Shown here: positions 1 to 64,000 of the stretch, one piece after another | Numbering within the stretch: position 1 is the stretch's first letter | How the letters are laid out: every line of letters begins with the position of its first letter | Virus record (IMG/VR): IMGVR_UViG_3300029906_000187 | Span: 537 to 64,536 of that record | Direction: 5' to 3' (one strand) | DNA from: a virus | DNA: 64,000 nt | Made by a program: the position numbers and the translations under genes | The notes under the pieces: generated by a model | What the model was told of the DNA's origin: nothing | Databases searched by the model: none | The model's input: the letters and a program-made list of their open reading frames with translations, nothing else

Positions 1-827
1 AGACTGTTAAACAGAGCATCTCTCAATCTGATGATGTGTGCGGAGCGCTCCTGCATATTTTGGCAGGCCTCCTCCAGTGCGGCAGCCATGGCACAGATCC
101 CCGGCATATTCTCGGTTCCTGCTCGCCTTCCTCTCTCCTGCGCGCCGCCCAGAATCAGGCTTTTCACGGGTGCGGTATTTCGCGCGTACAGCGTTCCAGT
201 TCCCTTGATGCCGCCGAATTTATGGGCGGACATGGTCAGGAAATCCACTTTCAGCTCCTTCATATCGATTGGCAAATGCCCAACTGCCTGTACTGCATCG
301 GTGTGAAACCACACCCGCATTTCCCGGCAGATTCTCCCGATTTCAGCAATCGGCTGCACCGTTCCGATCTCGTTGTTGACAAACATCACCGAAACCAGAC
401 AGGTATCATTTCGGATGGCCGCCCGCACCTGCTCCGGCTCGATGATTCCGCTTTCCGGTACCTCCAGCAGCGTCACCTCAAAGCCCCGCCTGCGCAGATC
501 CTCCAGCGGGAGCAGTACCGAATGATGCTCAAACGCTGTGGACACAATATGCCGCTTTCCGTAGTTCTTCATCATTTCCGCAACCGACAGGATTGCCTGA
601 TTGTTGGCTTCGCTGCCGCCGGATGTAAAATAGATTTCTTTTGCGTCGGCCCCGATGCATCGGGCTACCGTTTCTCTGGCCGCGGCAAGCAGCTCTGCTG
701 CCCGTCTCCCCTCTGTGTGCAGACTGGACGGATTGCCATATCCATCTGTCATACACGCGGTTGCCGCTTTTATGGCCGCCTCACACGGCCTTGTCGTCGC
801 GGCGTTGTCTGCGTAGATGCGTTTCAA
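1..827 (-). CDS. iscS: Cysteine desulfurase (IscS/NifS, PLP-dependent class V aminotransferase); 3' end beyond the window
   Basis: Manual translation from TTG at 827 (GGGGAGG RBS): MKRIYADNAATT...GNPSSLH...FTSGGSEANN...EHHSV...NNEIGTVQP...HTDAVQAVG...SAHKFGG...GGAQERGRRAGTEN. Absent from the ORF track because no stop lies in the window. Confidence 0.95.
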   Translation of the reverse strand, partial: MKRIYADNAATTRPCEAAIKAATACMTDGYGNPSSLHTEGRRAAELLAAARETVARCIGADAKEIYFTSGGSEANNQAILSVAEMMKNYGKRHIVSTAFEHHSVLLPLEDLRRRGFEVTLLEVPESGIIEPEQVRAAIRNDTCLVSVMFVNNEIGTVQPIAEIGRICREMRVWFHTDAVQAVGHLPIDMKELKVDFLTMSAHKFGGIKGTGTLYARNTAPVKSLILGGAQERGRRAGTENMPGICAMAAALEEACQNMQERSAHIIRLRDALFNS

Positions 828-1702
828 AGTACGTCCTCCCCATCAAACATCGTTAATTGCCGCGGATCATCTCCGACCCACCAGCGCATCACTGATTCCC
901 CGTCTTTCCAGATGTCATTTTCCGGTAAGCCTTTTTCCTGTTTACGCAGAAGCATCCGGTCAAACGCACGCACATAATTCTCTCTGTATTTCGGATACCG
1001 CAAAAACTCTTTCTTCATACGCGCGTATCCGCCCAAAGGACACCCGATGCACCCGATTCTGTGGAACCCGCAATGATACAGGGGATTTCCCTTGCAGCCG
1101 TAATGATGCAGAAAGCTCCATACATCCTCATCTGTCCAATCGATGATGGGGTTCACCATCGTTGTGGTTGTCCGATAGCAGTGCTCCACAAACCGCCTGC
1201 TCTCATCGTTGTCATCGTTTAAGATCAATCCGCCCTGCTTGCTTACACGGTGATTGATTCCTTCCTCTTCTGCCTGTTTCCGTGTGGTTTTCTCTTTTCC
1301 GATGATTTTGACCAATCCAGCACTTTCTCTCCGCTTGGGGCTCTCCGACCAGCGAACGCCTGTGATTCTGATCCTTCCGTCTCCACCACGTTCTTTCAGT
1401 TTCTCGCAGCAATATCTGGCCAATCTCGTTGGCGGCATCCCTTTTTCCACAATCAATTGCCACATGGTTTTTTGAGGGAAGCTGATGATCACGTCCTTCT
1501 GGCTCTTGATGTAATATACCGTCTCCGGTGCGTCCACTGTGGTCAGATTGTGGTATGCTTCAAATTTCACCCCGGAAAGCTCTGCCAGAATCTTGATGCA
1601 ATCGCTGTCCTTGCCGCCGGAATAACAAAGATAGTACGGTTCCGAGGATGGCTCGAATGCCTGTAGGTACGCGATCGCGCGCTTTTCTTTTTCTGTGTTC
1701 AA
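824..1702 (-). CDS. PAPS-reductase-family (PP-loop, DndC/SspD-like) protein
   Basis: SGGKDS PP-loop, RYCCEKLKE, TGVRWSES, NPIIDWT, RIGCIGCP. Confidence 0.9.
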   Translation of the reverse strand: MNTEKEKRAIAYLQAFEPSSEPYYLCYSGGKDSDCIKILAELSGVKFEAYHNLTTVDAPETVYYIKSQKDVIISFPQKTMWQLIVEKGMPPTRLARYCCEKLKERGGDGRIRITGVRWSESPKRRESAGLVKIIGKEKTTRKQAEEEGINHRVSKQGGLILNDDNDESRRFVEHCYRTTTTMVNPIIDWTDEDVWSFLHHYGCKGNPLYHCGFHRIGCIGCPLGGYARMKKEFLRYPKYRENYVRAFDRMLLRKQEKGLPENDIWKDGESVMRWWVGDDPRQLTMFDGEDVL

Positions 1703-1721
1703 TATTCCGCTCCTTTATTTC

Positions 1722-1997
1722 TTATAACAAACCGTACAGCTTGTCATAATCGACTTGATGGTTATTGACATCTTTGCCTTCATAAGAATATAGTGTTTCT
1801 TGTAACTTGTTCCAGTCGCGCAACGCCAGATACGCGCTTTCGTAATTTCCAAGTTCTGAACCACGTCCACATTTCGGACAATATGCGGAATAACGTTGAC
1901 CGAATGATACTGTCATCCTCGGCATTCCATCGTATGAATCTTTTATATAATCAACTGGCACTGAACATACGCATGGCAGGATTTTATCGACTTTCAT
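1722..1997 (-). CDS. Small Cys-containing protein, Lar (restriction alleviation)-like
   Basis: CVC...YCPKCG...ALRDWN pattern resembles Lar-family zinc ribbons. Confidence 0.4.
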   Translation of the reverse strand: MKVDKILPCVCSVPVDYIKDSYDGMPRMTVSFGQRYSAYCPKCGRGSELGNYESAYLALRDWNKLQETLYSYEGKDVNNHQVDYDKLYGLL

Positions 1998-2239
1998 TTT
2001 TTAATCTCTCCATGTTCAAAACTCCGATCCTTTTTAGATTCGAACCAGTATTTCCCGATTACTCTAATTCCACAATAAATATAGCCAATTCCTGTTTCTC
2101 TGTTGTAAATGAAATTCAAATCATTTGACATGCAGTACTTTCTAACTTGTCTTTCCAAAAAATCATAGGTTAATTCGCCTTTGCATTCTCTCTCAAAACT
2201 CAAATTGTAGCGTCCAACTTTTTCGAAATGTACAATCAT
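1994..2239 (-). CDS. Hypothetical phage protein
   Basis: 81-aa ORF tightly packed in the operon. Confidence 0.6.
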   Translation of the reverse strand: MIVHFEKVGRYNLSFERECKGELTYDFLERQVRKYCMSNDLNFIYNRETGIGYIYCGIRVIGKYWFESKKDRSFEHGEIKK

Positions 2240-2240
2240 G

Positions 2241-2453
2241 TCACACCATCCATTTTCGCTCCACAGTTTGGGTAATAATCGTGTGGATCATGTTTTCATT
2301 TACAAAATATCGTGCTAATGCCTCTTTCCCTTCCTTGATTCTGTCAGTTACAGATGTAGGAACTTTTGTATCAGATTTTTCCCGAACTGACTGCATCTTT
2401 TTGACCGCTTTAGGATTCAATATAAACGTTTTTCTAAAAGACGATGTTGCCAT
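2241..2453 (-). CDS. Hypothetical protein
   Basis: AAGGAGG RBS; 70 aa. Confidence 0.6.
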   Translation of the reverse strand: MATSSFRKTFILNPKAVKKMQSVREKSDTKVPTSVTDRIKEGKEALARYFVNENMIHTIITQTVERKWMV

Positions 2454-2510
2454 TCTTGTGCCTCCTTATTTTTTATTTTCCTGTATTTCCTTCATCAATC
2501 GCGTCTCTGA

Positions 2511-3140
2511 CTATTCCCATGTTTTATCCTCCACATACATCCAAGACTGTGGCGGACGGGTAATAGGAACATATTGTGTTCTGTCCTCAAACGCCCATCC
2601 GAAAGCGTTATCATATGTTTTGTCATGCTTATAAAACTCGCACAATTCTTTCGGATTATCGTAGATGTTGATGTCTGATATATGCCATCCGTAAAAGGTA
2701 TTACAGCCCTGACCGACATACCTTCTAAGTTCATCCCAAGACAAGCACGATTTCTTACAGAGGTAGTTTTCCTCTCCGTTTTCCGCAACATAGTAGTTCT
2801 TGATATCGGGGAATCCTTCCCAATCTGCCTCGTGAACGATCCTGACTATGCGCTCATATGTATCATCGTCCCAAAATTCACTCTCGAACTCGTCAATTTC
2901 GTTACATAGAAACTCGCCTATTACTTTTCCTTTTCGTTCGCTCCAATTTTCCCTATTATACTTTGCAATGTCTTTTTCCCAACTTGCAAATGCCTCATTC
3001 ATGCCTTGCAAAGTGCAATATATGTAGCACTTAAACGGAATTTCAATTCTGGGTCGTGTTCGTCTAATTTCGACTGTCTTCTTTCTGCTTGCTATCAAAT
3101 CACACCACTTTGGGTGTATGCTTATCATTACGCTTTTCAT
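2511..3140 (-). CDS. ASCH-domain protein
   Basis: Start revised to MKSVMISIHPKWCDLIASRKKTVEIRRTRP; GKVIGEF; C-terminal PPQSWMYV. Confidence 0.8.
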   Translation of the reverse strand: MKSVMISIHPKWCDLIASRKKTVEIRRTRPRIEIPFKCYIYCTLQGMNEAFASWEKDIAKYNRENWSERKGKVIGEFLCNEIDEFESEFWDDDTYERIVRIVHEADWEGFPDIKNYYVAENGEENYLCKKSCLSWDELRRYVGQGCNTFYGWHISDINIYDNPKELCEFYKHDKTYDNAFGWAFEDRTQYVPITRPPQSWMYVEDKTWE

Positions 3141-3411
3141 TTTCCATTCCTCCATCCATTTTCGATCCGCAATGTGGACAATATTCATAAGGTCTATCCC
3201 AAATCGCATAACAAACTGAACAACGATAATAGCCCGTAGCAAAAATGGAATCTTCACACGTTCCATGCCTGACTTCCTGCACATCAACGTCCGGCCGGCT
3301 TTCTATAAACGATTCGATCCAGTCTGCATTATAACAATTCAGAAGATATTTTTCTCCTCCGTTCAGTTCCTTGAAATCCTCTAACATTTTGTCAGCGTCA
3401 ATATATCGCAT
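3100..3411 (-). CDS. Phage zinc-ribbon hypothetical protein
   Basis: MRYIDAD...VRHG...CSVC...YCPHCGSKMDG; GAGGAG RBS upstream of ATG 3411. Confidence 0.7.
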   Translation of the reverse strand: MRYIDADKMLEDFKELNGGEKYLLNCYNADWIESFIESRPDVDVQEVRHGTCEDSIFATGYYRCSVCYAIWDRPYEYCPHCGSKMDGGMENEKRNDKHTPKVV

Positions 3412-3427
3412 TCTTTGCTCCTCCTCT

Positions 3428-3763
3428 CTAAAATGGAAGTGGATAGGCGATTGAATTCGCATCAATCGCGTGATCATCAAGATAGATGTCCGCGTATATT
3501 TTCCGGCAGTCAGAGCCGCCGTGCAGCTCTATGATTTCAGGCGCGTTCTGGTTGATGTAGTCAAATTCCAGCCCGACACTGCGGCAAGCGTCCACGGCCT
3601 CCTCCAGAGCCTTTCCCTCTCTGCATGTCCAGAGGATCAGGCAGCAGCCTTCACGCTTCCTTTGGCGGCACCACTTGATAACTTTTCTGATAGGCCATAA
3701 GATGTCTGGGTAATCGGTCGCAAAAAGCGTTCCGTCAAAGTCAACTGCAATGATTTTTCTCAT
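3428..3763 (-). CDS. HAD-superfamily hydrolase
   Basis: IAVDFDGT, LWTCR, KIYADIYLDD motifs. Confidence 0.8.
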   Translation of the reverse strand: MRKIIAVDFDGTLFATDYPDILWPIRKVIKWCRQRKREGCCLILWTCREGKALEEAVDACRSVGLEFDYINQNAPEIIELHGGSDCRKIYADIYLDDHAIDANSIAYPLPF

Positions 3764-3791
3764 GATGTATTTTCCTGTTCAACAAATTTAG

Positions 3792-3831
3792 CAAGGATTC
3801 CCCCGCCTCTCCAAGTGGGGGAGGATGTCAC
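3792..3831. mobile_element. Solo IS200/IS605-type terminal hairpin (remnant)
   Basis: GGATTCCCCCGC-CTCTCCAA-GTGGGGGAGGATGTCAC resembles IS605-family end palindromes; no tnpA/tnpB nearby. Confidence 0.4.
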
Positions 3832-3876
3832 CATCTTGCATGCTATCACTCCATCCATTTTCGCGCTCTCGCTTCC

Positions 3877-4431
3877 TCACTTGCAGAAATACGGTTTGAA
3901 TATATCGACGAAACTGTGCCATGTCTCTTTGAGGAGTGCCGCCCACTTCTTTCGCAGGGGTTCATATGGTTTTGGCGGGCTGAATATTCTTTTCGCTTCA
4001 AGCCCCAACATATAGACACTTTCGACATAGCAATCTTCGTCAAGAGCATACGGCTTGCCGTCTGCACCTTTCTCCATCTTTCCGTTAGTGTCTTTGTGGC
4101 AGATAGCATACTTTGCGTCGATTTGCTCACGGAACGCTTCTAGGAACTTTTGCTCGTTGTCGAACCATTCTTCTATATCTTCGCAAGCACCATCGTACCG
4201 GTGATTTTCGAGGTACTGCATCTTCTTGCGCTTTCCCCATCCGAGGATAAAGCGAATGGGTGGAATCAAGCGGCAAGTGTCCCGCAAATCCCCGAAAATA
4301 TAGCATCCGGCATCGTCGTATTCGTCACATCCCAGCAGATATTCGCCGCCCCAGCAGAACGGGCATTTGTCGCAATGGTACTCGCCCTTTATGTACCATT
4401 CGACGGCTTCGCTTTTCTTCTTTTTCTTCAT
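3877..4431 (-). CDS. Cys-rich hypothetical protein
   Basis: 184-aa ORF with CDKCPFC. Confidence 0.7.
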   Translation of the reverse strand: MKKKKKSEAVEWYIKGEYHCDKCPFCWGGEYLLGCDEYDDAGCYIFGDLRDTCRLIPPIRFILGWGKRKKMQYLENHRYDGACEDIEEWFDNEQKFLEAFREQIDAKYAICHKDTNGKMEKGADGKPYALDEDCYVESVYMLGLEAKRIFSPPKPYEPLRKKWAALLKETWHSFVDIFKPYFCK

Positions 4432-4494
4432 CTCGGTTTCTCCATTTTCTCCATTTCCGCCCTATCCTTGTTTGAAATCAATCCTTATCTTCGC

Positions 4495-5412
4495 CTATAG
4501 GTAGAATTTGTGAGATTCACACCATTCCCCCCAGTCTATTTTCCTCCACTGCCCGGAATAAATATATTTCTGCGCCATCACGTTCTGCCATTTTTTCGGC
4601 ATGATACCCTTTCTCTGATCTTTGTACGGCATCCCATACAGGGTTGCTGTTTTCAACTTCCGCATCGCATATATCCGCTCCAGATCGTCCTGCAAATCAT
4701 CTGTCAGCAGACAGTAAATAAACAGCTTGGAATGAGGAATACCCCTTTCAGCAAGCATGTCTGCGGCTTTATACATGCCGTCGATCTGTGCTTTGCGGTC
4801 TACGGAAAACCGAATATATTTTTGCCACTTGCACCGAGCTAAAATATCCGCTGTTTCCGGCGTTACCAAAAACACACTCATTGCCTGATTGATGTCAAGC
4901 CTATAATCCGTCTCGGCCAGTTGCCGGAGCTGCTCAATCCCATGCGGACACGCGAGGATGTTATTGTCCATCAACGTCAGTTTATTTGTATCCTTTCGCA
5001 CAATTTCCCGCCATGTGCGATAGGGCTTGATCTCTCCCTCTTTTTGCGGGACATAGCACCAAGGGCATTTGTTCGGGCAACCTCTGGTCAGGAAGCCAAT
5101 TGCATAGTCGCAATCCGGATAAATCGAATAGTCTGGAAACATGCGGTCAATCTCGTCCGGGAGGTTTTCATAGATTCCATAGCCTGTTCCGCCCTTAATT
5201 GTGTGCTCCGGGAGATATGGATTTTCCGGGGTAAAGTCAAACACCTTGCTGGAATAGACCAGATCATACAAGTGCCGTTCAATTGCCGAAAACCACACGA
5301 CAGTATCCCCAAGTCGTTTGTGATATGCAGATAGCTTCATCAGCGCATAGTTCGGAAATTTTTTATAGGTTCCAAAATGATCCGCTTCCGCATCGTGTAA
5401 CGCAACAAGCAT
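4495..5412 (-). CDS. Radical SAM protein
   Basis: TRGCPNKCPWC (CxxxCxxC) and DNN motif. Confidence 0.85.
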   Translation of the reverse strand: MLVALHDAEADHFGTYKKFPNYALMKLSAYHKRLGDTVVWFSAIERHLYDLVYSSKVFDFTPENPYLPEHTIKGGTGYGIYENLPDEIDRMFPDYSIYPDCDYAIGFLTRGCPNKCPWCYVPQKEGEIKPYRTWREIVRKDTNKLTLMDNNILACPHGIEQLRQLAETDYRLDINQAMSVFLVTPETADILARCKWQKYIRFSVDRKAQIDGMYKAADMLAERGIPHSKLFIYCLLTDDLQDDLERIYAMRKLKTATLYGMPYKDQRKGIMPKKWQNVMAQKYIYSGQWRKIDWGEWCESHKFYL

Positions 5413-5427
5413 AACACCCCTCCATTT

Positions 5428-5622
5428 TCACTTCCACTCAATCCGTATCTTCGCAAGTGTGTCATCGTACCGGACGGATATATCCACGTAATCCGGCAGC
5501 ACATCTGACGGCAGGCGGAAATCACGTAATTCGCGCTCAATCCTCCGCAGAATGCGGGCTTTCACTTCCGATTCCGCATCTTCCGGCAGATTCATGCCGA
5601 TCTGCTCACCTGTTGATGTCAT
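5428..5622 (-). CDS. Hypothetical protein
   Basis: 64-aa ORF overlapping the upstream stop (ATGA). Confidence 0.55.
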   Translation of the reverse strand: MTSTGEQIGMNLPEDAESEVKARILRRIERELRDFRLPSDVLPDYVDISVRYDDTLAKIRIEWK

Positions 5623-6575
5623 TTCAGTTTGATTCCCGTGATTTCTTCAAAAATATCCGCGTCAAAGTTCGGCATACTCCGGACGATCTTTTTGTCCTTC
5701 TCTGACAGGTGCTCCCACCAAAGCTGGCAGGCTTCTTCATATGAGTAATCTTTCAGGTATCCATCGATCATTTCTTTATCATGATTCGCTTGTATTTCTT
5801 CTTTTGTATATTCAACCCATTCTGTCAAAATAAATTTACCGGAGCACATCGCTCTGTAATATTCTGAATTTAGAAACTCGGTATATGTTAGATTTGTGTC
5901 TTTATTGAATAGTCGAACTGTTGGCTCCACTGTACAAAAGAATCCGGTAGAATGATCGCATTTGTTGAACATTCCCGTGTTCCAGTCTCCGCTGTTCCGG
6001 TCTCCGCTGTTCCGGTAGCCGCTGTTCCAGTCTCCGCTGTTCCGGTCTCCGCTGTTCCGGTAGCCGCTGTTCCAGTCACCGCTGTTCAGGCTACCGTTGT
6101 TCAGGCTACCGCTGTTCCAGTTACCGCTGTTCCAGTTACCGCTGTTCCAGTTACCGCTGTTCCAGTTACCGCTGTTCCAGTTACCGCTGTTCCAGCTACC
6201 GCTGTTCCAGTTACCGCTGTTCCGGTTGCCGCTGTTCCAGCAACCAGTATTGAATAATCTGGTATTCCCGTTGATAAGTCCCTTCAATATATCGAGTTCT
6301 TCTCCAGTGATCTCACGCAATATCCGAATATGATTGCTTCCGCATTTTTCTCCATCCGAAACTTCTTCGCCGAGCACCTCTATCTCGCAAAATCGATTGG
6401 TGTCATCATTACATGAATAGTATTCATGCACCTTTTGCAGACTGTCGCAATAGTGAAAAACCGTATCGCTGCATAATTCTAACGGCTTCCCGTGTGTATC
6501 GATCTTGTATTCCTTCCCTATCTCAAACTGAAAGCCGCGGCATTTCAGATCTTTGTCAAAGCCTTTGATTTTCAT
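5619..6575 (-). CDS. Pentapeptide-repeat (NSGxW) phage protein
   Basis: Start revised to MKIKGFDKDLKCRGFQFEIG (GGAGG RBS); 19 NSGxW-type repeats. Confidence 0.85.
   Translation of the reverse strand: MKIKGFDKDLKCRGFQFEIGKEYKIDTHGKPLELCSDTVFHYCDSLQKVHEYYSCNDDTNRFCEIEVLGEEVSDGEKCGSNHIRILREITGEELDILKGLINGNTRLFNTGCWNSGNRNSGNWNSGSWNSGNWNSGNWNSGNWNSGNWNSGNWNSGSLNNGSLNSGDWNSGYRNSGDRNSGDWNSGYRNSGDRNSGDWNTGMFNKCDHSTGFFCTVEPTVRLFNKDTNLTYTEFLNSEYYRAMCSGKFILTEWVEYTKEEIQANHDKEMIDGYLKDYSYEEACQLWWEHLSEKDKKIVRSMPNFDADIFEEITGIKLK
5967..6251 (-). repeat. 19 x 15-bp in-frame tandem repeat
   Basis: Unit TTACCGCTGTTCCAG; five exact copies at 6121-6195 and a duplicated 45-bp block. Confidence 0.95.
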
Positions 6576-6713
6576 TTTTTTCCTCCACACCCGCGCAGAG
6601 CCGTTTACAGGCCTCTGGCGGCATTTCTTGTTTTCAATGTTCAGATGTACCATTTTACGGCTTGCGTTCAATTCTACCGCATCCTTGCGTCTCTGCGCGG
6701 GCATTGGACAACT

Positions 6714-7133
6714 CTATTCTATGGCTCCCACGGATATTTCCAGATATGGATTCCCGCCGGTATAATATTTCTCCACGCGCAGATCAACCACCTGACGGTC
6801 ATCCAGATAACATACTCCGTTCAGCGCGTCCAGAATGGCCTTCGCGCAATTGTCCACATCCGGCTTTGTGGTCGGGCGAATGCGGTGCTCTGCCGCCGCC
6901 AGCTTGTCCTTCTTGGTGTAGGATTTTGGTATCGCATAAAACGCGGTAATCCGCAACACGATCAGAGCGTCCCCAAGATATTGCCCTCCGGCCGCAGTGT
7001 AGCTCCAGCGCACCAAATCCTCAAAGCTCTTGGTTTTCTCCGGAGTGATGCTTCGCATCTTCCCGGAGCGCTTGTCATAAAACGTGCGCGCCCGCTGCTT
7101 CCCGAACGGCTGCGCTTCTACCCGGAAGATCAT
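6714..7133 (-). CDS. rusA: RusA-family Holliday junction resolvase
   Basis: KPDVDNCAKAILDALNG...DDRQVV. Confidence 0.92.
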   Translation of the reverse strand: MIFRVEAQPFGKQRARTFYDKRSGKMRSITPEKTKSFEDLVRWSYTAAGGQYLGDALIVLRITAFYAIPKSYTKKDKLAAAEHRIRPTTKPDVDNCAKAILDALNGVCYLDDRQVVDLRVEKYYTGGNPYLEISVGAIE

Positions 7134-7357
7134 ATCAAAACCGCCTCTCTGTCCAGATAAGCATCAATGCAGCACAGTCCGATCACCTGTTCGTTGATGA
7201 CCCAATACTGGCTGACAACGCGCTTTCCGCATTCGTGGCAGACAACAGCTCCCGGACGCTTTTCCGGCGGGATTTCCATGTCATCTTCCGGGACATCGCG
7301 GCTCCGGCACCTTCCGCAGCAGTCGCACTCGTAAGCAAAATTCAGCCGGCAGAACAT
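7130..7357 (-). CDS. Cys-rich hypothetical protein
   Basis: CDCCGRC...CHECG...CCID; start inferred. Confidence 0.55.
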   Translation of the reverse strand: MFCRLNFAYECDCCGRCRSRDVPEDDMEIPPEKRPGAVVCHECGKRVVSQYWVINEQVIGLCCIDAYLDREAVLI

Positions 7358-7509
7358 TCGTCCCACACTTCCAGATAAGTTTCGGTCTGGCTTTTCCCTT
7401 CCCGACGGACACGGAGGACTTTTACGGCATAGCCGTTCTTGATCAAGACGCCGGCGACCGCGATCCTGTCCGCTTCGTTCGATACTCTGATTCGCATTCT
7501 GTTTTCCAT
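7342..7509 (-). CDS. Hypothetical protein
   Basis: MENRMRIRV...; AAGGAG RBS. Confidence 0.6.
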   Translation of the reverse strand: MENRMRIRVSNEADRIAVAGVLIKNGYAVKVLRVRREGKSQTETYLEVWDECSAG

Positions 7510-7511
7510 TT

Positions 7512-8363
7512 TTAACTCCTTTTGCCCTTGTTGTATGCCGCAGTGGATCTCTGTGAGGATGACAATACCGGAACGACAATACACATCTCTTTGAGACGGT
7601 CATATACCCGCAGTCCGAACCGTTCCCTCATTTCCTCTGTCGTCGCATTTGTAGTGACCACAATCGGTAACTTTTCCCCATAGCGGTGATCCACAATTTC
7701 AAAAATTCTCTCCAGTGCCCAGTCGGTCAGTTTTTCAGCGCCAAGATCATCCAGAACCGTTAAGGGGGCATTCTTGAATTGTTCCATGATGTCACGGGAG
7801 CGCACCTCAGTATCCGCAAATTCCCGTTTCAGTTCTGACAAGAGACTGACTGTGGACGAAAACATGACGGGCGATGTATTGGTCGGCAACCTTGTGCCAC
7901 AACCAATGTCGTATGCGTAATCGTCCGGTATTGGCGCCCCGGAAATGACAGCATTGGCAATCGAGGCAGCCAGATGCGTCTTACCGCTTCCAACGCCTCC
8001 GCACAGGATCAGTCCAACCCCATCCATCGGATTATCACACTTCCAGAATTGTTCCGTAAACTTCAAGGAGATTTCAAGTGCCTTTTCCTGCCCGTTTCTC
8101 GGCACAAAGTTTTCAAGTTTGCAATCCGCCCATCGTTTCCGCAATCCACTGTTTTTCAACCGATTTCCAATGATGACGCCCCGTCCCCGCACAATGGTTT
8201 CCTGCCTCTCTTTTGCCTTCCGCTCTTTGACGCATATGCAAGCATCGGGAATCCTCATGATTCCTTGGAACATGCCGGTATCCAATACGCCGACGCGCAA
8301 AGGTCTTCCGCAGTCTGGACAATATTCCCCGGTCTCCTCAAAGTGTAATGTCTGCCTTTCCAA
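7512..8363 (-). CDS. DnaC/IstB-like AAA+ helicase loader
   Basis: N-terminal CPDCG/CIC; GGVGSGKTHLA Walker A; LDDLGAE Walker B; VTTN; RVYDRL. Confidence 0.9.
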   Translation of the reverse strand: MERQTLHFEETGEYCPDCGRPLRVGVLDTGMFQGIMRIPDACICVKERKAKERQETIVRGRGVIIGNRLKNSGLRKRWADCKLENFVPRNGQEKALEISLKFTEQFWKCDNPMDGVGLILCGGVGSGKTHLAASIANAVISGAPIPDDYAYDIGCGTRLPTNTSPVMFSSTVSLLSELKREFADTEVRSRDIMEQFKNAPLTVLDDLGAEKLTDWALERIFEIVDHRYGEKLPIVVTTNATTEEMRERFGLRVYDRLKEMCIVVPVLSSSQRSTAAYNKGKRS

Positions 8364-8372
8364 TTTTCCACC

Positions 8373-9272
8373 TCAAATTTCCATGTTGCGATACCTGTTC
8401 ACATCGCTGTAATCAGGTTGATTGTTACTCTTTCCCTGTGGTTGAGCAGGTGCTCTGCTGCGATCCTGTCTTTTGGAAAGCCATGTGTTAATAAACCGAT
8501 TGATTCCGCCTCTGGTTTTTCTTCTGCCCGGATTGGCCTGAATCCAGCCCTTCATGTTGCGAAGCTCCTGCATCACATCCACAGCAGGATACAGCTCTAC
8601 CCAACTTTCAAAATCCTTTTGTGGCACTGCATATTCGGTTTTATCATTTAACAGCAGCGTGATCACTGCCTGCTCCTCGGAGACAGAATTTTCTGGCTCC
8701 GGGGAAAAAGATACGTCAGTATCTTTTATATCTTTTGTTTCTTTTTCTTTTCTTTTCTTTATATGGGTATTTCCCTGCTGAAAATTTGAATTTCCAGACG
8801 GGAAATTGGATTTTACCGGAGATGTTTCTGAATTTTGGGCGCAGGAAACAAAGCCTTGGCACTCTTCAGGTTCAAGCAGCCAAAACTTTTTTTGCTCAAA
8901 TCTACTGGCGCGATCCGAAATTGCAGCCCAGTATCTTTTTTGCAGTCCTCGACTGGTCAATATTCCATGCACTTCAAAGAGCGACTTGTCAAAGAGGCAG
9001 CATTGAAAGCATATATCAACAACGTTCTTTACGAACTCCGAGCACGCTCCCTTGCCCAGCTTCCTTGCGACTGTCGGGCATAGAGAGTAGCTCCATTCGA
9101 GGTAATATCCGTGCGTGGCATACGCCCGTTGACACAAATAAAAGTAAACAGTGAAAGCTGCGATCCCTTGCGCATCAATTAACTGATCAATTTTTGTGTC
9201 ATTCTCCAAAACATGAACATCCCAGCCGGCGAAATCAAGCCCTTCCTTACGGGGTCGACCGGCATTACTCAT
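8373..9272 (-). CDS. Phage replication initiator (DUF4373-type N-terminus)
   Basis: GRPRKEGLDF...LTSRGLQKRY; directly upstream of the loader. Confidence 0.8.
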   Translation of the reverse strand: MSNAGRPRKEGLDFAGWDVHVLENDTKIDQLIDAQGIAAFTVYFYLCQRAYATHGYYLEWSYSLCPTVARKLGKGACSEFVKNVVDICFQCCLFDKSLFEVHGILTSRGLQKRYWAAISDRASRFEQKKFWLLEPEECQGFVSCAQNSETSPVKSNFPSGNSNFQQGNTHIKKRKEKETKDIKDTDVSFSPEPENSVSEEQAVITLLLNDKTEYAVPQKDFESWVELYPAVDVMQELRNMKGWIQANPGRRKTRGGINRFINTWLSKRQDRSRAPAQPQGKSNNQPDYSDVNRYRNMEI

Positions 9273-9524
9273 AACATGCCATACTCCTTATTTTTGAGGA
9301 TGTTGCACTCGCAAAACATATTTGCGAGCATTTTGGGGTTGTGATATGTGACGGAGAGTTACATTCTGCGCATTTCTGTTTGCATTTTTTTGAAAAATGT
9401 CAACATTTTTTCGGAAAAGGGTTACATTTTCCCAAAATCCGGAGCGCCTGATTCTATGTCCACCTCCGCAAGGATTTCTCCAAAATATCACGGTTTAGGT
9501 ATGATGATACGGTTCGGAGCCGCA

Positions 9525-9632
9525 TCACTTTTTAACAATTCCGACTTTCTTTCCATATTCAATAGCTTTGCCAAAGATGTAAAACATACCGTACACAATT
9601 GGAATTGATAGCAAACAATAGAGAAATGTCAC
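9525..9632 (-). CDS. 35-aa hydrophobic peptide (not in ORF track)
   Basis: GAGGTGA RBS + GTG: MTFLYCLLSIPIVYGMFYIFGKAIEYGKKVGIVKK; paralogue at 15292-15417. Confidence 0.75.
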   Translation of the reverse strand: MTFLYCLLSIPIVYGMFYIFGKAIEYGKKVGIVKK

Positions 9633-9638
9633 TCTATA

Positions 9639-10001
9639 TCACCTCGCTTCCTTTTGGTTTTTGACAATCTGTTCAAGGGCCTGTCCAATGATGTCGATCT
9701 CGGCTTGCAGAGAGCGTTCAACCACTTTGGGTGGTATTTGCTTTCTGATGCCGTCTATGTATCTGAAATAGTCTGCAATGACCTCCTCTGCCCCCTCGAG
9801 GGTTAAGAAAGCCTTGCGTTGGTTAAGAATCGGGAACTTCAAACAGAAAAAATTCACTCTGCCCGCCTGACGTTCCCGCGCCTCCAACTTGACATTGATA
9901 TGGAAGGTTCCAAGGTTCACTCTCGATACCCAATGGTTTCCCTCCAAATATCCATCATGCATCCTCCAATAGATTTTTTCCAGTACTGCATTTTCCGCCA
10001 T
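9639..10001 (-). CDS. Hypothetical protein
   Basis: GGGAGGG RBS, 120 aa. Confidence 0.7.
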   Translation of the reverse strand: MAENAVLEKIYWRMHDGYLEGNHWVSRVNLGTFHINVKLEARERQAGRVNFFCLKFPILNQRKAFLTLEGAEEVIADYFRYIDGIRKQIPPKVVERSLQAEIDIIGQALEQIVKNQKEAR

Positions 10002-10020
10002 GTTTTTCCCTCCCGTTTTC

Positions 10021-10050
10021 TTGACAAAGCGCGCCCAAATATGCTATAAT
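10021..10050 (+). promoter_or_regulatory. SigA-type promoter for HTH gene 10159
   Basis: TTGACA-18-TATAAT with extended TG. Confidence 0.75.
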
Positions 10051-10091
10051 AATGGTTACCACACACATTTTAATAGCATACCGTTTGAACG

Positions 10092-10141
10092 CTACAACTT
10101 TGTAGTGTACTAATTATAACACTACAAGTTTGTATTGTCAA
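10092..10141 (-). promoter_or_regulatory. Leftward SigA promoter with two palindromic operators
   Basis: Minus-strand TTGACA (10141-10136)-17-TATAAT (10118-10113); CTACAA-N2-TTGTAG at 10092-10105 and CTACAA-N2-TTGTAT at 10122-10135. Confidence 0.8.
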
Positions 10142-10158
10142 GGGGTTTGGAGAAAATT

Positions 10159-10359
10159 ATGAAAAATAATATTTCAGACTTCCGAAAAAGACAATCATTG
10201 ACCCAAAAAGCACTGGCAGAAAAAATGAATGTTGCTGAATCTGTTATTCAGAGATGGGAACATCAACGAAATATCCCCACATTGGAGACAGCGATTAAAT
10301 TGGCACGTGTTTTGAATACCACTGTCGAGGAATTATTTATCATAGATGATAGTTACTAA
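10159..10359 (+). CDS. XRE/Cro-C1 HTH regulator
   Basis: RKRQSLTQKALAEKMNVAESVIQRWE...TTVEELF; start revised to ATG 10159. Confidence 0.88.
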   Translation: MKNNISDFRKRQSLTQKALAEKMNVAESVIQRWEHQRNIPTLETAIKLARVLNTTVEELFIIDDSY

Positions 10360-10542
10360 TTATTCTCCGTAAATTTCCTCAACCGTCGTTCCAAGTGCTT
10401 TTGCGATTTTGCAAGCCATCGGGGCCAGTGGGATTGTATCGTGCTCATATCGTTGATACGCGCTTTCAGCAATTCCGATTGCCTCCGCAGCCTGCTTCTG
10501 CGTGAGGCCTTTTTGGAGACGCAATTCTTTTAGCTTGTTCAT
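10360..10542 (-). CDS. XRE/Cro-C1 HTH regulator
   Basis: MNKLKELRLQKGLTQKQAAEAIGIAESAYQRYE; start revised. Confidence 0.88.
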   Translation of the reverse strand: MNKLKELRLQKGLTQKQAAEAIGIAESAYQRYEHDTIPLAPMACKIAKALGTTVEEIYGE

Positions 10543-10655
10543 AGCATGTATCCTTTTTGAAATTGGAGTTTTATCGACTATCTTGTGGGAAGAACCAATA
10601 ACCCAGAGATCAATATGTAGCATTTGACCAAAAATGAAAATTTTTCTTTCATTTA

Positions 10656-10684
10656 TTGACAAGAAATTTGTTTTCTGCTATAAT
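10656..10684 (+). promoter_or_regulatory. SigA promoter for the Panacea-PemK operon
   Basis: TTGACA-17-TATAAT, extended TG. Confidence 0.85.
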
Positions 10685-10735
10685 GAGGATGGGGTTTTAA
10701 TCCAACCCAAATTCATTAAAGGGAGGTAGAGAATC

Positions 10736-11284
10736 ATGGCAAGAGCAATTGACGTTGCTAACTTCTTCATTGATGTAATCAATGGCTCCGAAGATGACAA
10801 TGTAACCAATCTCAAACTGCAAAAGCTGTTATACTTCTCCCAAGGCCTGTTCTTACGTAAGACCGGGAAACCGCTGTTCCCGGAAAAGATAAAAGCATGG
10901 AAGCACGGTCCGGTTGTACCAGAAGTGTATCACACGTTCAAGCAATATGAGGGAGCTCCTATATTAAAACCTTCCGGCGCATATTCATATGAGAGCTTTA
11001 CAAGCGATGAAAAAAATATTCTTTTTGATACGCTTCTTATATACGGAAAATATACCGGAAATGCCCTTGTAAATATGACGCACGCCCCAAATACACCTTG
11101 GAGCCAAGTTTATCAACAAAATTCTTCAGGGAAAGCCATCATTTCAAATGAGATTATCAAAGAATATTTTGATGGCCAACCTCAACCTTTGGATTTTGAC
11201 GCTATCATTGCTCGGATTCCAATTGTTGATAAACTTCCGAAAGAAGATTATGACCCAGAAGAAGACGCCCTTTGGGAGGAATAG
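10736..11284 (+). CDS. panA: Panacea-domain (DUF4065/SocA-like) antitoxin
   Basis: AIDVANFF...TNLKLQKLLYF...AWKHGPVVPEVY...TH...PW. Confidence 0.9.
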   Translation: MARAIDVANFFIDVINGSEDDNVTNLKLQKLLYFSQGLFLRKTGKPLFPEKIKAWKHGPVVPEVYHTFKQYEGAPILKPSGAYSYESFTSDEKNILFDTLLIYGKYTGNALVNMTHAPNTPWSQVYQQNSSGKAIISNEIIKEYFDGQPQPLDFDAIIARIPIVDKLPKEDYDPEEDALWEE

Positions 11285-11626
11285 ATGGCTATTATTTTCT
11301 ATGACAGATGGGATGTCTGTTTAGCAGATGTCCCATTTGAAGAAATTCCACAGTCTAAACGCCGTCCCGTGATTGTGTTGAATCATTCCACAATCCTTGA
11401 TTGCTTAAAAGCCACAAAATCTGCTCCGAGAGCGAATTATCCGGGAGAATATCAGCTTAAATTTTGGAAAGAAGCTGGGTTAAAAGTTCCGACGGTTGTA
11501 CGAGCCAGCAAAAGGCTTTCTCTTCCGATGTCAGCCGTTGGTCGCAAGCTCGGAACTTTACATATTCAAGACATAATAGAGCTCGAAAAAATACTTGAAA
11601 GACTTGGTGATATTATAACACTCTAA
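11285..11626 (+). CDS. PemK/MazF-like toxin
   Basis: DVCLADVPFEE...KRRPVIVL...AGLKVPTVVR; abuts panA. Confidence 0.75.
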   Translation: MAIIFYDRWDVCLADVPFEEIPQSKRRPVIVLNHSTILDCLKATKSAPRANYPGEYQLKFWKEAGLKVPTVVRASKRLSLPMSAVGRKLGTLHIQDIIELEKILERLGDIITL

Positions 11627-11838
11627 CTTTCTTCCAGCGTCAGTATGGTCTCGCTCCCGCATCGCTCGCACCGGATGCAGATCACCTGATCCGGGAAGAA
11701 GCTGAAGGATACCTCCCGGCCTTTTCTGCGAACCGTGATTCTGTGGCCGTCAATCTTGCATAACGGAACATTGCATAGCTTCCCGTTTGCCAGACGATGG
11801 CGGCATCTTACCATTCTTTTTTTGTTGCTCTTCGACAT
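11623..11838 (-). CDS. Small zinc-finger hypothetical protein
   Basis: RC...CNVPLC...RCERCGSE; GGAGGG RBS. Confidence 0.6.
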   Translation of the reverse strand: MSKSNKKRMVRCRHRLANGKLCNVPLCKIDGHRITVRRKGREVSFSFFPDQVICIRCERCGSETILTLEES

Positions 11839-11865
11839 GCACCCTCCCAACCACCGCATCAAAAA

Positions 11866-12090
11866 TCATTCCTCTGCGATGCTGTATCTCGCGAACCGAA
11901 CCGTCTCACCGAAGCGGTTCTTTTTTTCTACCATTTCCTTGCGGATACTGTGCCCCATGCGCTTCAGGTCGGAAATGCGGGAGGCAAGGCGCATACATCC
12001 CAGCTCGTCCAGTGCCTCCACCGGCGTAATGCTGCCGTTGGCAGCCATAAACTCCAATACCAAGTCACATTGCGTGGCCTTGTTTGACAT
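11866..12090 (-). CDS. Phage helix-turn-helix protein
   Basis: GSITPVEA...GCMRLASRISDLK. Confidence 0.75.
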   Translation of the reverse strand: MSNKATQCDLVLEFMAANGSITPVEALDELGCMRLASRISDLKRMGHSIRKEMVEKKNRFGETVRFARYSIAEE

Positions 12091-12116
12091 GATCGGTACT
12101 CCTTTCGAGATTCATT

Positions 12117-12455
12117 TCAAATAATTTTTTCGAGAGCATCCACAAACGCCGTTGGATACTCCCCGTTGAAAAAAGCAAGCTGCTTTTCTATGAAGGCGGT
12201 TTGTTCTTCTTTTGTCTGAAAGCGCGCGTTCTGGCGGTAGATGCGCCTCCAGTTGGCAATAAACATTTCGCAGTCCTCTTTTGTGAAGCGAAACGCCGTG
12301 TGCAGGACAATGCAGGCATATTGAATCCAGATTTTCTGCACTTCGGCCTCCTCATGGTCTACCTGCCGCGTGACCAGTTCGTCCACCAGTTGGGCGATTT
12401 TTTGTTTTTGAGATTCCGGTAGGCTTTGATAGGACTTTGGAATGTGAGCTTTCAT
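12117..12455 (-). CDS. Hypothetical protein
   Basis: 112-aa ORF, coupled to neighbours. Confidence 0.7.
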   Translation of the reverse strand: MKAHIPKSYQSLPESQKQKIAQLVDELVTRQVDHEEAEVQKIWIQYACIVLHTAFRFTKEDCEMFIANWRRIYRQNARFQTKEEQTAFIEKQLAFFNGEYPTAFVDALEKII

Positions 12456-12682
12456 GCTGTTTCTTCCTCCGGCCTGCCACGCCCCAAATAGGAGCGCTCA
12501 TCGGCTTGCAGGACTGGCAGATCATACTTTGGGAGGTTGAAGTATACTGCCTTACAGGCCGTGCAATAGAGAGCGCTTCCCGTCTCGGATACGCACTCCC
12601 GGTCTCCGATTTTCACACAAAGCATCGCGTCGCACAGCTCCAGCGCGGACTGCTGGCATTGCCGGCATTTTGCGTATGGCAT
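12452..12682 (-). CDS. Cys-rich hypothetical protein
   Basis: CRQC...CTAC; GGAGG RBS. Confidence 0.65.
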   Translation of the reverse strand: MPYAKCRQCQQSALELCDAMLCVKIGDRECVSETGSALYCTACKAVYFNLPKYDLPVLQADERSYLGRGRPEEETA

Positions 12683-12695
12683 TGGTCAGTCCTCC

Positions 12696-13118
12696 TTAAA
12701 ACGGCAAATCATCGTCGGTTTTCAGTTCTTCAAACTTCGGTTCCTGCGGAAATTGGGCGTTTTCGGTTTGGTCGCCGTTTTGCTGGGCGGCATTTTTGGA
12801 ATCCACAAAGAACACCTCGTATGCGTCCACCTCCACGTTGCGGCGTTCTCTGCCCTCCCGATCCCGAAAGCATCTCACGGAGAGCTTGCCGCGAATGCAG
12901 ATGGAGGAGCCTTTGCGGAAGTATCTGCAAACGGTTTCGGCCTGTTTTTTCCATGCGGTTATGCGGAAGAATTCCACTACCTGATTTCCGTCCGGCTTGC
13001 GATGATTGATTGCAATGTCGAACGTGCAGACCGGAGTTCCAGAATTGGTTTGCTTCAGCTCCGGGTCAGCCGTGATGTGCCCGGCAAGAAAAACATTGTT
13101 GAGATTCAAATTGCTCAC
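12696..13118 (-). CDS. ssb: Single-stranded DNA-binding protein
   Basis: LNNVFLAGHITADPEL...AW...KGS...DDDLPF acidic tail. Confidence 0.95.
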   Translation of the reverse strand: MSNLNLNNVFLAGHITADPELKQTNSGTPVCTFDIAINHRKPDGNQVVEFFRITAWKKQAETVCRYFRKGSSICIRGKLSVRCFRDREGRERRNVEVDAYEVFFVDSKNAAQQNGDQTENAQFPQEPKFEELKTDDDLPF

Positions 13119-13339
13119 TCGGCTGTCTCCTCCTTCGGAAGATTCAGCAACAGGCGAACCGCCTCTGCGATTTCGCCGGAATATTTCGCGGCTCTCACGG
13201 CGCTCGCGAGGATGTCAACGATCAGCTCGTGGCGCAACAGCGCGTCATATCGTTCGAGGGGGACTTGCACGAATACTTCTCTTTCGGACGTCGCGAGCAA
13301 TTCCGCTTCAGGCAGCGAAAGAAATTCTATTTTAGACAT
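13115..13339 (-). CDS. Hypothetical protein
   Basis: MSKIEFLSL...; GGAGG RBS. Confidence 0.6.
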   Translation of the reverse strand: MSKIEFLSLPEAELLATSEREVFVQVPLERYDALLRHELIVDILASAVRAAKYSGEIAEAVRLLLNLPKEETAE

Positions 13340-14132
13340 CCGCCGGAACCTCCTCAAAATCCGCCGCAATCGGCTCCGCATCCGGCAGGAGCGCATCACT
13401 ATCCGCACCGTTTGATTTCAGGTCGTCATCCGACATCGCGTTTGCCATCTCCACGGAAAGCGGAGACCATTTGGAGAGAAGATTCCGAAGAACAGTTTTC
13501 TGTGCCATCTCATGGAAATTGTCCTTCCAAATTGGGTTCCCCTTTGCGTAGGATTTCGAGTATCGCGCGGCGTGCGCCATGACCTTTTCTTTGGACCAGT
13601 AAAGCGCTTTCTCAAAGCCGCTGACCGTCTGAATATATGCAAAATAGCCGATGATGTTATCCCCGGATCTCTCACCTGATAAATCCACTGAACCGGTCAG
13701 CTTGTCCACCGACTTCAGCTCCCCTTCATATACAACATCGGTATTGATGTAGCGGTATGCACCGGTTCTCTGCGCAAGCTGAAGCAGACCTTTGTAACCG
13801 ATAATGAATGTGGGGACATCGGCATATGGAATGATATACGCAAAGCCAAGCTGCTTATTGATTGGCAGCTTCAGGGACACTGCTTTGAGGCATTCGGCAA
13901 ATACCTTTCCGGGTTCGCATCTCTGTAGCAGTTTGTCAGTGCTGTAAAGGTCCAGCACCGAGGCAGCAAACGCACCGGCATTTTCTTTGAGCGAGTTTTC
14001 CAACAGTTTTTTTGTGGATTCCGCGTTCAGGATCGCGTTCATCATGGTTGCTGGGCTCTTTTTGACCGGAGCCTCCTTTTGTGCCTGCGCAGCGTTCGTA
14101 ATGGCATTTTCAGTATTCGTTGTTCTCGGCAT
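13332..14132 (-). CDS. recT: RecT-family single-strand annealing protein
   Basis: LGFAYIIPY...FIIGYKGLLQLAQRTG...MAQKTVLR; start revised. Confidence 0.9.
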   Translation of the reverse strand: MPRTTNTENAITNAAQAQKEAPVKKSPATMMNAILNAESTKKLLENSLKENAGAFAASVLDLYSTDKLLQRCEPGKVFAECLKAVSLKLPINKQLGFAYIIPYADVPTFIIGYKGLLQLAQRTGAYRYINTDVVYEGELKSVDKLTGSVDLSGERSGDNIIGYFAYIQTVSGFEKALYWSKEKVMAHAARYSKSYAKGNPIWKDNFHEMAQKTVLRNLLSKWSPLSVEMANAMSDDDLKSNGADSDALLPDAEPIAADFEEVPADV

Positions 14133-15078
14133 TGTCTTTCTCCTCCTTGATTCGGAAAATTCGTGTTTCGGAGGTTTTGCAAACCTCCTCATAGATTTTC
14201 GGATATTTTTCTTTCAGCATTTTGCGATCAATATCTACCCGTTTTTGCGGCTTCCAGGTGACGCGGTATTTTTCGGAAAATCCGACAGTAGCTTCCATCA
14301 TGTCGATCTGAATGCTCTGCCGGATTTCCTCCATACGCCTGTCAATTTGTTTTTTCTCAGCAGAGAGCTGCTGGTACTCTGCCAGATCTTCGTCATGTGT
14401 GTGGATGTAGATCGGAATATCCTCCGTACTTCCACCGCCGGAGAGCGCCTCAATCGCCATCCTTGCGGAGGCGGAGCCATCGGGCGGTGGCGGAACCTCT
14501 TTCTGCACGTGCTGCTCCCAGAAATCATTCTCTGCTTTTTCCAGCGCGGCAATTTCCGTCTCGCTGCGCTCCACTGTAAACCAGTAAAAGCCTTTGCCAA
14601 GTATCAGGACGGCGAGATACATCCGGTCATAGCCCATCACGGCCATATAGTGCATACACTGCACATAATAGGTCAACGGAACCTCTCCGTTCTCAAAGTC
14701 GGTCTTGTTGTAGGCATTGGTGGTTTTGCATTCCAAGCCTGCATTTTCTCCGACAATCTCACGGTCTACATCCGCAATCATGCAAGGATATTCGGAGGAG
14801 CGGTACATAAAGTTATTTTTCTTTACCCGTTTTCCGGTGGCTTCACAAAAACGGCTTGCCACATACTGTTCAAGGTCTCTGCCGGTGCGCATGAGCTCTG
14901 TATCCTCTTTATCCGGGAGCAGCCCCAGCTTGTCCGAATACAGTTCCAGCAGGCTCCGGAAAGGGTTCAGACCAAGCACAACAGCCGCATCCGATCCGCC
15001 GATTCCCTCCCGGCGGAACTCCAGCCATTCCTCCCTGCTGATCTTGCTGACATTCACAACCCGGATAGGATTCACCAT
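14110..15078 (-). CDS. YqaJ-like (lambda exonuclease family) viral recombinase
   Basis: EWLEFRREGIGGSD...ADVDR...LECKT...YYVQCMHY. Confidence 0.92.
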   Translation of the reverse strand: MVNPIRVVNVSKISREEWLEFRREGIGGSDAAVVLGLNPFRSLLELYSDKLGLLPDKEDTELMRTGRDLEQYVASRFCEATGKRVKKNNFMYRSSEYPCMIADVDREIVGENAGLECKTTNAYNKTDFENGEVPLTYYVQCMHYMAVMGYDRMYLAVLILGKGFYWFTVERSETEIAALEKAENDFWEQHVQKEVPPPPDGSASARMAIEALSGGGSTEDIPIYIHTHDEDLAEYQQLSAEKKQIDRRMEEIRQSIQIDMMEATVGFSEKYRVTWKPQKRVDIDRKMLKEKYPKIYEEVCKTSETRIFRIKEEKDNAENNEY

Positions 15079-15317
15079 ACCGCTCCATGTCCTCCTTTTC
15101 CGTGCGTTCTGTGATAGTTCAGCTCGCATGTGTATTTGCAGAACCATAGCCCCAAACTGCGGTCATGAAAGACATGGAACGGAGCGGCCACGAAGGTTTT
15201 TCCGCAGTTCGCGCACGTGTGCTCTGTAATATGAACTCCGGGAGGGCTATATTCCGGCTCGTCCAGCATGGCGTCAATCTCGTCCAGTTCCTCAATCGTC
15301 GCTTTTTCGTCCGTCAT
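15072..15317 (-). CDS. Zinc-ribbon hypothetical protein
   Basis: CANCGKTF...FCKYTC; start revised to MTDEK. Confidence 0.6.
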   Translation of the reverse strand: MTDEKATIEELDEIDAMLDEPEYSPPGVHITEHTCANCGKTFVAAPFHVFHDRSLGLWFCKYTCELNYHRTHGKGGHGAVW

Positions 15318-15417
15318 CAACAATTCCTTCCTTTTTGCCATATTCAATGGCTCGTCCGCAGATGTAATAAACTCCATATACAATTCCAACTGCTATCGCA
15401 CACCAAATCACAGTCAT
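15292..15417 (-). CDS. 41-aa hydrophobic peptide (not in ORF track)
   Basis: GGAGGT RBS + ATG: MTVIWCAIAVGIVYGVYYICGRAIEYGKKEGIVDDGRKSDD; paralogue of 9525-9632. Confidence 0.75.
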   Translation of the reverse strand: MTVIWCAIAVGIVYGVYYICGRAIEYGKKEGIVDDGRKSDD

Positions 15418-15419
15418 GT

Positions 15420-15710
15420 TTACTGCACCTCCCGTGGCACACAAACAGTTGCTCGGATGTCTGGCGGCGTGACCTCTTTCATATCCGCTTTCGTCGCATA
15501 GCGGTTTCCCGGAGAGTTCGGGTCAATGCCGAGCGCCTCAAAGTAATCCAACACGTGGATCACCCCGTCAATATGTAGCCTGTCCGCCTTTCGCTTCATA
15601 TCGCGGATCATTTTTGAAGCTACACTGTAAGATTTCCCGGTCAGTTCCATCATGTCTTGAATGTTGATAACCTCTTTGGAGAAAATCTCCTCTCGTCTTT
15701 CGTAAGTCAT
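15420..15710 (-). CDS. Putative DNA-binding (excisionase-like) protein
   Basis: INIQDMMELTGKSYSVASKMIR winged-HTH-like; follows Cro. Confidence 0.5.
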   Translation of the reverse strand: MTYERREEIFSKEVINIQDMMELTGKSYSVASKMIRDMKRKADRLHIDGVIHVLDYFEALGIDPNSPGNRYATKADMKEVTPPDIRATVCVPREVQ

Positions 15711-15919
15711 TGCTTCCTCCCATTATCAAACCCAAGCAGTTCATCGGTAGAAACGTCAAGATACTTCGCAATGCTGACCAAAATGCGCACCGATGGCATA
15801 CACTCCCCCAGCATAATTTTGGAAATCATCTTTTGCGAGCATCCGGCTGCTTCCGCCAGTTCCACCTGCGTTACCTTTTTGTCGTAGCACAGCATTGTTA
15901 AATTTCGTCCAAGTGACAC
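15707..15919 (-). CDS. Cro-like XRE HTH regulator
   Basis: VTQVELAEAAGCSQKMISKI...VSTDELLG. Confidence 0.88.
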   Translation of the reverse strand: MSLGRNLTMLCYDKKVTQVELAEAAGCSQKMISKIMLGECMPSVRILVSIAKYLDVSTDELLGFDNGRKQ

Positions 15920-15942
15920 GATTCTATATTTCCTCCTTTTTG

Positions 15943-15971
15943 TTGACAGAAATTCCTTTTTATGATATAAT
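15943..15971 (+). promoter_or_regulatory. SigA promoter for moron 16016
   Basis: TTGACA-17-TATAAT, extended TG. Confidence 0.85.
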
Positions 15972-16015
15972 AGTTCTAAATACTACAAAAACGTAATAAT
16001 TGCGAAAGGAACAAT

Positions 16016-16438
16016 TTGATGGATCTCACAACAGTAAGTATCATTATTTCCATTGCCGCCTTTTTGAGTTCGGTTCTATCACCTATCTTGGTTCAGCTTA
16101 TATCAAATTACCACCAAAGAAAGCGTGGAAAACAAGAGTTTGTGGAAAAGCACAAGCATGAAGTCATTGAAAATTATATTAAAGCTGTCGGTGCTCATAT
16201 TTACAGCGGCTGCCGAAATGGTGACAGAGACTACGCCTCTACTATCGGTGAAATTTATATGTATGTAGACCAATCCTTGTGGGGAAAAGTTGAAGAATTG
16301 ACAAATGAAATTGTATCTCTTGAAAGAAACACTGTTGTGCCACCCGACCAGTTGATCCATGCAAAAGAATTGTATATCGATCTTTGCAAATCTCTTTCGG
16401 TTTACTCACGAGACAGCAAGAAGAATAAGGCACGATAA
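16016..16438 (+). CDS. Moron; N-terminal membrane-anchored protein
   Basis: Hydrophobic N-terminus, own promoter, AT-rich, antisense to the lytic operon. Confidence 0.7.
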   Translation: MMDLTTVSIIISIAAFLSSVLSPILVQLISNYHQRKRGKQEFVEKHKHEVIENYIKAVGAHIYSGCRNGDRDYASTIGEIYMYVDQSLWGKVEELTNEIVSLERNTVVPPDQLIHAKELYIDLCKSLSVYSRDSKKNKAR

Positions 16439-16615
16439 CACAATTGCAGTCAGGATTGCAACATAGATTGTATATAACCAAAACGTTACATGGTCAAACT
16501 CCTCGCGCTGACCAAAAGACGGAATCCATGACAGGAACCACCATGCCACAATCGCAAGTGCAACAACCAGTACAACAGCAATGCATAGAATGATTGCAAC
16601 TGTTTGTATAGGCAA
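16406..16615 (-). CDS. Small two-TM membrane protein
   Basis: GGGGGG RBS + TTG: MPIQTVAIILCIAVVLVVALAIVAWWFLSW... Confidence 0.6.
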   Translation of the reverse strand: MPIQTVAIILCIAVVLVVALAIVAWWFLSWIPSFGQREEFDHVTFWLYTIYVAILTAIVLSCLILLAVS

Positions 16616-16631
16616 TCTCGTTCCCCCCTTG

Positions 16632-16660
16632 TTGAAAAATTCATTTTTTTGCGGTAAAAT
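16632..16660 (+). promoter_or_regulatory. SigA promoter for moron 16732
   Basis: TTGAAA-17-TAAAAT. Confidence 0.6.
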
Positions 16661-16731
16661 TGTTCTGATCATGAAAATCATAATTTCTAATCCTTCACGC
16701 AGTTCTTTTCTCGAATACGAAAGGTATAATA

Positions 16732-17214
16732 ATGAATATTTTAGACATTCTCGAAAAAGTCTTTGTGTGGTTCCGATCTTACTTTTCCAATAAACTTTCA
16801 AAAAAGACTTTGACACTTGATTTCAAGATGGAAAATATGGAGTGGAACACGAAAACAATTTGGAACACACTTCCATATTGGATAACGCTTTCTATTGTCA
16901 ACAATACAGCAAAAGCCTTTTACATTCGGGAAATCTACCTGATTGACCGAGAACGTGTATTTGAAATCAAAGAGCCCAAAATGGAGCTTGGACAAAACCC
17001 AAGGGAAAAGATGACCATGATACCTATTGACCCTAATAGCACCAAAACTATTTTTGGGGTGGTAGAACGAAAATTTAATTATAAATTCGGGAAAGATGCA
17101 AAAATCAAATTGAATACATCGGAAGGCGATATAGAATACAATGTCAGCATTCCGAGCGACTTGCGCTATTATCAGGAAGAGACATCCAGAGGGGCACCCA
17201 ACCCCAGCCCTTAA
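16732..17214 (+). CDS. Moron, hypothetical protein
   Basis: 160 aa, AT-rich, GAAAGG RBS. Confidence 0.7.
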   Translation: MNILDILEKVFVWFRSYFSNKLSKKTLTLDFKMENMEWNTKTIWNTLPYWITLSIVNNTAKAFYIREIYLIDRERVFEIKEPKMELGQNPREKMTMIPIDPNSTKTIFGVVERKFNYKFGKDAKIKLNTSEGDIEYNVSIPSDLRYYQEETSRGAPNPSP

Positions 17215-17566
17215 GCGACGCTGTAAATTCTTCGTCTGTCATGTACAGCTTCCGCATTTTTCGCCGCAATCTGGGATTGTATAGCTTCAGGTGCAGGATT
17301 TCCAGCCAGCGAACCAATCCGATTTGCGTTGGAAGCCAAAGCCGCATGGCAACAGCGGTTATATCTCCGGGGTACTCCCCCAACTTTTCGGTATCCCATT
17401 TCAGTTCCCACAAGCTGCACGCCGCGGAGATTCGCTGCTCTTCCGGGATCGTTGAAAGGCGTTCTGCCAGTCCGGGCACATTCCGCAGAAGATAATCTAC
17501 GGCAGTTCCGATTCTGACGCTTTCATCGGAAAACCCGATATATTTTTTCGATTTTTTGATTCGCAT
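17144..17566 (-). CDS. Hypothetical protein (first gene of the leftward early transcript)
   Basis: GGGGG RBS; 140 aa. Confidence 0.6.
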   Translation of the reverse strand: MRIKKSKKYIGFSDESVRIGTAVDYLLRNVPGLAERLSTIPEEQRISAACSLWELKWDTEKLGEYPGDITAVAMRLWLPTQIGLVRWLEILHLKLYNPRLRRKMRKLYMTDEEFTASLKGWGWVPLWMSLPDNSASRSEC

Positions 17567-17581
17567 GTCCCCCCTTCTTTC

Positions 17582-17664
17582 TTGACAATTTTCTTTTTTT
17601 GTGTTAAAATGGTTCTAATCTCTACCGACAAGTATATTATACACTACCTTTGGGTAGATGTCAA
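17582..17664. promoter_or_regulatory. Primary lysis/lysogeny switch: opposing SigA promoters and operator
   Basis: Plus TTGACA (17582)-17-TAAAAT; minus TTGACA (17664-17659)-17-TATAAT (17641-17636); CTACC-N4-GGTAG between the minus boxes. Confidence 0.8.
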
Positions 17665-17749
17665 TATGATAATCTAATTTTTTTTAGATTTGTGCGATTG
17701 TACAAATGCAACAATCTAAAATTAGGTAGAATTATTAAAGGAGTTGTAT

Positions 17750-18379
17750 ATGTTTTGGGAAAATTTCAAAAATCTTTGCGAATCTAAGGGTGAAACGCCT
17801 AACGGAGTATGTAAAGCGCTAAAATTTTCAAACGCTACCGCAACTCATTGGAAAAATGGAAAATCTCCAAATGCGAGATCCTTACAAGCAATTGCCGACT
17901 ATTTCGGAGTGACGGTCGACTATCTGCTCGGAAAGACGGACGAGAAAGAACCGAAATCTACCCGAAGGCCGGGCGTCCGCATCCCGGTTTACGGGAATGT
18001 TGCTGCCGGAGTACCGATTCTTGCAATCGAGAATTATGACAGCGATGATCCAGACGACTGGGAAGAGATTACCGAGAAAATGGCAAGCACAGGAGAATAT
18101 TTTGCTCTCCGGATTCATGGAGACAGCATGGAACCAAAAATCAGCAATGGAGACATTGTGATTGTACGTGTTCAGCAGACGATTGAATCCGGTGAAACTG
18201 CGATTGTGCGAATCAATGGCGATGAAGCAACCTGCAAGAAAGTGAAACGAACCCCGGAGGGCATGATGCTCATTTCCACCAATCCTGTATACGAGCCAAT
18301 GTTTTTCACGCCAAAGCAGGTTCAAGAGCTTCCCGTTGAAATCATCGGCAAGGTCGTTGAGCTGCGCGCCAAATTTTAA
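17750..18379 (+). CDS. CI/LexA-like repressor (HTH + S24 peptidase)
   Basis: N-terminal HTH; VAAG cleavage site; GDSMEP Ser and TCKKV Lys. Confidence 0.93.
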   Translation: MFWENFKNLCESKGETPNGVCKALKFSNATATHWKNGKSPNARSLQAIADYFGVTVDYLLGKTDEKEPKSTRRPGVRIPVYGNVAAGVPILAIENYDSDDPDDWEEITEKMASTGEYFALRIHGDSMEPKISNGDIVIVRVQQTIESGETAIVRINGDEATCKKVKRTPEGMMLISTNPVYEPMFFTPKQVQELPVEIIGKVVELRAKF

Positions 18380-18635
18380 TTCAGATCAATCGCCGTTCTA
18401 AACTCCACAAACAGTATATCACATGAAATCATATAATTGTAGAAGCACTTTTTACAAGGTTTTTTGTGAATATTTGATATTTTTCTACAATGTTTTTGTC
18501 TATACCGACAATTTCAGAGCTTTTGTAATGCCCTGAAACTACCTGTTTTCGTTTTCGGAATCAAGAGCGGATTTTTTGTATTGAGCGGCGAGCTCCGTCT
18601 GTTTAATAGTAGTTCTAACTACTACCGATGTCTAT

Positions 18636-18730
18636 ATTATATCGCACAATTCGCAATATGTCAACAATGAAATCGCAATATTCTTAAAATCGGCATCATG
18701 CACAATAATTAGATGTGCGAATTGTGCGAA
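18636..18730 (-). promoter_or_regulatory. Leftward SigA promoter with TCGCA(C)AAT operator repeats
   Basis: Minus TTGACA (18664-18659)-17-TATAAT (18641-18636); ATCGCACAAT, TTCGCAATAT, ATCGCAATAT and inverted ATTGTGCGAA. Confidence 0.75.
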
Positions 18731-18751
18731 TTTTTTTATATTGGAGGAAAT

Positions 18752-19126
18752 ATGTTTTACGATAATTTTATAAAGTTATGCGCAAAAAAAGGAGAGTCCC
18801 CCAATGCGGTAGCTGCAAAGTTGGGACTTTCCACTGGAACAGTAACATGGTGGAAAAAGGGGCGAATGCCGAGAGAGCCTTTGCTCTACAAAATAGCAGA
18901 GTATTTCAATGTATCTGTAGATTTTTTGCTGGGAAAAAGTACCGGAGAATCACAAGACCAAGCAGATAATATTCCCAGCAATCCTTATGGGTTAAATCTG
19001 AATCCCGACCAGACAGAAAAGCTAAAAGAAATCCTCGAGCGCTTCAATAAGCTACCAGAGGATAAGCAGGACGATTATTTGGATATGTTTGAGAAGATGC
19101 TGAAAATGAATGATACTAACGATTAA
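18752..19126 (+). CDS. Second XRE HTH repressor-like protein (no S24 domain)
   Basis: MFYDNFIKLCAKKGESPNAVA...VSVDFLLGK, similar to the CI N-terminus; GGAGG RBS. Confidence 0.88.
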   Translation: MFYDNFIKLCAKKGESPNAVAAKLGLSTGTVTWWKKGRMPREPLLYKIAEYFNVSVDFLLGKSTGESQDQADNIPSNPYGLNLNPDQTEKLKEILERFNKLPEDKQDDYLDMFEKMLKMNDTND

Positions 19127-19294
19127 GGAGAAAAAAATTAAGTATACAGCACTCAAAACGAAGATTCTGATATTGACCAACGCAGCCGATAAACAATACG
19201 TTTCCTTGGAGGATTTCAGAAACGAGGGTGCCGAATATATCGAACGAGAATTTGCCTCTGCATAAAGAGTAACTTGGAAAATTTGATTTGTGGG

Positions 19295-19323
19295 TTGACA
19301 TTTTTCTTGCTTTAGTATATAAT
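19295..19323 (+). promoter_or_regulatory. SigA promoter without a downstream ORF
   Basis: TTGACA-17-TATAAT. Confidence 0.75.
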
Positions 19324-19329
19324 AGTATT

Positions 19330-19452
19330 GTACCATTTTGGTGGTATATTTCTTCATTCAGATTAAACGTGGATGAATTGAAATGTTTTAATTTGTCCAT
19401 GGCAGTAAGCCATCTCACCCATACGAGATGTGCCGAGCCCATGGACTTTTTT
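19330..19452 (+). ncRNA. Candidate ~120-nt small RNA
   Basis: Consensus promoter upstream; ends in GTCCATGG...CCATGGAC stem (inner CATCTC/GAGATG) followed by T6. Confidence 0.4.
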
Positions 19453-19706
19453 GTATTATTTAATTTTGAGTGTTTAATATACAGAAAATAAATGATATAC
19501 ACAATAAATGATTTATAAATTTGTATATTTTACTATAAAATTAAAAGATTTTAGGATACGCTTGAAATTTTAATATATTTGTGTTATGATATTACATATA
19601 ATAACAGTGAATTTTTGTCGTGACAATATTGATTTTAGCATTTCTCCTGATATAAGACGTTTAACATTTTTTACACTCCAACCGGGGTGAAGGTCACAAA
19701 TACACT

Positions 19707-20357
19707 TTGATGTATAGGGAGTATGTTTTGGAATATGTTTTTGAAGAACTAAAAAAATTGATAGATTACATCCAATCGGTCTATACCGAAATTACAGAGG
19801 AATGGATACAAGGAACATGTGCCAAAATAAACTTAAAAAAGCATCAGATTTCTGATGTTGAAGTAAACGGAACGATATATAAAAATATCATGAGTTATGT
19901 TCAGTTTTTAAATGAACATAATGTGGGAATTACATTACAGCTTTCAAAAGTCTGTTCATATCCAGTGACTGCTCGTGTAAAAACGCAAAATTCAATAGAA
20001 TATAAGATTCAAAGCTATAAAACCGAGACACACGAATATGGAAAAGTTCCAATCATCAAATGCATCAATGACTTGTTTGGTATTAGAATCCTTTTAGGAG
20101 CCACTTTGACATTTAAAGAAATTCATAAGTTTATTGAGGAATTTTATCCGGCCAAATGCAAATGTATTGATTCAACAAAACTTGATTATAAAGCTGTTCA
20201 TCTCTACTTTAAAAAAGATAATCAGTCATTCCCGTGGGAACTGCAAATATGGAATCAATGTGATGCCAGTGGTAATTTTGCATCCCACAAAAAATACAAG
20301 CAAGGATATACCGATTGGGAAAAAGAAAGCAAGGAAGGAGGGATCATCGATGGTTAA
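19707..20357 (+). CDS. RelA/SpoT-homologue small alarmone synthetase-like toxin (toxSAS)
   Basis: ARVKTQNSIEYK, NDLFGIR, YKAVHL, WELQIW synthetase motifs; followed by a Panacea gene. Confidence 0.85.
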   Translation: MMYREYVLEYVFEELKKLIDYIQSVYTEITEEWIQGTCAKINLKKHQISDVEVNGTIYKNIMSYVQFLNEHNVGITLQLSKVCSYPVTARVKTQNSIEYKIQSYKTETHEYGKVPIIKCINDLFGIRILLGATLTFKEIHKFIEEFYPAKCKCIDSTKLDYKAVHLYFKKDNQSFPWELQIWNQCDASGNFASHKKYKQGYTDWEKESKEGGIIDG

Positions 20358-21105
20358 GCATTATATTATTATGAGCAGTTCGTATACAGATGGCACTCGT
20401 GTTGCATTGGATATTACAGAGGCCTCCCTGCTCAATTCCGAATCCATCTCAAAAATCATCCAAAGCATCCAGAAGCGCTGTGGTAAAGATGTTCCTTTGT
20501 CGTCCCACCTGATCGAAACAAAATCTGACACATGGGCGTCGGTTGCAGAATATGATCCGTTCTTTGAGAATGTTGTTTGCACCAAGTCGGCAGAGGATTT
20601 TTCCTCAAAAATAAAGAAAAGCAGGGTATTATCCGGGATTGACGTTGCGAGATACATTCTCACGAAAATAAAATGTACGCATCTTTCTGTACAAAAGCTG
20701 GTGTATTTTTCGTATGCGGATTATTTGTGTACACGCTCGAAACGCCTATTTGAAGATCAAATTTATGCCTTCAGGCATGGTCCCATTGTCGAAAGCGTGT
20801 ATAAAACCTACAAAGGGAGCGGGTATCAATATTTAAACGAGTTAGAGCTTGACACAGATCGCGATGTGCAAACCGAGGTAACGGAATTGCCGGCAAGAAG
20901 CAGAATCCTCTTTGCGGAAGATGGAGTTGAAAAACTCCAATCGATCAATCAGACAATTGAAAAATATGGGAGATACTCCGCTCGGGAGCTTGTCGAGATC
21001 ACGCATCGTTCCGGCTCGCCGTGGTCTCATACCGATAGTTCCAAAATATATCAGATTATCACGGATGAGGTTATTATGGCGCACCATCGCGCAGAGCGTC
21101 CATAA
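20350..21105 (+). CDS. panA: Panacea (DUF4065) antitoxin with ~90-aa N-terminal extension
   Basis: IDVARYIL...QKLVYF...AFRHGPIVESVY...ITH..GSPW; ATG 20350 overlaps the toxin stop. Confidence 0.88.
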   Translation: MVKHYIIMSSSYTDGTRVALDITEASLLNSESISKIIQSIQKRCGKDVPLSSHLIETKSDTWASVAEYDPFFENVVCTKSAEDFSSKIKKSRVLSGIDVARYILTKIKCTHLSVQKLVYFSYADYLCTRSKRLFEDQIYAFRHGPIVESVYKTYKGSGYQYLNELELDTDRDVQTEVTELPARSRILFAEDGVEKLQSINQTIEKYGRYSARELVEITHRSGSPWSHTDSSKIYQIITDEVIMAHHRAERP

Positions 21106-21180
21106 CCGTATCCTTAATTTGAGCCTCTTATCGAACTTATCCGATAGAGTGCAACGCTCCAACAACAATTTTAGATACAA

Positions 21181-21218
21181 AAATAACGCGCTGATCACAT
21201 GAGATCGGCGCGTTATTT
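21181..21218. terminator. Bidirectional hairpin terminator
   Basis: AAATAACGCGCTGATC/GATCGGCGCGTTATTT. Confidence 0.8.
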
Positions 21219-21363
21219 GGTAGTTGCCCCGTCTGTCCCGATTCGTATGATGGACAAAATTTATCGGAAACTTTTAGCAACAAAAATAGTAACATTTTAG
21301 GTGTTTTAATTAGTTTTATATAGCACAAAATGCATTATATCACACAAAAAGCATAAAACAAAA

Positions 21364-21421
21364 CCCCTGAAACTCAGCAATTCTGCCAAATTTCAGGGGC
21401 CGTCTGTATACTGGTGGAGAC
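21364..21421 (-). other. Candidate attP core (tRNA-Ala/tmRNA 3'-end-like) plus hairpin
   Basis: Minus strand reads GTCTCCACCA (21421-21412), then a CCCCTGAAA/TTTCAGGGG stem; directly downstream of int. Confidence 0.6.
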
Positions 21422-21576
21422 AATTGGAGGTTCCATAACACAATATATTGTATTATATAGTTGTATGATAATCAATATATAGTATATTTTTCGGCGTAGA
21501 AACAATTTAGTAACATTATAATAAAAATAATGTGCCAATATACCTTTTAGAAATACTGATTTTGTTACTAAAAAAA

Positions 21577-22713
21577 TCAGTTCAGCATTTCGATAATTCT
21601 GAATTTATCGCTATCATAAACATGCCCATATGTTTGTGTCACCTGCTCCACGGTATCGCCGATCAGATCGGCAACTACCATAAAGTTTGCGCCCAAATGG
21701 ATCAGCATAGATACAAACGAATGCCGAAGGTCATGCATTCTGATCCTTTTCACCCCGGCCTTTTTTATGTAAGATTCAAATGCGTGAGAAATCGTATTTT
21801 CGTGGATTGGTTTCTCTCCCCCAAAGAAAAATGGCATCTGACCTTGATACCGGGTAAGTTCATCCTTTAACGTCTGGCAAATGGGCGTCGCTCCGATTTT
21901 TTCGTTTTTGGATGTTGTGATTTTGTATGGCGAGCCGTCTATGGTCTTTCTCGTATAGGTCTTGTTGAAAATAATCTGGTTCTCCTGTACATCATCATAG
22001 TGGAGCGCCAGAACCTCCCCTCTGCGCCTCCCGGTAAAAAACAGCATGGTAAAGATTGTGTGATGTGTGGGGTTGTCCACAACCGCGATGAACTTCTCAA
22101 ATTCCTCTCTTGTCCAAATCTGCATTTTGGTTTTGGAAATGCGTTTTTTGGGCTTTGCAACCTCCTTCAGATGGTTCGGGTATCCATGGCGGCTTTCGCA
22201 CCATGACAAAAAAGCCCCGAAGTGCCCCCGTATCCTTTCCAGATACTCTGTCGAATAGCTTTTCCCTGTAGCCGGATTTTGGGATGACCACAGTTCATCC
22301 TGCCATTGGTACAGCCTCTCTTTTGTCAAGTCTGTTATTTTGCACTCTCCCAACATCGGAATGATGATTGAATTGTACAGTCGAATTTTCCCATATATTG
22401 AGCTGTCTTTATTCTGATTATGGAGAGATAAAATATATTTTGGTATGAGATCGGCTACTGTCGGAACCAATTTGATTGTTTCTTGAGATTTCTTTTTAAT
22501 GGGATTATTTTTCACCAGCGTACATTTATCGGTGATAAAGGTTGCATGAGCTTCTTTGGCAGCTTTTTTTGTTAAAAACCCGGATAATTTCTTTTGTATT
22601 TCCTTCCCATCCATTGTTACGATACGAAACACGACGTCATATACGGTGCCGTGCTTTTTTGTTTTTCGCTCTTGGATAGAGCATTTCGTTGACGAAATAT
22701 AGTACTCAACCAT
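21577..22713 (-). CDS. int: Tyrosine integrase
   Basis: FTGRRRGEVLAL, HDLRHSF, LIGDTVEQVTQTYGH; N-terminal arm-binding-like segment. Confidence 0.93.
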   Translation of the reverse strand: MVEYYISSTKCSIQERKTKKHGTVYDVVFRIVTMDGKEIQKKLSGFLTKKAAKEAHATFITDKCTLVKNNPIKKKSQETIKLVPTVADLIPKYILSLHNQNKDSSIYGKIRLYNSIIIPMLGECKITDLTKERLYQWQDELWSSQNPATGKSYSTEYLERIRGHFGAFLSWCESRHGYPNHLKEVAKPKKRISKTKMQIWTREEFEKFIAVVDNPTHHTIFTMLFFTGRRRGEVLALHYDDVQENQIIFNKTYTRKTIDGSPYKITTSKNEKIGATPICQTLKDELTRYQGQMPFFFGGEKPIHENTISHAFESYIKKAGVKRIRMHDLRHSFVSMLIHLGANFMVVADLIGDTVEQVTQTYGHVYDSDKFRIIEMLN

Positions 22714-22742
22714 TTTCAGTTCTCCTCTCTCTCCCTACATAA

Positions 22743-22771
22743 ATTATAGTATAGGGAACCGAAAAAGTCAA
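22743..22771 (-). promoter_or_regulatory. Integrase promoter
   Basis: TTGACT-17-TATAAT on the minus strand. Confidence 0.75.
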
Positions 22772-22851
22772 TAGTTTTTTGGGAGACCGCAGAACAAGCG
22801 GAATGTCTGTTTTTGTCGAAAACTTTTCTCCGCAAATTTTGTCAAAATATA

Positions 22852-22880
22852 TTGACAAATAATAGAAGTAAAGGTATAAT
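22852..22880 (+). promoter_or_regulatory. SigA promoter for moron 22979
   Basis: TTGACA-17-TATAAT. Confidence 0.8.
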
Positions 22881-22978
22881 TAAACCGATATGTATTTTGT
22901 AGATAAATATTAATATTAAAATAAACTCAATGTAACTATTTTACAAATCCAACAATCGTAGAAAGTGAGGGAAAGAAT

Positions 22979-23464
22979 ATGGGATGGGAAGAAAGCCAGT
23001 TTGGAGGGCTTGGGTCAAGAAAGGCAAAACAACCGAAGCAACCAAAAAAGAGAAAGAATCATGGCTACGTTTCTACACCAAGCCAAAGCACCTACCAACC
23101 GCAGCAGACACCCTACCCGGCGAATCAGGTATATTCACAACAGAGTACACCTCAATCATCAAGCACACGACATTTGGTTGCAAATTTAAAACCAACGCCA
23201 ATACCCAAAATTTTACGTGGAATTGGGATCGCATTTTTGGTATTAGGATGCTTGATGGCTATTGCGGCACTGATAACCGGCTTTACTATGAATACATATA
23301 TTGGGAGGTGGGTTATTCATTATGATTTTGTCTTCATATTGGTAGCTATTGTTTGCCTTTTAATTGGACTAATTGCAATGCTCCCGTTCTTTTATTATGC
23401 AAAAAAATTAGAGTTGTTGGAAGAAATCAGAAATGCGCTTTATAAAGATAGATTTGATGTATAA
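22979..23464 (+). CDS. Moron; two-TM membrane protein
   Basis: Q/P-rich N-terminus, two hydrophobic helices; possible exclusion protein (inference). Confidence 0.7.
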   Translation: MGWEESQFGGLGSRKAKQPKQPKKRKNHGYVSTPSQSTYQPQQTPYPANQVYSQQSTPQSSSTRHLVANLKPTPIPKILRGIGIAFLVLGCLMAIAALITGFTMNTYIGRWVIHYDFVFILVAIVCLLIGLIAMLPFFYYAKKLELLEEIRNALYKDRFDV

Positions 23465-23509
23465 TAAAATACGAGGAGATCGCCGATGACGGTTGCTCCC
23501 CTCACGCGG

Positions 23510-23554
23510 AAAAGATAACCGCTGTATTAAGGGTACGGGCGGTTATCTTTTTTT
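23510..23554. terminator. Bidirectional terminator overlapping the type I toxin stop
   Basis: AAAAGATAACCGC...GCGGTTATCTTTTTTT. Confidence 0.85.
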
Positions 23555-23632
23555 GCTATTGATGTAGCAGGACAGAATTACAAATGCAAGTGTCACAACC
23601 TGCAGCAGGTCGTTCCATGTGACATACGCCAT
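23543..23632 (-). CDS. 29-aa type I (holin-like) toxin, not in ORF track
   Basis: GGGGAGG RBS; MAYVTWNDLLQVVTLAFVILSCYINSKKR; SD sequestered in hairpin 23639-23663. Confidence 0.8.
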   Translation of the reverse strand: MAYVTWNDLLQVVTLAFVILSCYINSKKR

Positions 23633-23760
23633 TCTATCGCCTCCCCCTGTATATGGGGAAGGCAAAAGATGTTCGACATCCCAAGATGTGTTCAAAGGGA
23701 AACAACCGCCACCGTTATGGCAATCTCCAAGGCCGCCGGGAAAATCCCGACGGCCTTTTC

Positions 23761-23789
23761 ATTATAGCATGGAGGGGGCGGTTTGTCAA
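23761..23789 (-). promoter_or_regulatory. Type I toxin promoter
   Basis: TTGACA-17-TATAAT with TG; the -35 overlaps the holin TGA. Confidence 0.85.
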
Positions 23790-24169
23790 GATGCTTTTGC
23801 CTGTTTCACGTCATACAACGCCGCTTCAATCTGCGAGGTCAGCCATTCGTCAAGGTCGCCGAAGTGGCTTGTGATGTACTTCTTAAAGTCGTCGGAAAGC
23901 TCGGATTTGCAGGTTTCCAGCGCCATTGTAAGGGCCTGTTTCTGCGCCTCTGCTGTCCACGCATCGGTTCCCTTGATGCCATCCACGTAGGTCTGATAGG
24001 TCTTTTTGACCGCGCCGGTAACAATTTGCAGTGAGGTTTGCAGACAGCTTTGCAGCTTTTCGTCCTTGATTTTGGAATTGATCATGGACGAAAGTCGCGC
24101 GACCGCGTAGGAAAGCAGTGCTCCCAGCACCATAGTGATGATTTTGATGATGATTTCTTGCCAGTTCAT
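23786..24169 (-). CDS. Phage holin (LL-H-like)
   Basis: Single N-terminal TM; AVKKTYQTYVD...IEAA. Confidence 0.75.
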   Translation of the reverse strand: MNWQEIIIKIITMVLGALLSYAVARLSSMINSKIKDEKLQSCLQTSLQIVTGAVKKTYQTYVDGIKGTDAWTAEAQKQALTMALETCKSELSDDFKKYITSHFGDLDEWLTSQIEAALYDVKQAKAS

Positions 24170-24210
24170 TGTTTTTTCTCCTTTACAGTTTCAGTATTTA
24201 TTTTTGTTTT

Positions 24211-25542
24211 TTAAGCCGTTCCCGAAGATGTCGTTGATGTGAATTGCGGAATATCGTTTGCGCTGACGGCAGTGATGGACATCGCGCCGGTTTCCCCGAT
24301 GGGCAAGCTGAACGATTGAATAACATGCTTCTCCACCGGACTTTCCTGCTTGTCCGTCCGTACAATCGATACCAGACCGTTCTCAATCAGATGGAACATC
24401 TGCTGGCATTGAATGGACACGGACTTGCGCAGGATCGTCTTTCGCTTCAGATTCCATGTTGCCAGATCCACGCACTGCTGCACATTCCAAAAGGTTGCCC
24501 CCTCCAGCTTGTAAGGCCGCCGGCCAATGATATTGATATTCGTATCGCTTGCAGGATCATAATTCTCCGCCGAAGCCCACACAATCTCCCCGGAGTTCCC
24601 TTCCCCGATAACGAGCACTTGGTTGCACACCTCGCTGTTCTTTTGCGTCTCCGATATGCTGAACAACAGGCTGTTGTTTGGAGTAAAGCTCCAAAGCACG
24701 GCCTTCTCCTCATCAAAGATGTCATCCTGTGATGCCTCAATCCGCAGCGCGCCGGTCTGGTCGTATCCGATGATACCGGCAATCAGGTCATTCATCGTGA
24801 GAACCAGATTGCCGAATGTACCGCCGGATGCCTCCCTGATGGAATATGGCGTTTGCAGCATCGGAATATCCGATGTAATAGAGCCGTCGCTGTTCGTCGC
24901 CGAGTAGGTTTTGTCATCGTAATAATCCGTGAATACCGGCGCGGTACTGTCAATTTGCAACTGCGGATCGGTTGTGGCGGAAGTCAGATTGATTTTGGAG
25001 AAGGTCAGAATCTTTTTGATTTCGTCGAAGATATTTTGACCTTCTGCTACAACATAGTTTGCCTCCAACGTTCCGAACAAGCTGCCATTGAGGTAGTTCC
25101 ATTTATCTACCAGCGGAAACGTGACTGTTCGGGAATCGGGCTGAAAGACGGCTTGCGGATCTTTGATGTAGAAAACGCCCTGCGGCAGATAGAAGTCGGT
25201 TCCGTCCGGCAACACCAATCCCATCAGAAGTCTTACCTGCTGCCCGAACCAGATTTTGTTGATGTTGTAGTCGAACGCATCGTCCAGATTGGCAAGTGTT
25301 ACAGTGGCTTTTCTGCGCTCACCGTTCTGCAAGGAGACGTTCAATGTCCCTCCTTGAATAAAGGCACGGGAATCATGAGTTGTCATATAGCCCCGCTTGA
25401 AGGTATTTCCAAGCGAAAACGCCACGGAACCGTCCGGCTGGAGGAATTCCAGCTTTGATAGCTTCTGAAATCCTTTCCCGCTTTTCAGTGCTTGGAGATA
25501 CTGTGCGTACCGATTTGTCAATGTGCTTCTCCCTCCAGTCAC
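24211..25542 (-). CDS. Minor tail/tail-tip structural protein
   Basis: 443 aa, last gene of the tail module; PLG/GVF-like motif PQGVFYI. Confidence 0.65.
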   Translation of the reverse strand: MTGGRSTLTNRYAQYLQALKSGKGFQKLSKLEFLQPDGSVAFSLGNTFKRGYMTTHDSRAFIQGGTLNVSLQNGERRKATVTLANLDDAFDYNINKIWFGQQVRLLMGLVLPDGTDFYLPQGVFYIKDPQAVFQPDSRTVTFPLVDKWNYLNGSLFGTLEANYVVAEGQNIFDEIKKILTFSKINLTSATTDPQLQIDSTAPVFTDYYDDKTYSATNSDGSITSDIPMLQTPYSIREASGGTFGNLVLTMNDLIAGIIGYDQTGALRIEASQDDIFDEEKAVLWSFTPNNSLLFSISETQKNSEVCNQVLVIGEGNSGEIVWASAENYDPASDTNINIIGRRPYKLEGATFWNVQQCVDLATWNLKRKTILRKSVSIQCQQMFHLIENGLVSIVRTDKQESPVEKHVIQSFSLPIGETGAMSITAVSANDIPQFTSTTSSGTA

Positions 25543-25844
25543 GAAAAATCAATTTTCTGCCACACAATGGCGTTGCGCCATGAGTTGAAGATCACGGCAA
25601 CCCAGACCGCATCTCCAACCGACACATCTGCAACGTCAGGAGTGTACGGCAGCCACATTGTATTCTCATCCCCTGCAATTTTGACAAGGCATCCGGTCAC
25701 TCCAAGGACAGTGCTTGGCACAGATACTACCGTGGCTTTGTATACACGAAAGCAGGACTTGAAGTCGGAATCATTCTTGATAATATCCAGAATGATGGGC
25801 TTGAGTGCGCGCTTGAGCTGATCGCTGTCATCCAGAATAGACAT
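25539..25844 (-). CDS. Small tail protein (OB-fold spike-like)
   Basis: KATVVSV...VSVGDAVWV; start revised to MSILDD. Confidence 0.5.
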   Translation of the reverse strand: MSILDDSDQLKRALKPIILDIIKNDSDFKSCFRVYKATVVSVPSTVLGVTGCLVKIAGDENTMWLPYTPDVADVSVGDAVWVAVIFNSWRNAIVWQKIDFS

Positions 25845-25860
25845 ATCTGTTCCCTCCTTT

Positions 25861-28800
25861 TCAGTTCTGCGTTTGAATCGATACATACAGGCGGCCATCG
25901 TCCAACACAAATTCGGGCTGCTCATACGAGCTGTCAGTGAAGGCGCTCAATACAATTGCGTCAACCGGCGTATCGGACGTGTTCTGTGTGACCGAAAACT
26001 GTGTTGCCGTATATCCCTCCGGATACTGCGCCATTAACAGGCCGGTATCCAGGTCTACATACAGTCTGACGGACAGAATACCGCTGTTGTCTATCAGCCC
26101 CCATCCATCATCTGTCGGAAGTTGTATCAGGGATACCCCCGTACAGTCTCCGATCTCCTCCCATGAAAGCGATACTGTAACATGTTGGGCAGTAGACTTT
26201 TCATCAATGGTCTGTGTAACCGGGGCGGAAATCTGAATCATATACAGGTTTCCCTTCATATCCTTCAGGAAAAACTGATTCCGGCTTGCAGAGGCGGCAA
26301 ACAGTTCCTTCATCTCCTGCGCGGTATCGGCATATCGGTTGGTATAGGGATTGACATTGGACAGCAAAGTTTGCAGGGTTCCGCTCCGTCCCATTCTGGT
26401 TGCCGGCTGCGGCAGTCGGTACCGCGTGAAGTTGGTTTGAAAATTGGGCGAGTTGTTGTTGCTGACTGCTCCGCTGGAAATATTGTTCGAGAATCGCCAA
26501 TATCTCACGACATGATACGCATTCGGATTTTCCGTGTCTTGTGAGGCTTCGAGCAGGATATATGCCTTGGAAACGCGGCAGGTACTCTCGGACGCAATCG
26601 GAGCCGAATAGGTACCATCCTCCACATTGTACATGATGTAGCGATATTCCTGCCCTGTAATCCATCCATAATCCCGCAGCTTGGAAACATCCGCCGGAAC
26701 CGAGAATAGTTTTTCCAACGTTCCGTCATTCAGATTTTCACGGTACAGGTCCGCGCTCAAATTGTCCGGCGCAACATTACCCGCGTCCAATGTATTCCAG
26801 TCAAAATGCGTCAGTAGCAGGGTTGTTCCATCCTCCCAATCCGGCGGCACATAGTTGTAATTATACAATACATTTGGGTTTTTTGAGAAGGTCAGCCAAC
26901 GGCAGAACTGCGCTCCATACAAGGTCACTGTAGCAATTTCCGGGAGTTCCTCCGGCGTAAGTGTCGGAGATATTGCCGATAGTTTGGAAGTTCCATTTGG
27001 AAAATACCCGATAAGACTTACATTTGAACCGGATTGACCACGGATGGAAATAACAGCGTCCACTTGTGCGTTCTGCTCCAGTAAAACGTCCGTTTCAATC
27101 AAATCCATAATGCTCATGCTTGCTTCATAAAACTCAACGCCGGTACCGCCGGACGAAGCTCTTTTGGCAATTGAAAGGGATATTTCTGCCCCATTCATCA
27201 TCAGGCGAATGGCGTTTGCCGAATGGTTGCTATCTCCCTTTCCATATAAAAATAACCTTGATCCAACTTTTTCAATACTGGAACTCCACACTTCCCCATT
27301 AAATGTTCCGTATTCAAACTTCGTACCCAATGGGGAAAATTCCACAAACGATGTATCGTCTGCATTGTAGTTCGCTTCAAGTTGATAATTTACACCATTT
27401 TGCCGAAATCCCTTCAATGTCCCTAATCTGTCATCGTAGGAAATGGAGATCAATAATAACTCTCCATTTGGAGACATAGCTGCACCGGTAGTATTGATGC
27501 CACCGACCAATTGATTATTTGTTGACAGAAAACTCCCGGATTGTGAAAAAACCTGTATATACCCAGACACCCCAACTATGACAATATTACCGTTTCCATC
27601 AAAAAATGCATCAAAAGCAGACTCATTATCTCTCATTGCAATTTCCTGATATGTCCAATTGGTAATGTTTGTATCGTTGACTGAATATAATAACACACTG
27701 GTCGTTCCAAATCCAGTTGCATCATACTTAAAAACCAGTACCCTATCTCCATTAGAATTAAATCGAACTTTATCTGAATAATTATCCACATAGGAATATT
27801 GGCTTTCTAAATATCCATCATCAGATGGATTTAGAGATGTATTGACTTTCCAGACAACCATCTGGTCATATGTGGTACATACCAGCAGGTCTCCAATAGG
27901 ACTAAAAGATATGCCAAAACTTTGTTGCAGAGAAATTCGTTGTTGGCTCACCAAAGAAATATTGGGAAGAATTACGCCAGATATTTTGCGAATACTATAT
28001 AAACGCATATATGATTCATTAGTATCTTGATTATAACACGCAACAGCAAAGCATGAATTGTCTGGCGAAAATGAAGCGTCTGTGACAATGAACGAAGGTT
28101 CTATATCATCGCCAATACTCAAAAGCGTGTTCCCGAAAACAATATATGCGCTTTGTTCGGTCGAGGTGGAAACCTGTCTCCATACAAAACGATAGCTTCC
28201 ATCAGGACTATATCGTAATACGGATATACCGTTCGGAATAACTGTATCTATTTTAGTTTGCAACGATAGCAGATTATTGGTATTTACAACACCCTTCCAT
28301 CCGAACCCATATGGATCTTCTATTCCGTTCTCCGGCATATTCCACGTTACCGAGGCACTTTCTCCCAAACTCAACCCATCATCGGCATAATTGATACTGC
28401 CCTCGGCAGTTCCGGGGATACTGGAATAATCGGCAAATTGGTTCCACTCCAACAGATTGGATACTTTATCCGAACAATCAATTGAGAGACCGCCGCTTGT
28501 CTCGGCATCTGTGTAAGATACTGTAAATTCCTGCCAAATGTCCGGCGTTACAACGCCGCTGGAGGTTTCCACAATGCAGTTGATTGCGTATGTACTCCCG
28601 CTCTGCATCCCGTCGGCTGTATAGGAAAGCACGCTGGTATTGATCTCACCGGTATCATCAATCATCTCTCTTGTGCCGTTCACCACACTTGCAAATTGCC
28701 AGCGCACCCAATTGATCGGGTCACCCTGCGCCTGCATATAAGACGCGGTAAAGGTTTGGCTGATGGTTGCCACCGGCTTCACAAAATCAGTAATGGTAAG

Positions 28801-29193
28801 GCTTGGAGCTGTTCTGGTGATAAAATGCGAAGGCGAATACTGCTCCACAAAGTTGCTCTGCCCACTTCCCCAATACTGCGTGATTTTGAGCAAATAGGAA
28901 TTGCCATCGGTAAGCCCCCATGAACTCCAAGTCGCGCCGGAAGGCTCATAGGAGTAGAATGCGGGATTGCCCTGTGCATCCGTGCTGTATTGCTGTCCGC
29001 TTGCAATGTATCCGGTGTCATGCACCTGTGTGTTTGAATCGTCTACATCCAATATCTGAATCCGAAAGCCGGTCATGGGGGAATTTCCGTTGATCTGCCA
29101 TGTGACACTGACAAGGCTGCTCGCGGCAACCACGCCGCCTCCGATTCCGGCAAAAGAGGATGGTGTGATATTGGAGGGTTGAAACAATGCCAT
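25861..29193 (-). CDS. Large tail protein with central beta-propeller-like insert
   Basis: 1110 aa after the TMP; repeated FSPD/FSP/FNSNG/MSPNG blade-like motifs. Confidence 0.75.
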   Translation of the reverse strand: MALFQPSNITPSSFAGIGGGVVAASSLVSVTWQINGNSPMTGFRIQILDVDDSNTQVHDTGYIASGQQYSTDAQGNPAFYSYEPSGATWSSWGLTDGNSYLLKITQYWGSGQSNFVEQYSPSHFITRTAPSLTITDFVKPVATISQTFTASYMQAQGDPINWVRWQFASVVNGTREMIDDTGEINTSVLSYTADGMQSGSTYAINCIVETSSGVVTPDIWQEFTVSYTDAETSGGLSIDCSDKVSNLLEWNQFADYSSIPGTAEGSINYADDGLSLGESASVTWNMPENGIEDPYGFGWKGVVNTNNLLSLQTKIDTVIPNGISVLRYSPDGSYRFVWRQVSTSTEQSAYIVFGNTLLSIGDDIEPSFIVTDASFSPDNSCFAVACYNQDTNESYMRLYSIRKISGVILPNISLVSQQRISLQQSFGISFSPIGDLLVCTTYDQMVVWKVNTSLNPSDDGYLESQYSYVDNYSDKVRFNSNGDRVLVFKYDATGFGTTSVLLYSVNDTNITNWTYQEIAMRDNESAFDAFFDGNGNIVIVGVSGYIQVFSQSGSFLSTNNQLVGGINTTGAAMSPNGELLLISISYDDRLGTLKGFRQNGVNYQLEANYNADDTSFVEFSPLGTKFEYGTFNGEVWSSSIEKVGSRLFLYGKGDSNHSANAIRLMMNGAEISLSIAKRASSGGTGVEFYEASMSIMDLIETDVLLEQNAQVDAVISIRGQSGSNVSLIGYFPNGTSKLSAISPTLTPEELPEIATVTLYGAQFCRWLTFSKNPNVLYNYNYVPPDWEDGTTLLLTHFDWNTLDAGNVAPDNLSADLYRENLNDGTLEKLFSVPADVSKLRDYGWITGQEYRYIMYNVEDGTYSAPIASESTCRVSKAYILLEASQDTENPNAYHVVRYWRFSNNISSGAVSNNNSPNFQTNFTRYRLPQPATRMGRSGTLQTLLSNVNPYTNRYADTAQEMKELFAASASRNQFFLKDMKGNLYMIQISAPVTQTIDEKSTAQHVTVSLSWEEIGDCTGVSLIQLPTDDGWGLIDNSGILSVRLYVDLDTGLLMAQYPEGYTATQFSVTQNTSDTPVDAIVLSAFTDSSYEQPEFVLDDGRLYVSIQTQN

Positions 29194-29216
29194 AGCTCAA
29201 AATTCCTTTCTGTGTT

Positions 29217-32200
29217 TCAGACGAGGGACATTCCCTCAACGATTTCCAACAATGTATGCGTTTCCGCTGTCCGGGCAGGAATCGGAACGCCGTTAATATA
29301 AAAGTTACGGTTATCGGTGTTGTTATAGCTATCTCTTGTCGTATTCCCTCCCTGATAGGTATAAACCATTCCGACGCTTGGGGGCGGGATGATGGGCTTG
29401 ATCATTTCCATCATTGCGCGCTCGACCGCCGCCTGCGTTTCCGCGTAGGGAATCGGGCGCAGAATCTGCTCGGTCAACCATGGAGGCAGCACCAGTTCGT
29501 CTTTTTCGGTGGCTTTGATACCGCCTACGCCTTTCAGGATTCCGCCGTTATCATAAACCGGTACGCCATCCTTTAGGACGGGTTTGTCAAGATCAACCCC
29601 GGTAGCCTGCAAGATAAGGTCTTTGATGCTTTCAATGCTTTCTTCCGGGAGGCCAGCCTTGTCCCAAGTATCCAGAATGTCAAGGATACTTTGATTGGTT
29701 GCTTCGCCGCTCTCCAATTCCATATAAATTTCTTCAAAAGCGGCGTCCTCCGCGTTTTCCAGAGCATCCTTGCTCACCTCCCGGTTGACTTGAAGTTCAA
29801 ACTGACCTGTCTCTGCATTCACAACACGTGCGATTTGCACTTCCCCATTGGCTTTGTTGAGCAAATCCTGTCTGGCCTGCTCAATTTCCAAGGCCTTCTG
29901 GCTTTCGCTGCGCAGTTCCTTCATTTTGCTTACGATTTCATCGTATTTGTCTGCAACCGCAGTAATGGAGTTCTCTAATTTTTCGGTTGATTCGGTTAGC
30001 CCATCCGTTTCTTCTTCTGCTTCATTGATACTTTCCAGAAATTCCTTATAAATCGCTTCAAACTGTTCAACGGTACCATTTGCAATAATATCGCGCTGTT
30101 CCTTCGACAGCCATTCCGTAAACACGTCCGATTCCTTATCCCCATACAGAAATTTCATGGCATCGGAATATGTTCCCTCGTCGCCGATAATCTGGTTAAT
30201 GGCATCCTGTACGCTGGCAAGCAAATATTCTCTTTCCGAATCGCTGGTGATGGATTGATCCGATTCAATCTGCGTTTTCACCTGCTCCAGAATTTTCAGC
30301 CATTCTTCCATGGTATAGCCTTCATCATCTAATGATTTCAGTGACGCATGCAACGTATCGGCTGTTCCCATAGCAAAGCCAAACCATTTCCACCAGTCGT
30401 TGAAGTGTCCATCTCCACGAACTCCGAATTGCTCCAAAGCGGGATTTTCGTTCAAATAATCATAGAGTGTTCCATATCCTTCTCTATCTTGATCATAAAG
30501 ATCCATGCCTTCATCAAACGCAAATGTTTTTGTTCGTTTTGTCAAAAATTTGTTAGCTGACAAAGCTGCATCGGCATTTTCCTCGTTGAACTCTTTGATC
30601 GTATTCTGAATTTCCTTAATTTCGATCTGATTTAATTTTTCGAGTTGATCGTCAAGGTTACCATTGATTAAGTCAAGAGATTCCGCATATTCTTCATTGC
30701 TATCAATTAGATCATCTTGAATTTTTTTCAGGCTTTCCAGCGCAGATTCTCTCTCATCTTCCGTGGAATTACTGTTGGCGAGAATGTCTCTGTACTTGGT
30801 GACAGATTCAGATAAAGAATCATACTGATTCTTCACTGCTTCTAAATCTACAGACAGTTTTTCTAAATTTGCTGCACCTTCACTTATATTTTCTGCAACT
30901 TTCTGCCAGTGCATGTTATCAATAATTTTTAGAATTTCCGGGACTGCAACAATAAGACCAACTCCGGTAAGTCCCATTGCAATGGATGCTACTAACATTC
31001 CAATACGTCCAAGTGCATCACCAAGCCCTCCGGCTGCTTCCACAACGTCTAATATGGAGCTACCAATATCAATAAGCCCCTTTTTGAAGGCAAGAAAGCC
31101 CTGTTCATCATTAGCCAGTTTTTCCCATTGTGCCTTTAGAGAATTTAATTTCTTCTCATAGGTTTCTAATGCAGCTTCATTTTCTTTTTGGGAATATCCA
31201 AGCGCTCCTTTCATTTCTTCCAGCGCCTCGGACACTTCATTGAAATTACTCATCAATGCAATGAAGTAGTTTTTCCGATAGGTTCCGGCAGTGTCGTATA
31301 CGCCGGTCATATCGTCATAGACCTCTCCAAGTTCTTCGCCGAGCGCATCCTCCAGTGCCTGCCCCTCCGCACTTTCCGCGTATTGGGCAAGCATGTCTCC
31401 CTGCTCCTTTGTCAGGTGCTGCATTTCGTTGGAGAGACCTTCCCATACCTCAAGAATGGATACTGCTCCCTTGCGGTATTCCTCTACAACCGCCGCCATT
31501 TCCGGCGACAGCGCAGCGTATGTATCCAGAGACGCACTCCTTGTCGTATAGGCAAGTAAAGACTTGATCGCCGTGCCCAACTGCTGCCCGCTGGCATTGG
31601 TCGCACTGGAGAGTGCAGTAATCACCGCCACGGTTTCCTCCAACGACATCTTTGCCTGATTGGCATAAGAACCGGTCTTTTCCAGCGCAAGCAGGATTTC
31701 TTCGGTGGAAACCGGGAATCGGTCGGCTGTTTTATTGAGTTTGTCAATAATATCCGTCAGTTCGCTGGCCTCTTTCCCGAACTGCACCATAATGGCAATT
31801 AACCCCTCACTGGCATCTTCGGAATCCAATTCAGCAACGTTCAAAGCCAGCAGCGCGGCTTCGGCTGCCTGAATGCTTTCCGTCCAATCCATGCCGGTCT
31901 TTGCAAAGTTCTCGGCAATATCCGCAACATTGTCAAAGGTCTGCCCATACTCAATTGCCAGATTGTAAAGATCATTCGAGATGTTTGTGCTCGAAATGTC
32001 CTCATTCAGAACCCGTCGAATCGCAATCACCCGTTTTTCGGTGTTGACCAACGTTTCATTCAAGCTGGCAAACCCGGCCTTTATGAGGTTAATGGCCTGC
32101 ATCACAAGGGTTGCCGCTGCCGTCCACTTCATGAACCCGGTAACCATGCTGCCAAACTGAGTTTCTGCCTTTTTGCCTTCGGCGCGCACGGTCCCGATTT

Positions 32201-32750
32201 CTGTTGACAATTTGGAGAACTGCGCGGACAGAGCCTCAAGCTGCTTCTGTTGCTCCGGCATGATATTGCCGTTCTGTGAGGCGATCTGCGCGTTCAGTGC
32301 TTTGACAGCGTTCAGATTATCTGTAACCTGCTTGGTGTAGTCAGTAAACGTACCGCGCGGATAATTTTTGCTGGCGTTCTTCATGGTCAGCAGCAACGAG
32401 GCGTACTGCTTCTGCAAACGATCCACATTGTTGACGGATTTCAGGTGCACTTGATTCAGTTTTTCCACCTGCGCCGCATATTTTGCCTGCTGCGTATTTG
32501 TACGCGCAACCTCGGTTGCCAGCCTTTGCTCGGCAAGCTGCCGCTTTTCGGTGGCAGTGGTTGCCTTTTGCGCCGCACTTGCAACTGCATTGTAGTACTT
32601 GGTGAGCGCGTTGAGCTGCGCGGTCAAATCCTTATTGACAGTTATATTTTTCAGTGATTGCGCAACGCTGTCGATTCCGCTTTTCAGGGTTTTGAGCTGC
32701 GCATCAACATTCGCGCTTTTCAGCTCCACGTTCAATATGATTTTTGCCAT
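29217..32750 (-). CDS. Tail tape measure protein (TP901-type)
   Basis: 1177 aa, helical, Ala/Glu-rich; core ENFAKTG...LNVAEL...GTAIKS. Confidence 0.92.
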   Translation of the reverse strand: MAKIILNVELKSANVDAQLKTLKSGIDSVAQSLKNITVNKDLTAQLNALTKYYNAVASAAQKATTATEKRQLAEQRLATEVARTNTQQAKYAAQVEKLNQVHLKSVNNVDRLQKQYASLLLTMKNASKNYPRGTFTDYTKQVTDNLNAVKALNAQIASQNGNIMPEQQKQLEALSAQFSKLSTEIGTVRAEGKKAETQFGSMVTGFMKWTAAATLVMQAINLIKAGFASLNETLVNTEKRVIAIRRVLNEDISSTNISNDLYNLAIEYGQTFDNVADIAENFAKTGMDWTESIQAAEAALLALNVAELDSEDASEGLIAIMVQFGKEASELTDIIDKLNKTADRFPVSTEEILLALEKTGSYANQAKMSLEETVAVITALSSATNASGQQLGTAIKSLLAYTTRSASLDTYAALSPEMAAVVEEYRKGAVSILEVWEGLSNEMQHLTKEQGDMLAQYAESAEGQALEDALGEELGEVYDDMTGVYDTAGTYRKNYFIALMSNFNEVSEALEEMKGALGYSQKENEAALETYEKKLNSLKAQWEKLANDEQGFLAFKKGLIDIGSSILDVVEAAGGLGDALGRIGMLVASIAMGLTGVGLIVAVPEILKIIDNMHWQKVAENISEGAANLEKLSVDLEAVKNQYDSLSESVTKYRDILANSNSTEDERESALESLKKIQDDLIDSNEEYAESLDLINGNLDDQLEKLNQIEIKEIQNTIKEFNEENADAALSANKFLTKRTKTFAFDEGMDLYDQDREGYGTLYDYLNENPALEQFGVRGDGHFNDWWKWFGFAMGTADTLHASLKSLDDEGYTMEEWLKILEQVKTQIESDQSITSDSEREYLLASVQDAINQIIGDEGTYSDAMKFLYGDKESDVFTEWLSKEQRDIIANGTVEQFEAIYKEFLESINEAEEETDGLTESTEKLENSITAVADKYDEIVSKMKELRSESQKALEIEQARQDLLNKANGEVQIARVVNAETGQFELQVNREVSKDALENAEDAAFEEIYMELESGEATNQSILDILDTWDKAGLPEESIESIKDLILQATGVDLDKPVLKDGVPVYDNGGILKGVGGIKATEKDELVLPPWLTEQILRPIPYAETQAAVERAMMEMIKPIIPPPSVGMVYTYQGGNTTRDSYNNTDNRNFYINGVPIPARTAETHTLLEIVEGMSLV

Positions 32751-32765
32751 GTATTCCTCCTAAAT

Positions 32766-33356
32766 CTAAAACGGGGCGATCTGCGGGCTTAACAATGATT
32801 CGTCCATCCCGATAACATCCATTGCTCCGCCTTCCGGTACAACGACAAACGGGTCTTTCGCATTCCGCATGGCGGCGGTAAACCGTTCCATAATCCCATG
32901 CGCTTCCTGCTCGCGCACAAAGTTATCCCAGAACGGGCGCGGGAATATCATTCTACCTTTTTGATCCACAGAGGGCGGATACTTCCACCCATCGTCCTCC
33001 TGTATGATTCTAATCAAAACATCCCCGTTCACGGTGCTCCAGTCAGGATTTTCGTGATCCCCGGTTGGATCATACGAGAATGTGAGACTGCGCCCTGACA
33101 CCGAAACATCCATATTTGCCGGACTTCCAAGCGGTGTGCCAAGAGAGGGATTGTCCGTCCGTCTTTGGTACATTTTTGGAGGTCCCCACGGCTCGTACCA
33201 GTCCTCCTGAATATGCCGCTGGAGATTTTCTATCATGCCATTTCCAACATCTTCAAGGGCGGGAGCAATTGCTGAATCGATGCCGGATAACGCTTTGTCA
33301 ACGTCCTCTTGCAGACCAATTTCCGTGACGGTAAACTCCAAAAAATCTTCCATCAT
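32766..33356 (-). CDS. Tail completion/neck-type protein
   Basis: MYQRRT...PRPFWDN pattern of gp10-like proteins; start revised. Confidence 0.55.
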   Translation of the reverse strand: MMEDFLEFTVTEIGLQEDVDKALSGIDSAIAPALEDVGNGMIENLQRHIQEDWYEPWGPPKMYQRRTDNPSLGTPLGSPANMDVSVSGRSLTFSYDPTGDHENPDWSTVNGDVLIRIIQEDDGWKYPPSVDQKGRMIFPRPFWDNFVREQEAHGIMERFTAAMRNAKDPFVVVPEGGAMDVIGMDESLLSPQIAPF

Positions 33357-33424
33357 GCATCCTCCTGAAAACGGGACGCGAGCATACAATGAATGCCCGC
33401 GCCCCGGGCGCAAATGTCAAAATG

Positions 33425-34543
33425 TCACGATACAGTGACGTTACAATACGTGGTCAATGTAGACAATCCAGATCGGGTCAGTGTAATGGTCACTTCAGCC
33501 TCTCCGGGCGAACTTCCACCCGTCACCTGCCCGTTCTCATTCACCGTAGCAGTGGAATTGTTATCCGATTCATAAGAGAGATCGGTATAAACCGGCTGAA
33601 CGGTGGAGCCGTCAGGCATCAGATACTTCACAGGAATTTGTGCGGTCTCTGACGTACCAACCGTCACAGCACCGCCAACCACCACAAGCGCCTGCACCTG
33701 CGAGGTAGAGCCTGCGCAGGGTACAATCACATAATAGGCCATGTTGGAAATCGGCGCGGCGCAATCGTTGCAAACCATTCCGGGCAAGCTGTCATCCGTG
33801 ATTGCACTCCAGCCAAACTGGGTGGTTGTGTTGGTGGTCTGGTTGCCGTCGATTCCGGCGTCCCCGTTCAGGGTTGCCTTCGGGACAACAAGGTACAGGT
33901 ATCCCCACAGAGTGGACTGGGTAATCGAATTGTTCTGCTTGGCGTATATACCGTATTTCTGCGTCAGATGTACAACAGCCGGCGCTCCGGCGGCCGGAAT
34001 GGCCAGCGCCTGTGCAGAGGCATTCTCGGAAAAATAGAAAACCTCATATGTCTTGCCGGCCACCGCAGAAAATCCGACAACCGTCTTGGTGTCGGGATCA
34101 ATCCCATAATTCGTGCCGGAATACTGCGCCACGCCGCTCTCCCTCACGGTGCACCATACGTTGGTGTCAGAAGCGGGCTGTCCGTACTCTTTCGACGGGG
34201 TACCGGTAACTGTCAGCGCAGTCCCGGAGGAAACGGTAACAGATTCGCATACCGGAACTACCGCGTTATACGAAAGCGTTCCGCCGGTCACCAGCGCGCG
34301 GTGTACCAGTGAGAAGCCCTGCGATGTATAGGTGCCGGTCAGGCGGGTGGTATCCGGGATAATAGCGGCCAGTCCATTGCCAAACCCGGCTGCGATTTCC
34401 TGTGCATTAAACGTATAGTTTACTGCACCGTCGGACGAAAGGTTGTCATACGCGATGATATTTCCCGTGGCAGGGTCGCGCATGATCTGTTCTACCTGCC
34501 CCTTGACGAACAGGTTCGGATTTCCGAAGTTAAAAGCAGTCAT
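33425..34543 (-). CDS. Major tail protein with C-terminal Ig-like domain
   Basis: C-terminal YESDNNSTATVNENGQVTG...GEAEVTIT (Big-2-like). Confidence 0.75.
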   Translation of the reverse strand: MTAFNFGNPNLFVKGQVEQIMRDPATGNIIAYDNLSSDGAVNYTFNAQEIAAGFGNGLAAIIPDTTRLTGTYTSQGFSLVHRALVTGGTLSYNAVVPVCESVTVSSGTALTVTGTPSKEYGQPASDTNVWCTVRESGVAQYSGTNYGIDPDTKTVVGFSAVAGKTYEVFYFSENASAQALAIPAAGAPAVVHLTQKYGIYAKQNNSITQSTLWGYLYLVVPKATLNGDAGIDGNQTTNTTTQFGWSAITDDSLPGMVCNDCAAPISNMAYYVIVPCAGSTSQVQALVVVGGAVTVGTSETAQIPVKYLMPDGSTVQPVYTDLSYESDNNSTATVNENGQVTGGSSPGEAEVTITLTRSGLSTLTTYCNVTVS

Positions 34544-35349
34544 TTTTTACTCTCCTTTTTGTTTTGTATGCCCATATTCTGGGCGATTTTTGAAAGCGGG
34601 ACAGTGCCCTTGTGGGTGTCAATCGTGTCCAGAAGCCAGGACTGCGCCGGATTTCCGTCCGGAAACTTCACCATCCCGGAAAGCTCGGCCGACGCATAGA
34701 GCATGTAATGCTTGTCCCTGTCTATCGCCCTGCGCCGATTCTCAAATTCCCGCACCGTCCAATCGAGAATTTCCACATCCCGGACGTGCGACAGATAGGC
34801 AACGGAAGAAATCATATCATCCATATTGAATTTTTCCTTGAATCTGGAATCTCCCGTAGTCAAACGAGGTTGTTCAGCCAAATCCGCATTGTCCGCTTCA
34901 TCAGGCAACTCCAGCCCGTTTTGCTCTGCAACGATCCTGCGAATCGCCGCAAACTGTCCGGGAGTAACGGTGGTGCTTTTTCCGTTCTGTATGACCGTCA
35001 TTTGCTCAATCAGCGGGATTTTGCCGTTGCGGTTGATCGATATTCTGTCTGCCTGCAACAGCTCGTTTCCATCCGTCTTGGTTGCAAGCGAAAACAGTTT
35101 CAGTACGCGGGCAAAGTATCCGTTTGTTCCTTTTTGGTTTTGCGCCGCATCCATATCCATCGCAAGCATTGCGTTCATATAATCCATTGTGCAATAGGGG
35201 TAAGGCAATGCGCTCAGTCGCATTTTCCACGTATCGGCGCAAGCCATATACTCCTCATAGTGCCACATGGAGATCGGGTAAAACAGCAGGCCGAACGCTT
35301 CAATGGGTTCTCCGGTGCGTATTTTTCGGATGCGTTCCGTTTTGTCCAT
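34540..35349 (-). CDS. Tail assembly chaperone-like protein
   Basis: Start revised to MDKTER; ILDWTVREF...IDRDK; position in tail module. Confidence 0.5.
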   Translation of the reverse strand: MDKTERIRKIRTGEPIEAFGLLFYPISMWHYEEYMACADTWKMRLSALPYPYCTMDYMNAMLAMDMDAAQNQKGTNGYFARVLKLFSLATKTDGNELLQADRISINRNGKIPLIEQMTVIQNGKSTTVTPGQFAAIRRIVAEQNGLELPDEADNADLAEQPRLTTGDSRFKEKFNMDDMISSVAYLSHVRDVEILDWTVREFENRRRAIDRDKHYMLYASAELSGMVKFPDGNPAQSWLLDTIDTHKGTVPLSKIAQNMGIQNKKESKK

Positions 35350-35578
35350 TCTGTACGCCCTCCGCCTCCTCGCTGCTCTTTTGTATCCGTATATTGCAAT
35401 CACGGAAATCTGTGGTGTTTTCCGAAAGGCCGGTATACCGGCAATGATGCTGATGGAGGCAGAAGGCCGTCCATGCGTTTTGCGCAAGGCTATAATCCAC
35501 CCCCGGCTTTTCCATACGCGCACATACCAAATAACCGTGCGTGCGATACCGTTTTGCATATTGGCATTGTGTCGGCAT
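35300..35578 (-). CDS. Cys/His-rich hypothetical protein
   Basis: MPTQCQY...C...CLHQHHC...C; GGAGGG RBS. Confidence 0.6.
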   Translation of the reverse strand: MPTQCQYAKRYRTHGYLVCARMEKPGVDYSLAQNAWTAFCLHQHHCRYTGLSENTTDFRDCNIRIQKSSEEAEGVQNGQNGTHPKNTHRRTH

Positions 35579-35579
35579 A

Positions 35580-37112
35580 TCAATATCCCTCCAGATCAAC
35601 GATAATCGACTTGGAAACACCTCCATAGGATGCGGTAATGGTCAGCGGAACCGGGCTTGGTTTAACCGCCGTAATCATGACCTGGTTAAATCCAAGCTCA
35701 TCTGTCACGGCGTACAGAACTCCGTCAACCAGTTTTGTCCGCACCGGATTGTATTTTGTCGGGTCACTGGTTTGGCAGAGCACGCCGTCATCCAGCGACA
35801 GCTCGGAGCCGTTGTAGCTTTCCCCGGCAAAGTACTGTTTGAGCAGCATGTCTCCAAGATCCACGCTGACCGTGGAATTTGCCAGATCATCGTTTGTGCC
35901 GTACAGAACCAGATAGCAGGACGGGTCTGCACCGGAAAAACTGAATGTCACGCCGTTTGGCATCCGTTCACCATTCCGGAAATAAAACGCTGTGTATACC
36001 GCAGAGGTATATTGCCGCACGGAGGACTGCACATACCCGATAAACGACACGTTTTCGGTCATTCCGGCGGTGCTCACCATAATCGGAACCGCTGCGCTGA
36101 CGTTCGGATTCTGCGCCAGTGTCGCGGTGATCTGCGCGCTTCCTTCGGCAATGCCGGACACGTTTCCGAACACATCCACCGTGGCAACGGTCGGGTCGGA
36201 TGAAGTCCATTCCCATGTGACCGGGCAATCCTCTGTGGGATGCACGGTTTCTCCGTTTGAGACGAACTGGGCGGTATAAGTTGTCAATTCTCCAACCTGC
36301 ACGCTTTCCGCTCCACTGATAATGGCCTCAAAGCTCTGTGTATTTCCGCCCGCGATAAAGTTGACGGTGATGTCGTCTGCCTCTGTCGGCTCCTCAATTC
36401 TCACGGTGAAATCCAGTAAATGGACGCTGTCCCGATCATTCGTAAACTCCCGAATGAAATCGGTAAACCCTGTGATGTAATAGGCCTTGGTGCCGAGAAT
36501 GATTCTTTTATTTTGCCCAAGCCTGCGCGTATTGTCATTGAGTTGGCAGATGACGTGGAAGTAGCCGTCCATCAGAATCAGATTCTCCGGGGATTCATTG
36601 TCGTTTCCAAGCATATTTGATTTTTCGATCACGATTGGCTCCGATACCACATTCCCATAACAGTCATAGCTGTTGTAGGCTGTATTGCACCGATATACGA
36701 TGGCAGTCGCTCGTGCGCTGGAAATATTGGATGGATTGATACAGATCCACGTGCTTCCCATTGCCTGAATTTTTGCGCCGATTGGCAGATAGTCCACCGC
36801 CAGCTCCGGCAACAATATCTGCTTGACGTCATCGTTCTTTCGTGTCAGGGATGCGCTTGGATTGATGATGTCCGACATGCGGATGTTTGTGTTTGTCCAT
36901 TCATAGAAATCGGCTGTCAGCCCCTGCACATCGGCGTTCACGTAATCACTGGAGAGATATGCCCTCTCCGCGTCAAACCATGCGGCACGTTCCGCAAGAT
37001 ACTGCTTTTGCCTGCCGGCATACTGCGGCGGCGCATTGGTACGGGTTTCTCCTGCCGGTTGTGCAAATGCCGCGGCGTTCTTGATGTACTGTTCGCTGCT
37101 TCCCATTGTCAC
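35580..37112 (-). CDS. Head-tail region protein with Ig-like domain
   Basis: WEWTSSDPTVATVDVFGNVSGIAEGSAQITAT (Big-2). Confidence 0.7.
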   Translation of the reverse strand: MTMGSSEQYIKNAAAFAQPAGETRTNAPPQYAGRQKQYLAERAAWFDAERAYLSSDYVNADVQGLTADFYEWTNTNIRMSDIINPSASLTRKNDDVKQILLPELAVDYLPIGAKIQAMGSTWICINPSNISSARATAIVYRCNTAYNSYDCYGNVVSEPIVIEKSNMLGNDNESPENLILMDGYFHVICQLNDNTRRLGQNKRIILGTKAYYITGFTDFIREFTNDRDSVHLLDFTVRIEEPTEADDITVNFIAGGNTQSFEAIISGAESVQVGELTTYTAQFVSNGETVHPTEDCPVTWEWTSSDPTVATVDVFGNVSGIAEGSAQITATLAQNPNVSAAVPIMVSTAGMTENVSFIGYVQSSVRQYTSAVYTAFYFRNGERMPNGVTFSFSGADPSCYLVLYGTNDDLANSTVSVDLGDMLLKQYFAGESYNGSELSLDDGVLCQTSDPTKYNPVRTKLVDGVLYAVTDELGFNQVMITAVKPSPVPLTITASYGGVSKSIIVDLEGY

Positions 37113-37285
37113 GTCCCCCGGAAGGATCGATTTTTCCCATTGATGGTAAACTCCGCCGTTTCCCTGCTTTGCAGCTTTGCGTTTGATATTTTCTCTCCAT
37201 CGGAAAATCCCAGCTCATAGGTCTGGCTCAAAAGATATTCCAATTCATCCTGCCCAATCAGAATTTTGCCGAAAATCTTTTTCAC
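37109..37285 (-). CDS. Hypothetical protein
   Basis: GGAGG RBS + GTG (MKKIFGKIL...). Confidence 0.5.
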   Translation of the reverse strand: MKKIFGKILIGQDELEYLLSQTYELGFSDGEKISNAKLQSRETAEFTINGKNRSFRGT

Positions 37286-37304
37286 AATGGGTTCCTCCTG
37301 TTTC

Positions 37305-38021
37305 TCACGCCAATCTGATCGTTCCGTTCGTTGAAAGATACGGCATGTTGTCAAAATCCGATGCGTTTTGCGGCTCGGTTGTGGCAAGCTCCAACGCCAA
37401 TGTCAGTTCCCTTCCGACATTTGTATCTCCGTCGTATACGGCTCTGCTTCCGCAGTCCGAGTGCTTGGACTTGGACATGAAGAATGTTCCGATTCCGTCC
37501 ATGTTCACGCCGTGAAAAGCCTCTATGAGCGCCTGCTCAATTGCTACCGCGCGGCTGTATGCATCCGTGCGCGTGTTCAGCTCATAGGTATAATGCGTCC
37601 AGATGTAAAAGCATACCGACACGGCAATTTTCATATCATCCTGCGACGGAACGGTTCTGCCGAGATAGACGTATACCCGCGTTTGCGCGTCGGTCTGTGA
37701 CGGCTTTGTCCATATCTGCGGAATCAACCGGTATCCCTTTGCCGTTGGAGGATTTTCCGGTGCGGATGGGTCAAACAGCACCGACATTTTCTGCGAGATG
37801 CTGGGAAGCTGTTCATTGAGGGGATTGGCACTGTCATAGTACAGATACTTCCAGAACCGGCAGCGGGAATATCGATTATTGTCCGGCGGAACATAGCCCT
37901 CCGACGGAGCGTCCAGAAGATAATTACAGATCTTCTTCGGAATCAGAACCGCCTCGGAGAGGTCGAAATACGAGTTTTGCGCCCGGATATACGGATACCA
38001 TTGGCTGTTGGGGTCTGTCAT
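37305..38021 (-). CDS. Virion neck/tail-terminator-like protein
   Basis: 238 aa; position only. Confidence 0.5.
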   Translation of the reverse strand: MTDPNSQWYPYIRAQNSYFDLSEAVLIPKKICNYLLDAPSEGYVPPDNNRYSRCRFWKYLYYDSANPLNEQLPSISQKMSVLFDPSAPENPPTAKGYRLIPQIWTKPSQTDAQTRVYVYLGRTVPSQDDMKIAVSVCFYIWTHYTYELNTRTDAYSRAVAIEQALIEAFHGVNMDGIGTFFMSKSKHSDCGSRAVYDGDTNVGRELTLALELATTEPQNASDFDNMPYLSTNGTIRLA

Positions 38022-38022
38022 T

Positions 38023-38589
38023 TCAGTTCTCCTCCCGTGTCGCCTGCTCCACCTCTCTACTCGGTTGCTGTTCCGCCTTGATTCTCTCCAATGCCGCCGA
38101 AATATTTTTCAGATTTTCCGGCGAGAACATCACCGAAAAGCCGTCCACCATGCGGAGAGCCGCGTCATTGTGATTGAGCTTTTCTCGGTTGATCACGCAG
38201 TCCACCATGCGGCAAAGCTCCCGATAGTCATTCAGTATCCGCACCGAAATGTCCCGCGTCTGCTCTTTTTTTCTGAATTTCTCCAATTCATACATCAGGT
38301 CTCCGAAGAAATAGCTGTCGTATGCCGCCTCATCAAACGGATTCGGCGTTTCAAGGCCGAAATAATATTCCAGAAAAACCTTTGCAAGGCAAAGCCGTTT
38401 CATTACAAAATTTTCGGACACCATCATCGGTATCGTAAGCGCCCGGTATGGCTGTGCGTTTGCTCGCGGCGCAGAGACTTCCTCCAAGCATTTTTCCGCA
38501 ATCGCTTCTGCAATTGCCTGCTTTTCGGCAATTGGGATGTAGGTTTTTGCGGCGAGCAGCATATGTTCTGTAATTTCGAAGGGTTTCAT
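38023..38589 (-). CDS. Hypothetical virion-module protein
   Basis: 188 aa; AAGGA RBS. Confidence 0.65.
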   Translation of the reverse strand: MKPFEITEHMLLAAKTYIPIAEKQAIAEAIAEKCLEEVSAPRANAQPYRALTIPMMVSENFVMKRLCLAKVFLEYYFGLETPNPFDEAAYDSYFFGDLMYELEKFRKKEQTRDISVRILNDYRELCRMVDCVINREKLNHNDAALRMVDGFSVMFSPENLKNISAALERIKAEQQPSREVEQATREEN

Positions 38590-38618
38590 TGTTTTGTTCC
38601 TTTCCTTGAAAATGGATA

Positions 38619-39347
38619 TTATATCGGCGGTTGCGGCGGATTGATTTGTTTCTCGTACACCACCTGCTCCAACCGTCGCATCGCTCCGGCCAGTTTTCGC
38701 TCCATCTGCTCCAAGCGCTCATTTCCGGAACGCATACGGTTTGCCCGGTTCTGCTCATAAAAGGACTGATCCTCCACCTTGTCCACATAAGAAAGATAAT
38801 CGTTTTCAAAGCGGGTGGTCCATCCGATCTCAAAGCACATGCCGAGCACCGTCATAATTCCAGGAGACAGATCGTTTGCAAAATACCCGTCGGTGTAGAA
38901 ATCAAAATCAAATACAGTGCCTTTTGCAATCGGATTTTCCGCATCCACTGCAATGGTAACGGTTCCTGTTTCTGACTGATATTGGGCAATGTCGGTTGGA
39001 ATTGCGGTGACCGTTCCTGTTGCCGAATACGTGAGAATCCGGCAGGCAAACAGCTCATAGCCGATATAATCCGCACCAAGGTTTACAACAATCGGTTCGG
39101 TCGTGTCAGTCTGCACCGTGTAGGAGCTGCTTGCAAATTGCGGTTCGGTCAGCTTGGGATTTTGTGCTGTTCCATAGAGATATTCGGGCATGTCTGTCGG
39201 GATATTGAACCGCGCCATCTGGGGGTAAAGATACCCCCAGAGTTTTCTTGCGTAAAGCGGCGGGTCGGTCACGGACAGTTCATTGAGCCGAATATCGTCG
39301 ATGTACGGCGCACAGTATTCGGTCAGGACTTTCAGAATCGGCGTCAC
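38619..39347 (-). CDS. Head-tail adaptor-like protein
   Basis: 242 aa, second gene after the capsid; position. Confidence 0.5.
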   Translation of the reverse strand: MTPILKVLTEYCAPYIDDIRLNELSVTDPPLYARKLWGYLYPQMARFNIPTDMPEYLYGTAQNPKLTEPQFASSSYTVQTDTTEPIVVNLGADYIGYELFACRILTYSATGTVTAIPTDIAQYQSETGTVTIAVDAENPIAKGTVFDFDFYTDGYFANDLSPGIMTVLGMCFEIGWTTRFENDYLSYVDKVEDQSFYEQNRANRMRSGNERLEQMERKLAGAMRRLEQVVYEKQINPPQPPI

Positions 39348-39367
39348 GTCGCACCTTCCTTTCCATA

Positions 39368-39985
39368 TCAGCCTTCCTCGCTGGAAAGTTTTTGACCGAT
39401 GTCATCCAGCATATGGCGGAACAATCCTTTTTTGTCCACGCTTCTGGACATGTTGTTCAGCGTTTTCAGCGTGTCCACATCGATTGTCGAACTTCCTTTC
39501 TCGAAATACTCGGATTCAATGGTATTGGCAAAGGTTTTCTTATGCCACTCACATAGATTACCGAAAATCGAAATCAGATCCTGCGGCGGCAGTTTACACA
39601 GATTTGCATAAACCCGCTCGGTCATCAGCTCGCCGTCTCTGTATTTCACTCCGTAACGCTCCATCTCCTCCTCGGTCAGCCCGTTCAGTACAATCAGTTT
39701 CCGCTTCTCCAGCCGTTTTTCCATCCGGTAATCAATCCCCTGCAAGAATTTCTCCTTGGGAATTTTCAGGGTGCCTCCGGATCGGTTGATCTTTCCCCAA
39801 TCCCCCAAATCCAGCACGGTTCTCGGAGCCATCGGACCGATATAGGTAACCGTGACATATTCTTCTGTTTTCACATGAATCACGTTCCCGGTCTTTGATT
39901 CGGCAAGCGCCTTTGCGACCGCCTCCGCAATCATCTTCTGTACTTCGTCTCTTGAGAAATTTTCTTTCTTTTCTTTTTCTGCCAT
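39368..39985 (-). CDS. Hypothetical protein after the capsid gene
   Basis: 205 aa. Confidence 0.65.
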   Translation of the reverse strand: MAEKEKKENFSRDEVQKMIAEAVAKALAESKTGNVIHVKTEEYVTVTYIGPMAPRTVLDLGDWGKINRSGGTLKIPKEKFLQGIDYRMEKRLEKRKLIVLNGLTEEEMERYGVKYRDGELMTERVYANLCKLPPQDLISIFGNLCEWHKKTFANTIESEYFEKGSSTIDVDTLKTLNNMSRSVDKKGLFRHMLDDIGQKLSSEEG

Positions 39986-40021
39986 TTCCCGATTCCGTCC
40001 TTTTCCCGATTATTTTTTATG

Positions 40022-41263
40022 TCAAGATCCCTGAATCACGCCAACTTTGCTCGCGAACACTGGCTTGATGTCAAACAGCGCGGTCATATTGACATTGATC
40101 GTGCGGTCTGCGGTCTGGGCGGGAGACATCGAGATGGTAAAGGGCGTTCCCTCCGCAAATACGCCGAAGATGGGCGCATAGCCGTAACCTGCCTTGGCGG
40201 TGATGTAAATATCGTCTCCAAAATCAATGGTCTGCAGCGTGCTGTTCTGCGTTCCGGGTACAATGACCGGAACCACTTCAAAGAGCTGCACACCTGCCGC
40301 GTTCGGGAGATATCCTCTCTCGAACCACTCTTTTCCGAGACCGTACTGCAGCCCGGTAATCGCTCCGGTCGTGCCGTCCACAGGAAGCACCTGCGAGAGC
40401 GCGCCAATGCTGCCATAGGCAATCAAGTCGTTTCTGCTTACGCCGTTCGCCGCGGCGACCAGTGTGCTGATCTCGGCCCAGTTGGACGAGTTGTAAGAGG
40501 TGGCAGTCAGTTTGTCGAGAATCATCCCATTATCAAGCGCCGCCTTCATATCCTGCATCATCATGGCATAGCACTTGTTCATCAGGCCGAAGCCCATTGC
40601 CGCATAATGATAGCCGGCGTCTCCGTTCACCCAATCCTGAAAGCCCTTGATCGTAAAGTTGCAGGTGTAGGTTTTCGGGGTCATCGTGATGGTCTTTGCG
40701 TACATGTAGTTCTTTGGCGTGCTGTTGGACGAGCCGGGCGCGGAATCCTGCCACAGGAACACATCGTTGGATTTGACGTCGATCTCCACCGTGCCGCCGA
40801 CCGGAGCCGAGTACCACTGAATCAATCCACCGGATGTAAAATCATCGAACACAGTGAACATCAGAGGATTCACAACCTCGTTTTCAATGGCCGCCATCGT
40901 ATTCAGAAAGATCAGATCGCCGTTCAGACTATGATCCTTCTTGACCGTTTCGAGGTCGGGTGCATCTTTGCCAAGCACTTTATATGCCTGTGCGGCGCAG
41001 AAAAGCAGTTTCTTTTCATCATGCTTCTGGGCCAACTCCTGATAATCCACACCCTTCGCGTCCAGCATGGAATTATATTTATCACTGGAAAGGCGCGGCA
41101 TCGCGTTCAGACGCCTCCCCGCATATTCGCAATAGAGCAGCCGTCCAGTTGCGATGAGCTCGTTGCGGGAAATATCCCCGACGCCGTTCACGCGGACTTT
41201 GGAATCGTTCGCGCTCTTTGCCACAAAAAGGTCTCTGTTGACCGAGTTCAGTTTCAGTGCCAT
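40022..41263 (-). CDS. Major capsid protein
   Basis: 413 aa; follows protease/scaffold and decoration genes. Confidence 0.8.
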   Translation of the reverse strand: MALKLNSVNRDLFVAKSANDSKVRVNGVGDISRNELIATGRLLYCEYAGRRLNAMPRLSSDKYNSMLDAKGVDYQELAQKHDEKKLLFCAAQAYKVLGKDAPDLETVKKDHSLNGDLIFLNTMAAIENEVVNPLMFTVFDDFTSGGLIQWYSAPVGGTVEIDVKSNDVFLWQDSAPGSSNSTPKNYMYAKTITMTPKTYTCNFTIKGFQDWVNGDAGYHYAAMGFGLMNKCYAMMMQDMKAALDNGMILDKLTATSYNSSNWAEISTLVAAANGVSRNDLIAYGSIGALSQVLPVDGTTGAITGLQYGLGKEWFERGYLPNAAGVQLFEVVPVIVPGTQNSTLQTIDFGDDIYITAKAGYGYAPIFGVFAEGTPFTISMSPAQTADRTINVNMTALFDIKPVFASKVGVIQGS

Positions 41264-41285
41264 TTTTCAAATTCCTCCCTATTCA

Positions 41286-41918
41286 TTATTCGGAAGCCGC
41301 TTCAGCGGTTCGCTTTGCGACGAGTACATATCCGGTCTGTCCCAGCCATACACCTTCATTCACCGGTTTTGAATAGAGAAACTCAAAGTAAACGCCGGTG
41401 CCCGCTGCGGGAACCGTAGACGAGGCGGTCAGCAGACCATTGGCAATGGTGCAGTATTTATTGGTGGACGTCGGTGCGGTGCCTCCGGTAAAATTTCCGC
41501 TTCCCCAAGCATAGGTCTCACCGATCATCAGTTCAAAGAAATTTTCCCGTTCTCCGCTGGGAATGCCAAGGCCCAGCGTATCACTGCCGAGATTGTAGCT
41601 CAATTTGCCACTTGTAACCTTGTTCACGTCATAGGTATTGGCAACATAAATGCCGGTGTGGTCGCCATAGGCTCCCCCGGAGGTACCGTTTGCGGCATCC
41701 ACAAAGTACCACGTGTTGCCGTTGAGAATCGGTGGAGTGAGATCTTCATAGCCACGCAAAGGGATCAGACTGTTCTTTACAACAAGCCTGCCAGCGTCGC
41801 AGTCGGCAGGAGTAAAGCTGCCGGAGAAGGTGCCGTACATGCCGGGCACGTTCTGGGTCTGATTGTGTACGCTGTTGGACACAATCACTTCAAACATCGT
41901 GTTTGCGGTATAAGCCAT
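41286..41918 (-). CDS. Capsid decoration/auxiliary protein
   Basis: 210 aa, Gly/Thr-rich, between scaffold and MCP. Confidence 0.55.
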   Translation of the reverse strand: MAYTANTMFEVIVSNSVHNQTQNVPGMYGTFSGSFTPADCDAGRLVVKNSLIPLRGYEDLTPPILNGNTWYFVDAANGTSGGAYGDHTGIYVANTYDVNKVTSGKLSYNLGSDTLGLGIPSGERENFFELMIGETYAWGSGNFTGGTAPTSTNKYCTIANGLLTASSTVPAAGTGVYFEFLYSKPVNEGVWLGQTGYVLVAKRTAEAASE

Positions 41919-41934
41919 TGTTGTGTTCTCCTTT

Positions 41935-43290
41935 TCACTTCAGAATATTTGCGATTGCGGAATCGATTTTATCGCTGGGTTCATTTTCATGGGTAGCGAC
42001 GTCCCATGCCATTTTCCGAATGGGCTTTTGAGATGCAAGCAGCTTGTCCATGCAAAGCGCATCTACATCCCCTTTTGCCTTCTCTGCCCCATAGAAGCGA
42101 CCGTTACAGTCCTCCAGCGCGGCATATTCGGAAATTTTCTCCTCGGTCATCAGCCCGTCGCACTCATTCCCAACAAAATTAACATTGGGATTGGACTTGC
42201 TGATTTCCTCAAAGCGTTTTTGAATGATTTCCTTCACGCTTTCCACACGGCGCTGACGCTCCTGCTTCTGCATCGTGTCGAGAGATTTTTCCACGGCCTC
42301 CCGGTTGGTTTTTTCCTTCTCCAGATCGGCCTTCAGCGCCTCGCACTGCCGGGTCAAGGCGTCGGTGACGGCATCCATTTGCAGTTCCATCGACCGATCC
42401 CCATCGGAAAAGGTGATCACGGCATTTGCCTCCAGCTTCGCGCCTACCACAATTTCATCACCGTTTTTGGATGCGGTGGAGAGGTAGGGCACGCCGTTAT
42501 CTGAAAGCAGCGCCACGTTGTCCTCATTCACAGCGAGTACCTTGAACCCGGCGAAATGAGGCTCCAGATCTTTCAATTTGATCTTCATCGTTGGTTTTTC
42601 TCCTTTATCTTTTTTATTTTTTTCCTGTGTATCGGAATAGACGGAGGCCACATAAAGTTTTGTGTTCTTCCGTAGCTCCTCTACCCCGTTCACAGACAAG
42701 GTACGAATGTACGCTCCTGCGACGGCTTCTGTCACGCCATCGCCCAAAATGGTGACGCCGAGTGGGATATACTCTTCGTATACCTCGTCACCGTCCTCGT
42801 CGGAGCTCATTTTTTCAATCAGCGTTTCCACACTGACCTGCTGGCCGTCCAGCCCTTGCTTTTTGAGCTTTTCAATCAGTTCGCGCGCATACCATTTCCA
42901 AATCTTTCCCCTTGCAACAAGCCATTCGGTTCCGTCGCGGACGTCAATACGCAGGTCATCTACAGATGGGATATACCCATAAATATGCTCGGCGCCCTTT
43001 TTGAGAAACGATGCGTATGTATCTCCGTTTTCGGCTTTTACTTCGGTAAAGTTATGACCACTGTGCCTGCCAAGCTCTCCGTCCACATAGGCTGCAAGAA
43101 TCGGAATGCCCGCAAACATCGGCAGGTGACGCTCCATGTTTCGGTAGGTTCCTTTATTTCTGGTTTTCTTTTCGTTGAGAAACCACAGCTCCACATCCTG
43201 CATCCGGTCGTCGTAGGTGGACAAGACCTTCAGCGTTCCGGGCACCGAAGCAATTTTGTTTTGTTCGGATACGGTTTTGAATTTTTTCAC
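41935..43290 (-). CDS. Prohead protease/scaffold fusion
   Basis: AGIPIL...WLVARGKIWKWY...QVSVE...GVTILG...AVAGA; C-terminal coiled coil. Confidence 0.7.
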   Translation of the reverse strand: MKKFKTVSEQNKIASVPGTLKVLSTYDDRMQDVELWFLNEKKTRNKGTYRNMERHLPMFAGIPILAAYVDGELGRHSGHNFTEVKAENGDTYASFLKKGAEHIYGYIPSVDDLRIDVRDGTEWLVARGKIWKWYARELIEKLKKQGLDGQQVSVETLIEKMSSDEDGDEVYEEYIPLGVTILGDGVTEAVAGAYIRTLSVNGVEELRKNTKLYVASVYSDTQEKNKKDKGEKPTMKIKLKDLEPHFAGFKVLAVNEDNVALLSDNGVPYLSTASKNGDEIVVGAKLEANAVITFSDGDRSMELQMDAVTDALTRQCEALKADLEKEKTNREAVEKSLDTMQKQERQRRVESVKEIIQKRFEEISKSNPNVNFVGNECDGLMTEEKISEYAALEDCNGRFYGAEKAKGDVDALCMDKLLASQKPIRKMAWDVATHENEPSDKIDSAIANILK

Positions 43291-43296
43291 ACAGAA

Positions 43297-43833
43297 TCAG
43301 TCCTCCTTCCCTTCCAGATATTCTTCGCAAAGCCCATCAAACGAGGTTTTACTTCCGCCGTCTGTGTCCCATCGCGCCCACAGTTCCAGAAACACCGTAT
43401 AATCGTTGGAGTTCTTCACCATCAGATCTTCTGTTTTCAGCGCAAGCGGCAACAGATTGGCTTGATTGGCTGCGTTGCGAAATGACATCAGTGCTTCCTG
43501 TATGTGGTCAAACACTCGAATCAGTAAGGTAAATACACCGTCGATATCCGAAACCTCATCCTCCAGCGCAAGCTCCTCCACTGTCGGATAAAGCTGCATC
43601 AGATGGCGCTGGTGCAGAACATCGCCAAATTCATCGAGATACTCCAGTTGCTTATGCGCATTCTCGTGAATGAGACGGGAAAGATTCGGCATCCCCTGCA
43701 CGATATATACATATTCCTTGAGTTGGTCCAACCACTTGTTCCCTTCTCCGTATGCGCGACTGACCGCACGGGAAGGCTCGTGCAACAGGTTGTAAGGCGG
43801 GGACATGTAGTTATAAATATCCTTGATTCGCAT
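43297..43833 (-). CDS. Ferritin-like four-helix protein
   Basis: IHENAHKQLEYLDEFGDVLHQRH; acidic and helical. Confidence 0.5.
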   Translation of the reverse strand: MRIKDIYNYMSPPYNLLHEPSRAVSRAYGEGNKWLDQLKEYVYIVQGMPNLSRLIHENAHKQLEYLDEFGDVLHQRHLMQLYPTVEELALEDEVSDIDGVFTLLIRVFDHIQEALMSFRNAANQANLLPLALKTEDLMVKNSNDYTVFLELWARWDTDGGSKTSFDGLCEEYLEGKED

Positions 43834-44319
43834 TTAGTCTCCTTTCTCCGGCGGAACCGGGAATGTCACATCGTATGGGAAGCCCTCTTGCTGTGGGATG
43901 TCACGGAGGGCTTGGCGGTATTTCGCCATGGGGCCAAAGACGGCGGATGCAATGGTTTTCAAAAAGCCGATCCATGCGGTAAATGTGGAGCCTTCCGGGG
44001 ATGTTATCCCCAGCCGGTCAAGGCACATCTCCTTGTCCGTTTCTGCCAGCAGCGCGTCGCGCTTGGCACGTACCTCCGCGGCCAGTCTGGCATATTCTGC
44101 ATTTCTGGCCGATGTCATCCACGCATCCAGTGTTTTCTGTACATTTTCCAGCAGGTTATCCCGATACGGTACCGGCATCCGGTATTCGTCGTACTGGTAC
44201 ATTGTCGCGCCCTCCCGCGTTTCCTCTGTGATGTTCTCCCGCAGGATTACTTCCGCGATCCCGTTTGCGGCAATCTCGATTTCCGCCGCCTCCGGTCTGA
44301 TGTTGCTTTCTGTCCTCAT
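43834..44319 (-). CDS. Fibre assembly chaperone-like protein
   Basis: VRAKRDALLAETD...YRQALRDIPQQEGFPYDVTFP. Confidence 0.75.
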   Translation of the reverse strand: MRTESNIRPEAAEIEIAANGIAEVILRENITEETREGATMYQYDEYRMPVPYRDNLLENVQKTLDAWMTSARNAEYARLAAEVRAKRDALLAETDKEMCLDRLGITSPEGSTFTAWIGFLKTIASAVFGPMAKYRQALRDIPQQEGFPYDVTFPVPPEKGD

Positions 44320-45343
44320 TTCTGATTGCCTCCTTCAGCTTTTTGATATTGATGTATGGCCTGATATATTTGGCATAATATTTGCGCGAATCGCTGTGAC
44401 GAATCCAGCCGAGATAAGACAGGACGGCACGTGCGTCCCGCACCGGAATGGTTTTCTTCTTCCGCATTTTGGAGATTCGCCGCCGGATGCGGAGCGCGTT
44501 TTTTCTCCGCAATGTCGTTTTGTTTCTGTAAAAGCGGAAGCCGAGCATATCGACCGGACGGGAATCCACCCGGAACACCTGCCAGTTTTCTTTCAGTGTC
44601 AGAGAAAGCGGCGCGATATATTCCGCGATCTGCCGGCGCACCCGGTGCAATTCCTTTTTATTGCGTCCGAACAGCACCATGTCATCCATATACCGCAGAT
44701 AATATTTGACGTGCAGCTTTTCCTTGATATAGTGATCCAGTCCCTCCAGATAGAAATTTGCCCACCACTGCGAGGTGTAATTTCCGATTGGAAGTCCTTG
44801 GCGATGACTGTCGATAATGACGTCGATCAGCCAAAGCACGTCTGCATCCTTGATTTTTCTGCGAAACACTGTTTTCAGTACATCCTGATTGATCGATGGA
44901 TAATATTTTTTTATGTCCAGCTTCAGGCAGTACTTTGTGTTTTTGCGGTCTCTGCGCATCCATCGCTCGATATACCGTTTCCCGTAACCGATTCCGCGGC
45001 CGGGAATGCTGCCGCAGCAGAATACGTACATGCCGCGTTGGAGCACCGTCTGCGTGACTTGTATCAGCGCCCAGTGGATAATCTGATCCGGGTAAAACGC
45101 CGGGCAGAAGATTGTCCGCTCCTTCTGCGTCGCTCCGTCTTTGATAACAAATGTTCGGTATGGCTTCGGTCGGTATTGCTTTGTCACCAGCATACCCCGT
45201 ATTGCTTCCGCGGCTTCCTGCTTATGCTCCATCACGTTGCACACGACGCGCCGATGTTTCTTTCCTTTCGCAGCATTTTCGATTGCCCGGAATATATTAT
45301 CAAGGTCGCAAATCTTTTCAAACAGATGGCCTTCCCGTTTCAT
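44156..45343 (-). CDS. DGR reverse transcriptase
   Basis: KGK, K.R.I, LKLDIKKYYPSI, GLPIGNYTSQWWAN (DGR-type SQ), YLRYMDD; 3' end overlaps the next gene. Confidence 0.95.
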   Translation of the reverse strand: MKREGHLFEKICDLDNIFRAIENAAKGKKHRRVVCNVMEHKQEAAEAIRGMLVTKQYRPKPYRTFVIKDGATQKERTIFCPAFYPDQIIHWALIQVTQTVLQRGMYVFCCGSIPGRGIGYGKRYIERWMRRDRKNTKYCLKLDIKKYYPSINQDVLKTVFRRKIKDADVLWLIDVIIDSHRQGLPIGNYTSQWWANFYLEGLDHYIKEKLHVKYYLRYMDDMVLFGRNKKELHRVRRQIAEYIAPLSLTLKENWQVFRVDSRPVDMLGFRFYRNKTTLRRKNALRIRRRISKMRKKKTIPVRDARAVLSYLGWIRHSDSRKYYAKYIRPYINIKKLKEAIRNEDRKQHQTGGGGNRDCRKRDRGSNPAGEHHRGNAGGRDNVPVRRIPDAGTVSG

Positions 45344-45460
45344 GTTTCCTTCTTTCTTATATCTTCAGGGTTTTCAATGATTTACTTGCCCCGACCGTAG
45401 CGATTGATTTTTGCCAAGCGGCAAGGAATACAGCGTGCAAGGGAAATTTGACAGGCAATA

Positions 45461-45576
45461 TAAGATAGACGCGCGCGGTTGTTGACGCTCGTACTCGACG
45501 GGGCGTTGTTGCAATTCCAGTAACATGGCCCGGCGTTCGAGCCATTGTTCCAGTTGCCGCCGACCTGCGCCGCGCG
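45461..45576 (-). repeat. DGR template repeat (TR)
   Basis: AAC/AAT-rich 116-bp copy of the target 3' end, upstream of RT. Confidence 0.95.
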
Positions 45577-45632
45577 CTCTGCACGCCGTACCCCCAAAGT
45601 ATAAGGGAAACAGTTTTCCTGCATTTGGTTTT

Positions 45633-45750
45633 ATATAAGAAAGACGCGCGCGGGCAGTGACGCCACCCACCGACGGGGCGTCATAGCAATGCCAGTAACA
45701 CGGCCCGGCGTACGAGCCGCTGCCCCAGCCGCCGCCGACCCGCGCCGCGC
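45633..45750 (-). repeat. Extra, intergenic VR-like copy (VR2)
   Basis: Versus TR: 18 mismatches at TR adenines and 7 at non-A positions (hand alignment). Confidence 0.9.
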
Positions 45751-45774
45751 TCACGCTGTATCCCTGTTGTTTTC

Positions 45775-45791
45775 GGGGGCTGACCGCCCCC
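45775..45791 (-). promoter_or_regulatory. DGR cis-acting hairpin after the target stop
   Basis: GGGGGC-N5-GCCCCC, about 10 bp after TAA. Confidence 0.8.
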
Positions 45792-45801
45792 AAACCCCCG
45801 T

Positions 45802-48057
45802 TTATGTACGGTGGTAAGAAAGACGCGCGCGGTAGCTGACGCCCGTACTCGACGGGGCGCCGTAGCAACCCCAGTAACAAGGCCCGGCGTACGAGCCATA
45901 GGTCCAGCTGCCGCCGACCAGCGCCGCGCGAACTGCGTAGCGCGGGTAATAGTAATAATCACTGTAATACGTTGTCGAGCCCGCGCCGATCTCCGATGTA
46001 ATGCGTACCCAAGGATACCGACTGTCAATACCGAGCTTTTTGGCATACCCATCCTGTGACGGAATATTGTACTGCAGCGCGACATAATCCTCTGTGATCG
46101 TCCCGTTTGCGTACTTTGTCGGATCGGGCAGATAATACGGGGTATACGTGTACGGGCTGTCGTCCGTGCCTTCTCCCGCGCGCTGTATCAGTATGTCGGA
46201 AATATAATTGAATACATTGCCATACGGAGATTCTTTTCCTCTGTATACGCAATTGTATTTGCCGCTTGTGTTCGACGTTGGTGACCCGCTTGACGCAATC
46301 ACGCTGTTGCAGGTGCCGTTGACATATCCGGCAGTCCATACAATATTGCCGACCGCGATGTCCACCGCCGCTCCGTCAAAGGCGATCGCCGAGTTGCTGT
46401 CGTCATATGCCGTAATGGCGGTAACAATCCGGTTTTCCGCGATCTGCGACCCTCCGAGCGATGTGCCGATACAGATGGTCTGACCGACGACATAATCAGC
46501 AGCCGTCGCTGTGGATACGATGATCTGATTGGTATCCGTTCCGGCAACGGTCGCGGTATCGCTGGCGCTGTACGGCAAACTGGTTGCACCCTTCATAACG
46601 GTCTGCACATCCCGTGTGGCAAACTCAACCCACATATACAGGCACTCGGTATACTGCTCGGCGCAGGTTGTCACAATATAGGCGTCTCCGGCTTTTTTGG
46701 CATCCGTCATCGCGCTATTAAGCGAATATATGTTGGGGAATACGCCCGTGCGGGATGTGGGTTTAGCGTCAACCAGTGCCATTGGGTAAGCCGCGGTATA
46801 AGCCTTCTGATACGGCGCGTCCTGACCTCCGTTTTTCAGAAAGATCGGTGCGGGGGAGTATCCGGCCAGAGGCGTTGCCGAGATGGCGATCTCCTCCGCG
46901 TCTCCGTCGTAAATATGACGGTAATAAAACAGGGAGTGCTCCACCCATACCTCTCCATTTGAACCATCTTCCACATATCCCGGTTCGCCTTTGTATGCGT
47001 TCACGACAAAGTTTCCGGATTCGTCCCAATACCCGCAGCAGCGACGGCGGGCAGACCACGGGTAAATACTGTCAAAGTCGTTCTGCGGGGCTTCCGTGTC
47101 CGTTCCGACGCCCGCGACCAGTCCGACGGCATTGTACAGGCGTGTCACGGTCGCGCCGCTATTTGCAGAGCCTTCAAAGCGCACGCCGTATCTCTCTCCC
47201 GGTCGATTTTGGTAGGTAATGCTCATCGGCACCGCTTGACCGTAGGCATTGACCGCTGTGACCGTTGTAGCGCCGTCCACATTGATCAGGTTGTCATCCG
47301 ACAGAAGGTCGGACAAATCCGTTTCCACCGCCTCGGGAAGCACATAGACCACGGTAACCGGTGTTCCGCTTGCATTCTGCTCCGCAAGATATGTTTTCCA
47401 TGCATCCACTGTTTCCCATGCCGTCTTGGACACACCGAAATCCAGCGCGTAACCGGCGCCGGGGGTCGTGTCTCCGCTGTACAGCGCGTTCTCTTCCGCA
47501 TGATATGCGCTCCCGGAATCATACGCAAAATGGCTGCACAGCTTGGCCTTGAGTGGATTGCACTTCATATTCAAAATCACATATCTGGTGAAATCGGTGA
47601 TCGATGGGTCAATGCCGCCCACGCTCCAGCTTTCGGTACCGTCCAAAACGATTCTCTTTACGATCTGCTGATAGGTCTTGGTTTCGGTAGAAACATCCCA
47701 AGTCACCAGATTGGAATCCGTTTGGCTGATGCCGTCTCCATAGCTGTCAAGCGCACGCACACCAGACGGAATTGCAAGTGTATTTCCATCTTTGGTGGAA
47801 TTGCTTTGCACCGCTGTCACTGCGGATGCCTGCAAGGTCAATGCATCCTCATTTTTGTACGTCATCCCGCCGATGGAAGTCACCTCGGCGTAGGGGAGCA
47901 CCCCTCCGGGAACCGTTGCGGCATAGGCAACACCCGTATCGGTCTGTGCAGTGACGTTCTGCTGCAGATTTGCAATCAGCTTGTTGTTCCGCTTCGCCAG
48001 CGCTCCTTTGATTTGATAATCCTTGGCTTTTAACCGAATATCGTTAATCTCTGACAT
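45802..48057 (-). CDS. DGR target protein (fibre/adhesin with C-type-lectin-like C-terminus)
   Basis: Ends RAALVGGSWTYGSYAGPCYWGCYGAPSSTGVSYRARLSYHRT. Confidence 0.9.
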   Translation of the reverse strand: MSEINDIRLKAKDYQIKGALAKRNNKLIANLQQNVTAQTDTGVAYAATVPGGVLPYAEVTSIGGMTYKNEDALTLQASAVTAVQSNSTKDGNTLAIPSGVRALDSYGDGISQTDSNLVTWDVSTETKTYQQIVKRIVLDGTESWSVGGIDPSITDFTRYVILNMKCNPLKAKLCSHFAYDSGSAYHAEENALYSGDTTPGAGYALDFGVSKTAWETVDAWKTYLAEQNASGTPVTVVYVLPEAVETDLSDLLSDDNLINVDGATTVTAVNAYGQAVPMSITYQNRPGERYGVRFEGSANSGATVTRLYNAVGLVAGVGTDTEAPQNDFDSIYPWSARRRCCGYWDESGNFVVNAYKGEPGYVEDGSNGEVWVEHSLFYYRHIYDGDAEEIAISATPLAGYSPAPIFLKNGGQDAPYQKAYTAAYPMALVDAKPTSRTGVFPNIYSLNSAMTDAKKAGDAYIVTTCAEQYTECLYMWVEFATRDVQTVMKGATSLPYSASDTATVAGTDTNQIIVSTATAADYVVGQTICIGTSLGGSQIAENRIVTAITAYDDSNSAIAFDGAAVDIAVGNIVWTAGYVNGTCNSVIASSGSPTSNTSGKYNCVYRGKESPYGNVFNYISDILIQRAGEGTDDSPYTYTPYYLPDPTKYANGTITEDYVALQYNIPSQDGYAKKLGIDSRYPWVRITSEIGAGSTTYYSDYYYYPRYAVRAALVGGSWTYGSYAGPCYWGCYGAPSSTGVSYRARLSYHRT
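45815..45930 (-). repeat. DGR variable repeat (VR1)
   Basis: 15 mismatches to TR over 116 bp, all at TR adenines. Confidence 0.97.
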
Positions 48058-48072
48058 GTCATTCCTCCTTTA

Positions 48073-50067
48073 TCAAAGTATCAGCGTGGTTCCCACGACG
48101 CGAATGCGCGGGGGCTTCAGACGAGGGTGAACGGAACAGAACCACCCAGAGGATGCTTCATTGTAGTTCCAGATATTGTATAACACCCCAACATTCAAGC
48201 CTTCACTCGCTCTTCCGCCGCGAAAGAGGATGGTATTATAAGCGTTTTGACTGTTGCTAAAATAGTCCCCTACTGGGTTGGTACTGGTACCACCGATAGC
48301 CGTACAAAATGGCGGTATGGACAGTGAACCGGAATAAGATAACATACCCAAAGTTTGAATAAAACCACCCGTGGTAGGCAACACAAGCCCAGTATCCAGA
48401 TGCGCAGATGTGTCGAGCGCATCGTACTCGTCGGCTTGTTCATCACTGGCAGCAATCCAAATATGTTGGTCCGTGCCATTCTTATATGCGCCAAGTGTGT
48501 ACAACCACATGTTGCCATACAGCACCATGCCACGGTAATATGCGTTACATTTGCCGTTTGTGCCGATGTACCCGGACTTGCTGCCGATGGAAGCATCTGC
48601 TTGGTTGGTAAGCCCGTGTACAGACCAGTAATTGTCCGTAGTAACGGTCACCGAGGCGTTCAGCGTTACATCCAAATAGGTCGGATCACTGCCTGCCTGC
48701 GCGGAAACAACGTAATAAGAGCCAACCTGATTGCCTCCGTCCGATGTTCCGATGTCAAAGATGGCTCCGGGGATGCACGAATTTGTTCCGGCGGATGCCA
48801 GCACTTTCACCACTGTGCTGTTGGTTGCCGCTTCCGCAATCTGGTCGCTTGACTGGCGGTACAGATTGGATACACCGTTTCCAATCGCACTTTGACTGTT
48901 CATGGTTGCATACTCAACCACAAACAAGAGCGTATCCGCATCGATGGAATAGATGCTGTCCAGCGTCGCACCGTAGTTCTTGGCGTAGGTGTGCAGTGTG
49001 CTCAACGGAGTACGCACCGCCGGAATACCCGTTAAAGGCAGTAAGCAGGTGGTCGGCTCCCCGTTGATGGTCTTGCTGACTGCCCTGCCGTGCCACCGTC
49101 CACCGATGGATTCCGGGTAGTGCACATAACCGCCTACCGGCTTGTCCGTCACGTCGAAGTACCGATACGTGCCGTCGTCCCAGCTCTTGCCCCAGAATTC
49201 AGGTCGATACCGCCATACGCCGTTCGTGTGCGTATACGAAAAGCTGTCGTCTCCCTCCCACGCCACCACGCAGTCGGTCAGGCTTTGGTCGGACGAAAGG
49301 TATTGATATTTATCCAAGTCGATGTTGCACAGCCGGATACCCGACCACGGATAGATGTTGTCAAACGGATTCTCATAGCTGGCGTTCACCGAGCCGAAGT
49401 ATCCGAAATTCTCCGTGTTTGTCGTGATTCCCGCCGCGCTTCCCATCCGCGTCAGTTGCGCCAAGCTCTTGTCCCACCGGGCGGTGTAATGGTATTGATT
49501 GACAATCGGATTGAATGCGTACACATCAAACGAATCCGAGCTGCCGTCACTTTTCTGAACGGTGATCGGCGTGACCGTATACCCATTCTCCTGCTGGGCG
49601 CTGCCGCTTGTGACGCTGGAAATACTCACTCCATTCTTTGCGGATATGTCAAAGGTCTGTTCGGTTCCGTCCGAAACCGAAACCGTAATGGTGGTTGTCG
49701 TGTATCCGTTATCCTCTTGCGGCTCTCCAGCCGTGATAGAGGAAATGGTGACACCGTTTTTCACAGATATTGTAAATTGCTGCTGTGTCCCATCCAACAG
49801 CGAAACCGTAATGATGGTTTTGCTGTAATCTCCGTCAATGGTTGGCGTTCCCGCTGTGATCTGTGTAATAAGTGCGCCATCCAAGAGCTTCTGCCAATAT
49901 GATTCCGAGGATGTGCCCGGCGTGATATTGGCCGGTACATCTACACGCGCCACATAACTGGAGCCATTGTAATACACAACGTTGAGTTGGTTATAGGTAG
50001 CCGAACTGTTCCAGTTTCCCTTTCCTACAAACCCCACAACACCAATTGTCTGGGTGATACCTGCCAT
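48073..50067 (-). CDS. Fibre/adhesin paralogous to the DGR target; N-terminal CBM-like motif and three ~39-aa repeats
   Basis: KGNWNSSATY...YNGSSYVA...YWQ; 3x (T/S)I..IT.G.....Y..T.ITV...DG....F; shares FD.IYPWS, VE(F/Y)AT, YRG...YGN with 45802-48057. Confidence 0.8.
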   Translation of the reverse strand: MAGITQTIGVVGFVGKGNWNSSATYNQLNVVYYNGSSYVARVDVPANITPGTSSESYWQKLLDGALITQITAGTPTIDGDYSKTIITVSLLDGTQQQFTISVKNGVTISSITAGEPQEDNGYTTTTITVSVSDGTEQTFDISAKNGVSISSVTSGSAQQENGYTVTPITVQKSDGSSDSFDVYAFNPIVNQYHYTARWDKSLAQLTRMGSAAGITTNTENFGYFGSVNASYENPFDNIYPWSGIRLCNIDLDKYQYLSSDQSLTDCVVAWEGDDSFSYTHTNGVWRYRPEFWGKSWDDGTYRYFDVTDKPVGGYVHYPESIGGRWHGRAVSKTINGEPTTCLLPLTGIPAVRTPLSTLHTYAKNYGATLDSIYSIDADTLLFVVEYATMNSQSAIGNGVSNLYRQSSDQIAEAATNSTVVKVLASAGTNSCIPGAIFDIGTSDGGNQVGSYYVVSAQAGSDPTYLDVTLNASVTVTTDNYWSVHGLTNQADASIGSKSGYIGTNGKCNAYYRGMVLYGNMWLYTLGAYKNGTDQHIWIAASDEQADEYDALDTSAHLDTGLVLPTTGGFIQTLGMLSYSGSLSIPPFCTAIGGTSTNPVGDYFSNSQNAYNTILFRGGRASEGLNVGVLYNIWNYNEASSGWFCSVHPRLKPPRIRVVGTTLIL

Positions 50068-50307
50068 TTAATTTTTGTCTCCTCTCTCTCTATGATACAT
50101 TTCCAGTTTGCTGATGCGGCGCTCATGCTCCAGAAAGTCCTTGTCAATCTTTGTATTGCGCACGGTCTGCGTTTCCATAAACGAATTCAGACGGTCTATC
50201 GCATCCTCCAGACGGACAAGCGTTCCGTTCACCTTCACAACCACGCCGCAAATGGTGACAAGCGCCCCCATCAGGGCAATGAGGCCAACGACAATTTCCC
50301 ATGTCAT
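50068..50307 (-). CDS. Small single-TM coiled-coil protein (holin-like)
   Basis: MTWEIVVGLIALMGALVTICG...HERRISKLE. Confidence 0.55.
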   Translation of the reverse strand: MTWEIVVGLIALMGALVTICGVVVKVNGTLVRLEDAIDRLNSFMETQTVRNTKIDKDFLEHERRISKLEMYHRERGDKN

Positions 50308-52133
50308 CCAGTATCCCCTCCTTTCCGGGATGCCGCCTCCGCAGAAACCGTTCCGGCATCCAGAGTTTTCTCATTCCCCTCTGTGACGGTATCATTCTCC
50401 GGCCGTCCGCCGGAATTGGATTGTGTGTAGGATGTAGTGGGCGGCATCAGCATATCCGGCAGTCCGCTGTCCTTGACCGCCGTCATCATTGCGAGCTTTT
50501 CGAGCAGGCTTTCCCCATCCAGCGCCGACAAAATGTAGTGGGCGGACAGATCGCCGTTCGCAATCGCCGTCTGCGCATGTTCGCGGGTTTTCTCATCTGT
50601 GTAAATGGAACCGAACATGTGAAAGCCCCAATTGTAGCGCAACCCGATGCTGTGGTACAACTCGTTCATCATGCGCTCGAACTGGCGGTAGATGCAGGTT
50701 GCATATCGGCTTTCCAGCTTGGAGGAGATTTCGGCCTGCCCAGCCTTGACGTCCTCATCAACGGGAATGATACCGGAAAGCCCGGCCTTGCCCATGCCGT
50801 ATCTTTGGAAGGAAGCTGAAATGTCATTCGCATTGGCGCTCTCCGGGAAATCATGGCTCTTGATGTTCTCCACCGGCGCGCTGAAGAACGCTGCACCTCC
50901 GGTGGCGTTCCGCGCCATCAGTTCATTGAAGAAGCTCTCAAACAGAGCGCGCCCCCCAAGAGACAGGCGGTAACCGTTTTCAATCGTGCTCCCGTTATCG
51001 GTAAAATACGGAATTTCTCCGGTGAATATTTTAATCAGGGGATTGAGCAGCAGCGAAAGCTGCGCAGCCTCATAATCGCTCTGCTGCGAATAGGTCAGCA
51101 TCAGGCCGGAGAGTGGGGACGCAACGTTTGCAGTGGTATCGTCGATCTCATATGTCCATACCCGGTCGATGGGCAGAGATACATAGTAAAACCACCTTCC
51201 GTTCTGCTCAAACACACGCGGGCTTCCGTATGCGTCATTCCGCACGTTGTTCGGATGGAAGCAGACCGTTCCGCCCTTGCAGGGCAACATAACGGAATCC
51301 GTGGAGTGGTAGATGTAGTTTTTCTTTTTTCCGGTCGGCGGCGACGGTTCCGAAAATGCCCGGTTGAAATCGTTCAGATACGGTATAAAGAGATCCCCAT
51401 AGGCCGTGACGTCCGTCCCCGGCTGCAGGAAGTACATCATATTGAACGATGCAGTTTTCCCGGATATGTTGTTCTCACCGATCAGTGTGCACCAATCCGT
51501 TGGAAGCTGCTGCAAAAACGCATAGTTGACTTGGTTATGAGACTTGTCAACCGAATACCGCAGCAGGTAGAACACCTTCCCTTGTGTCATCGCCTGTCCG
51601 ACAATCGTATGCGCGGTCTGCTCCGGCCGGATATGCCGGTGCAGCTCGTCCAACAGGTATGCCTCGCGCCAGAATGCCGCGGAATCAAACGATTCCGTCC
51701 GCAGGCGTGCGGGCGCGGCGTAATATCGGTAGGTCAAAATATCCTGATAGGTCTTGATGATCTTGTAGAACGGATAAGCCGTCCATTTGAGAATTTCCGC
51801 TGTCTGCCGCAGCGGCAGCTCGCTGCTGTACGGATGCCGCAGAAACTCCCCGATGTCCTCCTTGGTATAGTCCGCCGGCAGGGAGGAAATGCCCTTGACG
51901 CGCATGTTCTGAACCTGTGGCTGATTGGCCCAGTACATGCCCGCGCGCCCAAATGCGGCGGCAACCGAATTGTACGGGAGCGCACCAACGTAGCTGTCCA
52001 TCGTCTGCTGGAATCGCTCGATCAATGCGGACCATGAGCTTGTACGCTCAACCGGATTGGCTGGCGTCTGCGCCGGGTTCTCCTTGGCCGGTGTTACCGG
52101 CTTCTTGCTGTTTGGCATTTTCCTTTGGTTCAC
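50304..52133 (-). CDS. Portal protein
   Basis: 609 aa after the terminase; C-terminal PPTTSYTQS...GGRP. Confidence 0.75.
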   Translation of the reverse strand: MNQRKMPNSKKPVTPAKENPAQTPANPVERTSSWSALIERFQQTMDSYVGALPYNSVAAAFGRAGMYWANQPQVQNMRVKGISSLPADYTKEDIGEFLRHPYSSELPLRQTAEILKWTAYPFYKIIKTYQDILTYRYYAAPARLRTESFDSAAFWREAYLLDELHRHIRPEQTAHTIVGQAMTQGKVFYLLRYSVDKSHNQVNYAFLQQLPTDWCTLIGENNISGKTASFNMMYFLQPGTDVTAYGDLFIPYLNDFNRAFSEPSPPTGKKKNYIYHSTDSVMLPCKGGTVCFHPNNVRNDAYGSPRVFEQNGRWFYYVSLPIDRVWTYEIDDTTANVASPLSGLMLTYSQQSDYEAAQLSLLLNPLIKIFTGEIPYFTDNGSTIENGYRLSLGGRALFESFFNELMARNATGGAAFFSAPVENIKSHDFPESANANDISASFQRYGMGKAGLSGIIPVDEDVKAGQAEISSKLESRYATCIYRQFERMMNELYHSIGLRYNWGFHMFGSIYTDEKTREHAQTAIANGDLSAHYILSALDGESLLEKLAMMTAVKDSGLPDMLMPPTTSYTQSNSGGRPENDTVTEGNEKTLDAGTVSAEAASRKGGDTG

Positions 52134-52452
52134 CTCCTTTCAGTTTTTTCTTCTCGATCTCGCACTCCCGTTCAAACGCATCCAGAAATGCCGACATCAC
52201 TGCCTGATAGTCCTCCCGGTTTTCCTCCATTGCTACCCGGTTCACCTCGAGCTTGGACATGCGCAGCCATCGTCTCTCCTCCTGCGTCAGGCGGCTCTCA
52301 TTTGCCGGGGGAACCATACGGAAACCATCGCCCGGGTCTTGGTTGGTAAACAGCAGCAGATACCCGGATTGCGGATTGAAGTAGGAATATGTTTCATGTG
52401 GGATACGGGTGTACCTACCGATGTATAGTCTGTACTGGTTGTTGCTTTGCAT
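52048..52452 (-). CDS. Hypothetical protein
   Basis: 134 aa between terminase and portal; AAAGGGG RBS. Confidence 0.65.
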   Translation of the reverse strand: MQSNNQYRLYIGRYTRIPHETYSYFNPQSGYLLLFTNQDPGDGFRMVPPANESRLTQEERRWLRMSKLEVNRVAMEENREDYQAVMSAFLDAFERECEIEKKKLKGGEPKENAKQQEAGNTGQGEPGADASQSG

Positions 52453-52464
52453 GGTATCCCCCTT

Positions 52465-54306
52465 TCAGAATCGTTTTCGCAAGGACAGCAGTCTTGCGCG
52501 CTCACCGGCAGATACCGGCCCCGATACGACTGCCGGATGTTTCTCGAAGGTTTCAATCGCCTCCGACCATGAGGATTTTGCCCGGTAGGTCTCCTTTACC
52601 AGAAGCTCCTCCAGCAGCGCAGCCAAGCGCAAGCCGTATTTGGCCGCCGACCACCGGTCGCGCTGAATCGCCGCACTTTTGCGCTTTTCCTTGAGAGAGA
52701 CGCCGCTGACCTCGGTTTTGAGGTTCTGAATCTCCTGGCACATACCCTCTGTCTGCTTATACGGCACGGCAATCTTTGCATCCTGAAAATCATCCTTGAT
52801 GCCATGGAACAGCTTATAGCTTTCTACGCCGTCCATGACATTGGCCGTCAGAATTTCCACATTTCCCTGCTCCCACTCCCGCCGTGCATAATCAATCATG
52901 GCGCCGTCCTCATCGGTTCCGCCACGCGTGTTCGCCTTCAGAGGATAGATCACGGGCAGAGCGTCAGGCTGTTCAATATCGGTATACGCCATATGCCTAT
53001 AGCAGCACAGGTTCGGAATGCCGTCGCCGGAAGGCTTCATCAGCTCCTGCACAACGGTTTTTCCCACCGAGCGCGCGTCCACCACAAGATAGGTGGTCTC
53101 TCCGCCGCTCATGCAGAACCGGTACCAGAGTGCCCGGATCATGGACGCCTGAATCGCTTCGGTCTTTGGCGGAGGATAGCTGTTTACCCACACCGCCTGT
53201 TTGAGGTATTTGTCACGCTTGGAGGGAGTGGAAAACCGCGTCAGCTTCCACACCACATCCGCACACTTCGCGTTTTTCTGCCCTTCCTCATAGCTGACGT
53301 CGTGTGCGACAATATAAATCACGTTCGGATCTCCGCAATGCCGATCCTCCATTGTCATGAGCTTTTTGCTGCGTGACAATATCTCGTCAGACAGCATGGG
53401 ATTGTCGCTGCTTCCCATGTATCTGGAGCACATCTCGCGCATCCAGTTCTCGGCTGAAAGCGACGCTTTCATTTTGCGGAAATAGCTGATGCTGCGGATT
53501 CCTCCGACCAGCGCAGATACCCAGGACATGTCAATCGCGTACCCCTCATACGGTTCCCCGTACAGCATATCCCGCAGCGCCTCATAGCGGTATTTGGTGT
53601 ATGCCCGGTTCTGCCGCGTGGAGGCGTTTGAGATGAATCCGGTTTTCAGATTGATATGCACCGGGTCTCGCTTCTGATTGACGTCCCGCTCAATCCGGCA
53701 GGTGGGCAAAATGTCCATCTCGAACTTCTCCATGTCAAAGGATTCCTTGCCTTCCTGCGCGGCTTCCTCCGCAATGACCTGCGAGCAGTTGTCTCCGCGC
53801 GGTGCATACATGGTGAACTCCGACCCGTAGTCGGTGGTAATCCGAAACATCCCCTCCCGGTCGTTGCGGCGGTGCCACATATCGGCCAGAATCGGGTAAT
53901 CCTTTTCGATCTGTTGGAACGTCTGCGCGGCCAGCTTTGCCGCCTGCTGCTGGGCGGGCGCGACATACCGCATAATCTCCCCCGGGAACAGAACCCCTTC
54001 AATCATCTTGGACAACAGCATGACATATGTTTTGGTCAGCCCGCGGCAGCCTGTGATATACACATTCCGGTATCGCGCGATCACCCGCATCATGATCCGC
54101 TGCGGAAATTCCAGCCGGTATCTTGCGTTCGGGCTGCGCAGCATATCCGCCAGATAGTCGGGATACCATCGGAAAAAGCTGATGAGCAGGCTGGCGGAAT
54201 CCCGGTTCACCGTGTCATAGTCAAAGGTTTTCTCTTTTTCGGCCTTCAGCCAGCGGCCTAACTTTTTTGAGTATCGCTTGCCTTCTCCTGCGTATCCGGT
54301 CGGCAT
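52465..54306 (-). CDS. Terminase large subunit
   Basis: GCRGLTKT Walker A-like, IAEEA Walker B-like, AHDVS, VDARSVG, DRWSA nuclease motifs. Confidence 0.9.
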   Translation of the reverse strand: MPTGYAGEGKRYSKKLGRWLKAEKEKTFDYDTVNRDSASLLISFFRWYPDYLADMLRSPNARYRLEFPQRIMMRVIARYRNVYITGCRGLTKTYVMLLSKMIEGVLFPGEIMRYVAPAQQQAAKLAAQTFQQIEKDYPILADMWHRRNDREGMFRITTDYGSEFTMYAPRGDNCSQVIAEEAAQEGKESFDMEKFEMDILPTCRIERDVNQKRDPVHINLKTGFISNASTRQNRAYTKYRYEALRDMLYGEPYEGYAIDMSWVSALVGGIRSISYFRKMKASLSAENWMREMCSRYMGSSDNPMLSDEILSRSKKLMTMEDRHCGDPNVIYIVAHDVSYEEGQKNAKCADVVWKLTRFSTPSKRDKYLKQAVWVNSYPPPKTEAIQASMIRALWYRFCMSGGETTYLVVDARSVGKTVVQELMKPSGDGIPNLCCYRHMAYTDIEQPDALPVIYPLKANTRGGTDEDGAMIDYARREWEQGNVEILTANVMDGVESYKLFHGIKDDFQDAKIAVPYKQTEGMCQEIQNLKTEVSGVSLKEKRKSAAIQRDRWSAAKYGLRLAALLEELLVKETYRAKSSWSEAIETFEKHPAVVSGPVSAGERARLLSLRKRF

Positions 54307-55361
54307 TTCGTTTCTCCTTCCGCCGGACGCAACGGCATCAACCCGGCGTATTTTCTGCGCTTTCTCTGGTCATCGGTTTCTATCCCGTCAAATTCTCCGT
54401 AGGTGTCCTCTACCATCAGCTCTTCGGGAAGCTCGTTGAGCATAAAAAGATCGGCATTTGCCCGCATGGAATTCATCATGTCCATAATGCTCTGATCCAC
54501 CACATCAATGGTTCCGTGGTACTTCGGCTTGCAGATAAAGTTCTTTTCCAACGCCTGTATGGTCTGCTCGCAGTTCAGCAGCTTTCCCTCCTCCATCACG
54601 CCGGCTTTTTCCATCGCGTCTACCAGCGCATCCAGTCGCAGCGCCTCAACCGGCTTTTCATCCTTCTTCCGCAATTGCTCCGAGGCCATAATGCTGTCAA
54701 TCGATTTCTGCACCTTGTCCAACCCATGTGCGTCTCCGATTGATTGCAGGTAGTCCATCGCCAGCGCCAGCTTGCACACCCGCCGCAGTGTCATTTCAAT
54801 CTGGTCAGTGATCGTCTGCCCCTTGTACTGCGATGTGCGCGCTTCATACGCACGATCCAGTTCATCGTATACCTGCGTGCTGACGTCAAACCCTTTCCAT
54901 ATCGGCATTGTCCCCCACTTGGTTCTCTGCTCCTCCGTCCCCGGCAGCTTCGCCATACGTTCCCGCTCCACACGGCAATACCTCGAAAAATCCTTTTCGG
55001 TCAGCTCCTTGCCGAATATACGGAAAAGCATCGTCACTCCGTCCTTAAAGCCTGTCAGCTCCCCGTTCTCTTTGGCATATTTCCCACTGTCGTACAGCGC
55101 CTCATTGTACCAGCTCCACCGACTGTCCCGGTACGCAAACCCATCTGTCCCAAAATCTTCAGGAATCAGCAGTGGCTCAAGGCGCACATTGAATTTGGCA
55201 CAGGCCATCCACAACGCAATCGAATATCCGTTGCTCTCGGCAAACTCCATGTATATCCTGTCCTCGCACTCCACGCAATAGCGGCTGATCCCGTCCGCAC
55301 GCTCATAGCTGTTTTCTTCGGTCAGCTCTATTCCGCATTTCGCACATCGCCTCTCTTCCAT
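54258..55361 (-). CDS. Terminase small subunit-like protein with zinc ribbons
   Basis: CAKCG/CVEC N-terminus; immediately upstream of TerL; start set by GGAGG spacing. Confidence 0.55.
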   Translation of the reverse strand: MEERRCAKCGIELTEENSYERADGISRYCVECEDRIYMEFAESNGYSIALWMACAKFNVRLEPLLIPEDFGTDGFAYRDSRWSWYNEALYDSGKYAKENGELTGFKDGVTMLFRIFGKELTEKDFSRYCRVERERMAKLPGTEEQRTKWGTMPIWKGFDVSTQVYDELDRAYEARTSQYKGQTITDQIEMTLRRVCKLALAMDYLQSIGDAHGLDKVQKSIDSIMASEQLRKKDEKPVEALRLDALVDAMEKAGVMEEGKLLNCEQTIQALEKNFICKPKYHGTIDVVDQSIMDMMNSMRANADLFMLNELPEELMVEDTYGEFDGIETDDQRKRRKYAGLMPLRPAEGETKCRPDTQEKASDTQKS

Positions 55362-55407
55362 CTGCATTACCTCCAGCCCTTCTCAACACCCCAATTGCTC
55401 CCAAACG

Positions 55408-55439
55408 AAAAAAGGAGCCAAACTCCTCGCTTGGCTCCT
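55408..55439 (-). terminator. Intrinsic terminator upstream of the late operon
   Basis: AGGAGCCAA/TTGGCTCCT stem + T6 on the minus strand. Confidence 0.85.
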
Positions 55440-55670
55440 AATGGTTCTATTTTCTACTTGATACCAAAAAGATGGTACAGTTATCCCATAGCAGCTCTGC
55501 GAGCTTTTTACGGGCCTCTAACTGGACCATCTTCTTTTTATCCGGGCTTTATTTTTTGATTCCTACCGCATTCCACATTGCGCCTCTTTGTGAGGCTTTA
55601 CGTTTAGTGGTTCTAAATTGGACTTATAGTAGTATTTTCACCCAGATTTACCACATTATTCTATTTTTCA
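55408..55670 (-). ncRNA. Candidate ~260-nt structured leader RNA/sRNA
   Basis: Promoter upstream, no ORF, stems 55468-55483/55519-55533, GCCTC/GAGGC and AGCTC/GAGCT, then a terminator. Confidence 0.5.
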
Positions 55671-55675
55671 CACAC

Positions 55676-55704
55676 ATTATACCACAATATATGGGCGTTG
55701 TCAA
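55676..55704 (-). promoter_or_regulatory. SigA promoter facing the late operon
   Basis: TTGACA-17-TATAAT, extended TG. Confidence 0.85.
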
Positions 55705-55789
55705 TACCTTTTCTACAAAATGTTGTTTTTTGGGAAGTAGGTTGGGGGGAGTTGTGCTAACCGGGTTTTCCGTTTCGTTCCAGGTCTTC

Positions 55790-56330
55790 CGGTCGAAAAC
55801 CTACCCCCCCGGCGCCACTCCGAACCAATACCGGGAGCCATCCGGGGAGGGTGTGCCGTTCTATCTGTTAAGATAATTTATTATTATCACAACAAATAAA
55901 GCCCCTTGCCGCTTCGCTCTGATGTCTCCGGCTCTCGGCCTGCGCTATGCTCTTGTGCTGCCCTGCTCTGGCTCTCGTCTCCCGTTTCCGCTCTGCTCCT
56001 TTATATATCGTTTGCATTCATAGGCCAGCGGCAGAACATGCCGCCGGGGAAAAGACCTATATATCTATAAATAAAAACAGATTAACCATAAATACACATA
56101 TAGAGGTAAAATATATATAAATAATAGGGATCTATATTTATATCATAAAAAACATGTATAAATGGCTTATATATATAAATGGCATATATTGCCAATAAAT
56201 ACCGATAATATATATATTTCAATTATAAAGTACCAATAAAGCAATAAAATATATATATAACGTGGCATGCAGTCAATCGATTGCATAATATAATATATAA
56301 AAGCAATAATAAAGAAACGCGCGGCGGTCG
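55790..56330. other. Candidate packaging (cos/pac) region
   Basis: C7 run and GGGGAGGG upstream of the terminase genes, then a pyrimidine-rich block and a very AT-rich (TA)n-like block; gene-free. Confidence 0.35.
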
Positions 56331-56832
56331 GTGAGGTTACAGACGGGGACGGCGGCCGGGCGTGCGTGGCGCCTTCCGGCCTTTGGCCTTCCGGCTTTTT
56401 GGCTTTCGGTTCCGGAGTTGGTCGGTGTCGGCGTCGGTGTTGCGTTGGTTTTGTGCGGCTGTCTGCCGAAACGGTCGGGGGCTGCGGTACTCGGTCAAGA
56501 CGTCCGGAAGGCTTGCCGGGCGTCTGGTATGTGTCGCGGGTTTTCGTGTTGCGCGTGGCTTTCGAGCTTTTGCAATGTCTCCGGCTGCGCGCCTGGGTTT
56601 GCGGTGCGGGTTCTCTGCTTTTGTGCGATCATACAAAAATACATCAAAAAAAGCATTTCAGAAAATTTTTTTATTTTTCTACAGCCGCGCCGGGCGGTAT
56701 TTCCGGCGGGAAACAACAAAAAAGCCGCCGCTTTTCCCTGCGCGCCTTGTAGGGCGTTTTTGGGGGTTCTGCGGCGGTCTATCATTGTTAGATCGGATTT
56801 TGTCTATTGTGATTTTGCACAAATCACCCGGT

Positions 56833-56861
56833 TTGCAAATGCCTTGATTTTGTGGTATAAT
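56833..56861 (+). promoter_or_regulatory. SigA promoter
   Basis: TTGCAA-17-TATAAT with TG. Confidence 0.75.
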
Positions 56862-57025
56862 ATAAACAACCAGAAGGGGGCGCCCCTTCCGCGTGGCCGA
56901 TGACGCGTAGAGTACACCGGCGGGCAAGATTGGCGACCCGATCCCGTCAATCAGTTTTGAGGCGTAGCTATTAAACGCCATCCCAGCCGAAAGGCAAAAG
57001 GCGGAGAGAAAGGAGAACGCAAAAA

Positions 57026-57166
57026 ATGACAGATTACAACGAAGAGGAGCGCGAAGAAGTGACCGCGACGGAAGCAATCTTGCAAACTGTCAAAGAGCTT
57101 GCGGACAAATGCAAAACGCTTGACGAGTTCCGCGAAGCACTGGCGCGAATTATCGCCCAGAAATAA
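57026..57166 (+). CDS. 46-aa acidic peptide (not in ORF track)
   Basis: AAGGAG RBS; MTDYNEEEREEVTATEAILQTVKELADKCKTLDEFREALARIIAQK. Confidence 0.7.
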   Translation: MTDYNEEEREEVTATEAILQTVKELADKCKTLDEFREALARIIAQK

Positions 57167-57305
57167 AAAACAGCGTTAGCCGTTGACCCCTGAACAAGTC
57201 CGGCTAACGCCAACAAAAAGAGCAACCAACACAACAAGGGCGGAATGCTCCGCGCCGTCCTTGTGGTTGCTCTCCTATTGTACCACAAACGGCGGAAAAA
57301 GTCAA
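57165..57305 (-). ncRNA. Candidate ~105-nt antisense RNA with its promoter and terminator
   Basis: Minus TTGACT (57305-57300)-17-TACAAT (57282-57277); GCGTTAGCCG/CGGCTAACGC stem + T-run. Confidence 0.55.
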
Positions 57306-57339
57306 TAGATTTCAAAAAAATAATAGGAGAAAACAAAAA

Positions 57340-57945
57340 ATGACACACAAAATCAATATTTATGCATTTGCCGAACAGTTCAAAAAGGAATACCAATTTT
57401 TGTATCATCATGACAACGTCCCCGGCTATGATGAGGCATTGGAACAGTTCGACGCATTCGCGGCCGAAAATCCGGATTTTGTCCGGGAATTTGTAAACTT
57501 TCGCGGCGATTATATCAGCAGCGACAGAGAGGCTGCGGCTTTCGCCTTTGCTCTGGAGGCGGTGGAAGTTGAACAGAAACCAGAATATCAGGCGGAAAAG
57601 ATGGGGGAATATTTGACGCGCTACCGTTTCGAAAATCCGAACCGGAACGGGGAGCGCCTGGCCGTGGATGTTGTGGAATGCCGGCCCGATTTGAAAGACA
57701 AAAACAGCCTGCCGAACCTGTGGAAAAAATACGGGTATACTTCCGATGTGCTGGAAAATTTCTATTCGGTCACCACCTACGCGACCGACGCCGCCGGGAA
57801 TTGCCGGGGCAGATACAACCCGCAGCACAGGCCAGGGCCGGACGGCGGCCGCCCTGTAATTGATTTCTCGTGGCTGCTGCCGGTATCGGCGGAAAATCTC
57901 GAAAAGCTCTTGACTGAATGCCGCCGGCTGTTTTCGGAAGGATAA
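57340..57945 (+). CDS. Hypothetical protein
   Basis: 201 aa; AGGAG RBS. Confidence 0.75.
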   Translation: MTHKINIYAFAEQFKKEYQFLYHHDNVPGYDEALEQFDAFAAENPDFVREFVNFRGDYISSDREAAAFAFALEAVEVEQKPEYQAEKMGEYLTRYRFENPNRNGERLAVDVVECRPDLKDKNSLPNLWKKYGYTSDVLENFYSVTTYATDAAGNCRGRYNPQHRPGPDGGRPVIDFSWLLPVSAENLEKLLTECRRLFSEG

Positions 57946-58014
57946 AAAAACCATACCGCCGGGCGGTGGCAGCCCGCCCAGCGGTAAAAGAAAAAGAGAA
58001 AAGAGGAAAAGACA

Positions 58015-58830
58015 ATGACATACACCATTACAAAAAATGCAGATTTCGGCAGCATTGAAATTCATTTTGACGGCAAGCCCGCGCAGGCGGTGCGGGATGC
58101 CCTGAAGGCGCTAAAATTCCGGTGGCATGGCGTGCGCCGGGTATGGTACGGATACGCGGACGCGCAGGCCGTGCAAGAGGTGATCGGAAAGACCGCAGCC
58201 AGGGCAGCGCAGCCGGCAGACGGAACAGAACAGGCACAGGCCGCAAAGCCGGGGGCGGAACAGAACGAACAGGAACAGCTAAAATCCGAATATCTGCAAA
58301 TATTGGCCGGTTCAGTCTGGAAAAATTCGCCGGATATGATCGAGTACGAAAAAAAGAATCTGGCACGGGTGATCCGTCTTTCCGATGGTCGACTTTTTGG
58401 AATCGAAAAGCCCAGAATTAAAAAAGATTTTTGCTTTGGCTACGGCTGCCAATCTGGTTTTGACAATCAAAAAGAAGCGGAAACGGCAGCGGAGCACGCG
58501 AAAAGTGCGGAGTATTTCAAACAAGAAAATTTGCGCGATTTTAACCCGTTCGAAAACGACCTTACAAGGAATTTCGGCACGCTATACGCCGTCGAAAGAT
58601 ACAAAGGCACGCCCGAAATCGTGTACATCCGGCACATCAGCATTTCCCAATTGTACCGCATGAGCGAGCAAGAAAAAGTCGGCTATCGCGAATTGTCCGA
58701 CGCAGATATTGCGGCCATCCGTGCCGGATATGAAACGGAAAAAACGACTTTCGAAAAACGGCTTGACGCCTACCTGAAAAGATACGGCACAAGCAAATTG
58801 CATTCATGGGCATATTGGGCCGACGTTTGA
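58015..58830 (+). CDS. Hypothetical protein (N-terminus resembles polyvalent-protein-associated domains)
   Basis: FDGKP...VRDALKALKFRW...WYG. Confidence 0.7.
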   Translation: MTYTITKNADFGSIEIHFDGKPAQAVRDALKALKFRWHGVRRVWYGYADAQAVQEVIGKTAARAAQPADGTEQAQAAKPGAEQNEQEQLKSEYLQILAGSVWKNSPDMIEYEKKNLARVIRLSDGRLFGIEKPRIKKDFCFGYGCQSGFDNQKEAETAAEHAKSAEYFKQENLRDFNPFENDLTRNFGTLYAVERYKGTPEIVYIRHISISQLYRMSEQEKVGYRELSDADIAAIRAGYETEKTTFEKRLDAYLKRYGTSKLHSWAYWADV

Positions 58831-58914
58831 ACCAACAGCGCGGGCGGCCATGCGCCGCCCGCGCAAAGAACAGCCCAGCGGGGCGGGCAAAAGCCCCGCA
58901 GAAAGGAAAAGAAA

Positions 58915-59487
58915 ATGAATCAATTACAATTAACCGAAAAGCAGGGTGCGCAGATTGCCGCCCTGCGGGATAAAGGGCTTGCTTTAATGTTTGAAGTAGA
59001 GGCGCGCCGCAATGCATGGGAAGCCGCAGAGCAGCGCGAAAAAGCCGTTGAACAGGCTGCAATCATGGCAAGGATTTTTACTTACGCCGATGACTGCGAT
59101 GGCAAGGACGGCAACAGAAAAGGAACGCGCATAACCGATGCAGGCGATGCGTGGCACATGTGCGAAGAAGTTTTCATGCGGGAATATCTCCCCATCGTGA
59201 AAGCGAAATGGCGCGAGCTTTACGGGCTGGAATATCCGTTGGACTATTCCCCCACTTTCACGGAATACCGCCGCCCCTATCTGGACACGCAAAAGGAATA
59301 CCGCAAAATTGCTGTGCGTTTTCTTCGCATTGTTGGATGCGACAAAGAAGCGGACGAAATGGAAAAGGCCTTGAACGGGTATATGCGCGAGAGTTTGGCG
59401 CAGCAACTGGACGAATTGAACAAGCGATTGATTATCGGATATGACAAGCTGGTAGAAAAGGCGCTGGCGGAACAGAAAAACGCCTGA
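58915..59487 (+). CDS. Hypothetical protein
   Basis: 190 aa; AAGGA RBS. Confidence 0.75.
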   Translation: MNQLQLTEKQGAQIAALRDKGLALMFEVEARRNAWEAAEQREKAVEQAAIMARIFTYADDCDGKDGNRKGTRITDAGDAWHMCEEVFMREYLPIVKAKWRELYGLEYPLDYSPTFTEYRRPYLDTQKEYRKIAVRFLRIVGCDKEADEMEKALNGYMRESLAQQLDELNKRLIIGYDKLVEKALAEQKNA

Positions 59488-59552
59488 ACAGAACGGAGCA
59501 GGGGCGGAACGCCCGCCTCTCCCCTGTCTTTGAACAGAAACAGGAGGACGAA

Positions 59553-59741
59553 ATGACAAAAGCAATTTACTTTGAAACATACGGCGGCAAGGACTACTTC
59601 CGCGACGAGTACGGGAACATTTACACGATCTGCGACGGAAAGCCGACCTTTTGCAGCAACTTGAAGCGCGGAAGCCTGACGGACGACAAGGCAGAACCAG
59701 CCTACCCCGTCGATGACGTGGAACTAATATATAACGCCTGA
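59553..59741 (+). CDS. Hypothetical protein
   Basis: 62 aa; AGGAGG RBS. Confidence 0.75.
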   Translation: MTKAIYFETYGGKDYFRDEYGNIYTICDGKPTFCSNLKRGSLTDDKAEPAYPVDDVELIYNA

Positions 59742-59805
59742 ACAGAAACAGCCGGAAGCGAGGGCAGCGCCTGCCGCCCGCGTATTTCCCACAGGAGGAC
59801 ACACC

Positions 59806-60015
59806 ATGAAAGAAAGCATAAACCACGAAAAAGAGATTGCGGCGATCCGCTACGCACTGACACTGAACAGTCAATGCGCCGCGCTGTTCGAGCTACCGGG
59901 GCTGATGTACAACCAGTGCAAGCTGGACGACCTGACGAGACGGCGGCCGCTGCGGATGTCATTTGATTTCTGCAAAAAGACGGTTGCGGAACTGGCGGCG
60001 GCCGGGAAGCTCTGA
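59806..60015 (+). CDS. Hypothetical protein
   Basis: 69 aa; AGGAGG RBS. Confidence 0.7.
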   Translation: MKESINHEKEIAAIRYALTLNSQCAALFELPGLMYNQCKLDDLTRRRPLRMSFDFCKKTVAELAAAGKL

Positions 60016-60105
60016 AGAAAACACATCTTACAAGCCGGGCGGCCATATGCGCCGCCCGGAGTTTAAGCGGCTGAACAAATGCGGAACAGAAAGGAAGAAA
60101 AAAGC

Positions 60106-60384
60106 ATGAACAGGAAACAAAATGAACGGCTATTAACTGTCAGAAATGAGCTGAACAGCGTGCAAAGTATCGAGGACTTGGAGCGCATCGGCTTGAAAGA
60201 TATGTTTGAGTGGCAGCAGGCGCAGGATACCCTTACCCTGTATTTGAAAAATGGGGAAGGCGTGGGAAGCAGTACCTTCAACAAGAATGTTGCGGAGCTA
60301 TTCCGACAGCACGGATTCACCATTAAAGCCGTTACTTTCAAGAGTCGCGGAATGAAAGGATACCTCATTGATCCAACAGAATGA
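60106..60384 (+). CDS. Hypothetical protein
   Basis: Start revised to MNRKQNE. Confidence 0.7.
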   Translation: MNRKQNERLLTVRNELNSVQSIEDLERIGLKDMFEWQQAQDTLTLYLKNGEGVGSSTFNKNVAELFRQHGFTIKAVTFKSRGMKGYLIDPTE

Positions 60385-60435
60385 ACACATGCCAAAGACC
60401 TCTCCCATTAGGCGGAACAGACGAAAGGAGCAACG

Positions 60436-61377
60436 ATGAACACAACAGAATATGAACAGGCAGCAGATCAGTATCTCGCTGCCCTGCCCTCTATGAAGAA
60501 ATCACAGAACACTATCCGCATGTATCGGCACATCCTGAACAGATATGCGGACTTCCTGCGCAATGAACAGAACCGCGGTACCACACCGCTTTCGGTGGTC
60601 GGCTGGCGCGTTTCCCTGTTTGATGAAGATCTTTCCGCAAACAGCGTCCGCTATTATATGACCGTCCTGCACGGCTTTTTTGAATGGGCGGTAAGAATGC
60701 ACATGTGCCCGGAAAATCCCGTAGATACGGCGGAAATCCCGGAACAGAAGGACGTCGCTTATAATTTGCTGACTTTAGATGAGATCAAACAACTTTTCCA
60801 ACAACAGCCCCATGGCTTGAACACCAAAACCATGCCAAGAAACCGCGCGATCATTTTCCTGCTGCTGCAGGCCGGGATGCGGAACAGCGAGCTCCGCAAT
60901 CTCCGCCTATGTGACCTGAACTTTGAACAGAACACTATCACGATACGGCATGGCAAAGGAGATAAGCGCCGGGAGATCGCCTTCCCACAGCTTGCACAGA
61001 GCGCCGTGAAGGCATATCTGGCAAGTGGGACGCGCCCTGCATGGGTAGATGATACCGCGCCTCTGTTTGGCTCTGACGCAGACCGGAACGGCCACAGCAC
61101 GGGCGGAACAGAATGGCATCCGCTGTCCTCTGCTGCTCTGCTTGGCATCGTCAACCGATATGTAGAGAGCTGCACCGGCCATAAAGGAATCAAGGTTCAC
61201 GCGCTCCGACATGCGGCGGCATCTCTCTGGGACGATATGGGCATCCCCATGCGCACAATCCAGACCGTATTGGGACACGCCAGCATCCGAACCACTGAAC
61301 AGATCTATGTAAAAATTCTGGACAAATCCAAGGCCGCGCAGAAGGTCAATCAGGCGTTTGAAAGCCTTTCCATGTAA
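60436..61377 (+). CDS. XerC/D-like tyrosine recombinase
   Basis: AGMRNSEL (R), GKGDK (K), HALRH, LGHASIRTTEQIY (Y); SAM-like N-terminal domain, no arm domain. Confidence 0.93.
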   Translation: MNTTEYEQAADQYLAALPSMKKSQNTIRMYRHILNRYADFLRNEQNRGTTPLSVVGWRVSLFDEDLSANSVRYYMTVLHGFFEWAVRMHMCPENPVDTAEIPEQKDVAYNLLTLDEIKQLFQQQPHGLNTKTMPRNRAIIFLLLQAGMRNSELRNLRLCDLNFEQNTITIRHGKGDKRREIAFPQLAQSAVKAYLASGTRPAWVDDTAPLFGSDADRNGHSTGGTEWHPLSSAALLGIVNRYVESCTGHKGIKVHALRHAAASLWDDMGIPMRTIQTVLGHASIRTTEQIYVKILDKSKAAQKVNQAFESLSM

Positions 61378-61403
61378 ATGAATATATTTTTCATGCAAAA
61401 TAC

Positions 61404-61432
61404 TTGCACAAAATCTATATATATGGTATACT
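61404..61432 (+). promoter_or_regulatory. darTG promoter
   Basis: TTGCAC-17-TATACT with TG. Confidence 0.7.
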
Positions 61433-61606
61433 AACTATAGATGTGGAATATGTGTGAAAAAATCTCTCCATGATTCTGATTGTTTGTGTCGTTGAACTCT
61501 CTGCGGATAAATCCAATGGGATTCTTACTTCTCAATCGATCCTTGCATAGGTTTCACGCCTGAAGGTAGCGTTATCACGGCGAGTTTGATAATTTTGGAG
61601 AAATTT

Positions 61607-62230
61607 ATGGGAATTAAATTGATTGATTTGCTATTTCAAAAAACAAAGGGCAGAAGCAAGTATTTTTACAACATTATGCCAATAGACAATATTCCATCTG
61701 TGGTCAAGCACGGAATTTTGAGCTATAATTGCGCTATGCGCATACAACATTCTTCCATTGCGATGAATGAAGTTCAAGAACGTCGGGAAAAAGTGATTAT
61801 ACCAAATGGGCGGCCGCTTCACCAATATGCAAATTTATACTTTACATATCACAACCCGATGATGTACAAAAGGCGTAAGGTTGCGAATACAATTTGCTTA
61901 TTGGTAATTCATCCGAGCATTATCGAAACAGAAAATTGTATTTTGTCTGATCGGAACGCAGCAACAAATATGGTTAAATTTTATACGCCATATGAAGGTG
62001 TGAATCATATTGATTTTGATCTTGTCTTTGCTCAAAGTTGGACTGATGATGATCCATATATAGCCTCCAATAAAAAGGCAATTAAATGTGCTGAAATTTT
62101 AATTCCTGACTGTATCCCATTTAACTATATAGTTGGAGCAATTGTATTAAATGAAGAAGTAAAGGATAGGCTCATTGAACTTGGTTTTTCACGTGAAATT
62201 CTTATCCGGCCGAAAATGTTTTTCAATTAG
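61607..62230 (+). CDS. darT: DarT (DUF4433) ssDNA ADP-ribosyltransferase toxin
   Basis: IDNIPSVVKHGILS, YANLYF...NPMMY, SDRNAA, CAEILIP (catalytic Glu); start revised to ATG 61607. Confidence 0.9.
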   Translation: MGIKLIDLLFQKTKGRSKYFYNIMPIDNIPSVVKHGILSYNCAMRIQHSSIAMNEVQERREKVIIPNGRPLHQYANLYFTYHNPMMYKRRKVANTICLLVIHPSIIETENCILSDRNAATNMVKFYTPYEGVNHIDFDLVFAQSWTDDDPYIASNKKAIKCAEILIPDCIPFNYIVGAIVLNEEVKDRLIELGFSREILIRPKMFFN

Positions 62231-62243
62231 GGAGGAATGTGAA

Positions 62244-63353
62244 ATGGTGATTAAAATAGGCAATATATTTGAATCAAGCGCAAAAACGCTTGTGAACACC
62301 GTGAATTGCGTTGGAATCATGGGAAAAGGAATCGCACTTGAATTTAAAAATAGGTATCCAAAAATGTTTTCTGAATATGTTAAGTTGTGTAAGAATGGGA
62401 AAGTAATACCTGGAGTGCCATATTTTTATCAAGACCTTTCCGGAATTTCCATCATCAACTTTCCAACTAAAAATCATTGGCGCTCCCCCTCGCAACTCTC
62501 CTATATCATTTCCGGACTGGATTGGTTTAGAAATAACTACCAAACATACAATATTGAATCCGTAGCATTCCCTCCGCTTGGTTGTGGAAACGGCGGACTA
62601 AGTTGGGAGACAGTCGGTCCTATTATGTATTCAAAGCTAAATGATTTACCAATTCAAATTGAAATATATGCACCATATGGTGCCGCACCTCAACAAATTA
62701 CAGAACAATTTTTAAGAAACAGTGTTGCCAATAAAACAAACATCATAGGGGAACAGAAAAAGAAAATTAATAAGAACTGGCTATTGATTCTGGAAATCAT
62801 CAAAAGATTAAATCAAGATAAATACTCCCTAAATGTTGGTCGAACTATATTTCAAAAAGTTTGTTACTTGTTGACCAGAACCGGTGTACAAACCGGATTT
62901 CATTTCAGCGAAGGGCAGTATGGACCGTATTCTGTTGAGGTCAAACAAGCACTTGAATCTCTTTCCAATGCAAATCTTATGACAGAACGAAGGCTTGGAA
63001 ATATGGTTGAAACGATTGTATCTCCTTCATTTCAATTGGACATTCGCAATTATTCTTCTCAAGAATTGACATGTGTGCAAGCAACATACGATCTTTTGAG
63101 CCGAATCCAAAGTACTGACCAAGCTGAAATGATCGCAACTGTATTATTCTCCTATGATGAACTACTCAAAAAAAATAAATCTGTTACAGAGAAGCAAATT
63201 TTTGAGCATGTTCTTCATTGGAAGAACCATTGGAAAGGTACAAAAGAATCCGAAATCGTTTCAACAATTAAAAGTTTGTCTATGTTAGGATGGATGAAAC
63301 CGGATAGCAGCCATGATACGATGGGTCAACCTGACGATGATTGGTTATATTAA
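62244..63353 (+). CDS. darG: DarG macrodomain antitoxin
   Basis: TLVNTVNCVGIMGKGIALEFK, INFPTKNHW, PPLGCGNGGL; start revised. Confidence 0.93.
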   Translation: MVIKIGNIFESSAKTLVNTVNCVGIMGKGIALEFKNRYPKMFSEYVKLCKNGKVIPGVPYFYQDLSGISIINFPTKNHWRSPSQLSYIISGLDWFRNNYQTYNIESVAFPPLGCGNGGLSWETVGPIMYSKLNDLPIQIEIYAPYGAAPQQITEQFLRNSVANKTNIIGEQKKKINKNWLLILEIIKRLNQDKYSLNVGRTIFQKVCYLLTRTGVQTGFHFSEGQYGPYSVEVKQALESLSNANLMTERRLGNMVETIVSPSFQLDIRNYSSQELTCVQATYDLLSRIQSTDQAEMIATVLFSYDELLKKNKSVTEKQIFEHVLHWKNHWKGTKESEIVSTIKSLSMLGWMKPDSSHDTMGQPDDDWLY

Positions 63354-63392
63354 AAAGTAAAGAGATATAGGCCTGTTAAAAACAAATAATTG

Positions 63393-63429
63393 AAAAGCAG
63401 CACGACTGAACATCCAGCCGTGCTGTTCT
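63393..63429. terminator. Hairpin between convergent operons
   Basis: CAGCACG/CGTGCTG stem. Confidence 0.65.
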
Positions 63430-63471
63430 GCTGTTGTATTGACGCTCCACACGATGGAAGGAGGTGGATTG

Positions 63472-63675
63472 TCAATTCCTCTTTTTGTCTTCGGTATGGA
63501 TCTTGTTATCTGTCCGTTTCACCGGTTTTTCCAGTGAGTGCACCACAAAGCCGCCGCAATCTGGGCAGATTACGCAATCGCCTAAATGAACGTCCAATAT
63601 GTTGTAGGAAAACAAACATCCACATTTGTTGCATTCCGCTGTAAATTCTTTTTCCCCTGGCCTCAAAATTTTCAT
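63472..63675 (-). CDS. Small zinc-ribbon protein
   Basis: CNKCGC...CPDCG. Confidence 0.65.
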   Translation of the reverse strand: MKILRPGEKEFTAECNKCGCLFSYNILDVHLGDCVICPDCGGFVVHSLEKPVKRTDNKIHTEDKKRN

Positions 63676-64000
63676 TGTTGTTTCTCCTGCTTTTTTCTGT
63701 AAATTACAATCATCGATGGGAATGGAGCCGGTGCACTTGGCGTTCCGTCAGAATCCGTGAATCTCAACCGCCCGCGCACAAATCTGATTTCTGCTTTTCC
63801 GTAGATGTAATCGTGAAAATATGCAGTGTCTGTGCGGGCAGGAATCAGCAGAACAATCGTTGTGCCGCTCTGCGATTCTTCGTATGCCTTTCGCACCCAT
63901 TTCCCGATTTCCCTTCCGTATGGGGGATTGCAGAATACCGCTCCCCCACAATTCCATGATTGTTTCAGACCATCCGCTTCCGGGGTATAATAGTTTCTGC
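63672..64000 (-). CDS. Phage Dam-type N6-adenine DNA methyltransferase; 5' end beyond the window
   Basis: Frame open to the edge: DGLKQSW...VFCNPPYGREIGKWVRKA...VLLIPARTDT...IRFVRGRL. Confidence 0.9.
   Translation of the reverse strand, partial: RNYYTPEADGLKQSWNCGGAVFCNPPYGREIGKWVRKAYEESQSGTTIVLLIPARTDTAYFHDYIYGKAEIRFVRGRLRFTDSDGTPSAPAPFPSMIVIYRKKQEKQQ

Follow-up and report, generated by a model that had tools for sequence, protein, structure and literature searches.

A NifS-type cysteine desulfurase gene coupled to a "cysH"-labelled PP-loop gene in a temperate phage: a candidate sulfur-relay cassette

INTRODUCTION

Why would a phage place a cysteine desulfurase gene directly behind a gene that is usually annotated as cysH? 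Genes with this label are among the commonest "auxiliary metabolic genes" in gut and environmental viromes and are routinely taken as a sign of phage-driven sulfate assimilation; published surveys assign the viral homologues to assimilatory sulfate reduction (bioRxiv 10.1101/2021.01.05.425418; PMC10914622). The locus studied here lies at the left end of the window, i.e., the whole 64,000-nucleotide stretch of viral DNA that was analyzed. In a preliminary description, the two genes were interpreted as a DndA-DndC-like pair. In the literature searched, no description was found of a viral cysH (phrog_424) gene with its own coupled cysteine desulfurase.

RESULTS

Organization of the gene pair and its location in the phage genome

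The two genes and their translation signals comprise the following features, the second and fourth of which are readings of the sequence.

1 to 827, minus strand: first 275 codons of the gene for a NifS-type cysteine desulfurase of class I (PF00266)
824 to 839, minus strand: coupling junction, with GGAGGA (839 to 834), a 6-nt spacer, and TTG (827 to 825) overlapping the TGA stop (826 to 824)
824 to 1702, minus strand: PP-loop/[4Fe-4S] protein of the PAPS-reductase family, 292 amino acids, phrog_424 (viral "cysH" family)
1700 to 1715, minus strand: ribosome-binding site AAGGAG (1715 to 1710) and TTG start (1702 to 1700) of the PP-loop gene

The PP-loop gene starts with TTG, 7 nt downstream of AAGGAG, and the resulting N-terminus MNTEKEKR is common to its homologues. 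Its TGA stop and the TTG start of the desulfurase gene overlap by 4 nt as TTGA, and an identical overlap is present in three relatives (L085, L086, and L088). The minus-strand NifS/IscS gene beginning with TTG at position 827, as proposed in the preliminary description, is thus real (PF00266; PLP-lysine motif SAHKF; GGAGGA 6 nt upstream), and the TTGA junction with the SGGKDS/CC/CxxC protein was likewise confirmed from the sequence. Genes were called by a codon-usage score; greedy longest-ORF calls had chosen antisense ORFs. The desulfurase gene extends 325 nt past the left edge of the window in the same virus record of 65.5 kb, where it is complete and encodes 383 amino acids (L001:212-1363, minus strand). 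Since the two ends of this record share a 157-nt repeat (99.4%), the genome is circular, and the desulfurase is therefore phage DNA rather than part of a host chromosome, a possibility that the preliminary description had raised for the sequence left of the window.

Clostridia of the gut are the hosts of this temperate, siphovirus-like phage. As had been proposed, the pair is part of the early operon; this operon runs leftward on the circular record, and the desulfurase gene is located about 20 kb from the integrase gene. Further features of this region are as follows.

4495 to 5412, minus strand: radical SAM protein (phrog_9298), the second Fe-S enzyme of the operon (PF04055, E 1.7e-8; phrog_9298, E 7e-71)
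10113 to 10141, minus strand: putative promoter from which the leftward early operon would be transcribed, extended -10 type (12/12 consensus positions; consensus scan only)
63672 to 64000, minus strand: segment encoding the C-terminus of a phage DNA adenine methyltransferase (Dam type), placed next to the pair by the circular join

On the circular genome, the Dam-type methyltransferase comes after NifS and three small ORFs, and the operon of the pair ends in DNA methyltransferases; PF05869 matches the methyltransferase equivalent in L006, L007, and L122. An ORF of about 120 residues coupled after NifS was considered as a further part of the cassette and rejected, as it is absent from L085. 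The small neighboring ORFs gave no matches of the DndE (Pfam), TusA, or ThiS type, and the window contains no tRNA genes. The Pfam families listed for the phage's 70 ORFs include a single ATPase, a DnaC-like protein (IstB_IS21).

The desulfurase resembles clostridial NifS proteins but lacks the C-terminal tail

The desulfurase matches PF00266 with an E value of 4e-67 over the 275 residues within the window and of 4e-83 at full length. It shows the hallmarks of a class I cysteine desulfurase, namely, the Aminotran_5 fold, the PLP-binding K203 in SAHKF, and the active-site C326 in SGSACTSG; H102, D177, Q180, and R352 are likewise invariant between the phage protein and cellular NifS. From these residues, the enzyme looks functional. 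The top-scoring model was TIGR03402 (NifS; 450.2 bits), although the score is below the equivalog cutoff of 530.75, followed by IscS (349.5) and DndA (TIGR03235; 334.9 versus a cutoff of 480). Of the earlier IscS/NifS assignment, the general type therefore holds, with NifS as the best description, whereas a specific identity as IscS, DndA, or SspA does not.

The protein is 55 to 60% identical to clostridial NifS proteins of NifS-NifU pairs, with all catalytic residues kept, and the gene of the nearest cellular NifS adjoins nifU (example operon, L089). Judged by this relationship, the phage gene is a host-captured derivative of a clostridial nifS-nifU gene. The phage copy differs from its cellular counterparts in three respects: it is not accompanied by NifU (NifU_N was not found among the 25 of 30 matched Pfam families listed for the phage), it sits behind a PP-loop gene, and proteins of the phage clade end about 17 residues early, so that the C-terminal tail is absent. 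In E. coli IscS, the helix that docks IscU lies in this region, and the deletion variant IscS(Δ376-404) fails to bind IscU (PMC2854127); the scaffold-docking role of the tail is thus transferred from E. coli IscS and not derived from the phage NifS itself. The tail is present in all cellular relatives at 55 to 60% identity except P0324. This cellular exception weighs against the argument from tail loss. Both genes of the pair are under purifying selection, with dN/dS values of 0.09 to 0.16 for the PP-loop gene and 0.19 to 0.31 for nifS.

The PP-loop protein is distinct from CysH

The PP-loop protein matches PF01507 (PAPS_reduct) with an E value of 5e-17 and 62.9 bits, well above the cutoff of 22.5, and belongs to the PAPS-reductase superfamily; within the viral "cysH" family it is a member of phrog_424 (E 1e-33; 1.3e-33 unrounded). 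It contains the motifs SGGKDS, a CC pair (RYCCEKL), and CIGCP, and in an alignment with 35 homologues the SGGKDS PP-loop as well as C98, C99, C218, and C221 are invariant. The combination typical of DndC, i.e., a SGGKDS PP-loop plus cysteine ligands for a putative [4Fe-4S] cluster, is hence present.

AlphaFold2 produced a model of the protein with a pLDDT of 89.7. The closest solved folds are those of APS reductases (2goy, TM score 0.49 by query), and structures of TtuA are weaker matches (ranks 36 to 50). The likeness to CysH (PDB 2goy and 7lhr) thus comprises the top-matching fold and the aligning CC...CxxC pattern of [4Fe-4S] ligands, but the differences are considerable. The scores are far below the cutoffs of curated CysH models (TIGR02055, 35.7 versus 235.3 bits; TIGR00434, 28.1 versus 165.1 bits; NF002537, 34.3 versus 154 bits), and the alignments to these models cover only the last approximately 45 residues of the domain. 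The catalytic C-terminal cysteine of the ECGLH type, found in 5/5 APS reductases sampled, is missing: neither the window protein nor any of 34 homologues has a cysteine after the CxxC motif. Moreover, the PP-loop is of the intact ATP type, in contrast to the degenerate loop of CysH. In a phylogenetic tree, members of the phage family cluster in a clade of their own (support 100/99) and APS reductases in another (100/100), so that the grouping with assimilatory CysH, named beforehand as evidence against a Dnd-like pair, did not appear; the relationship between DndC, the phage family, and the group of SspD, BrxP, and archaeal proteins is a polytomy that carries a long-branch warning. Comparison of profiles with hhalign gave scores of 221 for BrxP, 204 for SspD (probability 99.8 to 99.9 for these two), 193 for the archaeal PRK13795, 147 for DndC, and 122 for APS reductase, the lowest of the five.

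By its sequence features, the PP-loop protein is not a CysH. The interpretation of this family in terms of sulfate assimilation is probably wrong, because the catalytic reductase cysteine is absent, the ATP-pyrophosphatase loop is kept, and the nearest profiles are those of sulfur-inserting enzymes of Ssp and BREX type 4 systems. Instead, the intact SGGKDS loop, the CC...CxxC ligands, and the lack of the reductase C-terminal cysteine indicate ATP-dependent substrate activation followed by sulfur insertion, as for SspD, BrxP, and DndC, rather than PAPS reduction.

Comparison with phosphorothioation systems

The composition of the pair resembles that of SspA-SspD (Ssp) and BrxP (BREX type 4) systems, which combine a cysteine desulfurase with a PAPS-domain PP-loop protein featuring SGGKDS, R-x-CC-x-x-K, and GC-x-x-CP, and that of DndA-DndC, in which the partner of a NifS-like desulfurase is a PAPS-family PP-loop protein with a [4Fe-4S] cluster. 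The PAPS domains of SspD and BrxP are the nearest profiles to the phage family, with the SspD-type references being taken from sspD-B-C clusters of Bacillota. However, SspD and BrxP have 560 to 800 residues with extra domains and DndC about 450 to 510 residues, compared with 292 for the phage protein, which forms a separate clade. The score with the DndC model TIGR03183 was 21 bits versus a cutoff of 290.4, and the DndC profile also scored below SspD/BrxP. The PADLOC models gave E values of 3e-6 for DndC, with no single stretch being significant alone, and of 2e-9 for BrxP, over residues 178 to 250 only and hence short of a full-length SspD/BrxP match; the PADLOC SspD model did not match at E ≤ 0.01. 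Consequently, what stands of the proposed DndA-DndC-like pair is a real, coupled desulfurase/PP-loop pair whose profile is nearest to SspD/BrxP, whereas the protein falls below the DndC and SspD thresholds.

The partners of these systems are missing, as the preliminary description had already noted for DndB, DndD, DndE, SspB, and SspC. In the complete record, the Dnd partner models TIGR03185 and TIGR03233 gave nothing at an E value of ≤1, whereas the DndD search matched in 14/14 control genomes, and the profile searches of the complete phage found neither DndB nor SspC/BrxC. PF13182, PDLC02762, and PDLC02765 for SspB/DUF4007 also gave no match in the record, which is a weak negative for PF13182 and PDLC02765, as these two found nothing in the controls either. 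The partners of SspD and BrxP, by comparison, are SspB/DUF4007 and a large ATPase, SspC/BrxC; L116 to L119 are examples.

Distribution of the pair

The phage PP-loop family comprises more than 4,800 homologues of the phrog_424 type, is abundant in gut phages and prophages, and typically occurs as a stand-alone gene in early regions. One cultivable phage with such a stand-alone copy is phiRgPS_6 of Ruminococcus gnavus, in which the gene is gp45. All phage-clade nifS genes examined (81 to 95% identity, 10 contigs) directly follow a PP-loop gene. In some variants, small ORFs or a gap separate the two genes, and strict coupling is therefore not essential; the start/stop overlap and a good ribosome-binding site are nevertheless kept across variants with nifS dS values of up to 0.54. 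Outside this lineage, a desulfurase gene was present beside the PP-loop gene at 0/71 sampled loci with 6 to 8 kb available on each side, and a PAPS-family gene at only 1 of about 90 sampled viral desulfurase loci. One looser, independent co-occurrence was observed in L130, where nifS comes after three genes: one PAPS-like, one for a radical SAM protein like phrog_9298, and one of the Fer4_12/radical SAM activase type. The co-occurrence that the preliminary description had asked about thus exists in one lineage plus L130, and it does not extend to the other loci. The pairing is not a general module but is kept in one phage lineage. Sampled host genomes with prophages of the PP-loop family encode two to three desulfurases; together with the 71 loci without an own desulfurase, this implies that the family can function without NifS, which might then act as a general booster.

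In a comparison of 74 loci, no gene emerged as a conserved partner of the PP-loop family. The neighbors include SSB, zinc-ribbon ORFs, replication genes, and ASCH-like proteins; a methyltransferase-like gene is nearby in 17/74 loci, and in L124 the PP-loop gene is coupled to DNA methyltransferases. A phrog_9298 radical SAM gene lies near PAPS-like genes in 7/74 loci and in L130. It was considered as the true partner and rejected: of 40 radical SAM loci, only 5 contain a gene of the PAPS family and none a desulfurase, and in L121 the pair is kept with no radical SAM gene in the approximately 7.8 kb examined upstream.

DISCUSSION

Dedicated pairs of a desulfurase and a PP-loop thiolase are known from Firmicutes, namely, NifZ-ThiI and YrvO-MnmA, and [4Fe-4S] thiolases are represented by TtuA and TtcA. 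The logic of these Firmicutes pairs, in which a short, scaffold-independent desulfurase adjoins an ATP-dependent PP-loop sulfur-inserting enzyme, would be the same as that of the phage pair, although the phage PP-loop protein belongs to the PAPS_reduct subfamily rather than to those of ThiI, MnmA, or TtcA, and the phage carries no tRNA genes.

We interpret the two genes as a sulfur-relay cassette that is specific to this phage lineage, a reading in which we place moderate confidence. Its PP-loop gene belongs to the very large stand-alone phage and prophage family of PP-loop/[4Fe-4S] proteins usually annotated as CysH. A host nifS gene from a nifS-nifU type operon would have been captured, would have lost the tail, which in E. 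coli IscS serves to dock the scaffold, and would then have been placed in translational coupling behind the PP-loop gene. Given this scenario, NifS most likely makes persulfide from cysteine for the PP-loop enzyme, as a dedicated donor of either its substrate sulfur, or the sulfur needed to build its cluster, or both. The cluster-building role would correspond to that of DndA, which according to a reference title in PMC12839542 is the desulfurase assembling DndC as an Fe-S protein. That the two proteins act jointly and perform thiolation chemistry is what this reading presumes, and a nucleic-acid target (DNA backbone or base) would be our guess. A structure prediction for the complex of NifS and the PP-loop protein gave a score of 0.06 compared with a mark of 0.32, a value that counts neither for nor against binding. 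The captured, trimmed, and coupled NifS would provide the first genomic hint of what the PP-loop enzyme needs, namely, activated sulfur, and suggests that a widespread, mislabelled viral gene does sulfur-transfer chemistry. As a compact two-gene construct, the pair can be expressed and assayed directly.

Among the alternatives, a general supply of Fe-S clusters, which the preliminary description had already named as its fallback, has to be considered first. NifS might boost cluster formation for several Fe-S enzymes of the phage and the host during infection, here the PP-loop and radical SAM proteins, with no specific hand-off of sulfur; the radical SAM protein is a possible second client. The presence of two Fe-S enzymes in the operon, the gene order in L130, and the origin of the source gene from an assembly operon fit this explanation. 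The phage, however, did not capture a NifU/IscU scaffold and lost the tail, its nifS always adjoins the PP-loop gene and not the radical SAM gene, which is missing from the upstream region examined in L121, and none of 40 other loci of the radical SAM family has a desulfurase. We consider this explanation rather unlikely, yet worth keeping in mind; if it applied, the locus would illustrate, on a modest scale, how a phage brings in capacity for cofactor assembly.

A bolder and still less likely extension of the sulfur-relay reading is that the stand-alone phage PP-loop family represents a self-sufficient nucleic-acid sulfur-modifying enzyme. As a stripped-down relative of SspD/BrxP, it might need neither an ATPase nor a nickase partner of the kind found in Dnd, Ssp, or BREX type 4 to thiolate RNA or the backbone or bases of phage DNA, relying on host desulfurases in most phages and on its own NifS here, the product serving as an anti-restriction or anti-defense mark. 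If the product were indeed a thio-modified nucleic acid, it would constitute a new and very widespread phage modification.

According to the preliminary description, the pair might be a minimal module of the DndA-DndC or SspA-SspD kind, which would protect phage DNA from restriction by phosphorothioation, with unknown or host-supplied partners for recognition and ATP hydrolysis. The pair does comprise the desulfurase and PAPS-domain core of Dnd, Ssp, and BREX type 4, its nearest profiles and the PADLOC matches to BrxP and DndC point the same way, and its operon ends in DNA methyltransferases. Every established phosphorothioation system, however, also requires an NTPase and a DNA-recognizing or nicking partner (PMC12914056, PMC12707154). 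The minimal set for synthesis is brxP plus brxC, and isolates with a PAPS-domain gene but without the matching NTPase gene (dndD or brxC) made no phosphorothioate (PMC12914056). As the complete phage lacks genes for DndD, SspC/BrxC, SspB/DUF4007, DndB, and a DndE-like protein, and as its PP-loop protein of only about 290 residues has none of the additional domains seen in DndC, SspD, and BrxP, scores far below the DndC cutoff, and is not matched by the SspD model, we regard this proposal as doubtful; nothing reported here shows DNA phosphorothioation.

It is also improbable that the two genes are functionally unrelated, i.e., that nifS is a moron inserted by chance behind the PP-loop gene and kept for another benefit to the phage or lysogen. 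Such an origin would suit the mosaic early regions of phages, the restriction of the pairing to one lineage, and the intervening ORFs or gaps in some variants, but the start/stop overlap and ribosome-binding site maintained across diverged variants, the second, independent co-occurrence in L130, and a chemistry that fits known pairs of desulfurases and PAPS-domain proteins speak against it.

Finally, a pair of sulfur-metabolism genes, with a CysH-type APS/PAPS reductase and NifS mobilizing cysteine sulfur so as to reshape host assimilation, is suggested by the standard label and the closest solved folds but is very unlikely in view of the missing ECGLH-type cysteine throughout the family, the intact ATP-type loop, the TIGR02055 score, the separate clade, the lowest profile score being that against APS reductases, and the lack of cysC, cysD, cysN, and sulfite reductase among the 25 of 30 matched Pfam families listed for the phage. 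An observation on the other side, which also sits uneasily with the sulfur-relay reading, is that weak APS reductase activity has been reported for an archaeal relative, MJ0973 (PMC3448663).

A coupled desulfurase and PP-loop gene in a complete phage genome

The preliminary description had reported a cysteine desulfurase gene translationally coupled to a PP-loop gene of the PAPS reductase family, and both open reading frames, their family matches, and the TTG/TGA overlap were confirmed.

824-1702, minus strand: PP-loop protein, 292 aa, TTG start, AAGGAG 7 nt upstream
826-824 and 827-825, minus strand: coupling junction, in which the TGA of the PP-loop gene (826-824) overlaps the TTG of nifS (827-825), with GGAGGA and a 6-nt spacer ahead of it
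L001:212-1363 (L001 is a stretch of the same record): complete nifS, 383 aa, wholly within the record

The 824-1702 protein matched PF01507 (PAPS_reduct) with E = 5e-17 and phrog_424, annotated as "phosphoadenosine phosphosulfate reductase," with E = 1e-33. The second protein is a cysteine desulfurase of the class V aminotransferase fold, for which NifS was the best-scoring model (TIGR03402, 450 bits, under the cutoff of 530.75); IscS scored 349.5 bits and DndA 334.9 versus 480. The PADLOC models of SspA and DndA do not discriminate, since each gave about 440 bits.

The IMG/VR virus record comprises 65,508 bp, of which the window covers bases 537 to 64536. Its first 157 nt (L001:1-157) recur as its last 157 nt (L090:5353-5509, a second stretch of the record) with 99.4% identity, i.e., one mismatch, and two near-identical phages read directly across the join of the record's ends. 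The record is a complete genome of about 65.35 kb, circular or terminally redundant, and because of the repeat and the read-through the genome was taken to be circular; the label given by IMG/VR, linear, is probably due to the single mismatch. By annotation the phage is temperate and siphovirus-like, with RecE/RecT, SSB, replication initiator, DnaC-like loader, and RusA genes, a series of small ORFs, and the following features.

17744-18379: CI-like repressor
21577-22713, minus strand: tyrosine integrase
4495-5412: radical SAM protein, listed with HAD-like and ASCH-like proteins ahead of the PP-loop gene and nifS
10141-10113, minus strand: candidate sigma-70 promoter, 12/12 consensus with extended -10 TG (consensus scan only)
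10021-10050, plus strand: candidate sigma-70 promoter, 12/12 consensus with extended -10 TG (consensus scan only)

The two promoters lie about 90 nt apart and probably mark an early switch region near 10 kb, and the one at 10141-10113 could drive the leftward operon that holds the pair. As about 20 kb separate nifS from the integrase, the gene is not host flank; together with the circular genome, this rules out the case, considered initially, in which the desulfurase region is part of the host chromosome. Homologues of both genes indicate hosts among Oscillospiraceae, Lachnospiraceae, and Ruminococcus.

The PP-loop protein forms a separate family

Across 35 homologues with identities down to 35%, SGGKDS, P91, R96, C98, C99, K103, E104, R117, E120, R124, C218, and C221 are invariant. 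These residues correspond to a predicted ATP-type PP-loop and to the CC...CxxC ligands known from [4Fe-4S] clusters of the APS reductase type, and the CxxC can be aligned with the one in APS reductases. A cysteine beyond the CxxC is absent from every one of the 35 homologues; the C-terminal ECG(L/M)H is present in all five sampled APS reductases. Membership in the curated families was rejected for APS reductase (35.7 versus 235 bits), cysH (28 versus 165 bits), and DndC (21 versus 290 bits), and the top curated matches were archaeal "hypothetical" families such as PRK13795 (65 versus 456 bits).

The AlphaFold2 model of the protein is confident (pLDDT of 89.7). Its nearest solved folds are APS reductases (2goy, TM-score of 0.49 by query); CysD and FAD synthase come next, and TtuA ranks lower. 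Among Swiss-Prot models, the uncharacterized archaeal proteins MJ0066 and MJ0973 matched best. For phylogeny, reference sequences of DndC, APS reductase, BrxP, archaeal PRK13795, and SspD-type proteins were drawn from sampled genomes, the SspD-type clusters being confirmed as sspD-B-C. In the maximum-likelihood tree, an analysis the preliminary description had proposed, every reference group was monophyletic and the phage family stood apart from the APS reductases as its own clade (100/99), forming a polytomy, with a long-branch warning, with DndC and a group of archaeal, SspD, and BrxP sequences. Profile-profile scores against the phage family were 221 for BrxP, 204 for SspD, 193 for the archaeal proteins, 147 for DndC, and 122 for APS reductase. 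On the curated models, the missing C-terminal cysteine, the tree, and the profile ranking taken together, the protein is not CysH and belongs to neither DndC nor SspD; it is a distinct, compact relative of sulfur-inserting PAPS domains.

The phage NifS lacks a C-terminal tail

Every residue invariant in an alignment of 20 sequences is retained in the phage NifS, including the PLP lysine and the SGSACTSG cysteine loop. Its clade is small (81 to 95% identity), with cellular clostridial NifS proteins as next relatives (55 to 60%); one of these, when examined, lay in a cysteine synthase-nifS-nifU-Rrf2 neighborhood. The phage clade ends about 17 residues short of its cellular relatives, and one cellular homologue likewise has no tail. 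Helix 379-391 at the C terminus of E. coli IscS contacts IscU, which IscS(Δ376-404) does not bind (PMC2854127). By analogy, the captured NifS presumably serves no scaffold any longer, because the tail is lost and NifU is not one of the phage's listed Pfam families (25 of the 30 matched).

Distribution and conservation of the pair

The PP-loop family is very large: cluster representatives at E ≤ 1e-5 number at least 4,870, and 3,020 representatives are counted at 50% identity. No desulfurase was found within the available 6 to 8 kb on each side of the PP-loop gene in 71 other loci (44 from IMG/VR, 23 GTDB genome loci, and four copies of one common prophage), nor was any gene consistently linked to the family, its neighbors being SSB, zinc-ribbon ORFs, replication genes, and ASCH-like proteins. 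Sampled host genomes with prophages of this family encode two to three desulfurases of their own (n = 5).

Each nifS gene of the phage clade that was looked up directly follows a PP-loop gene of 90 to 96% identity. The 4-nt overlap recurs in three relatives (L085, L086, and L088), and a short gap takes its place in two (L006 and L007). Three further relatives (L121 to L123) have two tiny ORFs between the PP-loop gene and full nifS, one being a remnant of the NifS N terminus (L121:8722-8811; 30 codons, 60% identity), a trace left when the coupling junction underwent a duplication or insertion. Selection on both genes is purifying (dN/dS of 0.09 to 0.16 for the PP-loop gene and 0.19 to 0.31 for nifS). 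Between L085 and the window, dS is 0.22 for the PP-loop genes but 0.54 for the adjoining nifS genes, a difference that points to recombination between them and the PP-loop genes or to swapping of alleles, in either case with retention of the pair.

Among about 90 other desulfurase loci on viral contigs, only one, L130 (IMGVR_UViG_3300045988_145532), has a PAPS-family gene nearby. Identity is about 30% for its PP-loop protein (339 aa) and 54% for its NifS (396 aa), which keeps the tail. This is a second, independent phage case.

L130:1961-8588, in order: dCTP-deaminase-like gene, PAPS_reduct, zinc ribbon, phrog_9298-like radical SAM (split into two ORFs), Fer4_12/radical SAM activase-type gene, nifS, serine recombinase

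Possible roles of the pair

The preferred reading, given about even odds, is that in this lineage the tail-less, host-derived NifS is dedicated to the PP-loop/[4Fe-4S] enzyme, which it would provide with sulfur, a cluster, or both. The phage lineage would have captured a host NifS, now without its C-terminal tail, to supply an enzyme that may couple ATP-dependent activation to sulfur insertion; that its target is a nucleic acid is a guess. The pair is a variation on the theme of the known systems combining a desulfurase with a PAPS domain, and it is of use mainly as a way into what the very common viral "cysH" does. General Fe-S supply by NifS to the Fe-S enzymes of the phage, which L130 favors, seems rather unlikely.

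True DNA phosphorothioation, which the preliminary description had envisaged for the pair, is improbable and would call on further partners. In Dnd, Ssp, and BREX type 4, the PAPS-domain protein is necessary but insufficient; the modification also requires an NTPase (DndD or SspC/BrxC) together with a component that recognizes or nicks DNA, and isolates with a PAPS-domain gene but without the matching NTPase gene (dndD/brxC) show no phosphorothioation (PMC12914056, PMC12707154). Models of DndD, DndB, DUF4007, and SspB had no matches in the complete phage, the DnaC-like loader is the only ATPase among the listed Pfam families (25 of 30; 70 ORFs), and the small flanking ORFs gave no DndE-, TusA-, or ThiS-like match. 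The operon does end in DNA methyltransferases: three small ORFs after the pair precede Dam here, and relatives carry a C5 methylase and Dam. In phage NatCom_17901 (PV036423.1; L124:3745-8062), a PP-loop gene of 61% identity has its start overlapping the stop of a DNA methyltransferase gene (5001-5004), and a second methyltransferase gene of 2.2 kb begins 15 nt beyond it. A methyltransferase-like gene lies nearby in 17 of 74 PP-loop loci. These neighbors tie the PP-loop gene weakly to DNA modification, because methyltransferases are common in the same part of phage genomes.

That the two genes are functionally unlinked neighbors is slightly more doubtful than phosphorothioation. CysH-type sulfate assimilation is very improbable and survives only because the literature labels the viral family so and weak APS reductase activity is reported for MJ0973.

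Other features of the phage

The phage carries a DarT-DarG toxin-antitoxin/defense pair at 61586-63353, plus strand (Pfam DarT, E = 6e-43, and Macro, E = 3e-15; PADLOC DarG, E = 5e-93, and DarT, E = 7e-42); size alone was the basis for assigning DarT and DarG to ORFs 61586-62230 and 62175-63353, which overlap. In relative L007, an AAA_21 and RloB pair occupies the corresponding place. A second tyrosine integrase gene (60436-61377, plus strand) adjoins DarTG, perhaps as the sign of a mobile island nested in the phage. Two proteins have SocA/Panacea antitoxin domains (Pfam), probably ORFs 10736-11284 and 20134-21105, both on the plus strand, by common phrog_1281/phrog_10390 matches; no partner toxins were identified in the phage. 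The early operon encodes a 361-aa protein (5619-6704, minus strand) that combines a DUF7666 domain with a long NSGNW/NSGD pentapeptide-type repeat run (Pentapeptide_2); in relatives the protein measures 268 and 368 aa. A reverse transcriptase gene (44156-45343, minus strand; phrog_1423, E = 2.5e-116; RVT_1) lies within the tail-gene block beside 45802-48057 (minus strand) and, amid tail-protein genes, looks like a diversity-generating retroelement.

Follow-up and report, generated by a model that had tools for sequence, protein, structure and literature searches.

In the accepted picture, a DGR works from a single fixed template, and all variants of its target protein therefore have the template's non-adenine scaffold in common. 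In BPP-1, the order of elements is mtd VR-avd-TR-spacer RNA-brt, and a hairpin after the VR raises homing more than 1,000-fold (PMC3240598). Architecture A lacks avd (target-TR-RT, with no accessory genes) and accounts for 29% of the DGRs surveyed by Wu et al. 2018 (PMC5758913), who also describe remote VRs and DGRs with more than one target gene. Multi-VR DGRs, such as those of Legionella and Treponema (∼15% of DGRs; PMC5758913), carry more than one VR-like repeat per TR, and their VRs lie in genes and show adenine-only differences. Borrelia vlsE/vls and Neisseria pilE/pilS each consist of one expression site with adjoining start-less cassettes, whose sequence appears whole or in segments at the expression site while the donors stay unchanged. 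Here, we compare a phage tail-fibre DGR with these systems.

The window (the whole 64,000-nt stretch of DNA analysed) holds three direct repeats of 117 nt, VR1, VR2, and TR, all on the minus strand (Table 1). A repeat search of the window returned them as a single family of three direct copies (45461-45582, 45636-45757, and 45815-45936; spacings of 175 and 179 nt), and BLAST of the whole 65.5-kb phage record found no other copies. At E values of 2.7e-81, 4.7e-37, and 5.2e-25, the family is far beyond chance. TR ends 117 nt upstream of the start of an adjoining DGR-type RT. Over the 117-nt core, VR1 differs from TR almost exclusively at adenines (15 positions, plus a single non-adenine position at the 5' border), whereas in VR2 the changes affect 18 adenines and 8 other bases (7 without the border base). 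The 3' end of VR2 is nevertheless of the VR type, CTTTCTTA, compared to CTATCTTA at the end of TR; IMH and IMH* of this DGR differ by one T/A. VR1 carries the recipient marks (CTTTCTTA plus a GC hairpin) and TR the donor mark (CTATCTTA), while VR2 has an IMH-type end and no significant hairpin after it (fold z of -0.5, versus -3.1 after VR1). The hairpin after VR1 is kept in all close relatives by alignment and is likely a homing-target recognition element, by analogy with that described by Guo et al. 2011 (PMC3240598). Scanning 45300-45950 for promoters and terminators yielded no usable result. These results agree with the original prediction, which had reported the three repeats and their spacings, had placed VR2 at 45633-45750 (correct to a few bases), and had described its VR-type end, its 18 adenine and 7 non-adenine changes, and an open frame out of register with the target. 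The shift in frame follows from the 179-nt spacing (179 = 3 × 59 + 2). The GTG at 45754-45752 that it pointed out after AGGGA at 45765-45761 is also present.

Table 1. Features of the DGR locus, in window coordinates.
Feature	Position	Strand	Basis or remark
DGR target gene, 751-aa phage tail (fibre) protein	45802..48057	-	phrog_5302 'tail protein' E 3.3e-34; phrog_17147 E 2.4e-39
VR1, expressed variable repeat, 117-nt core ending TCTTA	45815..45931	-	15 adenine + 1 border change vs TR; 17 alleles/23 contigs
GC hairpin, 6-bp stem + 5-nt loop, just past target stop	45775..45791	-	DNA fold -13 kcal/mol, z -3.1
Copy of TR-closing stem 5' half (AGGGATACAGCGTG), before VR2	45751..45765	-	same motif precedes TR in all relatives
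VR2, silent hybrid cassette, adenine-poor (11% A)	45636..45752	-	alignment with four-cassette alleles, difference strings
B-type 3' spacer, begins like TR 3' flank (TATA...CAAAT...TTTCCCTT)	45596..45635	-	fold z -0.5
5' half of stem closing TR RNA	45578..45595	-	duplex with 45425-45443 at -28.4 kcal/mol; covariation across relatives
TR, template repeat, 26 adenines, end CTATCTTA = IMH*	45461..45577	-	repeat alignment; three alleles
3' half of TR-closing stem, within conserved TR-RT spacer 45344-45460	45425..45443	-	alignment, covariation, duplex
DGR reverse transcriptase, 395 aa	44156..45343	-	PF00078 E 6e-12; phrog_1423 E 2.5e-116
Tail-fibre assembly chaperone, 122 aa in public gene calls	43834..44202	-	PF16778 E 4e-14

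VR2 had been read as an orphan repeat standing where avd should be. The gap between the target stop and TR (219 to 224 nt, according to the TR 5' boundary chosen) indeed contains no avd and no ORF with a family match, and the Avd profile search proposed at the time (PF05635, E up to 1) gave no match anywhere in the 65.5-kb genome. Two small neighbours, P0003 and P0004, were considered as Avd and rejected: they are a tail-fibre chaperone and an acidic protein without a family match, neither of them Avd-like. However, the expectation of avd at this position does not hold, since the VR-to-TR distance is 173 to 260 nt in 9 of the 9 closest relatives and in nearly all of ∼70 RT relatives, leaving no gene-sized room. 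Nearly all of the ∼70 with enough upstream DNA have the order target-VR-hairpin-TR-RT without avd. Given that architecture A has no accessory genes (PMC5758913), the missing avd is no bar to DGR membership, and the window DGR is of this known avd-less type: it shares the gene order, the lack of an accessory gene, and a phage tail target with a lectin-like variable C terminus. In contrast, noncoding tandem VR/TR-like cassettes between VR and TR are absent from the architecture A survey (PMC5758913). As in BPP-1, the RT lies beside TR, adenine-site differences fall in the 3' end of a tail-fibre gene, the GC-rich 3' ends (IMH and IMH*) differ between VR and TR, and a GC hairpin follows the VR. 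Unlike BPP-1, avd is absent, TR by clade norm sits ∼60 nt past the target hairpin, IMH and IMH* are separated by that single T/A, and extra noncoding VR-like cassettes (one here, two elsewhere) intervene between VR and TR. There is more than one VR-like repeat per TR, as in multi-VR DGRs; but VR2 lies in no gene, has 7 to 8 non-adenine differences, and is undiversified.

The sequences flanking VR2 resemble those of TR. The motif AGGGATACAGCGTG, which stands before TR in all close relatives, also stands before VR2, and the sequence after VR2, TATA..CAAAT..TTTCCCTT, resembles the TR 3' flank; the whole ∼177-nt VR2 unit is absent from close relatives in the alignment. The motif is the 5' half of a stem that pairs with a segment ∼20 nt 3' of TR, and the two half-stems covary across 49 loci (cognate duplex of -21.2 versus noncognate -16.5 kcal/mol). 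The copy before VR2 is predicted to pair with the single 3' half-stem at -24.4 kcal/mol, compared to -28.4 kcal/mol for TR's own copy. Cassettes of the window family have VR-type 3' ends and no downstream spacer copy of their own. From these flanks, we infer that tandem duplication of the TR unit gave rise to the cassettes. Two other origins of VR2 were rejected. A direct unequal crossover between VR1 and TR predicts a hairpin after VR2, where it is absent. Ectopic insertion of a cDNA, proposed earlier as having displaced avd, is not supported, since VR2 is bounded on either side by flanks of the TR type, also beyond the 3' end of the core, and avd was never here.

Comparison across the same DGR in 38 public assemblies or contigs (RT cluster at ≥90% identity) points to a hybrid composition of VR2. 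The common allele is the four-cassette array VR1-A-B-TR; its cores end 630, 451, 292, and 117 nt upstream of the RT start in 18 complete assemblies, compared to 471, 292, and 117 nt in the window and two other contigs (L085 and L090). The middle cassette of these three corresponds to A at core positions 1-44 and to B at 62-117; in the window, 45709-45752 comes from A, 45636-45691 comes from B, and 45692-45708 is the crossover zone. As judged from this alignment, VR2 is an A-5'/B-3' recombinant, the remnant after deletion of one 159-nt unit. The additional 159 nt occur in contigs from runs X11 and X15 as well. Other A × B crossover points (L101, L112/113, and L114) represent at least three further independent deletions, so the array, with four or more such events, is easily lost. 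Cassette B is also lost in L115, and VR1 is fused to TR in L086. The VR2-TR spacer, searched as an exact pattern in IMG/VR (the window's own record excluded), had 0 matches. The three contigs with the window's hybrid have one VR1 allele in common and may stem from one source sample.

VR1 and the cassettes differ sharply in variability, counted over assembled contigs (Logan contigs for sequencing runs). VR1 has 17 alleles in 23 contigs (mean of 17 differences), 14 of which show at most one internal non-adenine difference from their own TR allele; by this pattern, VR1 is actively diversified. Only three TR alleles, separated by 1 to 2 substitutions, occur in 38 contigs, not counting the VR1/TR fusion of L086. 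Cassettes A and B and the hybrids carry few lineage-specific point substitutions across 21 to 31 contigs. The B part of VR2 in run X15 has two changes, both at non-adenine TR positions, and VR2 does not show the variation at template adenines between close genomes that characterizes an active VR. These comparisons show A, B, and VR2 to be frozen, not diversified, among the contigs sampled. The cassettes have no start or consistent frame as read from the alignment, the frame of VR2 itself runs out of register through TR, and they are probably untranslated; the stretch occurred in 0 RNA runs. The non-adenine differences of A and B sit where relatives' TRs have AAT/AAC and where TR allele 2 has C34. 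This placement supports a fit to older TR alleles, in line with the earlier suggestion that VR2 is a relic templated by such an allele.

Cassette sequence was also detected in the expressed site. In L089, 3 border bases alone separate VR1 from cassette A, and this VR1 has all non-adenine differences of A from TR; VR1 of L084 and L087 matches A with two further changes (one A-to-G relative to A, at a cassette adenine). VR1 of L105 (coverage of 45×) corresponds to B over ∼23-70 and to A over 83-98, which leaves it with 10 non-adenine differences relative to the TR of its contig. All four contigs retain intact A and B cassettes. In each case, the A- or B-type sequence in VR1 agrees with the A and B alleles of the same lineage rather than with A' or B', in favor of transfer from cassette to VR1; the reverse direction in L084, L087, and L089, with an old VR1 copied into A, is less parsimonious. 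Taken together, the contigs show that the silent cassettes A and B donate to VR1, whole or in segments, at the population level. Since such alleles differ from TR at non-adenine positions, they lie beyond the coding capacity of the current TR. A silent archive recombining into VR1, as originally proposed, is supported for the parent cassettes A and B (L084, L087, L089, and L105); transfer from the window's own hybrid was not seen, and VR2 would be a donor by extension from its parents. Within the transferred tracts, 0/8 (L089), 1/8, and 0/11 (L105) cassette adenines were changed, and this retention favors recombination. Homing in BPP-1, however, often leaves adenines unchanged (7/12 products mutated; PMC3240598), and an RT route may therefore apply as well. 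We lean toward homologous recombination between direct repeats as the route and regard retrohoming of a cDNA copied from a cassette as a less likely one.

VR2 is probably a noncoding, frozen spare cassette belonging to a copy-number-polymorphic tandem array between the tail-fibre VR and TR of an avd-less DGR. Under this model, the TR unit (closing-stem 5' half, core, and short AT-rich tail) would have been duplicated in tandem to give cassettes, which then would have lost the IMH* adenine and most other adenines, either when mutagenic homing once targeted them or by conversion with a former VR1 as donor. In the window allele, A and B, which most sister phages possess, would have recombined in a common 17-nt stretch, leaving one A-5'/B-3' hybrid. 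The cassettes are undiversified and lack the GC hairpin that marks VR1, and their sequence, copied into VR1, would yield fibre-tip alleles that the current TR cannot encode. The RT could instead use VR2, A, and B as adenine-poor second templates, whose cDNA would rewrite VR1 with a near-fixed sequence (a "null" or memory template within a multi-template DGR). We consider this unlikely, although distant relatives (L027, L028, L060, and L053) do use an internal cassette with adenine-only differences, the VR2 half-stem pairs with the single 3' half-stem nearly as well as TR's own, and L084 and L087 carry the A-to-G change at a cassette adenine. The cassette adenines are unchanged in L089 and L105, the cassette 3' ends are VR-type rather than TR-type with no downstream spacer of their own, and the RT-proximal TR alone accounts for 14 of the 17 VR1 alleles. 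More doubtful still is that VR2, A, and B are inert, decaying leftovers from slippage or unequal crossing-over among direct repeats and pass no information to VR1, and that A-type VR1s represent an old VR1 once copied into a cassette and never rewritten, or chimeric contigs. The cassettes are indeed invariant, probably untranslated, and repeatedly deleted, close relatives (63 to 74% RT identity) work without them, and only 3 of the 17 VR1 alleles have cassette content. Nevertheless, no single ancestral VR1 explains the B-5'/A-3' mosaic of L105, in which both donors are intact downstream; the A-type VR1 fits the lineage-specific A allele and not A'; and arrays arose or persist in several sublineages. 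Chimerism is countered by shared stretches at the junctions (10 to 22 nt) that are shorter than the assemblers' k, and by L084, a MEGAHIT k141 contig in which single 141-mers span the whole repeat.

Two further explanations carry very little weight. The original prediction had raised a frameshift-accessible alternative C terminus, and VR2 could in principle be translated from the GTG at 45754 or by -1 frameshifting into an alternative fibre tip or small protein: the frame is open from 45880 to 45374, AGGGA-N6-GTG precedes VR2, and the VR2 frame has a weak phrog_5302 match (E of 0.0019). This is very improbable. The apparent ribosome-binding site and GTG form the 5' half of the conserved TR-closing RNA stem, which also precedes the noncoding TR in every relative; the VR2 frame continues through TR out of register, as nonsense; and, on visual inspection of the alignment, a TGA lies in the VR frame a short way upstream of cassette B in the four-cassette alleles. 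A G+C-rich copy of coding sequence should by itself contain an open frame, and the phrog match reflects the repeat. Hypervariable repeats are hard to assemble, and contigs from X3 and X5 break around the array, so that VR2 might be a product of mis-threaded VR variants; we give this almost no credence. VR2 is flanked by unique sequence on both sides, its parent cassettes occur in more than 20 independent assemblies, and the identical three-repeat structure was reproduced by other assemblers (MEGAHIT k119 in L085 and Logan in L090), which speaks against an artefact. Among the four options first put forward for VR2, then, the silent archive and the older-TR relic gain support, whereas ectopic insertion and frameshifting do not.

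More distant relatives also have arrays, detected by use of an nhmmer profile together with anchor motifs; the copies are too diverged for Tandem Repeats Finder, which overlooked most arrays and scored L060 alone. Several sublineages carry arrays of up to 11 cassettes, with up to 10 silent ones. The VR of L051 is a mosaic of two silent cassettes, and that of L018 corresponds to cassette 2, while its sister L019 uses cassette 6. In L027 and L028, the VR template is cassette 7 of 8 (11 adenine changes and 0 others), and the two differ in the VR alone, at three template-adenine sites. Internal template cassettes with adenine-only differences also occur in L060 (cassette 3 of 5) and L053 (cassette 3 of 4). 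In the window family, the extra cassettes have TR flanks but 11% adenine, and transferred adenines were hardly changed (0/8, 1/8, and 0/11). Like vls and pilS, the locus has one expression site with adjoining start-less cassettes, as VR1-(A)-(B)-TR, and for A and B the contigs contain whole or segmental cassette sequence in that site with unchanged donors. Unlike vls and pilS, the array is tiny (1 to 2 cassettes, up to 10 in relatives) and phage-borne, and it adjoins a mutagenic retroelement that rewrites the same site and from whose template unit the cassettes derive. The layout had been flagged as not known to be described; literature on tandem, orphan, or multiple TRs or silent cassettes in DGRs gave nothing relevant, and we could not find a description of a stored-allele layer beside a DGR in the literature searched.

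More speculatively, the avd-less tail-fibre DGRs of this gut-phage clade may be two-tier systems, a possibility we hold only tentatively, in which a tandem library of 1 to 10 TR-unit cassettes, any of which could rewrite the single VR, operates alongside adenine hypermutation. On this view, adenine-poor cassettes such as A, B, and VR2 would preserve receptor-binding tips that once succeeded and that could be reinstated in one step, by recombination or nonmutagenic retrohoming, giving a heritable memory beside a random generator. The duplicated 5' half-stems might select the cassette shown to the RT through alternative pairing with the single 3' half-stem. The population data themselves show silent cassettes beside the template to be a second source of variation, supplying tip alleles that the current template cannot encode, and the array grows, shrinks, and is recombined from one sister phage to another. 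If selection keeps the array, rather than merely tolerating it, the evolution of phage host range would include a memory, with return to earlier specificities besides random search, and DGR surveys requiring adenine-only mismatches would systematically discard such cassettes. Several templates per target might also be usable in DGR engineering, and the locus is a natural setting in which to see how donor, recipient, and bystander copies of one repeat are told apart by IMH, the downstream hairpin, and the TR-closing stem.

The phage with this DGR is a chicken-gut phage. The C-terminal 463 aa of the target are 94% identical to those of the target on a second phage backbone (L084), where the N terminus is unrelated. 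The tail-fibre assembly chaperone overlaps the 3' end of the RT and moves together with the DGR module in the gene calls of L084-L121.

The diversity-generating retroelement (DGR) in the window lies wholly on the minus strand; the IMG/VR record that contains it is a phage genome of 65.5 kb and has a rating of complete. Exactly three repeat copies are present in that record: the expressed variable repeat (VR1), the template repeat (TR), and a second repeat between them (VR2). No match to the Avd family was found in the record. The repeats are spaced by 179 and 175 nt; TR differs from VR1 at 15 adenines plus one border position and from VR2 at 18 adenines plus 7 to 8 other positions, and VR2 has the VR-type 3′ end CTTTCTTA, with CTATCTTA in TR. 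Repeat comparison thereby bore out the spacings, change counts, and VR2 end given in the original prediction. The reverse transcriptase (RT) open reading frame ends in a low-complexity, basic C-terminal tail that overlaps the chaperone gene start (window 44156-44319). The overlap is 47 nt if the chaperone gene is called at 122 aa and reaches 164 nt if its longest ORF is taken.

Features of the DGR locus in the window, and coordinates of cassette arrays in RT relatives
Feature	Position	Strand	Match or remark
Tail protein gene, 751 aa	45802..48057	minus	phrog_5302, E 3e-34; 3′ end is VR1
VR1, 117-nt variable repeat at end of tail protein gene	45815-45931	minus	
GC hairpin, past tail protein stop	45775-45791	minus	
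VR2, second repeat	45636-45752	minus	
TR, template repeat	45461-45577	minus	
TR-RT spacer, 117 nt	between TR and RT	minus	
DGR reverse transcriptase	44156..45343	minus	phrog_1423, E 2.5e-116
Tail-fibre assembly chaperone gene	after RT	minus	
Array	L024:2148-3859		
Array	L027:2572-3855		
Array	L019:411-1883		
Array	L050:216-1416		
Array	L060:3068-3876		

An RT search of IMG/VR returned 80 loci. The nine closest relatives (63 to 74% RT identity) share one layout, consisting of target VR, conserved hairpin, 10 to 20 AT-rich nt, the motif AGGGGTACRGCGTGCAA, TR, conserved spacer, and RT, with a VR-to-TR spacing of 173 to 205 nt. Since no gene intervenes between VR and TR in these relatives, and architecture A (29% of DGRs; Wu et al. 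2018, PMC5758913) is already known to be avd-less, VR2 is not the replacement for avd that had been proposed. Compared with the nine relatives, the window holds an extra unit of ~177 nt. On its 5′ side, VR2 carries the same TR-type motif as the relatives' TRs, and on its 3′ side a copy of the first ~30 nt of the TR 3′ flank. The motif forms the 5′ half of a stem closing the TR RNA, with its partner ~20 nt 3′ of TR; the halves covary across 49 loci (cognate −21.2 versus non-cognate −16.5 kcal/mol), with clear compensatory changes in L007, L011, L040, and L077. VR2 thus duplicates the TR unit and not the end of the target gene. The GTG start after AGGGA once suggested for VR2 is this conserved RNA element and does not start translation. 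In the window, the halves are 45578-45595 and 45425-45443, following a long-range pattern (GGGRN8GC ... GCN8YTCC) that covaries in the avd-less clade (TR flanks of L005 to L083). The predicted minimum-energy fold of a longer window RNA pairs the 5′ half-stem of VR2, not that of TR.

The phage was present in chicken-gut metagenomes of 8 studies, and ENA, Logan, and NCBI assemblies encoding exactly the same RT protein, or one of seven variants from its cluster, gave 38 loci, L084 to L121. Eighteen complete arrays contain four cassettes, VR1-A-B-TR, where A and B are silent repeats. Three cassettes are found in the window, L085, and L090, whose middle cassette matches A at core positions 1 to 44 and B at 62 to 117; the extra 159 nt is also present in contigs of two further runs (X11 and X15). 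Other independent A × B deletions have different crossover points (L101, L112/113, and L114), B is lost in L115, a B patch lies within A in L103, and VR1 is fused to TR in L086. Given this A-5′/B-3′ composition, the four-cassette sister arrays, and the further deletions, the array is dynamic, and VR2 is a derived state, formed by recombination between two cassettes that predate it. As a hybrid cassette that stems from the TR unit, VR2 is genuine and frozen, and probably non-coding; the three-repeat observation was confirmed, and its earlier interpretation is partly supported. In L086 (3200-4001), direct VR1 × TR recombination has left no hairpin, neither of the silent cassettes, and no separate template, and the target ends in a VR/TR hybrid with the TR-type end (IMH*); barring an error in the scaffold, this DGR was probably inactivated by its own recombination.

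Among 23 contigs, VR1 showed 17 alleles (mean of 17 differences), 14 of which differ from their own TR allele solely at adenines, save at most one internal change. Three TR alleles, 1 to 2 substitutions apart (T34C plus G90A; C91T), were found in the cores of L095-L103, L112-L116, and L118-L121, and the non-adenine state of VR1 follows the TR allele of the same locus, an internal control showing that the resident TR serves as the template for VR1. Cassettes A and B carry just a few lineage-specific point changes, and run X15 has two changes in the B part of VR2, both at non-adenine positions. The downstream hairpin is not significant for VR2 (z of −0.5) versus VR1 (z of −3.1). In BPP-1, such an element lifts homing >1,000-fold (PMC3240598), and its absence would explain why VR2 is not rewritten despite its VR-type end. 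Non-adenine differences of A and B coincide with AAT/AAC in relatives' TRs and with C34 of TR allele 2, which fits templating by older TR versions, as the original prediction had offered among its options.

Cassette sequence was also found in VR1. The L089 VR1 is cassette A but for three border bases, including all of A's non-adenine differences from TR; L084 (a k141 contig, the whole repeat and flanks falling within single k-mers) and L087 carry this allele with two more changes. In L105 (45× coverage), VR1 matches B at ~23-70 and A at 83-98. Both cassettes remain intact downstream in all four loci, and these VR1s match their own lineage's A and B, not the lineage variants A′ or B′. No one ancestral VR1 could have given rise to the L105 mosaic; this and the own-lineage match favor transfer from cassette to VR1. 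In the transferred tracts, 0/8, 1/8, and 0/11 adenines are changed, which favors homologous recombination, but BPP-1 assays often yield homing products free of mutations (PMC3240598), and transfer may instead run through the RT. The proposed silent archive recombining into VR1 is supported for VR2's parents: the population data show A and B as natural sources of alleles for the expressed VR. Selection may maintain this supply as a "memory", or it may be a by-product that the phage tolerates.

Cassette arrays also occur in distant relatives, with at least three cassettes in 15 of the 80 loci and up to 11 (one VR and 10 silent; anchor-based counts) in L024. In complete phage genomes, every cassette lies within one array, with no remote VRs. 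In these relatives, an internal cassette often serves as the cognate template of the VR, differing from it at adenines alone: cassette 7 of 8 in L027 and L028, strains differing solely in VR at three template adenines; 3 of 5 in L060; and 3 of 4 in L053. In L051, the VR combines two cassettes as a mosaic. Cassette number varies between sister strains, and any silent cassette whose 3′ end is of the VR type is adenine poor (≤16%). Literature searches found no paper describing multi-template or silent-cassette DGR arrays. At ~55% RT identity, tandem arrays of 5 to 11 equal-length (104 to 107 nt) cassettes lie between target gene and RT, adenine-rich and adenine-poor cassettes intermixed. Every cassette in the arrays keeps the 5′ half-stem, and a single 3′ half follows the last.

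Two different phage backbones (L084, L087, L089, L095, L099, and L117 versus window 43300-50067) carry one and the same DGR module, with identical RT protein, TR, cassettes, and chaperone, which points to recent module exchange. The two targets are 94% identical over the C-terminal 463 aa and have unrelated N termini (BppU_N versus none), and the downstream genes differ by backbone (a 106-aa protein and holin versus a 178-aa protein and YonD_N).

What the first reader, a model, noticed from the sequence alone, without database searches (positions are those of the whole stretch)
57340..61377. Cassette-like array of small genes separated by related GC hairpins, ending in a second tyrosine recombinase
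Seen: six co-oriented hypothetical genes with their own RBSs. The spacers hold related stems: GGGCGG/CCGCCC at 57955-57985; GCGCGGGCGGC-CATGC-GCCGCCCGCGC at 58838-58864; CCGGGCGGC-CATATGC-GCCGCCCGG at 60035-60059; looser versions at 59499-59526 and about 59757-59781. None has a U-tract. Two genes end in the identical 15-mer AACGCCTGAACAGAA (59479, 59733), and GAACAGA recurs in the spacers. An intact Xer-like recombinase follows. Known: integrons shuffle single-gene cassettes at folded ssDNA hairpins using a tyrosine recombinase, although these hairpins do not look like canonical attC. Inference: a phage-borne cassette-shuffling locus for anti-defence genes. Alternatively the hairpins are RNA processing/stability or ssDNA-promoter elements and the recombinase resolves dimers.
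Basis: partly seen in the sequence, partly recalled or inferred. Interest (0 to 1): 0.66.

Follow-up and report, generated by a model that had tools for sequence, protein, structure and literature searches.

The report
Phage genome-end operon with circularising recombinase
The gene array is not an integron: it is the variable early operon at one predicted end of a gut-Clostridia phage genome, and its recombinase most likely closes the injected DNA into a circle at a single nearby site, while the whole operon carries a dense one-way six-letter tag (GAACAG) whose reader is unknown.

Summary
The genes, three good hairpins, the 15-mer and the intact recombinase are real. Relatives gain and lose genes here; one two-gene loss joins exactly in two hairpin arms. 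It is still not an integron: no attC, no IntI insertion, 12 other junctions use 12 different 6-25-nt microhomologies (half at RBSs), most relatives' spacers are too short for hairpins, and related phages encode RecE/RecT.

The array reads inward from the predicted genome end: a C-tract like those in mapped terminal repeats of Sundance, Kirov and Thrax lies at 55796. Seventy bases inside it is a single-copy 11-7-11 dif/lox-like palindrome (55866-55894), top-ranked in 11 of 12 related genomes or loci and absent from 150 host-order genomes. The recombinase, a phage-only clade, most likely cyclises the genome there, as Cre does at loxP (inferred, untested).

The oddest feature is GAACAG: 260 sense versus 5 antisense copies in seven phages, starting after the promoter, with 81% versus 26% of Glu-Gln pairs so coded. 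Hosts show no Chi-like enrichment or RNase-type avoidance. The scan noted this motif before on other DNA (e1-3852164); the link to the genome end and the recombination site is new here.

The parts
55796..55810 (+). C-tract (AAAACCTACCCCCCC), marker of the predicted genome terminus; by analogy the right end lies about 40 nt to its left (about 55755) and the direct terminal repeat spans about 55755-56050 (inferred)
   Evidence: Same tract, same orientation, about 41 nt inside the mapped repeats of Sundance, Kirov and Thrax4; found 1.2-3.3 kb before the first GAACAG in 11 relatives; the five-C form occurs twice in this genome. Terminase is YonF-like.
55866..55894 (.). 11-7-11 palindrome TGTT-N3-ATAA-[7]-TTAT-N3-AACA: candidate recombination site of the recombinase, inside the predicted terminal repeat
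   Evidence: Leave-one-out PWM rank 1 in 11 of 12 genomes/loci, single copy, 23-127 nt from the C-tract; arms co-vary, spacer free; in hosts only inside the prophages, 0 of 150 other genomes.
56050..56310 (.). AT-rich low-complexity block, followed by a GT-rich non-coding block to about 56800; same layout in relatives
56833..56861 (+). Sigma-A type promoter with extended -10 that heads the operon
   Evidence: same position in relatives
57026..57166 (+). 46-aa leader ORF; similar 40-50-aa ORFs head the operon in several relatives
57165..57305 (-). Antisense promoter (57305-57277) and predicted ~110-nt two-hairpin antisense RNA ending in a T-run; possible attenuator of the operon
   Evidence: z -6.0; no Rfam match
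57340..57945 (+). ORF1, 201 aa, unknown; two domains found separately in relatives; absent from L061
57954..57986 (+). GC hairpin 1 (terminator-like on the - strand)
58015..58830 (+). ORF2, 271 aa; its N-terminal ~60-80 aa recur in most related operons, fused to LPD29-type or other domains
58838..58865 (+). GC hairpin 2; its 3' arm is the left junction of the ORF3+ORF4 indel
58915..59487 (+). ORF3, 190 aa, unknown (weak Nmad5 lead, score 0.76); its 3' end matches the end of another gene in L061
59499..59526 (+). Weak hairpin 3; absent in L061
59553..59741 (+). ORF4, 62 aa, unknown
59757..59785 (+). Loose hairpin 4; its 3' arm (59773-59784) is the right junction of the indel
59806..60015 (+). 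ORF5, 69 aa, unknown
60035..60059 (+). GC hairpin 5
60106..60384 (+). ORF6, 92 aa from the RBS-bearing ATG; replaced by other genes in L051 and L061
60436..61377 (+). Xer-sized tyrosine recombinase of a phage-specific clade, catalytic residues intact
57373..61302 (+). Zone of 27 sense-strand GAACAG copies (6.9 per kb; 1 antisense), in all three frames and in spacers
61607..63353 (+). DarT-DarG pair in a variable slot behind the recombinase (RloB+AAA in L051, other AAA genes in L061); low GC, almost untagged

Best explanation
This is the accessory early operon of a temperate gut-Clostridia phage with an SPbeta (YonF)-type terminase. (1) Position, inferred: it starts about 1.1 kb inside the predicted right genome end (last packaged, first ejected) and reads inward, so its genes would be the first expressed. 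(2) Recombinase, inferred: it is not a cassette shuffler. It binds the single 11-7-11 palindrome inside the ~300-bp terminal repeat and joins the two end copies to circularise the injected DNA, as P1 Cre does at loxP; it may also resolve dimers. (3) Gene turnover, shown as a pattern: genes are swapped at whatever short word repeats between gene junctions (RBS, start codon, hairpin arm); RecE/RecT-type annealing is the inferred agent. The hairpins are RNA elements (mRNA stabilisers on the sense strand, terminators for antisense transcription) that also give GC-rich microhomology. (4) GAACAG: shown to be a selected, sense-strand, operon-wide tag. My best guess is that it is read on the transcript or by a factor acting on elongating polymerase, to shut this operon off in the lysogen or after the early phase. 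Odds: RNA tag for a sequence-specific RNase or RNA-binding protein 0.35, stoperator-like polar roadblock 0.25, DNA-end signal 0.15, other 0.25.
For: Complete 65.4-kb circular record with integrase, RecE/RecT, portal and terminase. C-tract matches mapped repeats; two relatives share a 16-nt word with the Sundance repeat; Sundance also has ~37 small genes reading inward from its right repeat. Site, C-tract, operon and recombinase move as one block: beside terS here, between tail and integrase in G001-G005. Site: rank 1 in 11 of 12, scores 15-33 vs host maximum 13.3; arm complementarity 119/143 vs 98.6 expected, spacer differs even among close relatives; absent from 150 host-order genomes; among 61 searched, the one with the recombinase is the one with the site; not at the att junction (335 nt inside attR in L424; 33 kb from int here). 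In G010, with an unrelated terminase, the site lies between terS and terL. A site-first scan gave 22 of 86 hits with a C-tract (8% by chance), and the 10 GAACAG-dense ones all on the predicted side. Junctions: 12 different microhomologies, 6 RBS-like, none GAACAG. GAACAG: 260 vs 5; Glu-Gln pairs 113/139 vs 105/403, p 1e-30; under 1 per kb in the first kb after the site, 5-7 per kb after the promoter; positions differ between clades. Precedent: SPbeta/phi3T mRNAs are enriched in MazF sites (10.1101/2023.04.27.537455).
Against: No read data: the terminus is placed by analogy with terminases only 24-27% identical, and contig ends did not cluster there. No binding or recombination test. The recombinase gene lies 4.5-13 kb from the site and is transcribed last. 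Site picking used a palindrome term, which inflates the covariation test. The site in MT835520 ranks only 9th and the one in G008 is near background and not beside a terminase. Loci were mostly found through the recombinase, and many are near-copies. For an RNA tag: host ribosomal-protein genes do not avoid GAACAG (30 vs 29.6) although they avoid the MazF word TACAT (23 vs 47), and no RNase gene is shared by all tagged phages.
Confidence: 0.6

Rival explanations
1. Integron-like cassette array: the recombinase excises and inserts single genes at folded single-stranded hairpins.
For: ORF3+ORF4 indel joins in two hairpin arms; the arm and downstream leader travel with the downstream gene in three genomes; recombinase always at or near a variable operon; IntI4 is among the top structural matches.
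Against: No attC box pair; TIGR02249 score 90 vs cut-off 265, no IntI insertion, separate clade; 40 of 58 spacers in five relatives are under 30 nt; 12 other junctions at unrelated words; shared genes keep their order in the three close genomes; in clade C the recombinase lies 5 kb from the variable zone.
Confidence: 0.06
2. Same site and enzyme, but used only to resolve dimers of the circular replicating or plasmid-like genome; end joining is done by RecE/RecT through the terminal repeat.
For: dif-like arms; closest solved relatives are XerA/XerC/XerD; RecE/RecT conserved; Tyrovirus Xer genes were proposed for plasmid-stage resolution (PMC9703825).
Against: A resolution site could lie anywhere, yet it stays 23-127 nt from the terminus marker, and beside terS in a phage with another terminase; these phages have an integrase and are found integrated.
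Confidence: 0.15
3. The palindrome is a terminase nicking or binding site (cosN-like) and the recombinase has another, unseen target.
For: It lies at the predicted end; conserved arms with a variable core also describe cos sites (own knowledge).
Against: Characterised YonF-type phages have direct repeats, not cohesive ends (PMC9703825), and their repeats do not match the PWM; the site is kept in G010, which has a different terminase but the same recombinase clade.
Confidence: 0.08
4. The recombinase-fold protein is an MrpR-like repressor that coats the GAACAG array and silences the operon.
For: SPbeta MrpR precedent (PMC10516654); Sundance has an Int-fold protein without catalytic residues at the end of its terminal array; the motif lies within the gene itself here.
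Against: All catalytic residues invariant in 43 homologues; clade members without a motif zone (L077-L080, L423) and clade C with the motif 5 kb away from the gene; motif flanks do not resemble the site arms.
Confidence: 0.06
5. GAACAG is a DNA signal for a host motor entering from the genome end (Chi for AddAB, or KOPS for FtsK).
For: Strict orientation; zone lies at the predicted first-entering end; same word across phages only 30-50% alike, which suggests a host reader.
Against: Nearly absent from the first 1-1.5 kb, mostly free non-coding DNA; neither strand over-represented or skewed in host DNA; zone ends where co-oriented genes end.
Confidence: 0.15

Closest known systems
P1 Cre/loxP cyclisation (own knowledge; no paper found in the library)
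   Same: Phage-coded tyrosine recombinase without an arm-binding domain; one palindromic site placed where terminal redundancy duplicates it; core free to vary because the site only meets its own copy.
   Different: 11-7-11 site with dif-like arms rather than 13-8-13; predicted short fixed repeat rather than headful redundancy (except G010); gene sits at the end of a variable early operon; different clade.
XerC/XerD/XerA-dif systems and Tyrovirus Xer-like recombinases (PMC9703825)
   Same: Size, fold, catalytic residues; inner ATAA/TTAT arms; Kirov and Thrax repeats carry a dif-like ATAA-N6-TTAT beside the C-tract.
   Different: Below XerC/XerD/XerA cut-offs; own clade (98/96); 7-nt spacer; site not found in host chromosomes.
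PeSL modular shuffling in T4-type phages (PMC2839356)
   Same: Non-essential small genes gained, lost and replaced by recombination between short repeated intergenic elements that include stem-loops.
   Different: No promoter in each spacer; hairpins lack sense-strand U-tracts; junction words vary; temperate Clostridia phage.
Integrons (IntI/attI/attC)
   Same: Co-oriented small genes, hairpins in spacers, tyrosine recombinase next door.
   Different: No attC boxes, no IntI insertion, recombinase co-oriented and downstream, no fixed crossover.
MazF-site enrichment in SPbeta/phi3T transcripts (10.1101/2023.04.27.537455; 10.64898/2026.08.06.743204)
   Same: Related terminase lineage; exact 6-nt word with an ACA core at 4 or more per kb on the sense strand.
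   Different: Word is GAACAG, not UACAUA; confined to one operon; host ribosomal-protein genes do not avoid it; no enzyme identified.
Mycobacteriophage L5 stoperators (PMC9283540) and SPbeta MrpR/SPBRE (PMC10516654)
   Same: Many asymmetric sites oriented with transcription in a temperate phage.
   Different: 6 nt instead of 13-15; mostly inside genes; nearly the same word across distant phages, whereas immunity sites diversify.

Membership tests
Integron | Integrase of the IntI clade with the IntI-specific insertion | tested here: not met
   TIGR02249 90 bits vs 265; GKG to HxxRH 81 residues vs 106 in two IntI; separate clade
Integron | attC sites with R'' (RYYYAAC) and R' (GTTRRRY) boxes after each gene | tested here: not met
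   0 pairs on either strand; no Rfam match
Integron | Fixed crossover point at cassette boundaries | tested here: not met
   12 exact junctions, 12 different words of 6-25 nt
Integron | Variable gene content between relatives | tested here: met
Tyrosine recombinase superfamily | R-K-H-R-H-Y catalytic set and core-binding plus catalytic fold | tested here: met
XerC/XerD/XerA/XerS | Score over the family cut-off and placement in the Xer clade | tested here: not met
   XerC 146 vs 335, XerD 140 vs 330, XerA 145 vs 220, XerS 77 vs 267; tree
XerC/XerD-dif | 11-6-11 site present in the host chromosome | tested here: not met
   spacer is 7 nt; 0 of 150 other genomes of the order
Cre/loxP-like cyclase (works like) | Single palindromic site in DNA duplicated at the virion ends | tested here: inconclusive
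   single copy and beside the terminus marker; ends not mapped, contig ends uninformative
Cre/loxP-like cyclase (works like) | Recombinase recombines the site and circularises the genome | not testable with these tools
   needs an assay
PeSL | Repeated promoter plus terminator stem-loop cassette between genes | tested here: not met
   one head promoter, no strong sense promoters in spacers, no sense U-tracts
PeSL | Indel junctions within the repeated intergenic element | tested here: met
   hairpin arm, RBS words
MrpR-type repressor | Int fold with catalytic residues lost | tested here: not met
   contrast Sundance gp157
Chi / KOPS | Over-represented and leading-strand skewed in the host chromosome | tested here: not met
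   205 vs 178 in 400 kb of Flintibacter, rank 957 of 4092; true host not known
Host MazF-type cleavage site | Avoided in host ribosomal-protein genes | tested here: not met
   GAACAG 30 vs 29.6; positive control TACAT 23 vs 47
Stoperator | Asymmetric sites oriented with transcription | tested here: met
   260 vs 5
Stoperator | Bound by the phage repressor, blocks elongation | not testable with these tools
   needs an assay

The most novel reading that the evidence does not exclude
A widespread group of gut-Clostridia phages has a portable genome-end module: terminal repeat with a private 11-7-11 recombination site, a dedicated cyclising recombinase of an undescribed clade, and a first-ejected operon whose DNA or RNA is tagged every ~150-200 nt with one oriented hexamer read by an undescribed regulator that switches the operon off as a unit.
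Probability: 0.35. Interest if true: 0.8.

Novelty: new variant of a known kind. Interest (0 to 1): 0.6.

Why it matters
How phages with short terminal repeats circularise after injection is mostly assumed, and the extra Xer-like genes of SPbeta-like phages have no assigned job (PMC9703825 says so). Here a recombinase clade comes with a precise candidate site, which makes the question testable with one plasmid assay and may supply a new recombinase-site pair with a freely variable 7-nt core. The site and C-tract also predict genome ends, and so the first-expressed genes, for many uncultured gut phages; those genes are a short list for anti-defence screens. The GAACAG tag is a strong signal of selection with no known reader.

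Tried and rejected
Hairpin pattern scan of viral contigs gave single scattered matches, not followed further. Single-protein scans with the recombinase and terminase found nothing; the alignment did. Triple-GAACAG scan was mostly chance (4 of 118 dense, none matching known proteins). Rfam: nothing. Pfam, NCBIfam, PHROGs and the Atlas gave no function for ORF1-6; Nmad5 for ORF3 is a lead only; no plasmid hits for ORF2. ORF2 C-domain relatives (L001-L010) lack both the motif zone and this recombinase. Contig ends as evidence of the terminus: inconclusive. GAACAG as recombination hotspot: none of 12 exact junctions, though a few looser ones touch it. Host Chi/KOPS, host RNase site, host dif, host regulator box: not supported. 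Seed pairing by the antisense RNA loop: fits this genome but the loop is not conserved. A shared phage PemK/MazF as reader: only G000 and G009 of nine phage records have one. LexA half-site: would not be strand-locked. Primase site, BREX or type III site, 16S rRNA look-alike: considered from memory, no test supports them. Sundance gp157 is only distantly related and its repeat is a promoter-like intergenic element, not GAACAG. Kirov's end has no GAACAG zone. Literature search for the motif found nothing.


Full report
CONTEXT. The window is almost all of a 65.5-kb record whose ends overlap by 137 nt, so a complete circularised phage genome. It has an integrase (21577-22713), RecE and RecT (13332-15147), a portal, a large terminase and a reverse transcriptase. 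Relatives lie in Christensenellaceae and other Clostridia assemblies. The array is on the + strand, against the late genes, and diverges from the small terminase gene.

OBSERVATION. Two spacers fold far better than shuffles (z -4.6, -5.5), one modestly (-2.0), two weakly, and the last not at all. The recombinase is intact: six catalytic residues are invariant in 43 homologues and the model has a Xer/Cre fold, pLDDT 90.

GENE TURNOVER. L051 is 97% identical over 54000-58865 but lacks ORF3 and ORF4; the join is in the 3' arms of hairpins 2 and 4, which share GCCGCCCGCG. L061 has another gene before ORF3 and re-assorts the same arm, which stays with the downstream leader. In other clades, 12 exactly resolved indels use 12 different microhomologies of 6-25 nt, six of them RBS-like, and 40 of 58 spacers in five relatives are shorter than 30 nt. 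There is no attC box pair. The recombinase lacks the IntI insertion and falls in a 28-row phage clade (98/96) apart from IntI and host Xer proteins. RecE and RecT are present in 9 of the 12 genomes compared. Short-homology recombination explains the pattern (inference; the role of Rad52-like enzymes in phage mosaicism is the subject of PMC3945230, seen as an abstract only). It works like PeSL shuffling (PMC2839356) without being a PeSL array.

GENOME END. The terminase is YonF-like, nearest named relatives Sundance, E3, Kirov and Tsamsa. Tsamsa and Thrax have mapped 284-285-bp direct repeats and Sundance 323 bp (PMC9703825). Each repeat has a C-tract about 41 nt inside the right end. The same tract lies at 55796 here and 1.2-3.3 kb before the motif zone in 11 relatives, in the same orientation; two of them share a 16-nt word with Sundance. 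In G001-G005 the tract, operon and recombinase lie between tail genes and integrase, far from the terminase, so the block moved as a unit in this lineage. Sundance itself has about 37 small genes reading inward from its right repeat. I infer that the array is the last-packaged, first-ejected operon. This rests on analogy; contig ends did not confirm it.

THE RECOMBINASE SITE. Seventy bases past the tract is TGTTAAGATAA-TTTATTA-TTATCACAACA (55866-55894). A matching 11-7-11 palindrome lies 23-127 nt from the tract in 11 of 12 genomes or loci and ranks first by leave-one-out scoring (15-33 bits; host maximum 13.3 in 400 kb). Arms are complementary at 119 of 143 positions against 98.6 for shuffled pairs, while the core differs even between close relatives (selection used a palindrome term, so the figure is generous). 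It occurs in host assemblies only inside the prophages and in none of 150 other genomes of the order, so it is neither host dif nor a regulator box. It is not att: it lies 335 nt inside the tmRNA junction in L424 and 33 kb from the integrase here. In G010, which has an unrelated terminase but the same recombinase clade, the best site lies between terS and terL. A scan that started from the site found a C-tract beside 22 of 86 hits (8% by chance); the ten with a dense GAACAG zone had it on the predicted side (many are near-copies). Fixed arms, a free core and a position in duplicated DNA are what a site that recombines only with its own second copy should show. Cyclisation of the injected genome is my reading; dimer resolution is the main alternative. 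Neither is shown.

THE GAACAG TAG. There are 27 sense and 1 antisense copies here, about 2 expected; 21 are in coding sequence against 9.3 +/- 2.3 under codon shuffling. Seven phages give 260 versus 5; 81% of Glu-Gln pairs in the zone are GAA-CAG against 26% outside (p 1e-30), with no such shift for Glu-Lys; GAACGG is a weaker variant, 3.4-fold. One clade uses TAAACAG. Positions within the recombinase gene differ between clades, so density is kept, not sites. Recently arrived low-GC genes are poorly tagged. The zone starts after the promoter, not at the predicted end, and stops where co-oriented genes stop. Some clade members have no zone. Host DNA shows no over-representation or skew, and ribosomal-protein genes do not avoid the word although they avoid the MazF word. 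No shared phage gene stands out as reader. The nearest precedents are MazF-site enrichment in SPbeta and phi3T transcripts (10.1101/2023.04.27.537455; strict 6-mer in 10.64898/2026.08.06.743204) and L5 stoperators (PMC9283540). I found the motif; the scan had noted it earlier on another genome (e1-3852164), which is not independent support.

CARGO. ORF1-6 have no assignable function. Relatives carry DNA-methyltransferase-like, LPD29-like, HicB-like and YopX genes in the same operon. An establishment or anti-defence role fits the position but is untested.

VERDICT. Observation partly confirmed; integron reading rejected; turnover at hairpin arms real but incidental. The value lies in a recombinase clade with a precise candidate site at the predicted genome end, and in an unexplained oriented tag. 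New variant of a known kind; interest 0.6.

Noticed in passing
window 57165-57305 (-): Antisense promoter and two-hairpin RNA candidate after the leader ORF, conserved in L061, L144, L424 and G001; possible attenuator of the operon; no Rfam match.
   Followed up: partly
window 56865-57020: Structured ~150-nt leader between the promoter and the 46-aa ORF, well conserved in L061; absent from more distant relatives.
   Followed up: no
window 61607-63353: DarTG pair in a swappable defence slot; L051 has RloB plus an AAA ATPase there, L061 other AAA genes.
   Followed up: partly
window 10736-11626: A likely Panacea-type antitoxin gene (from memory of the motif, not tested) followed by a PemK/MazF-family gene (PF02452, E 4e-9); not shared by most relatives.
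   Followed up: partly
L418:228-262 and L446:228-262 (Kirov, Thrax4 terminal repeats): A dif-like ATAA-N6-TTAT site abuts the C-tract inside the mapped repeats of Tyroviruses; the section of PMC9703825 that I read does not mention it.
   Followed up: no
L447 (Sundance right end): About 19 strand-locked intergenic copies of a promoter-like element containing TACATTA ahead of the terminal small genes, and an Int-fold gp157 lacking catalytic residues (MrpR-like).
   Followed up: partly
window 5990-6240 (-): A 15-nt tandem repeat in a coding region gives 16 more GAACAG copies on the - strand; a repeat-protein effect, excluded from the analysis.
   Followed up: no
window 2511-3287 (-): Probable ASCH-domain gene shared by 8 of 12 genomes; a possible RNA-binding candidate, not tested.
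   Followed up: no
L424:2370-2745: A relative is integrated at the 3' end of tmRNA with the operon at the prophage end.
   Followed up: partly
L568-L573 (host ribosomal-protein operons): TACAT is avoided about two-fold in Clostridia ribosomal-protein genes, as expected if their MazF keeps the UACAU specificity.
   Followed up: partly
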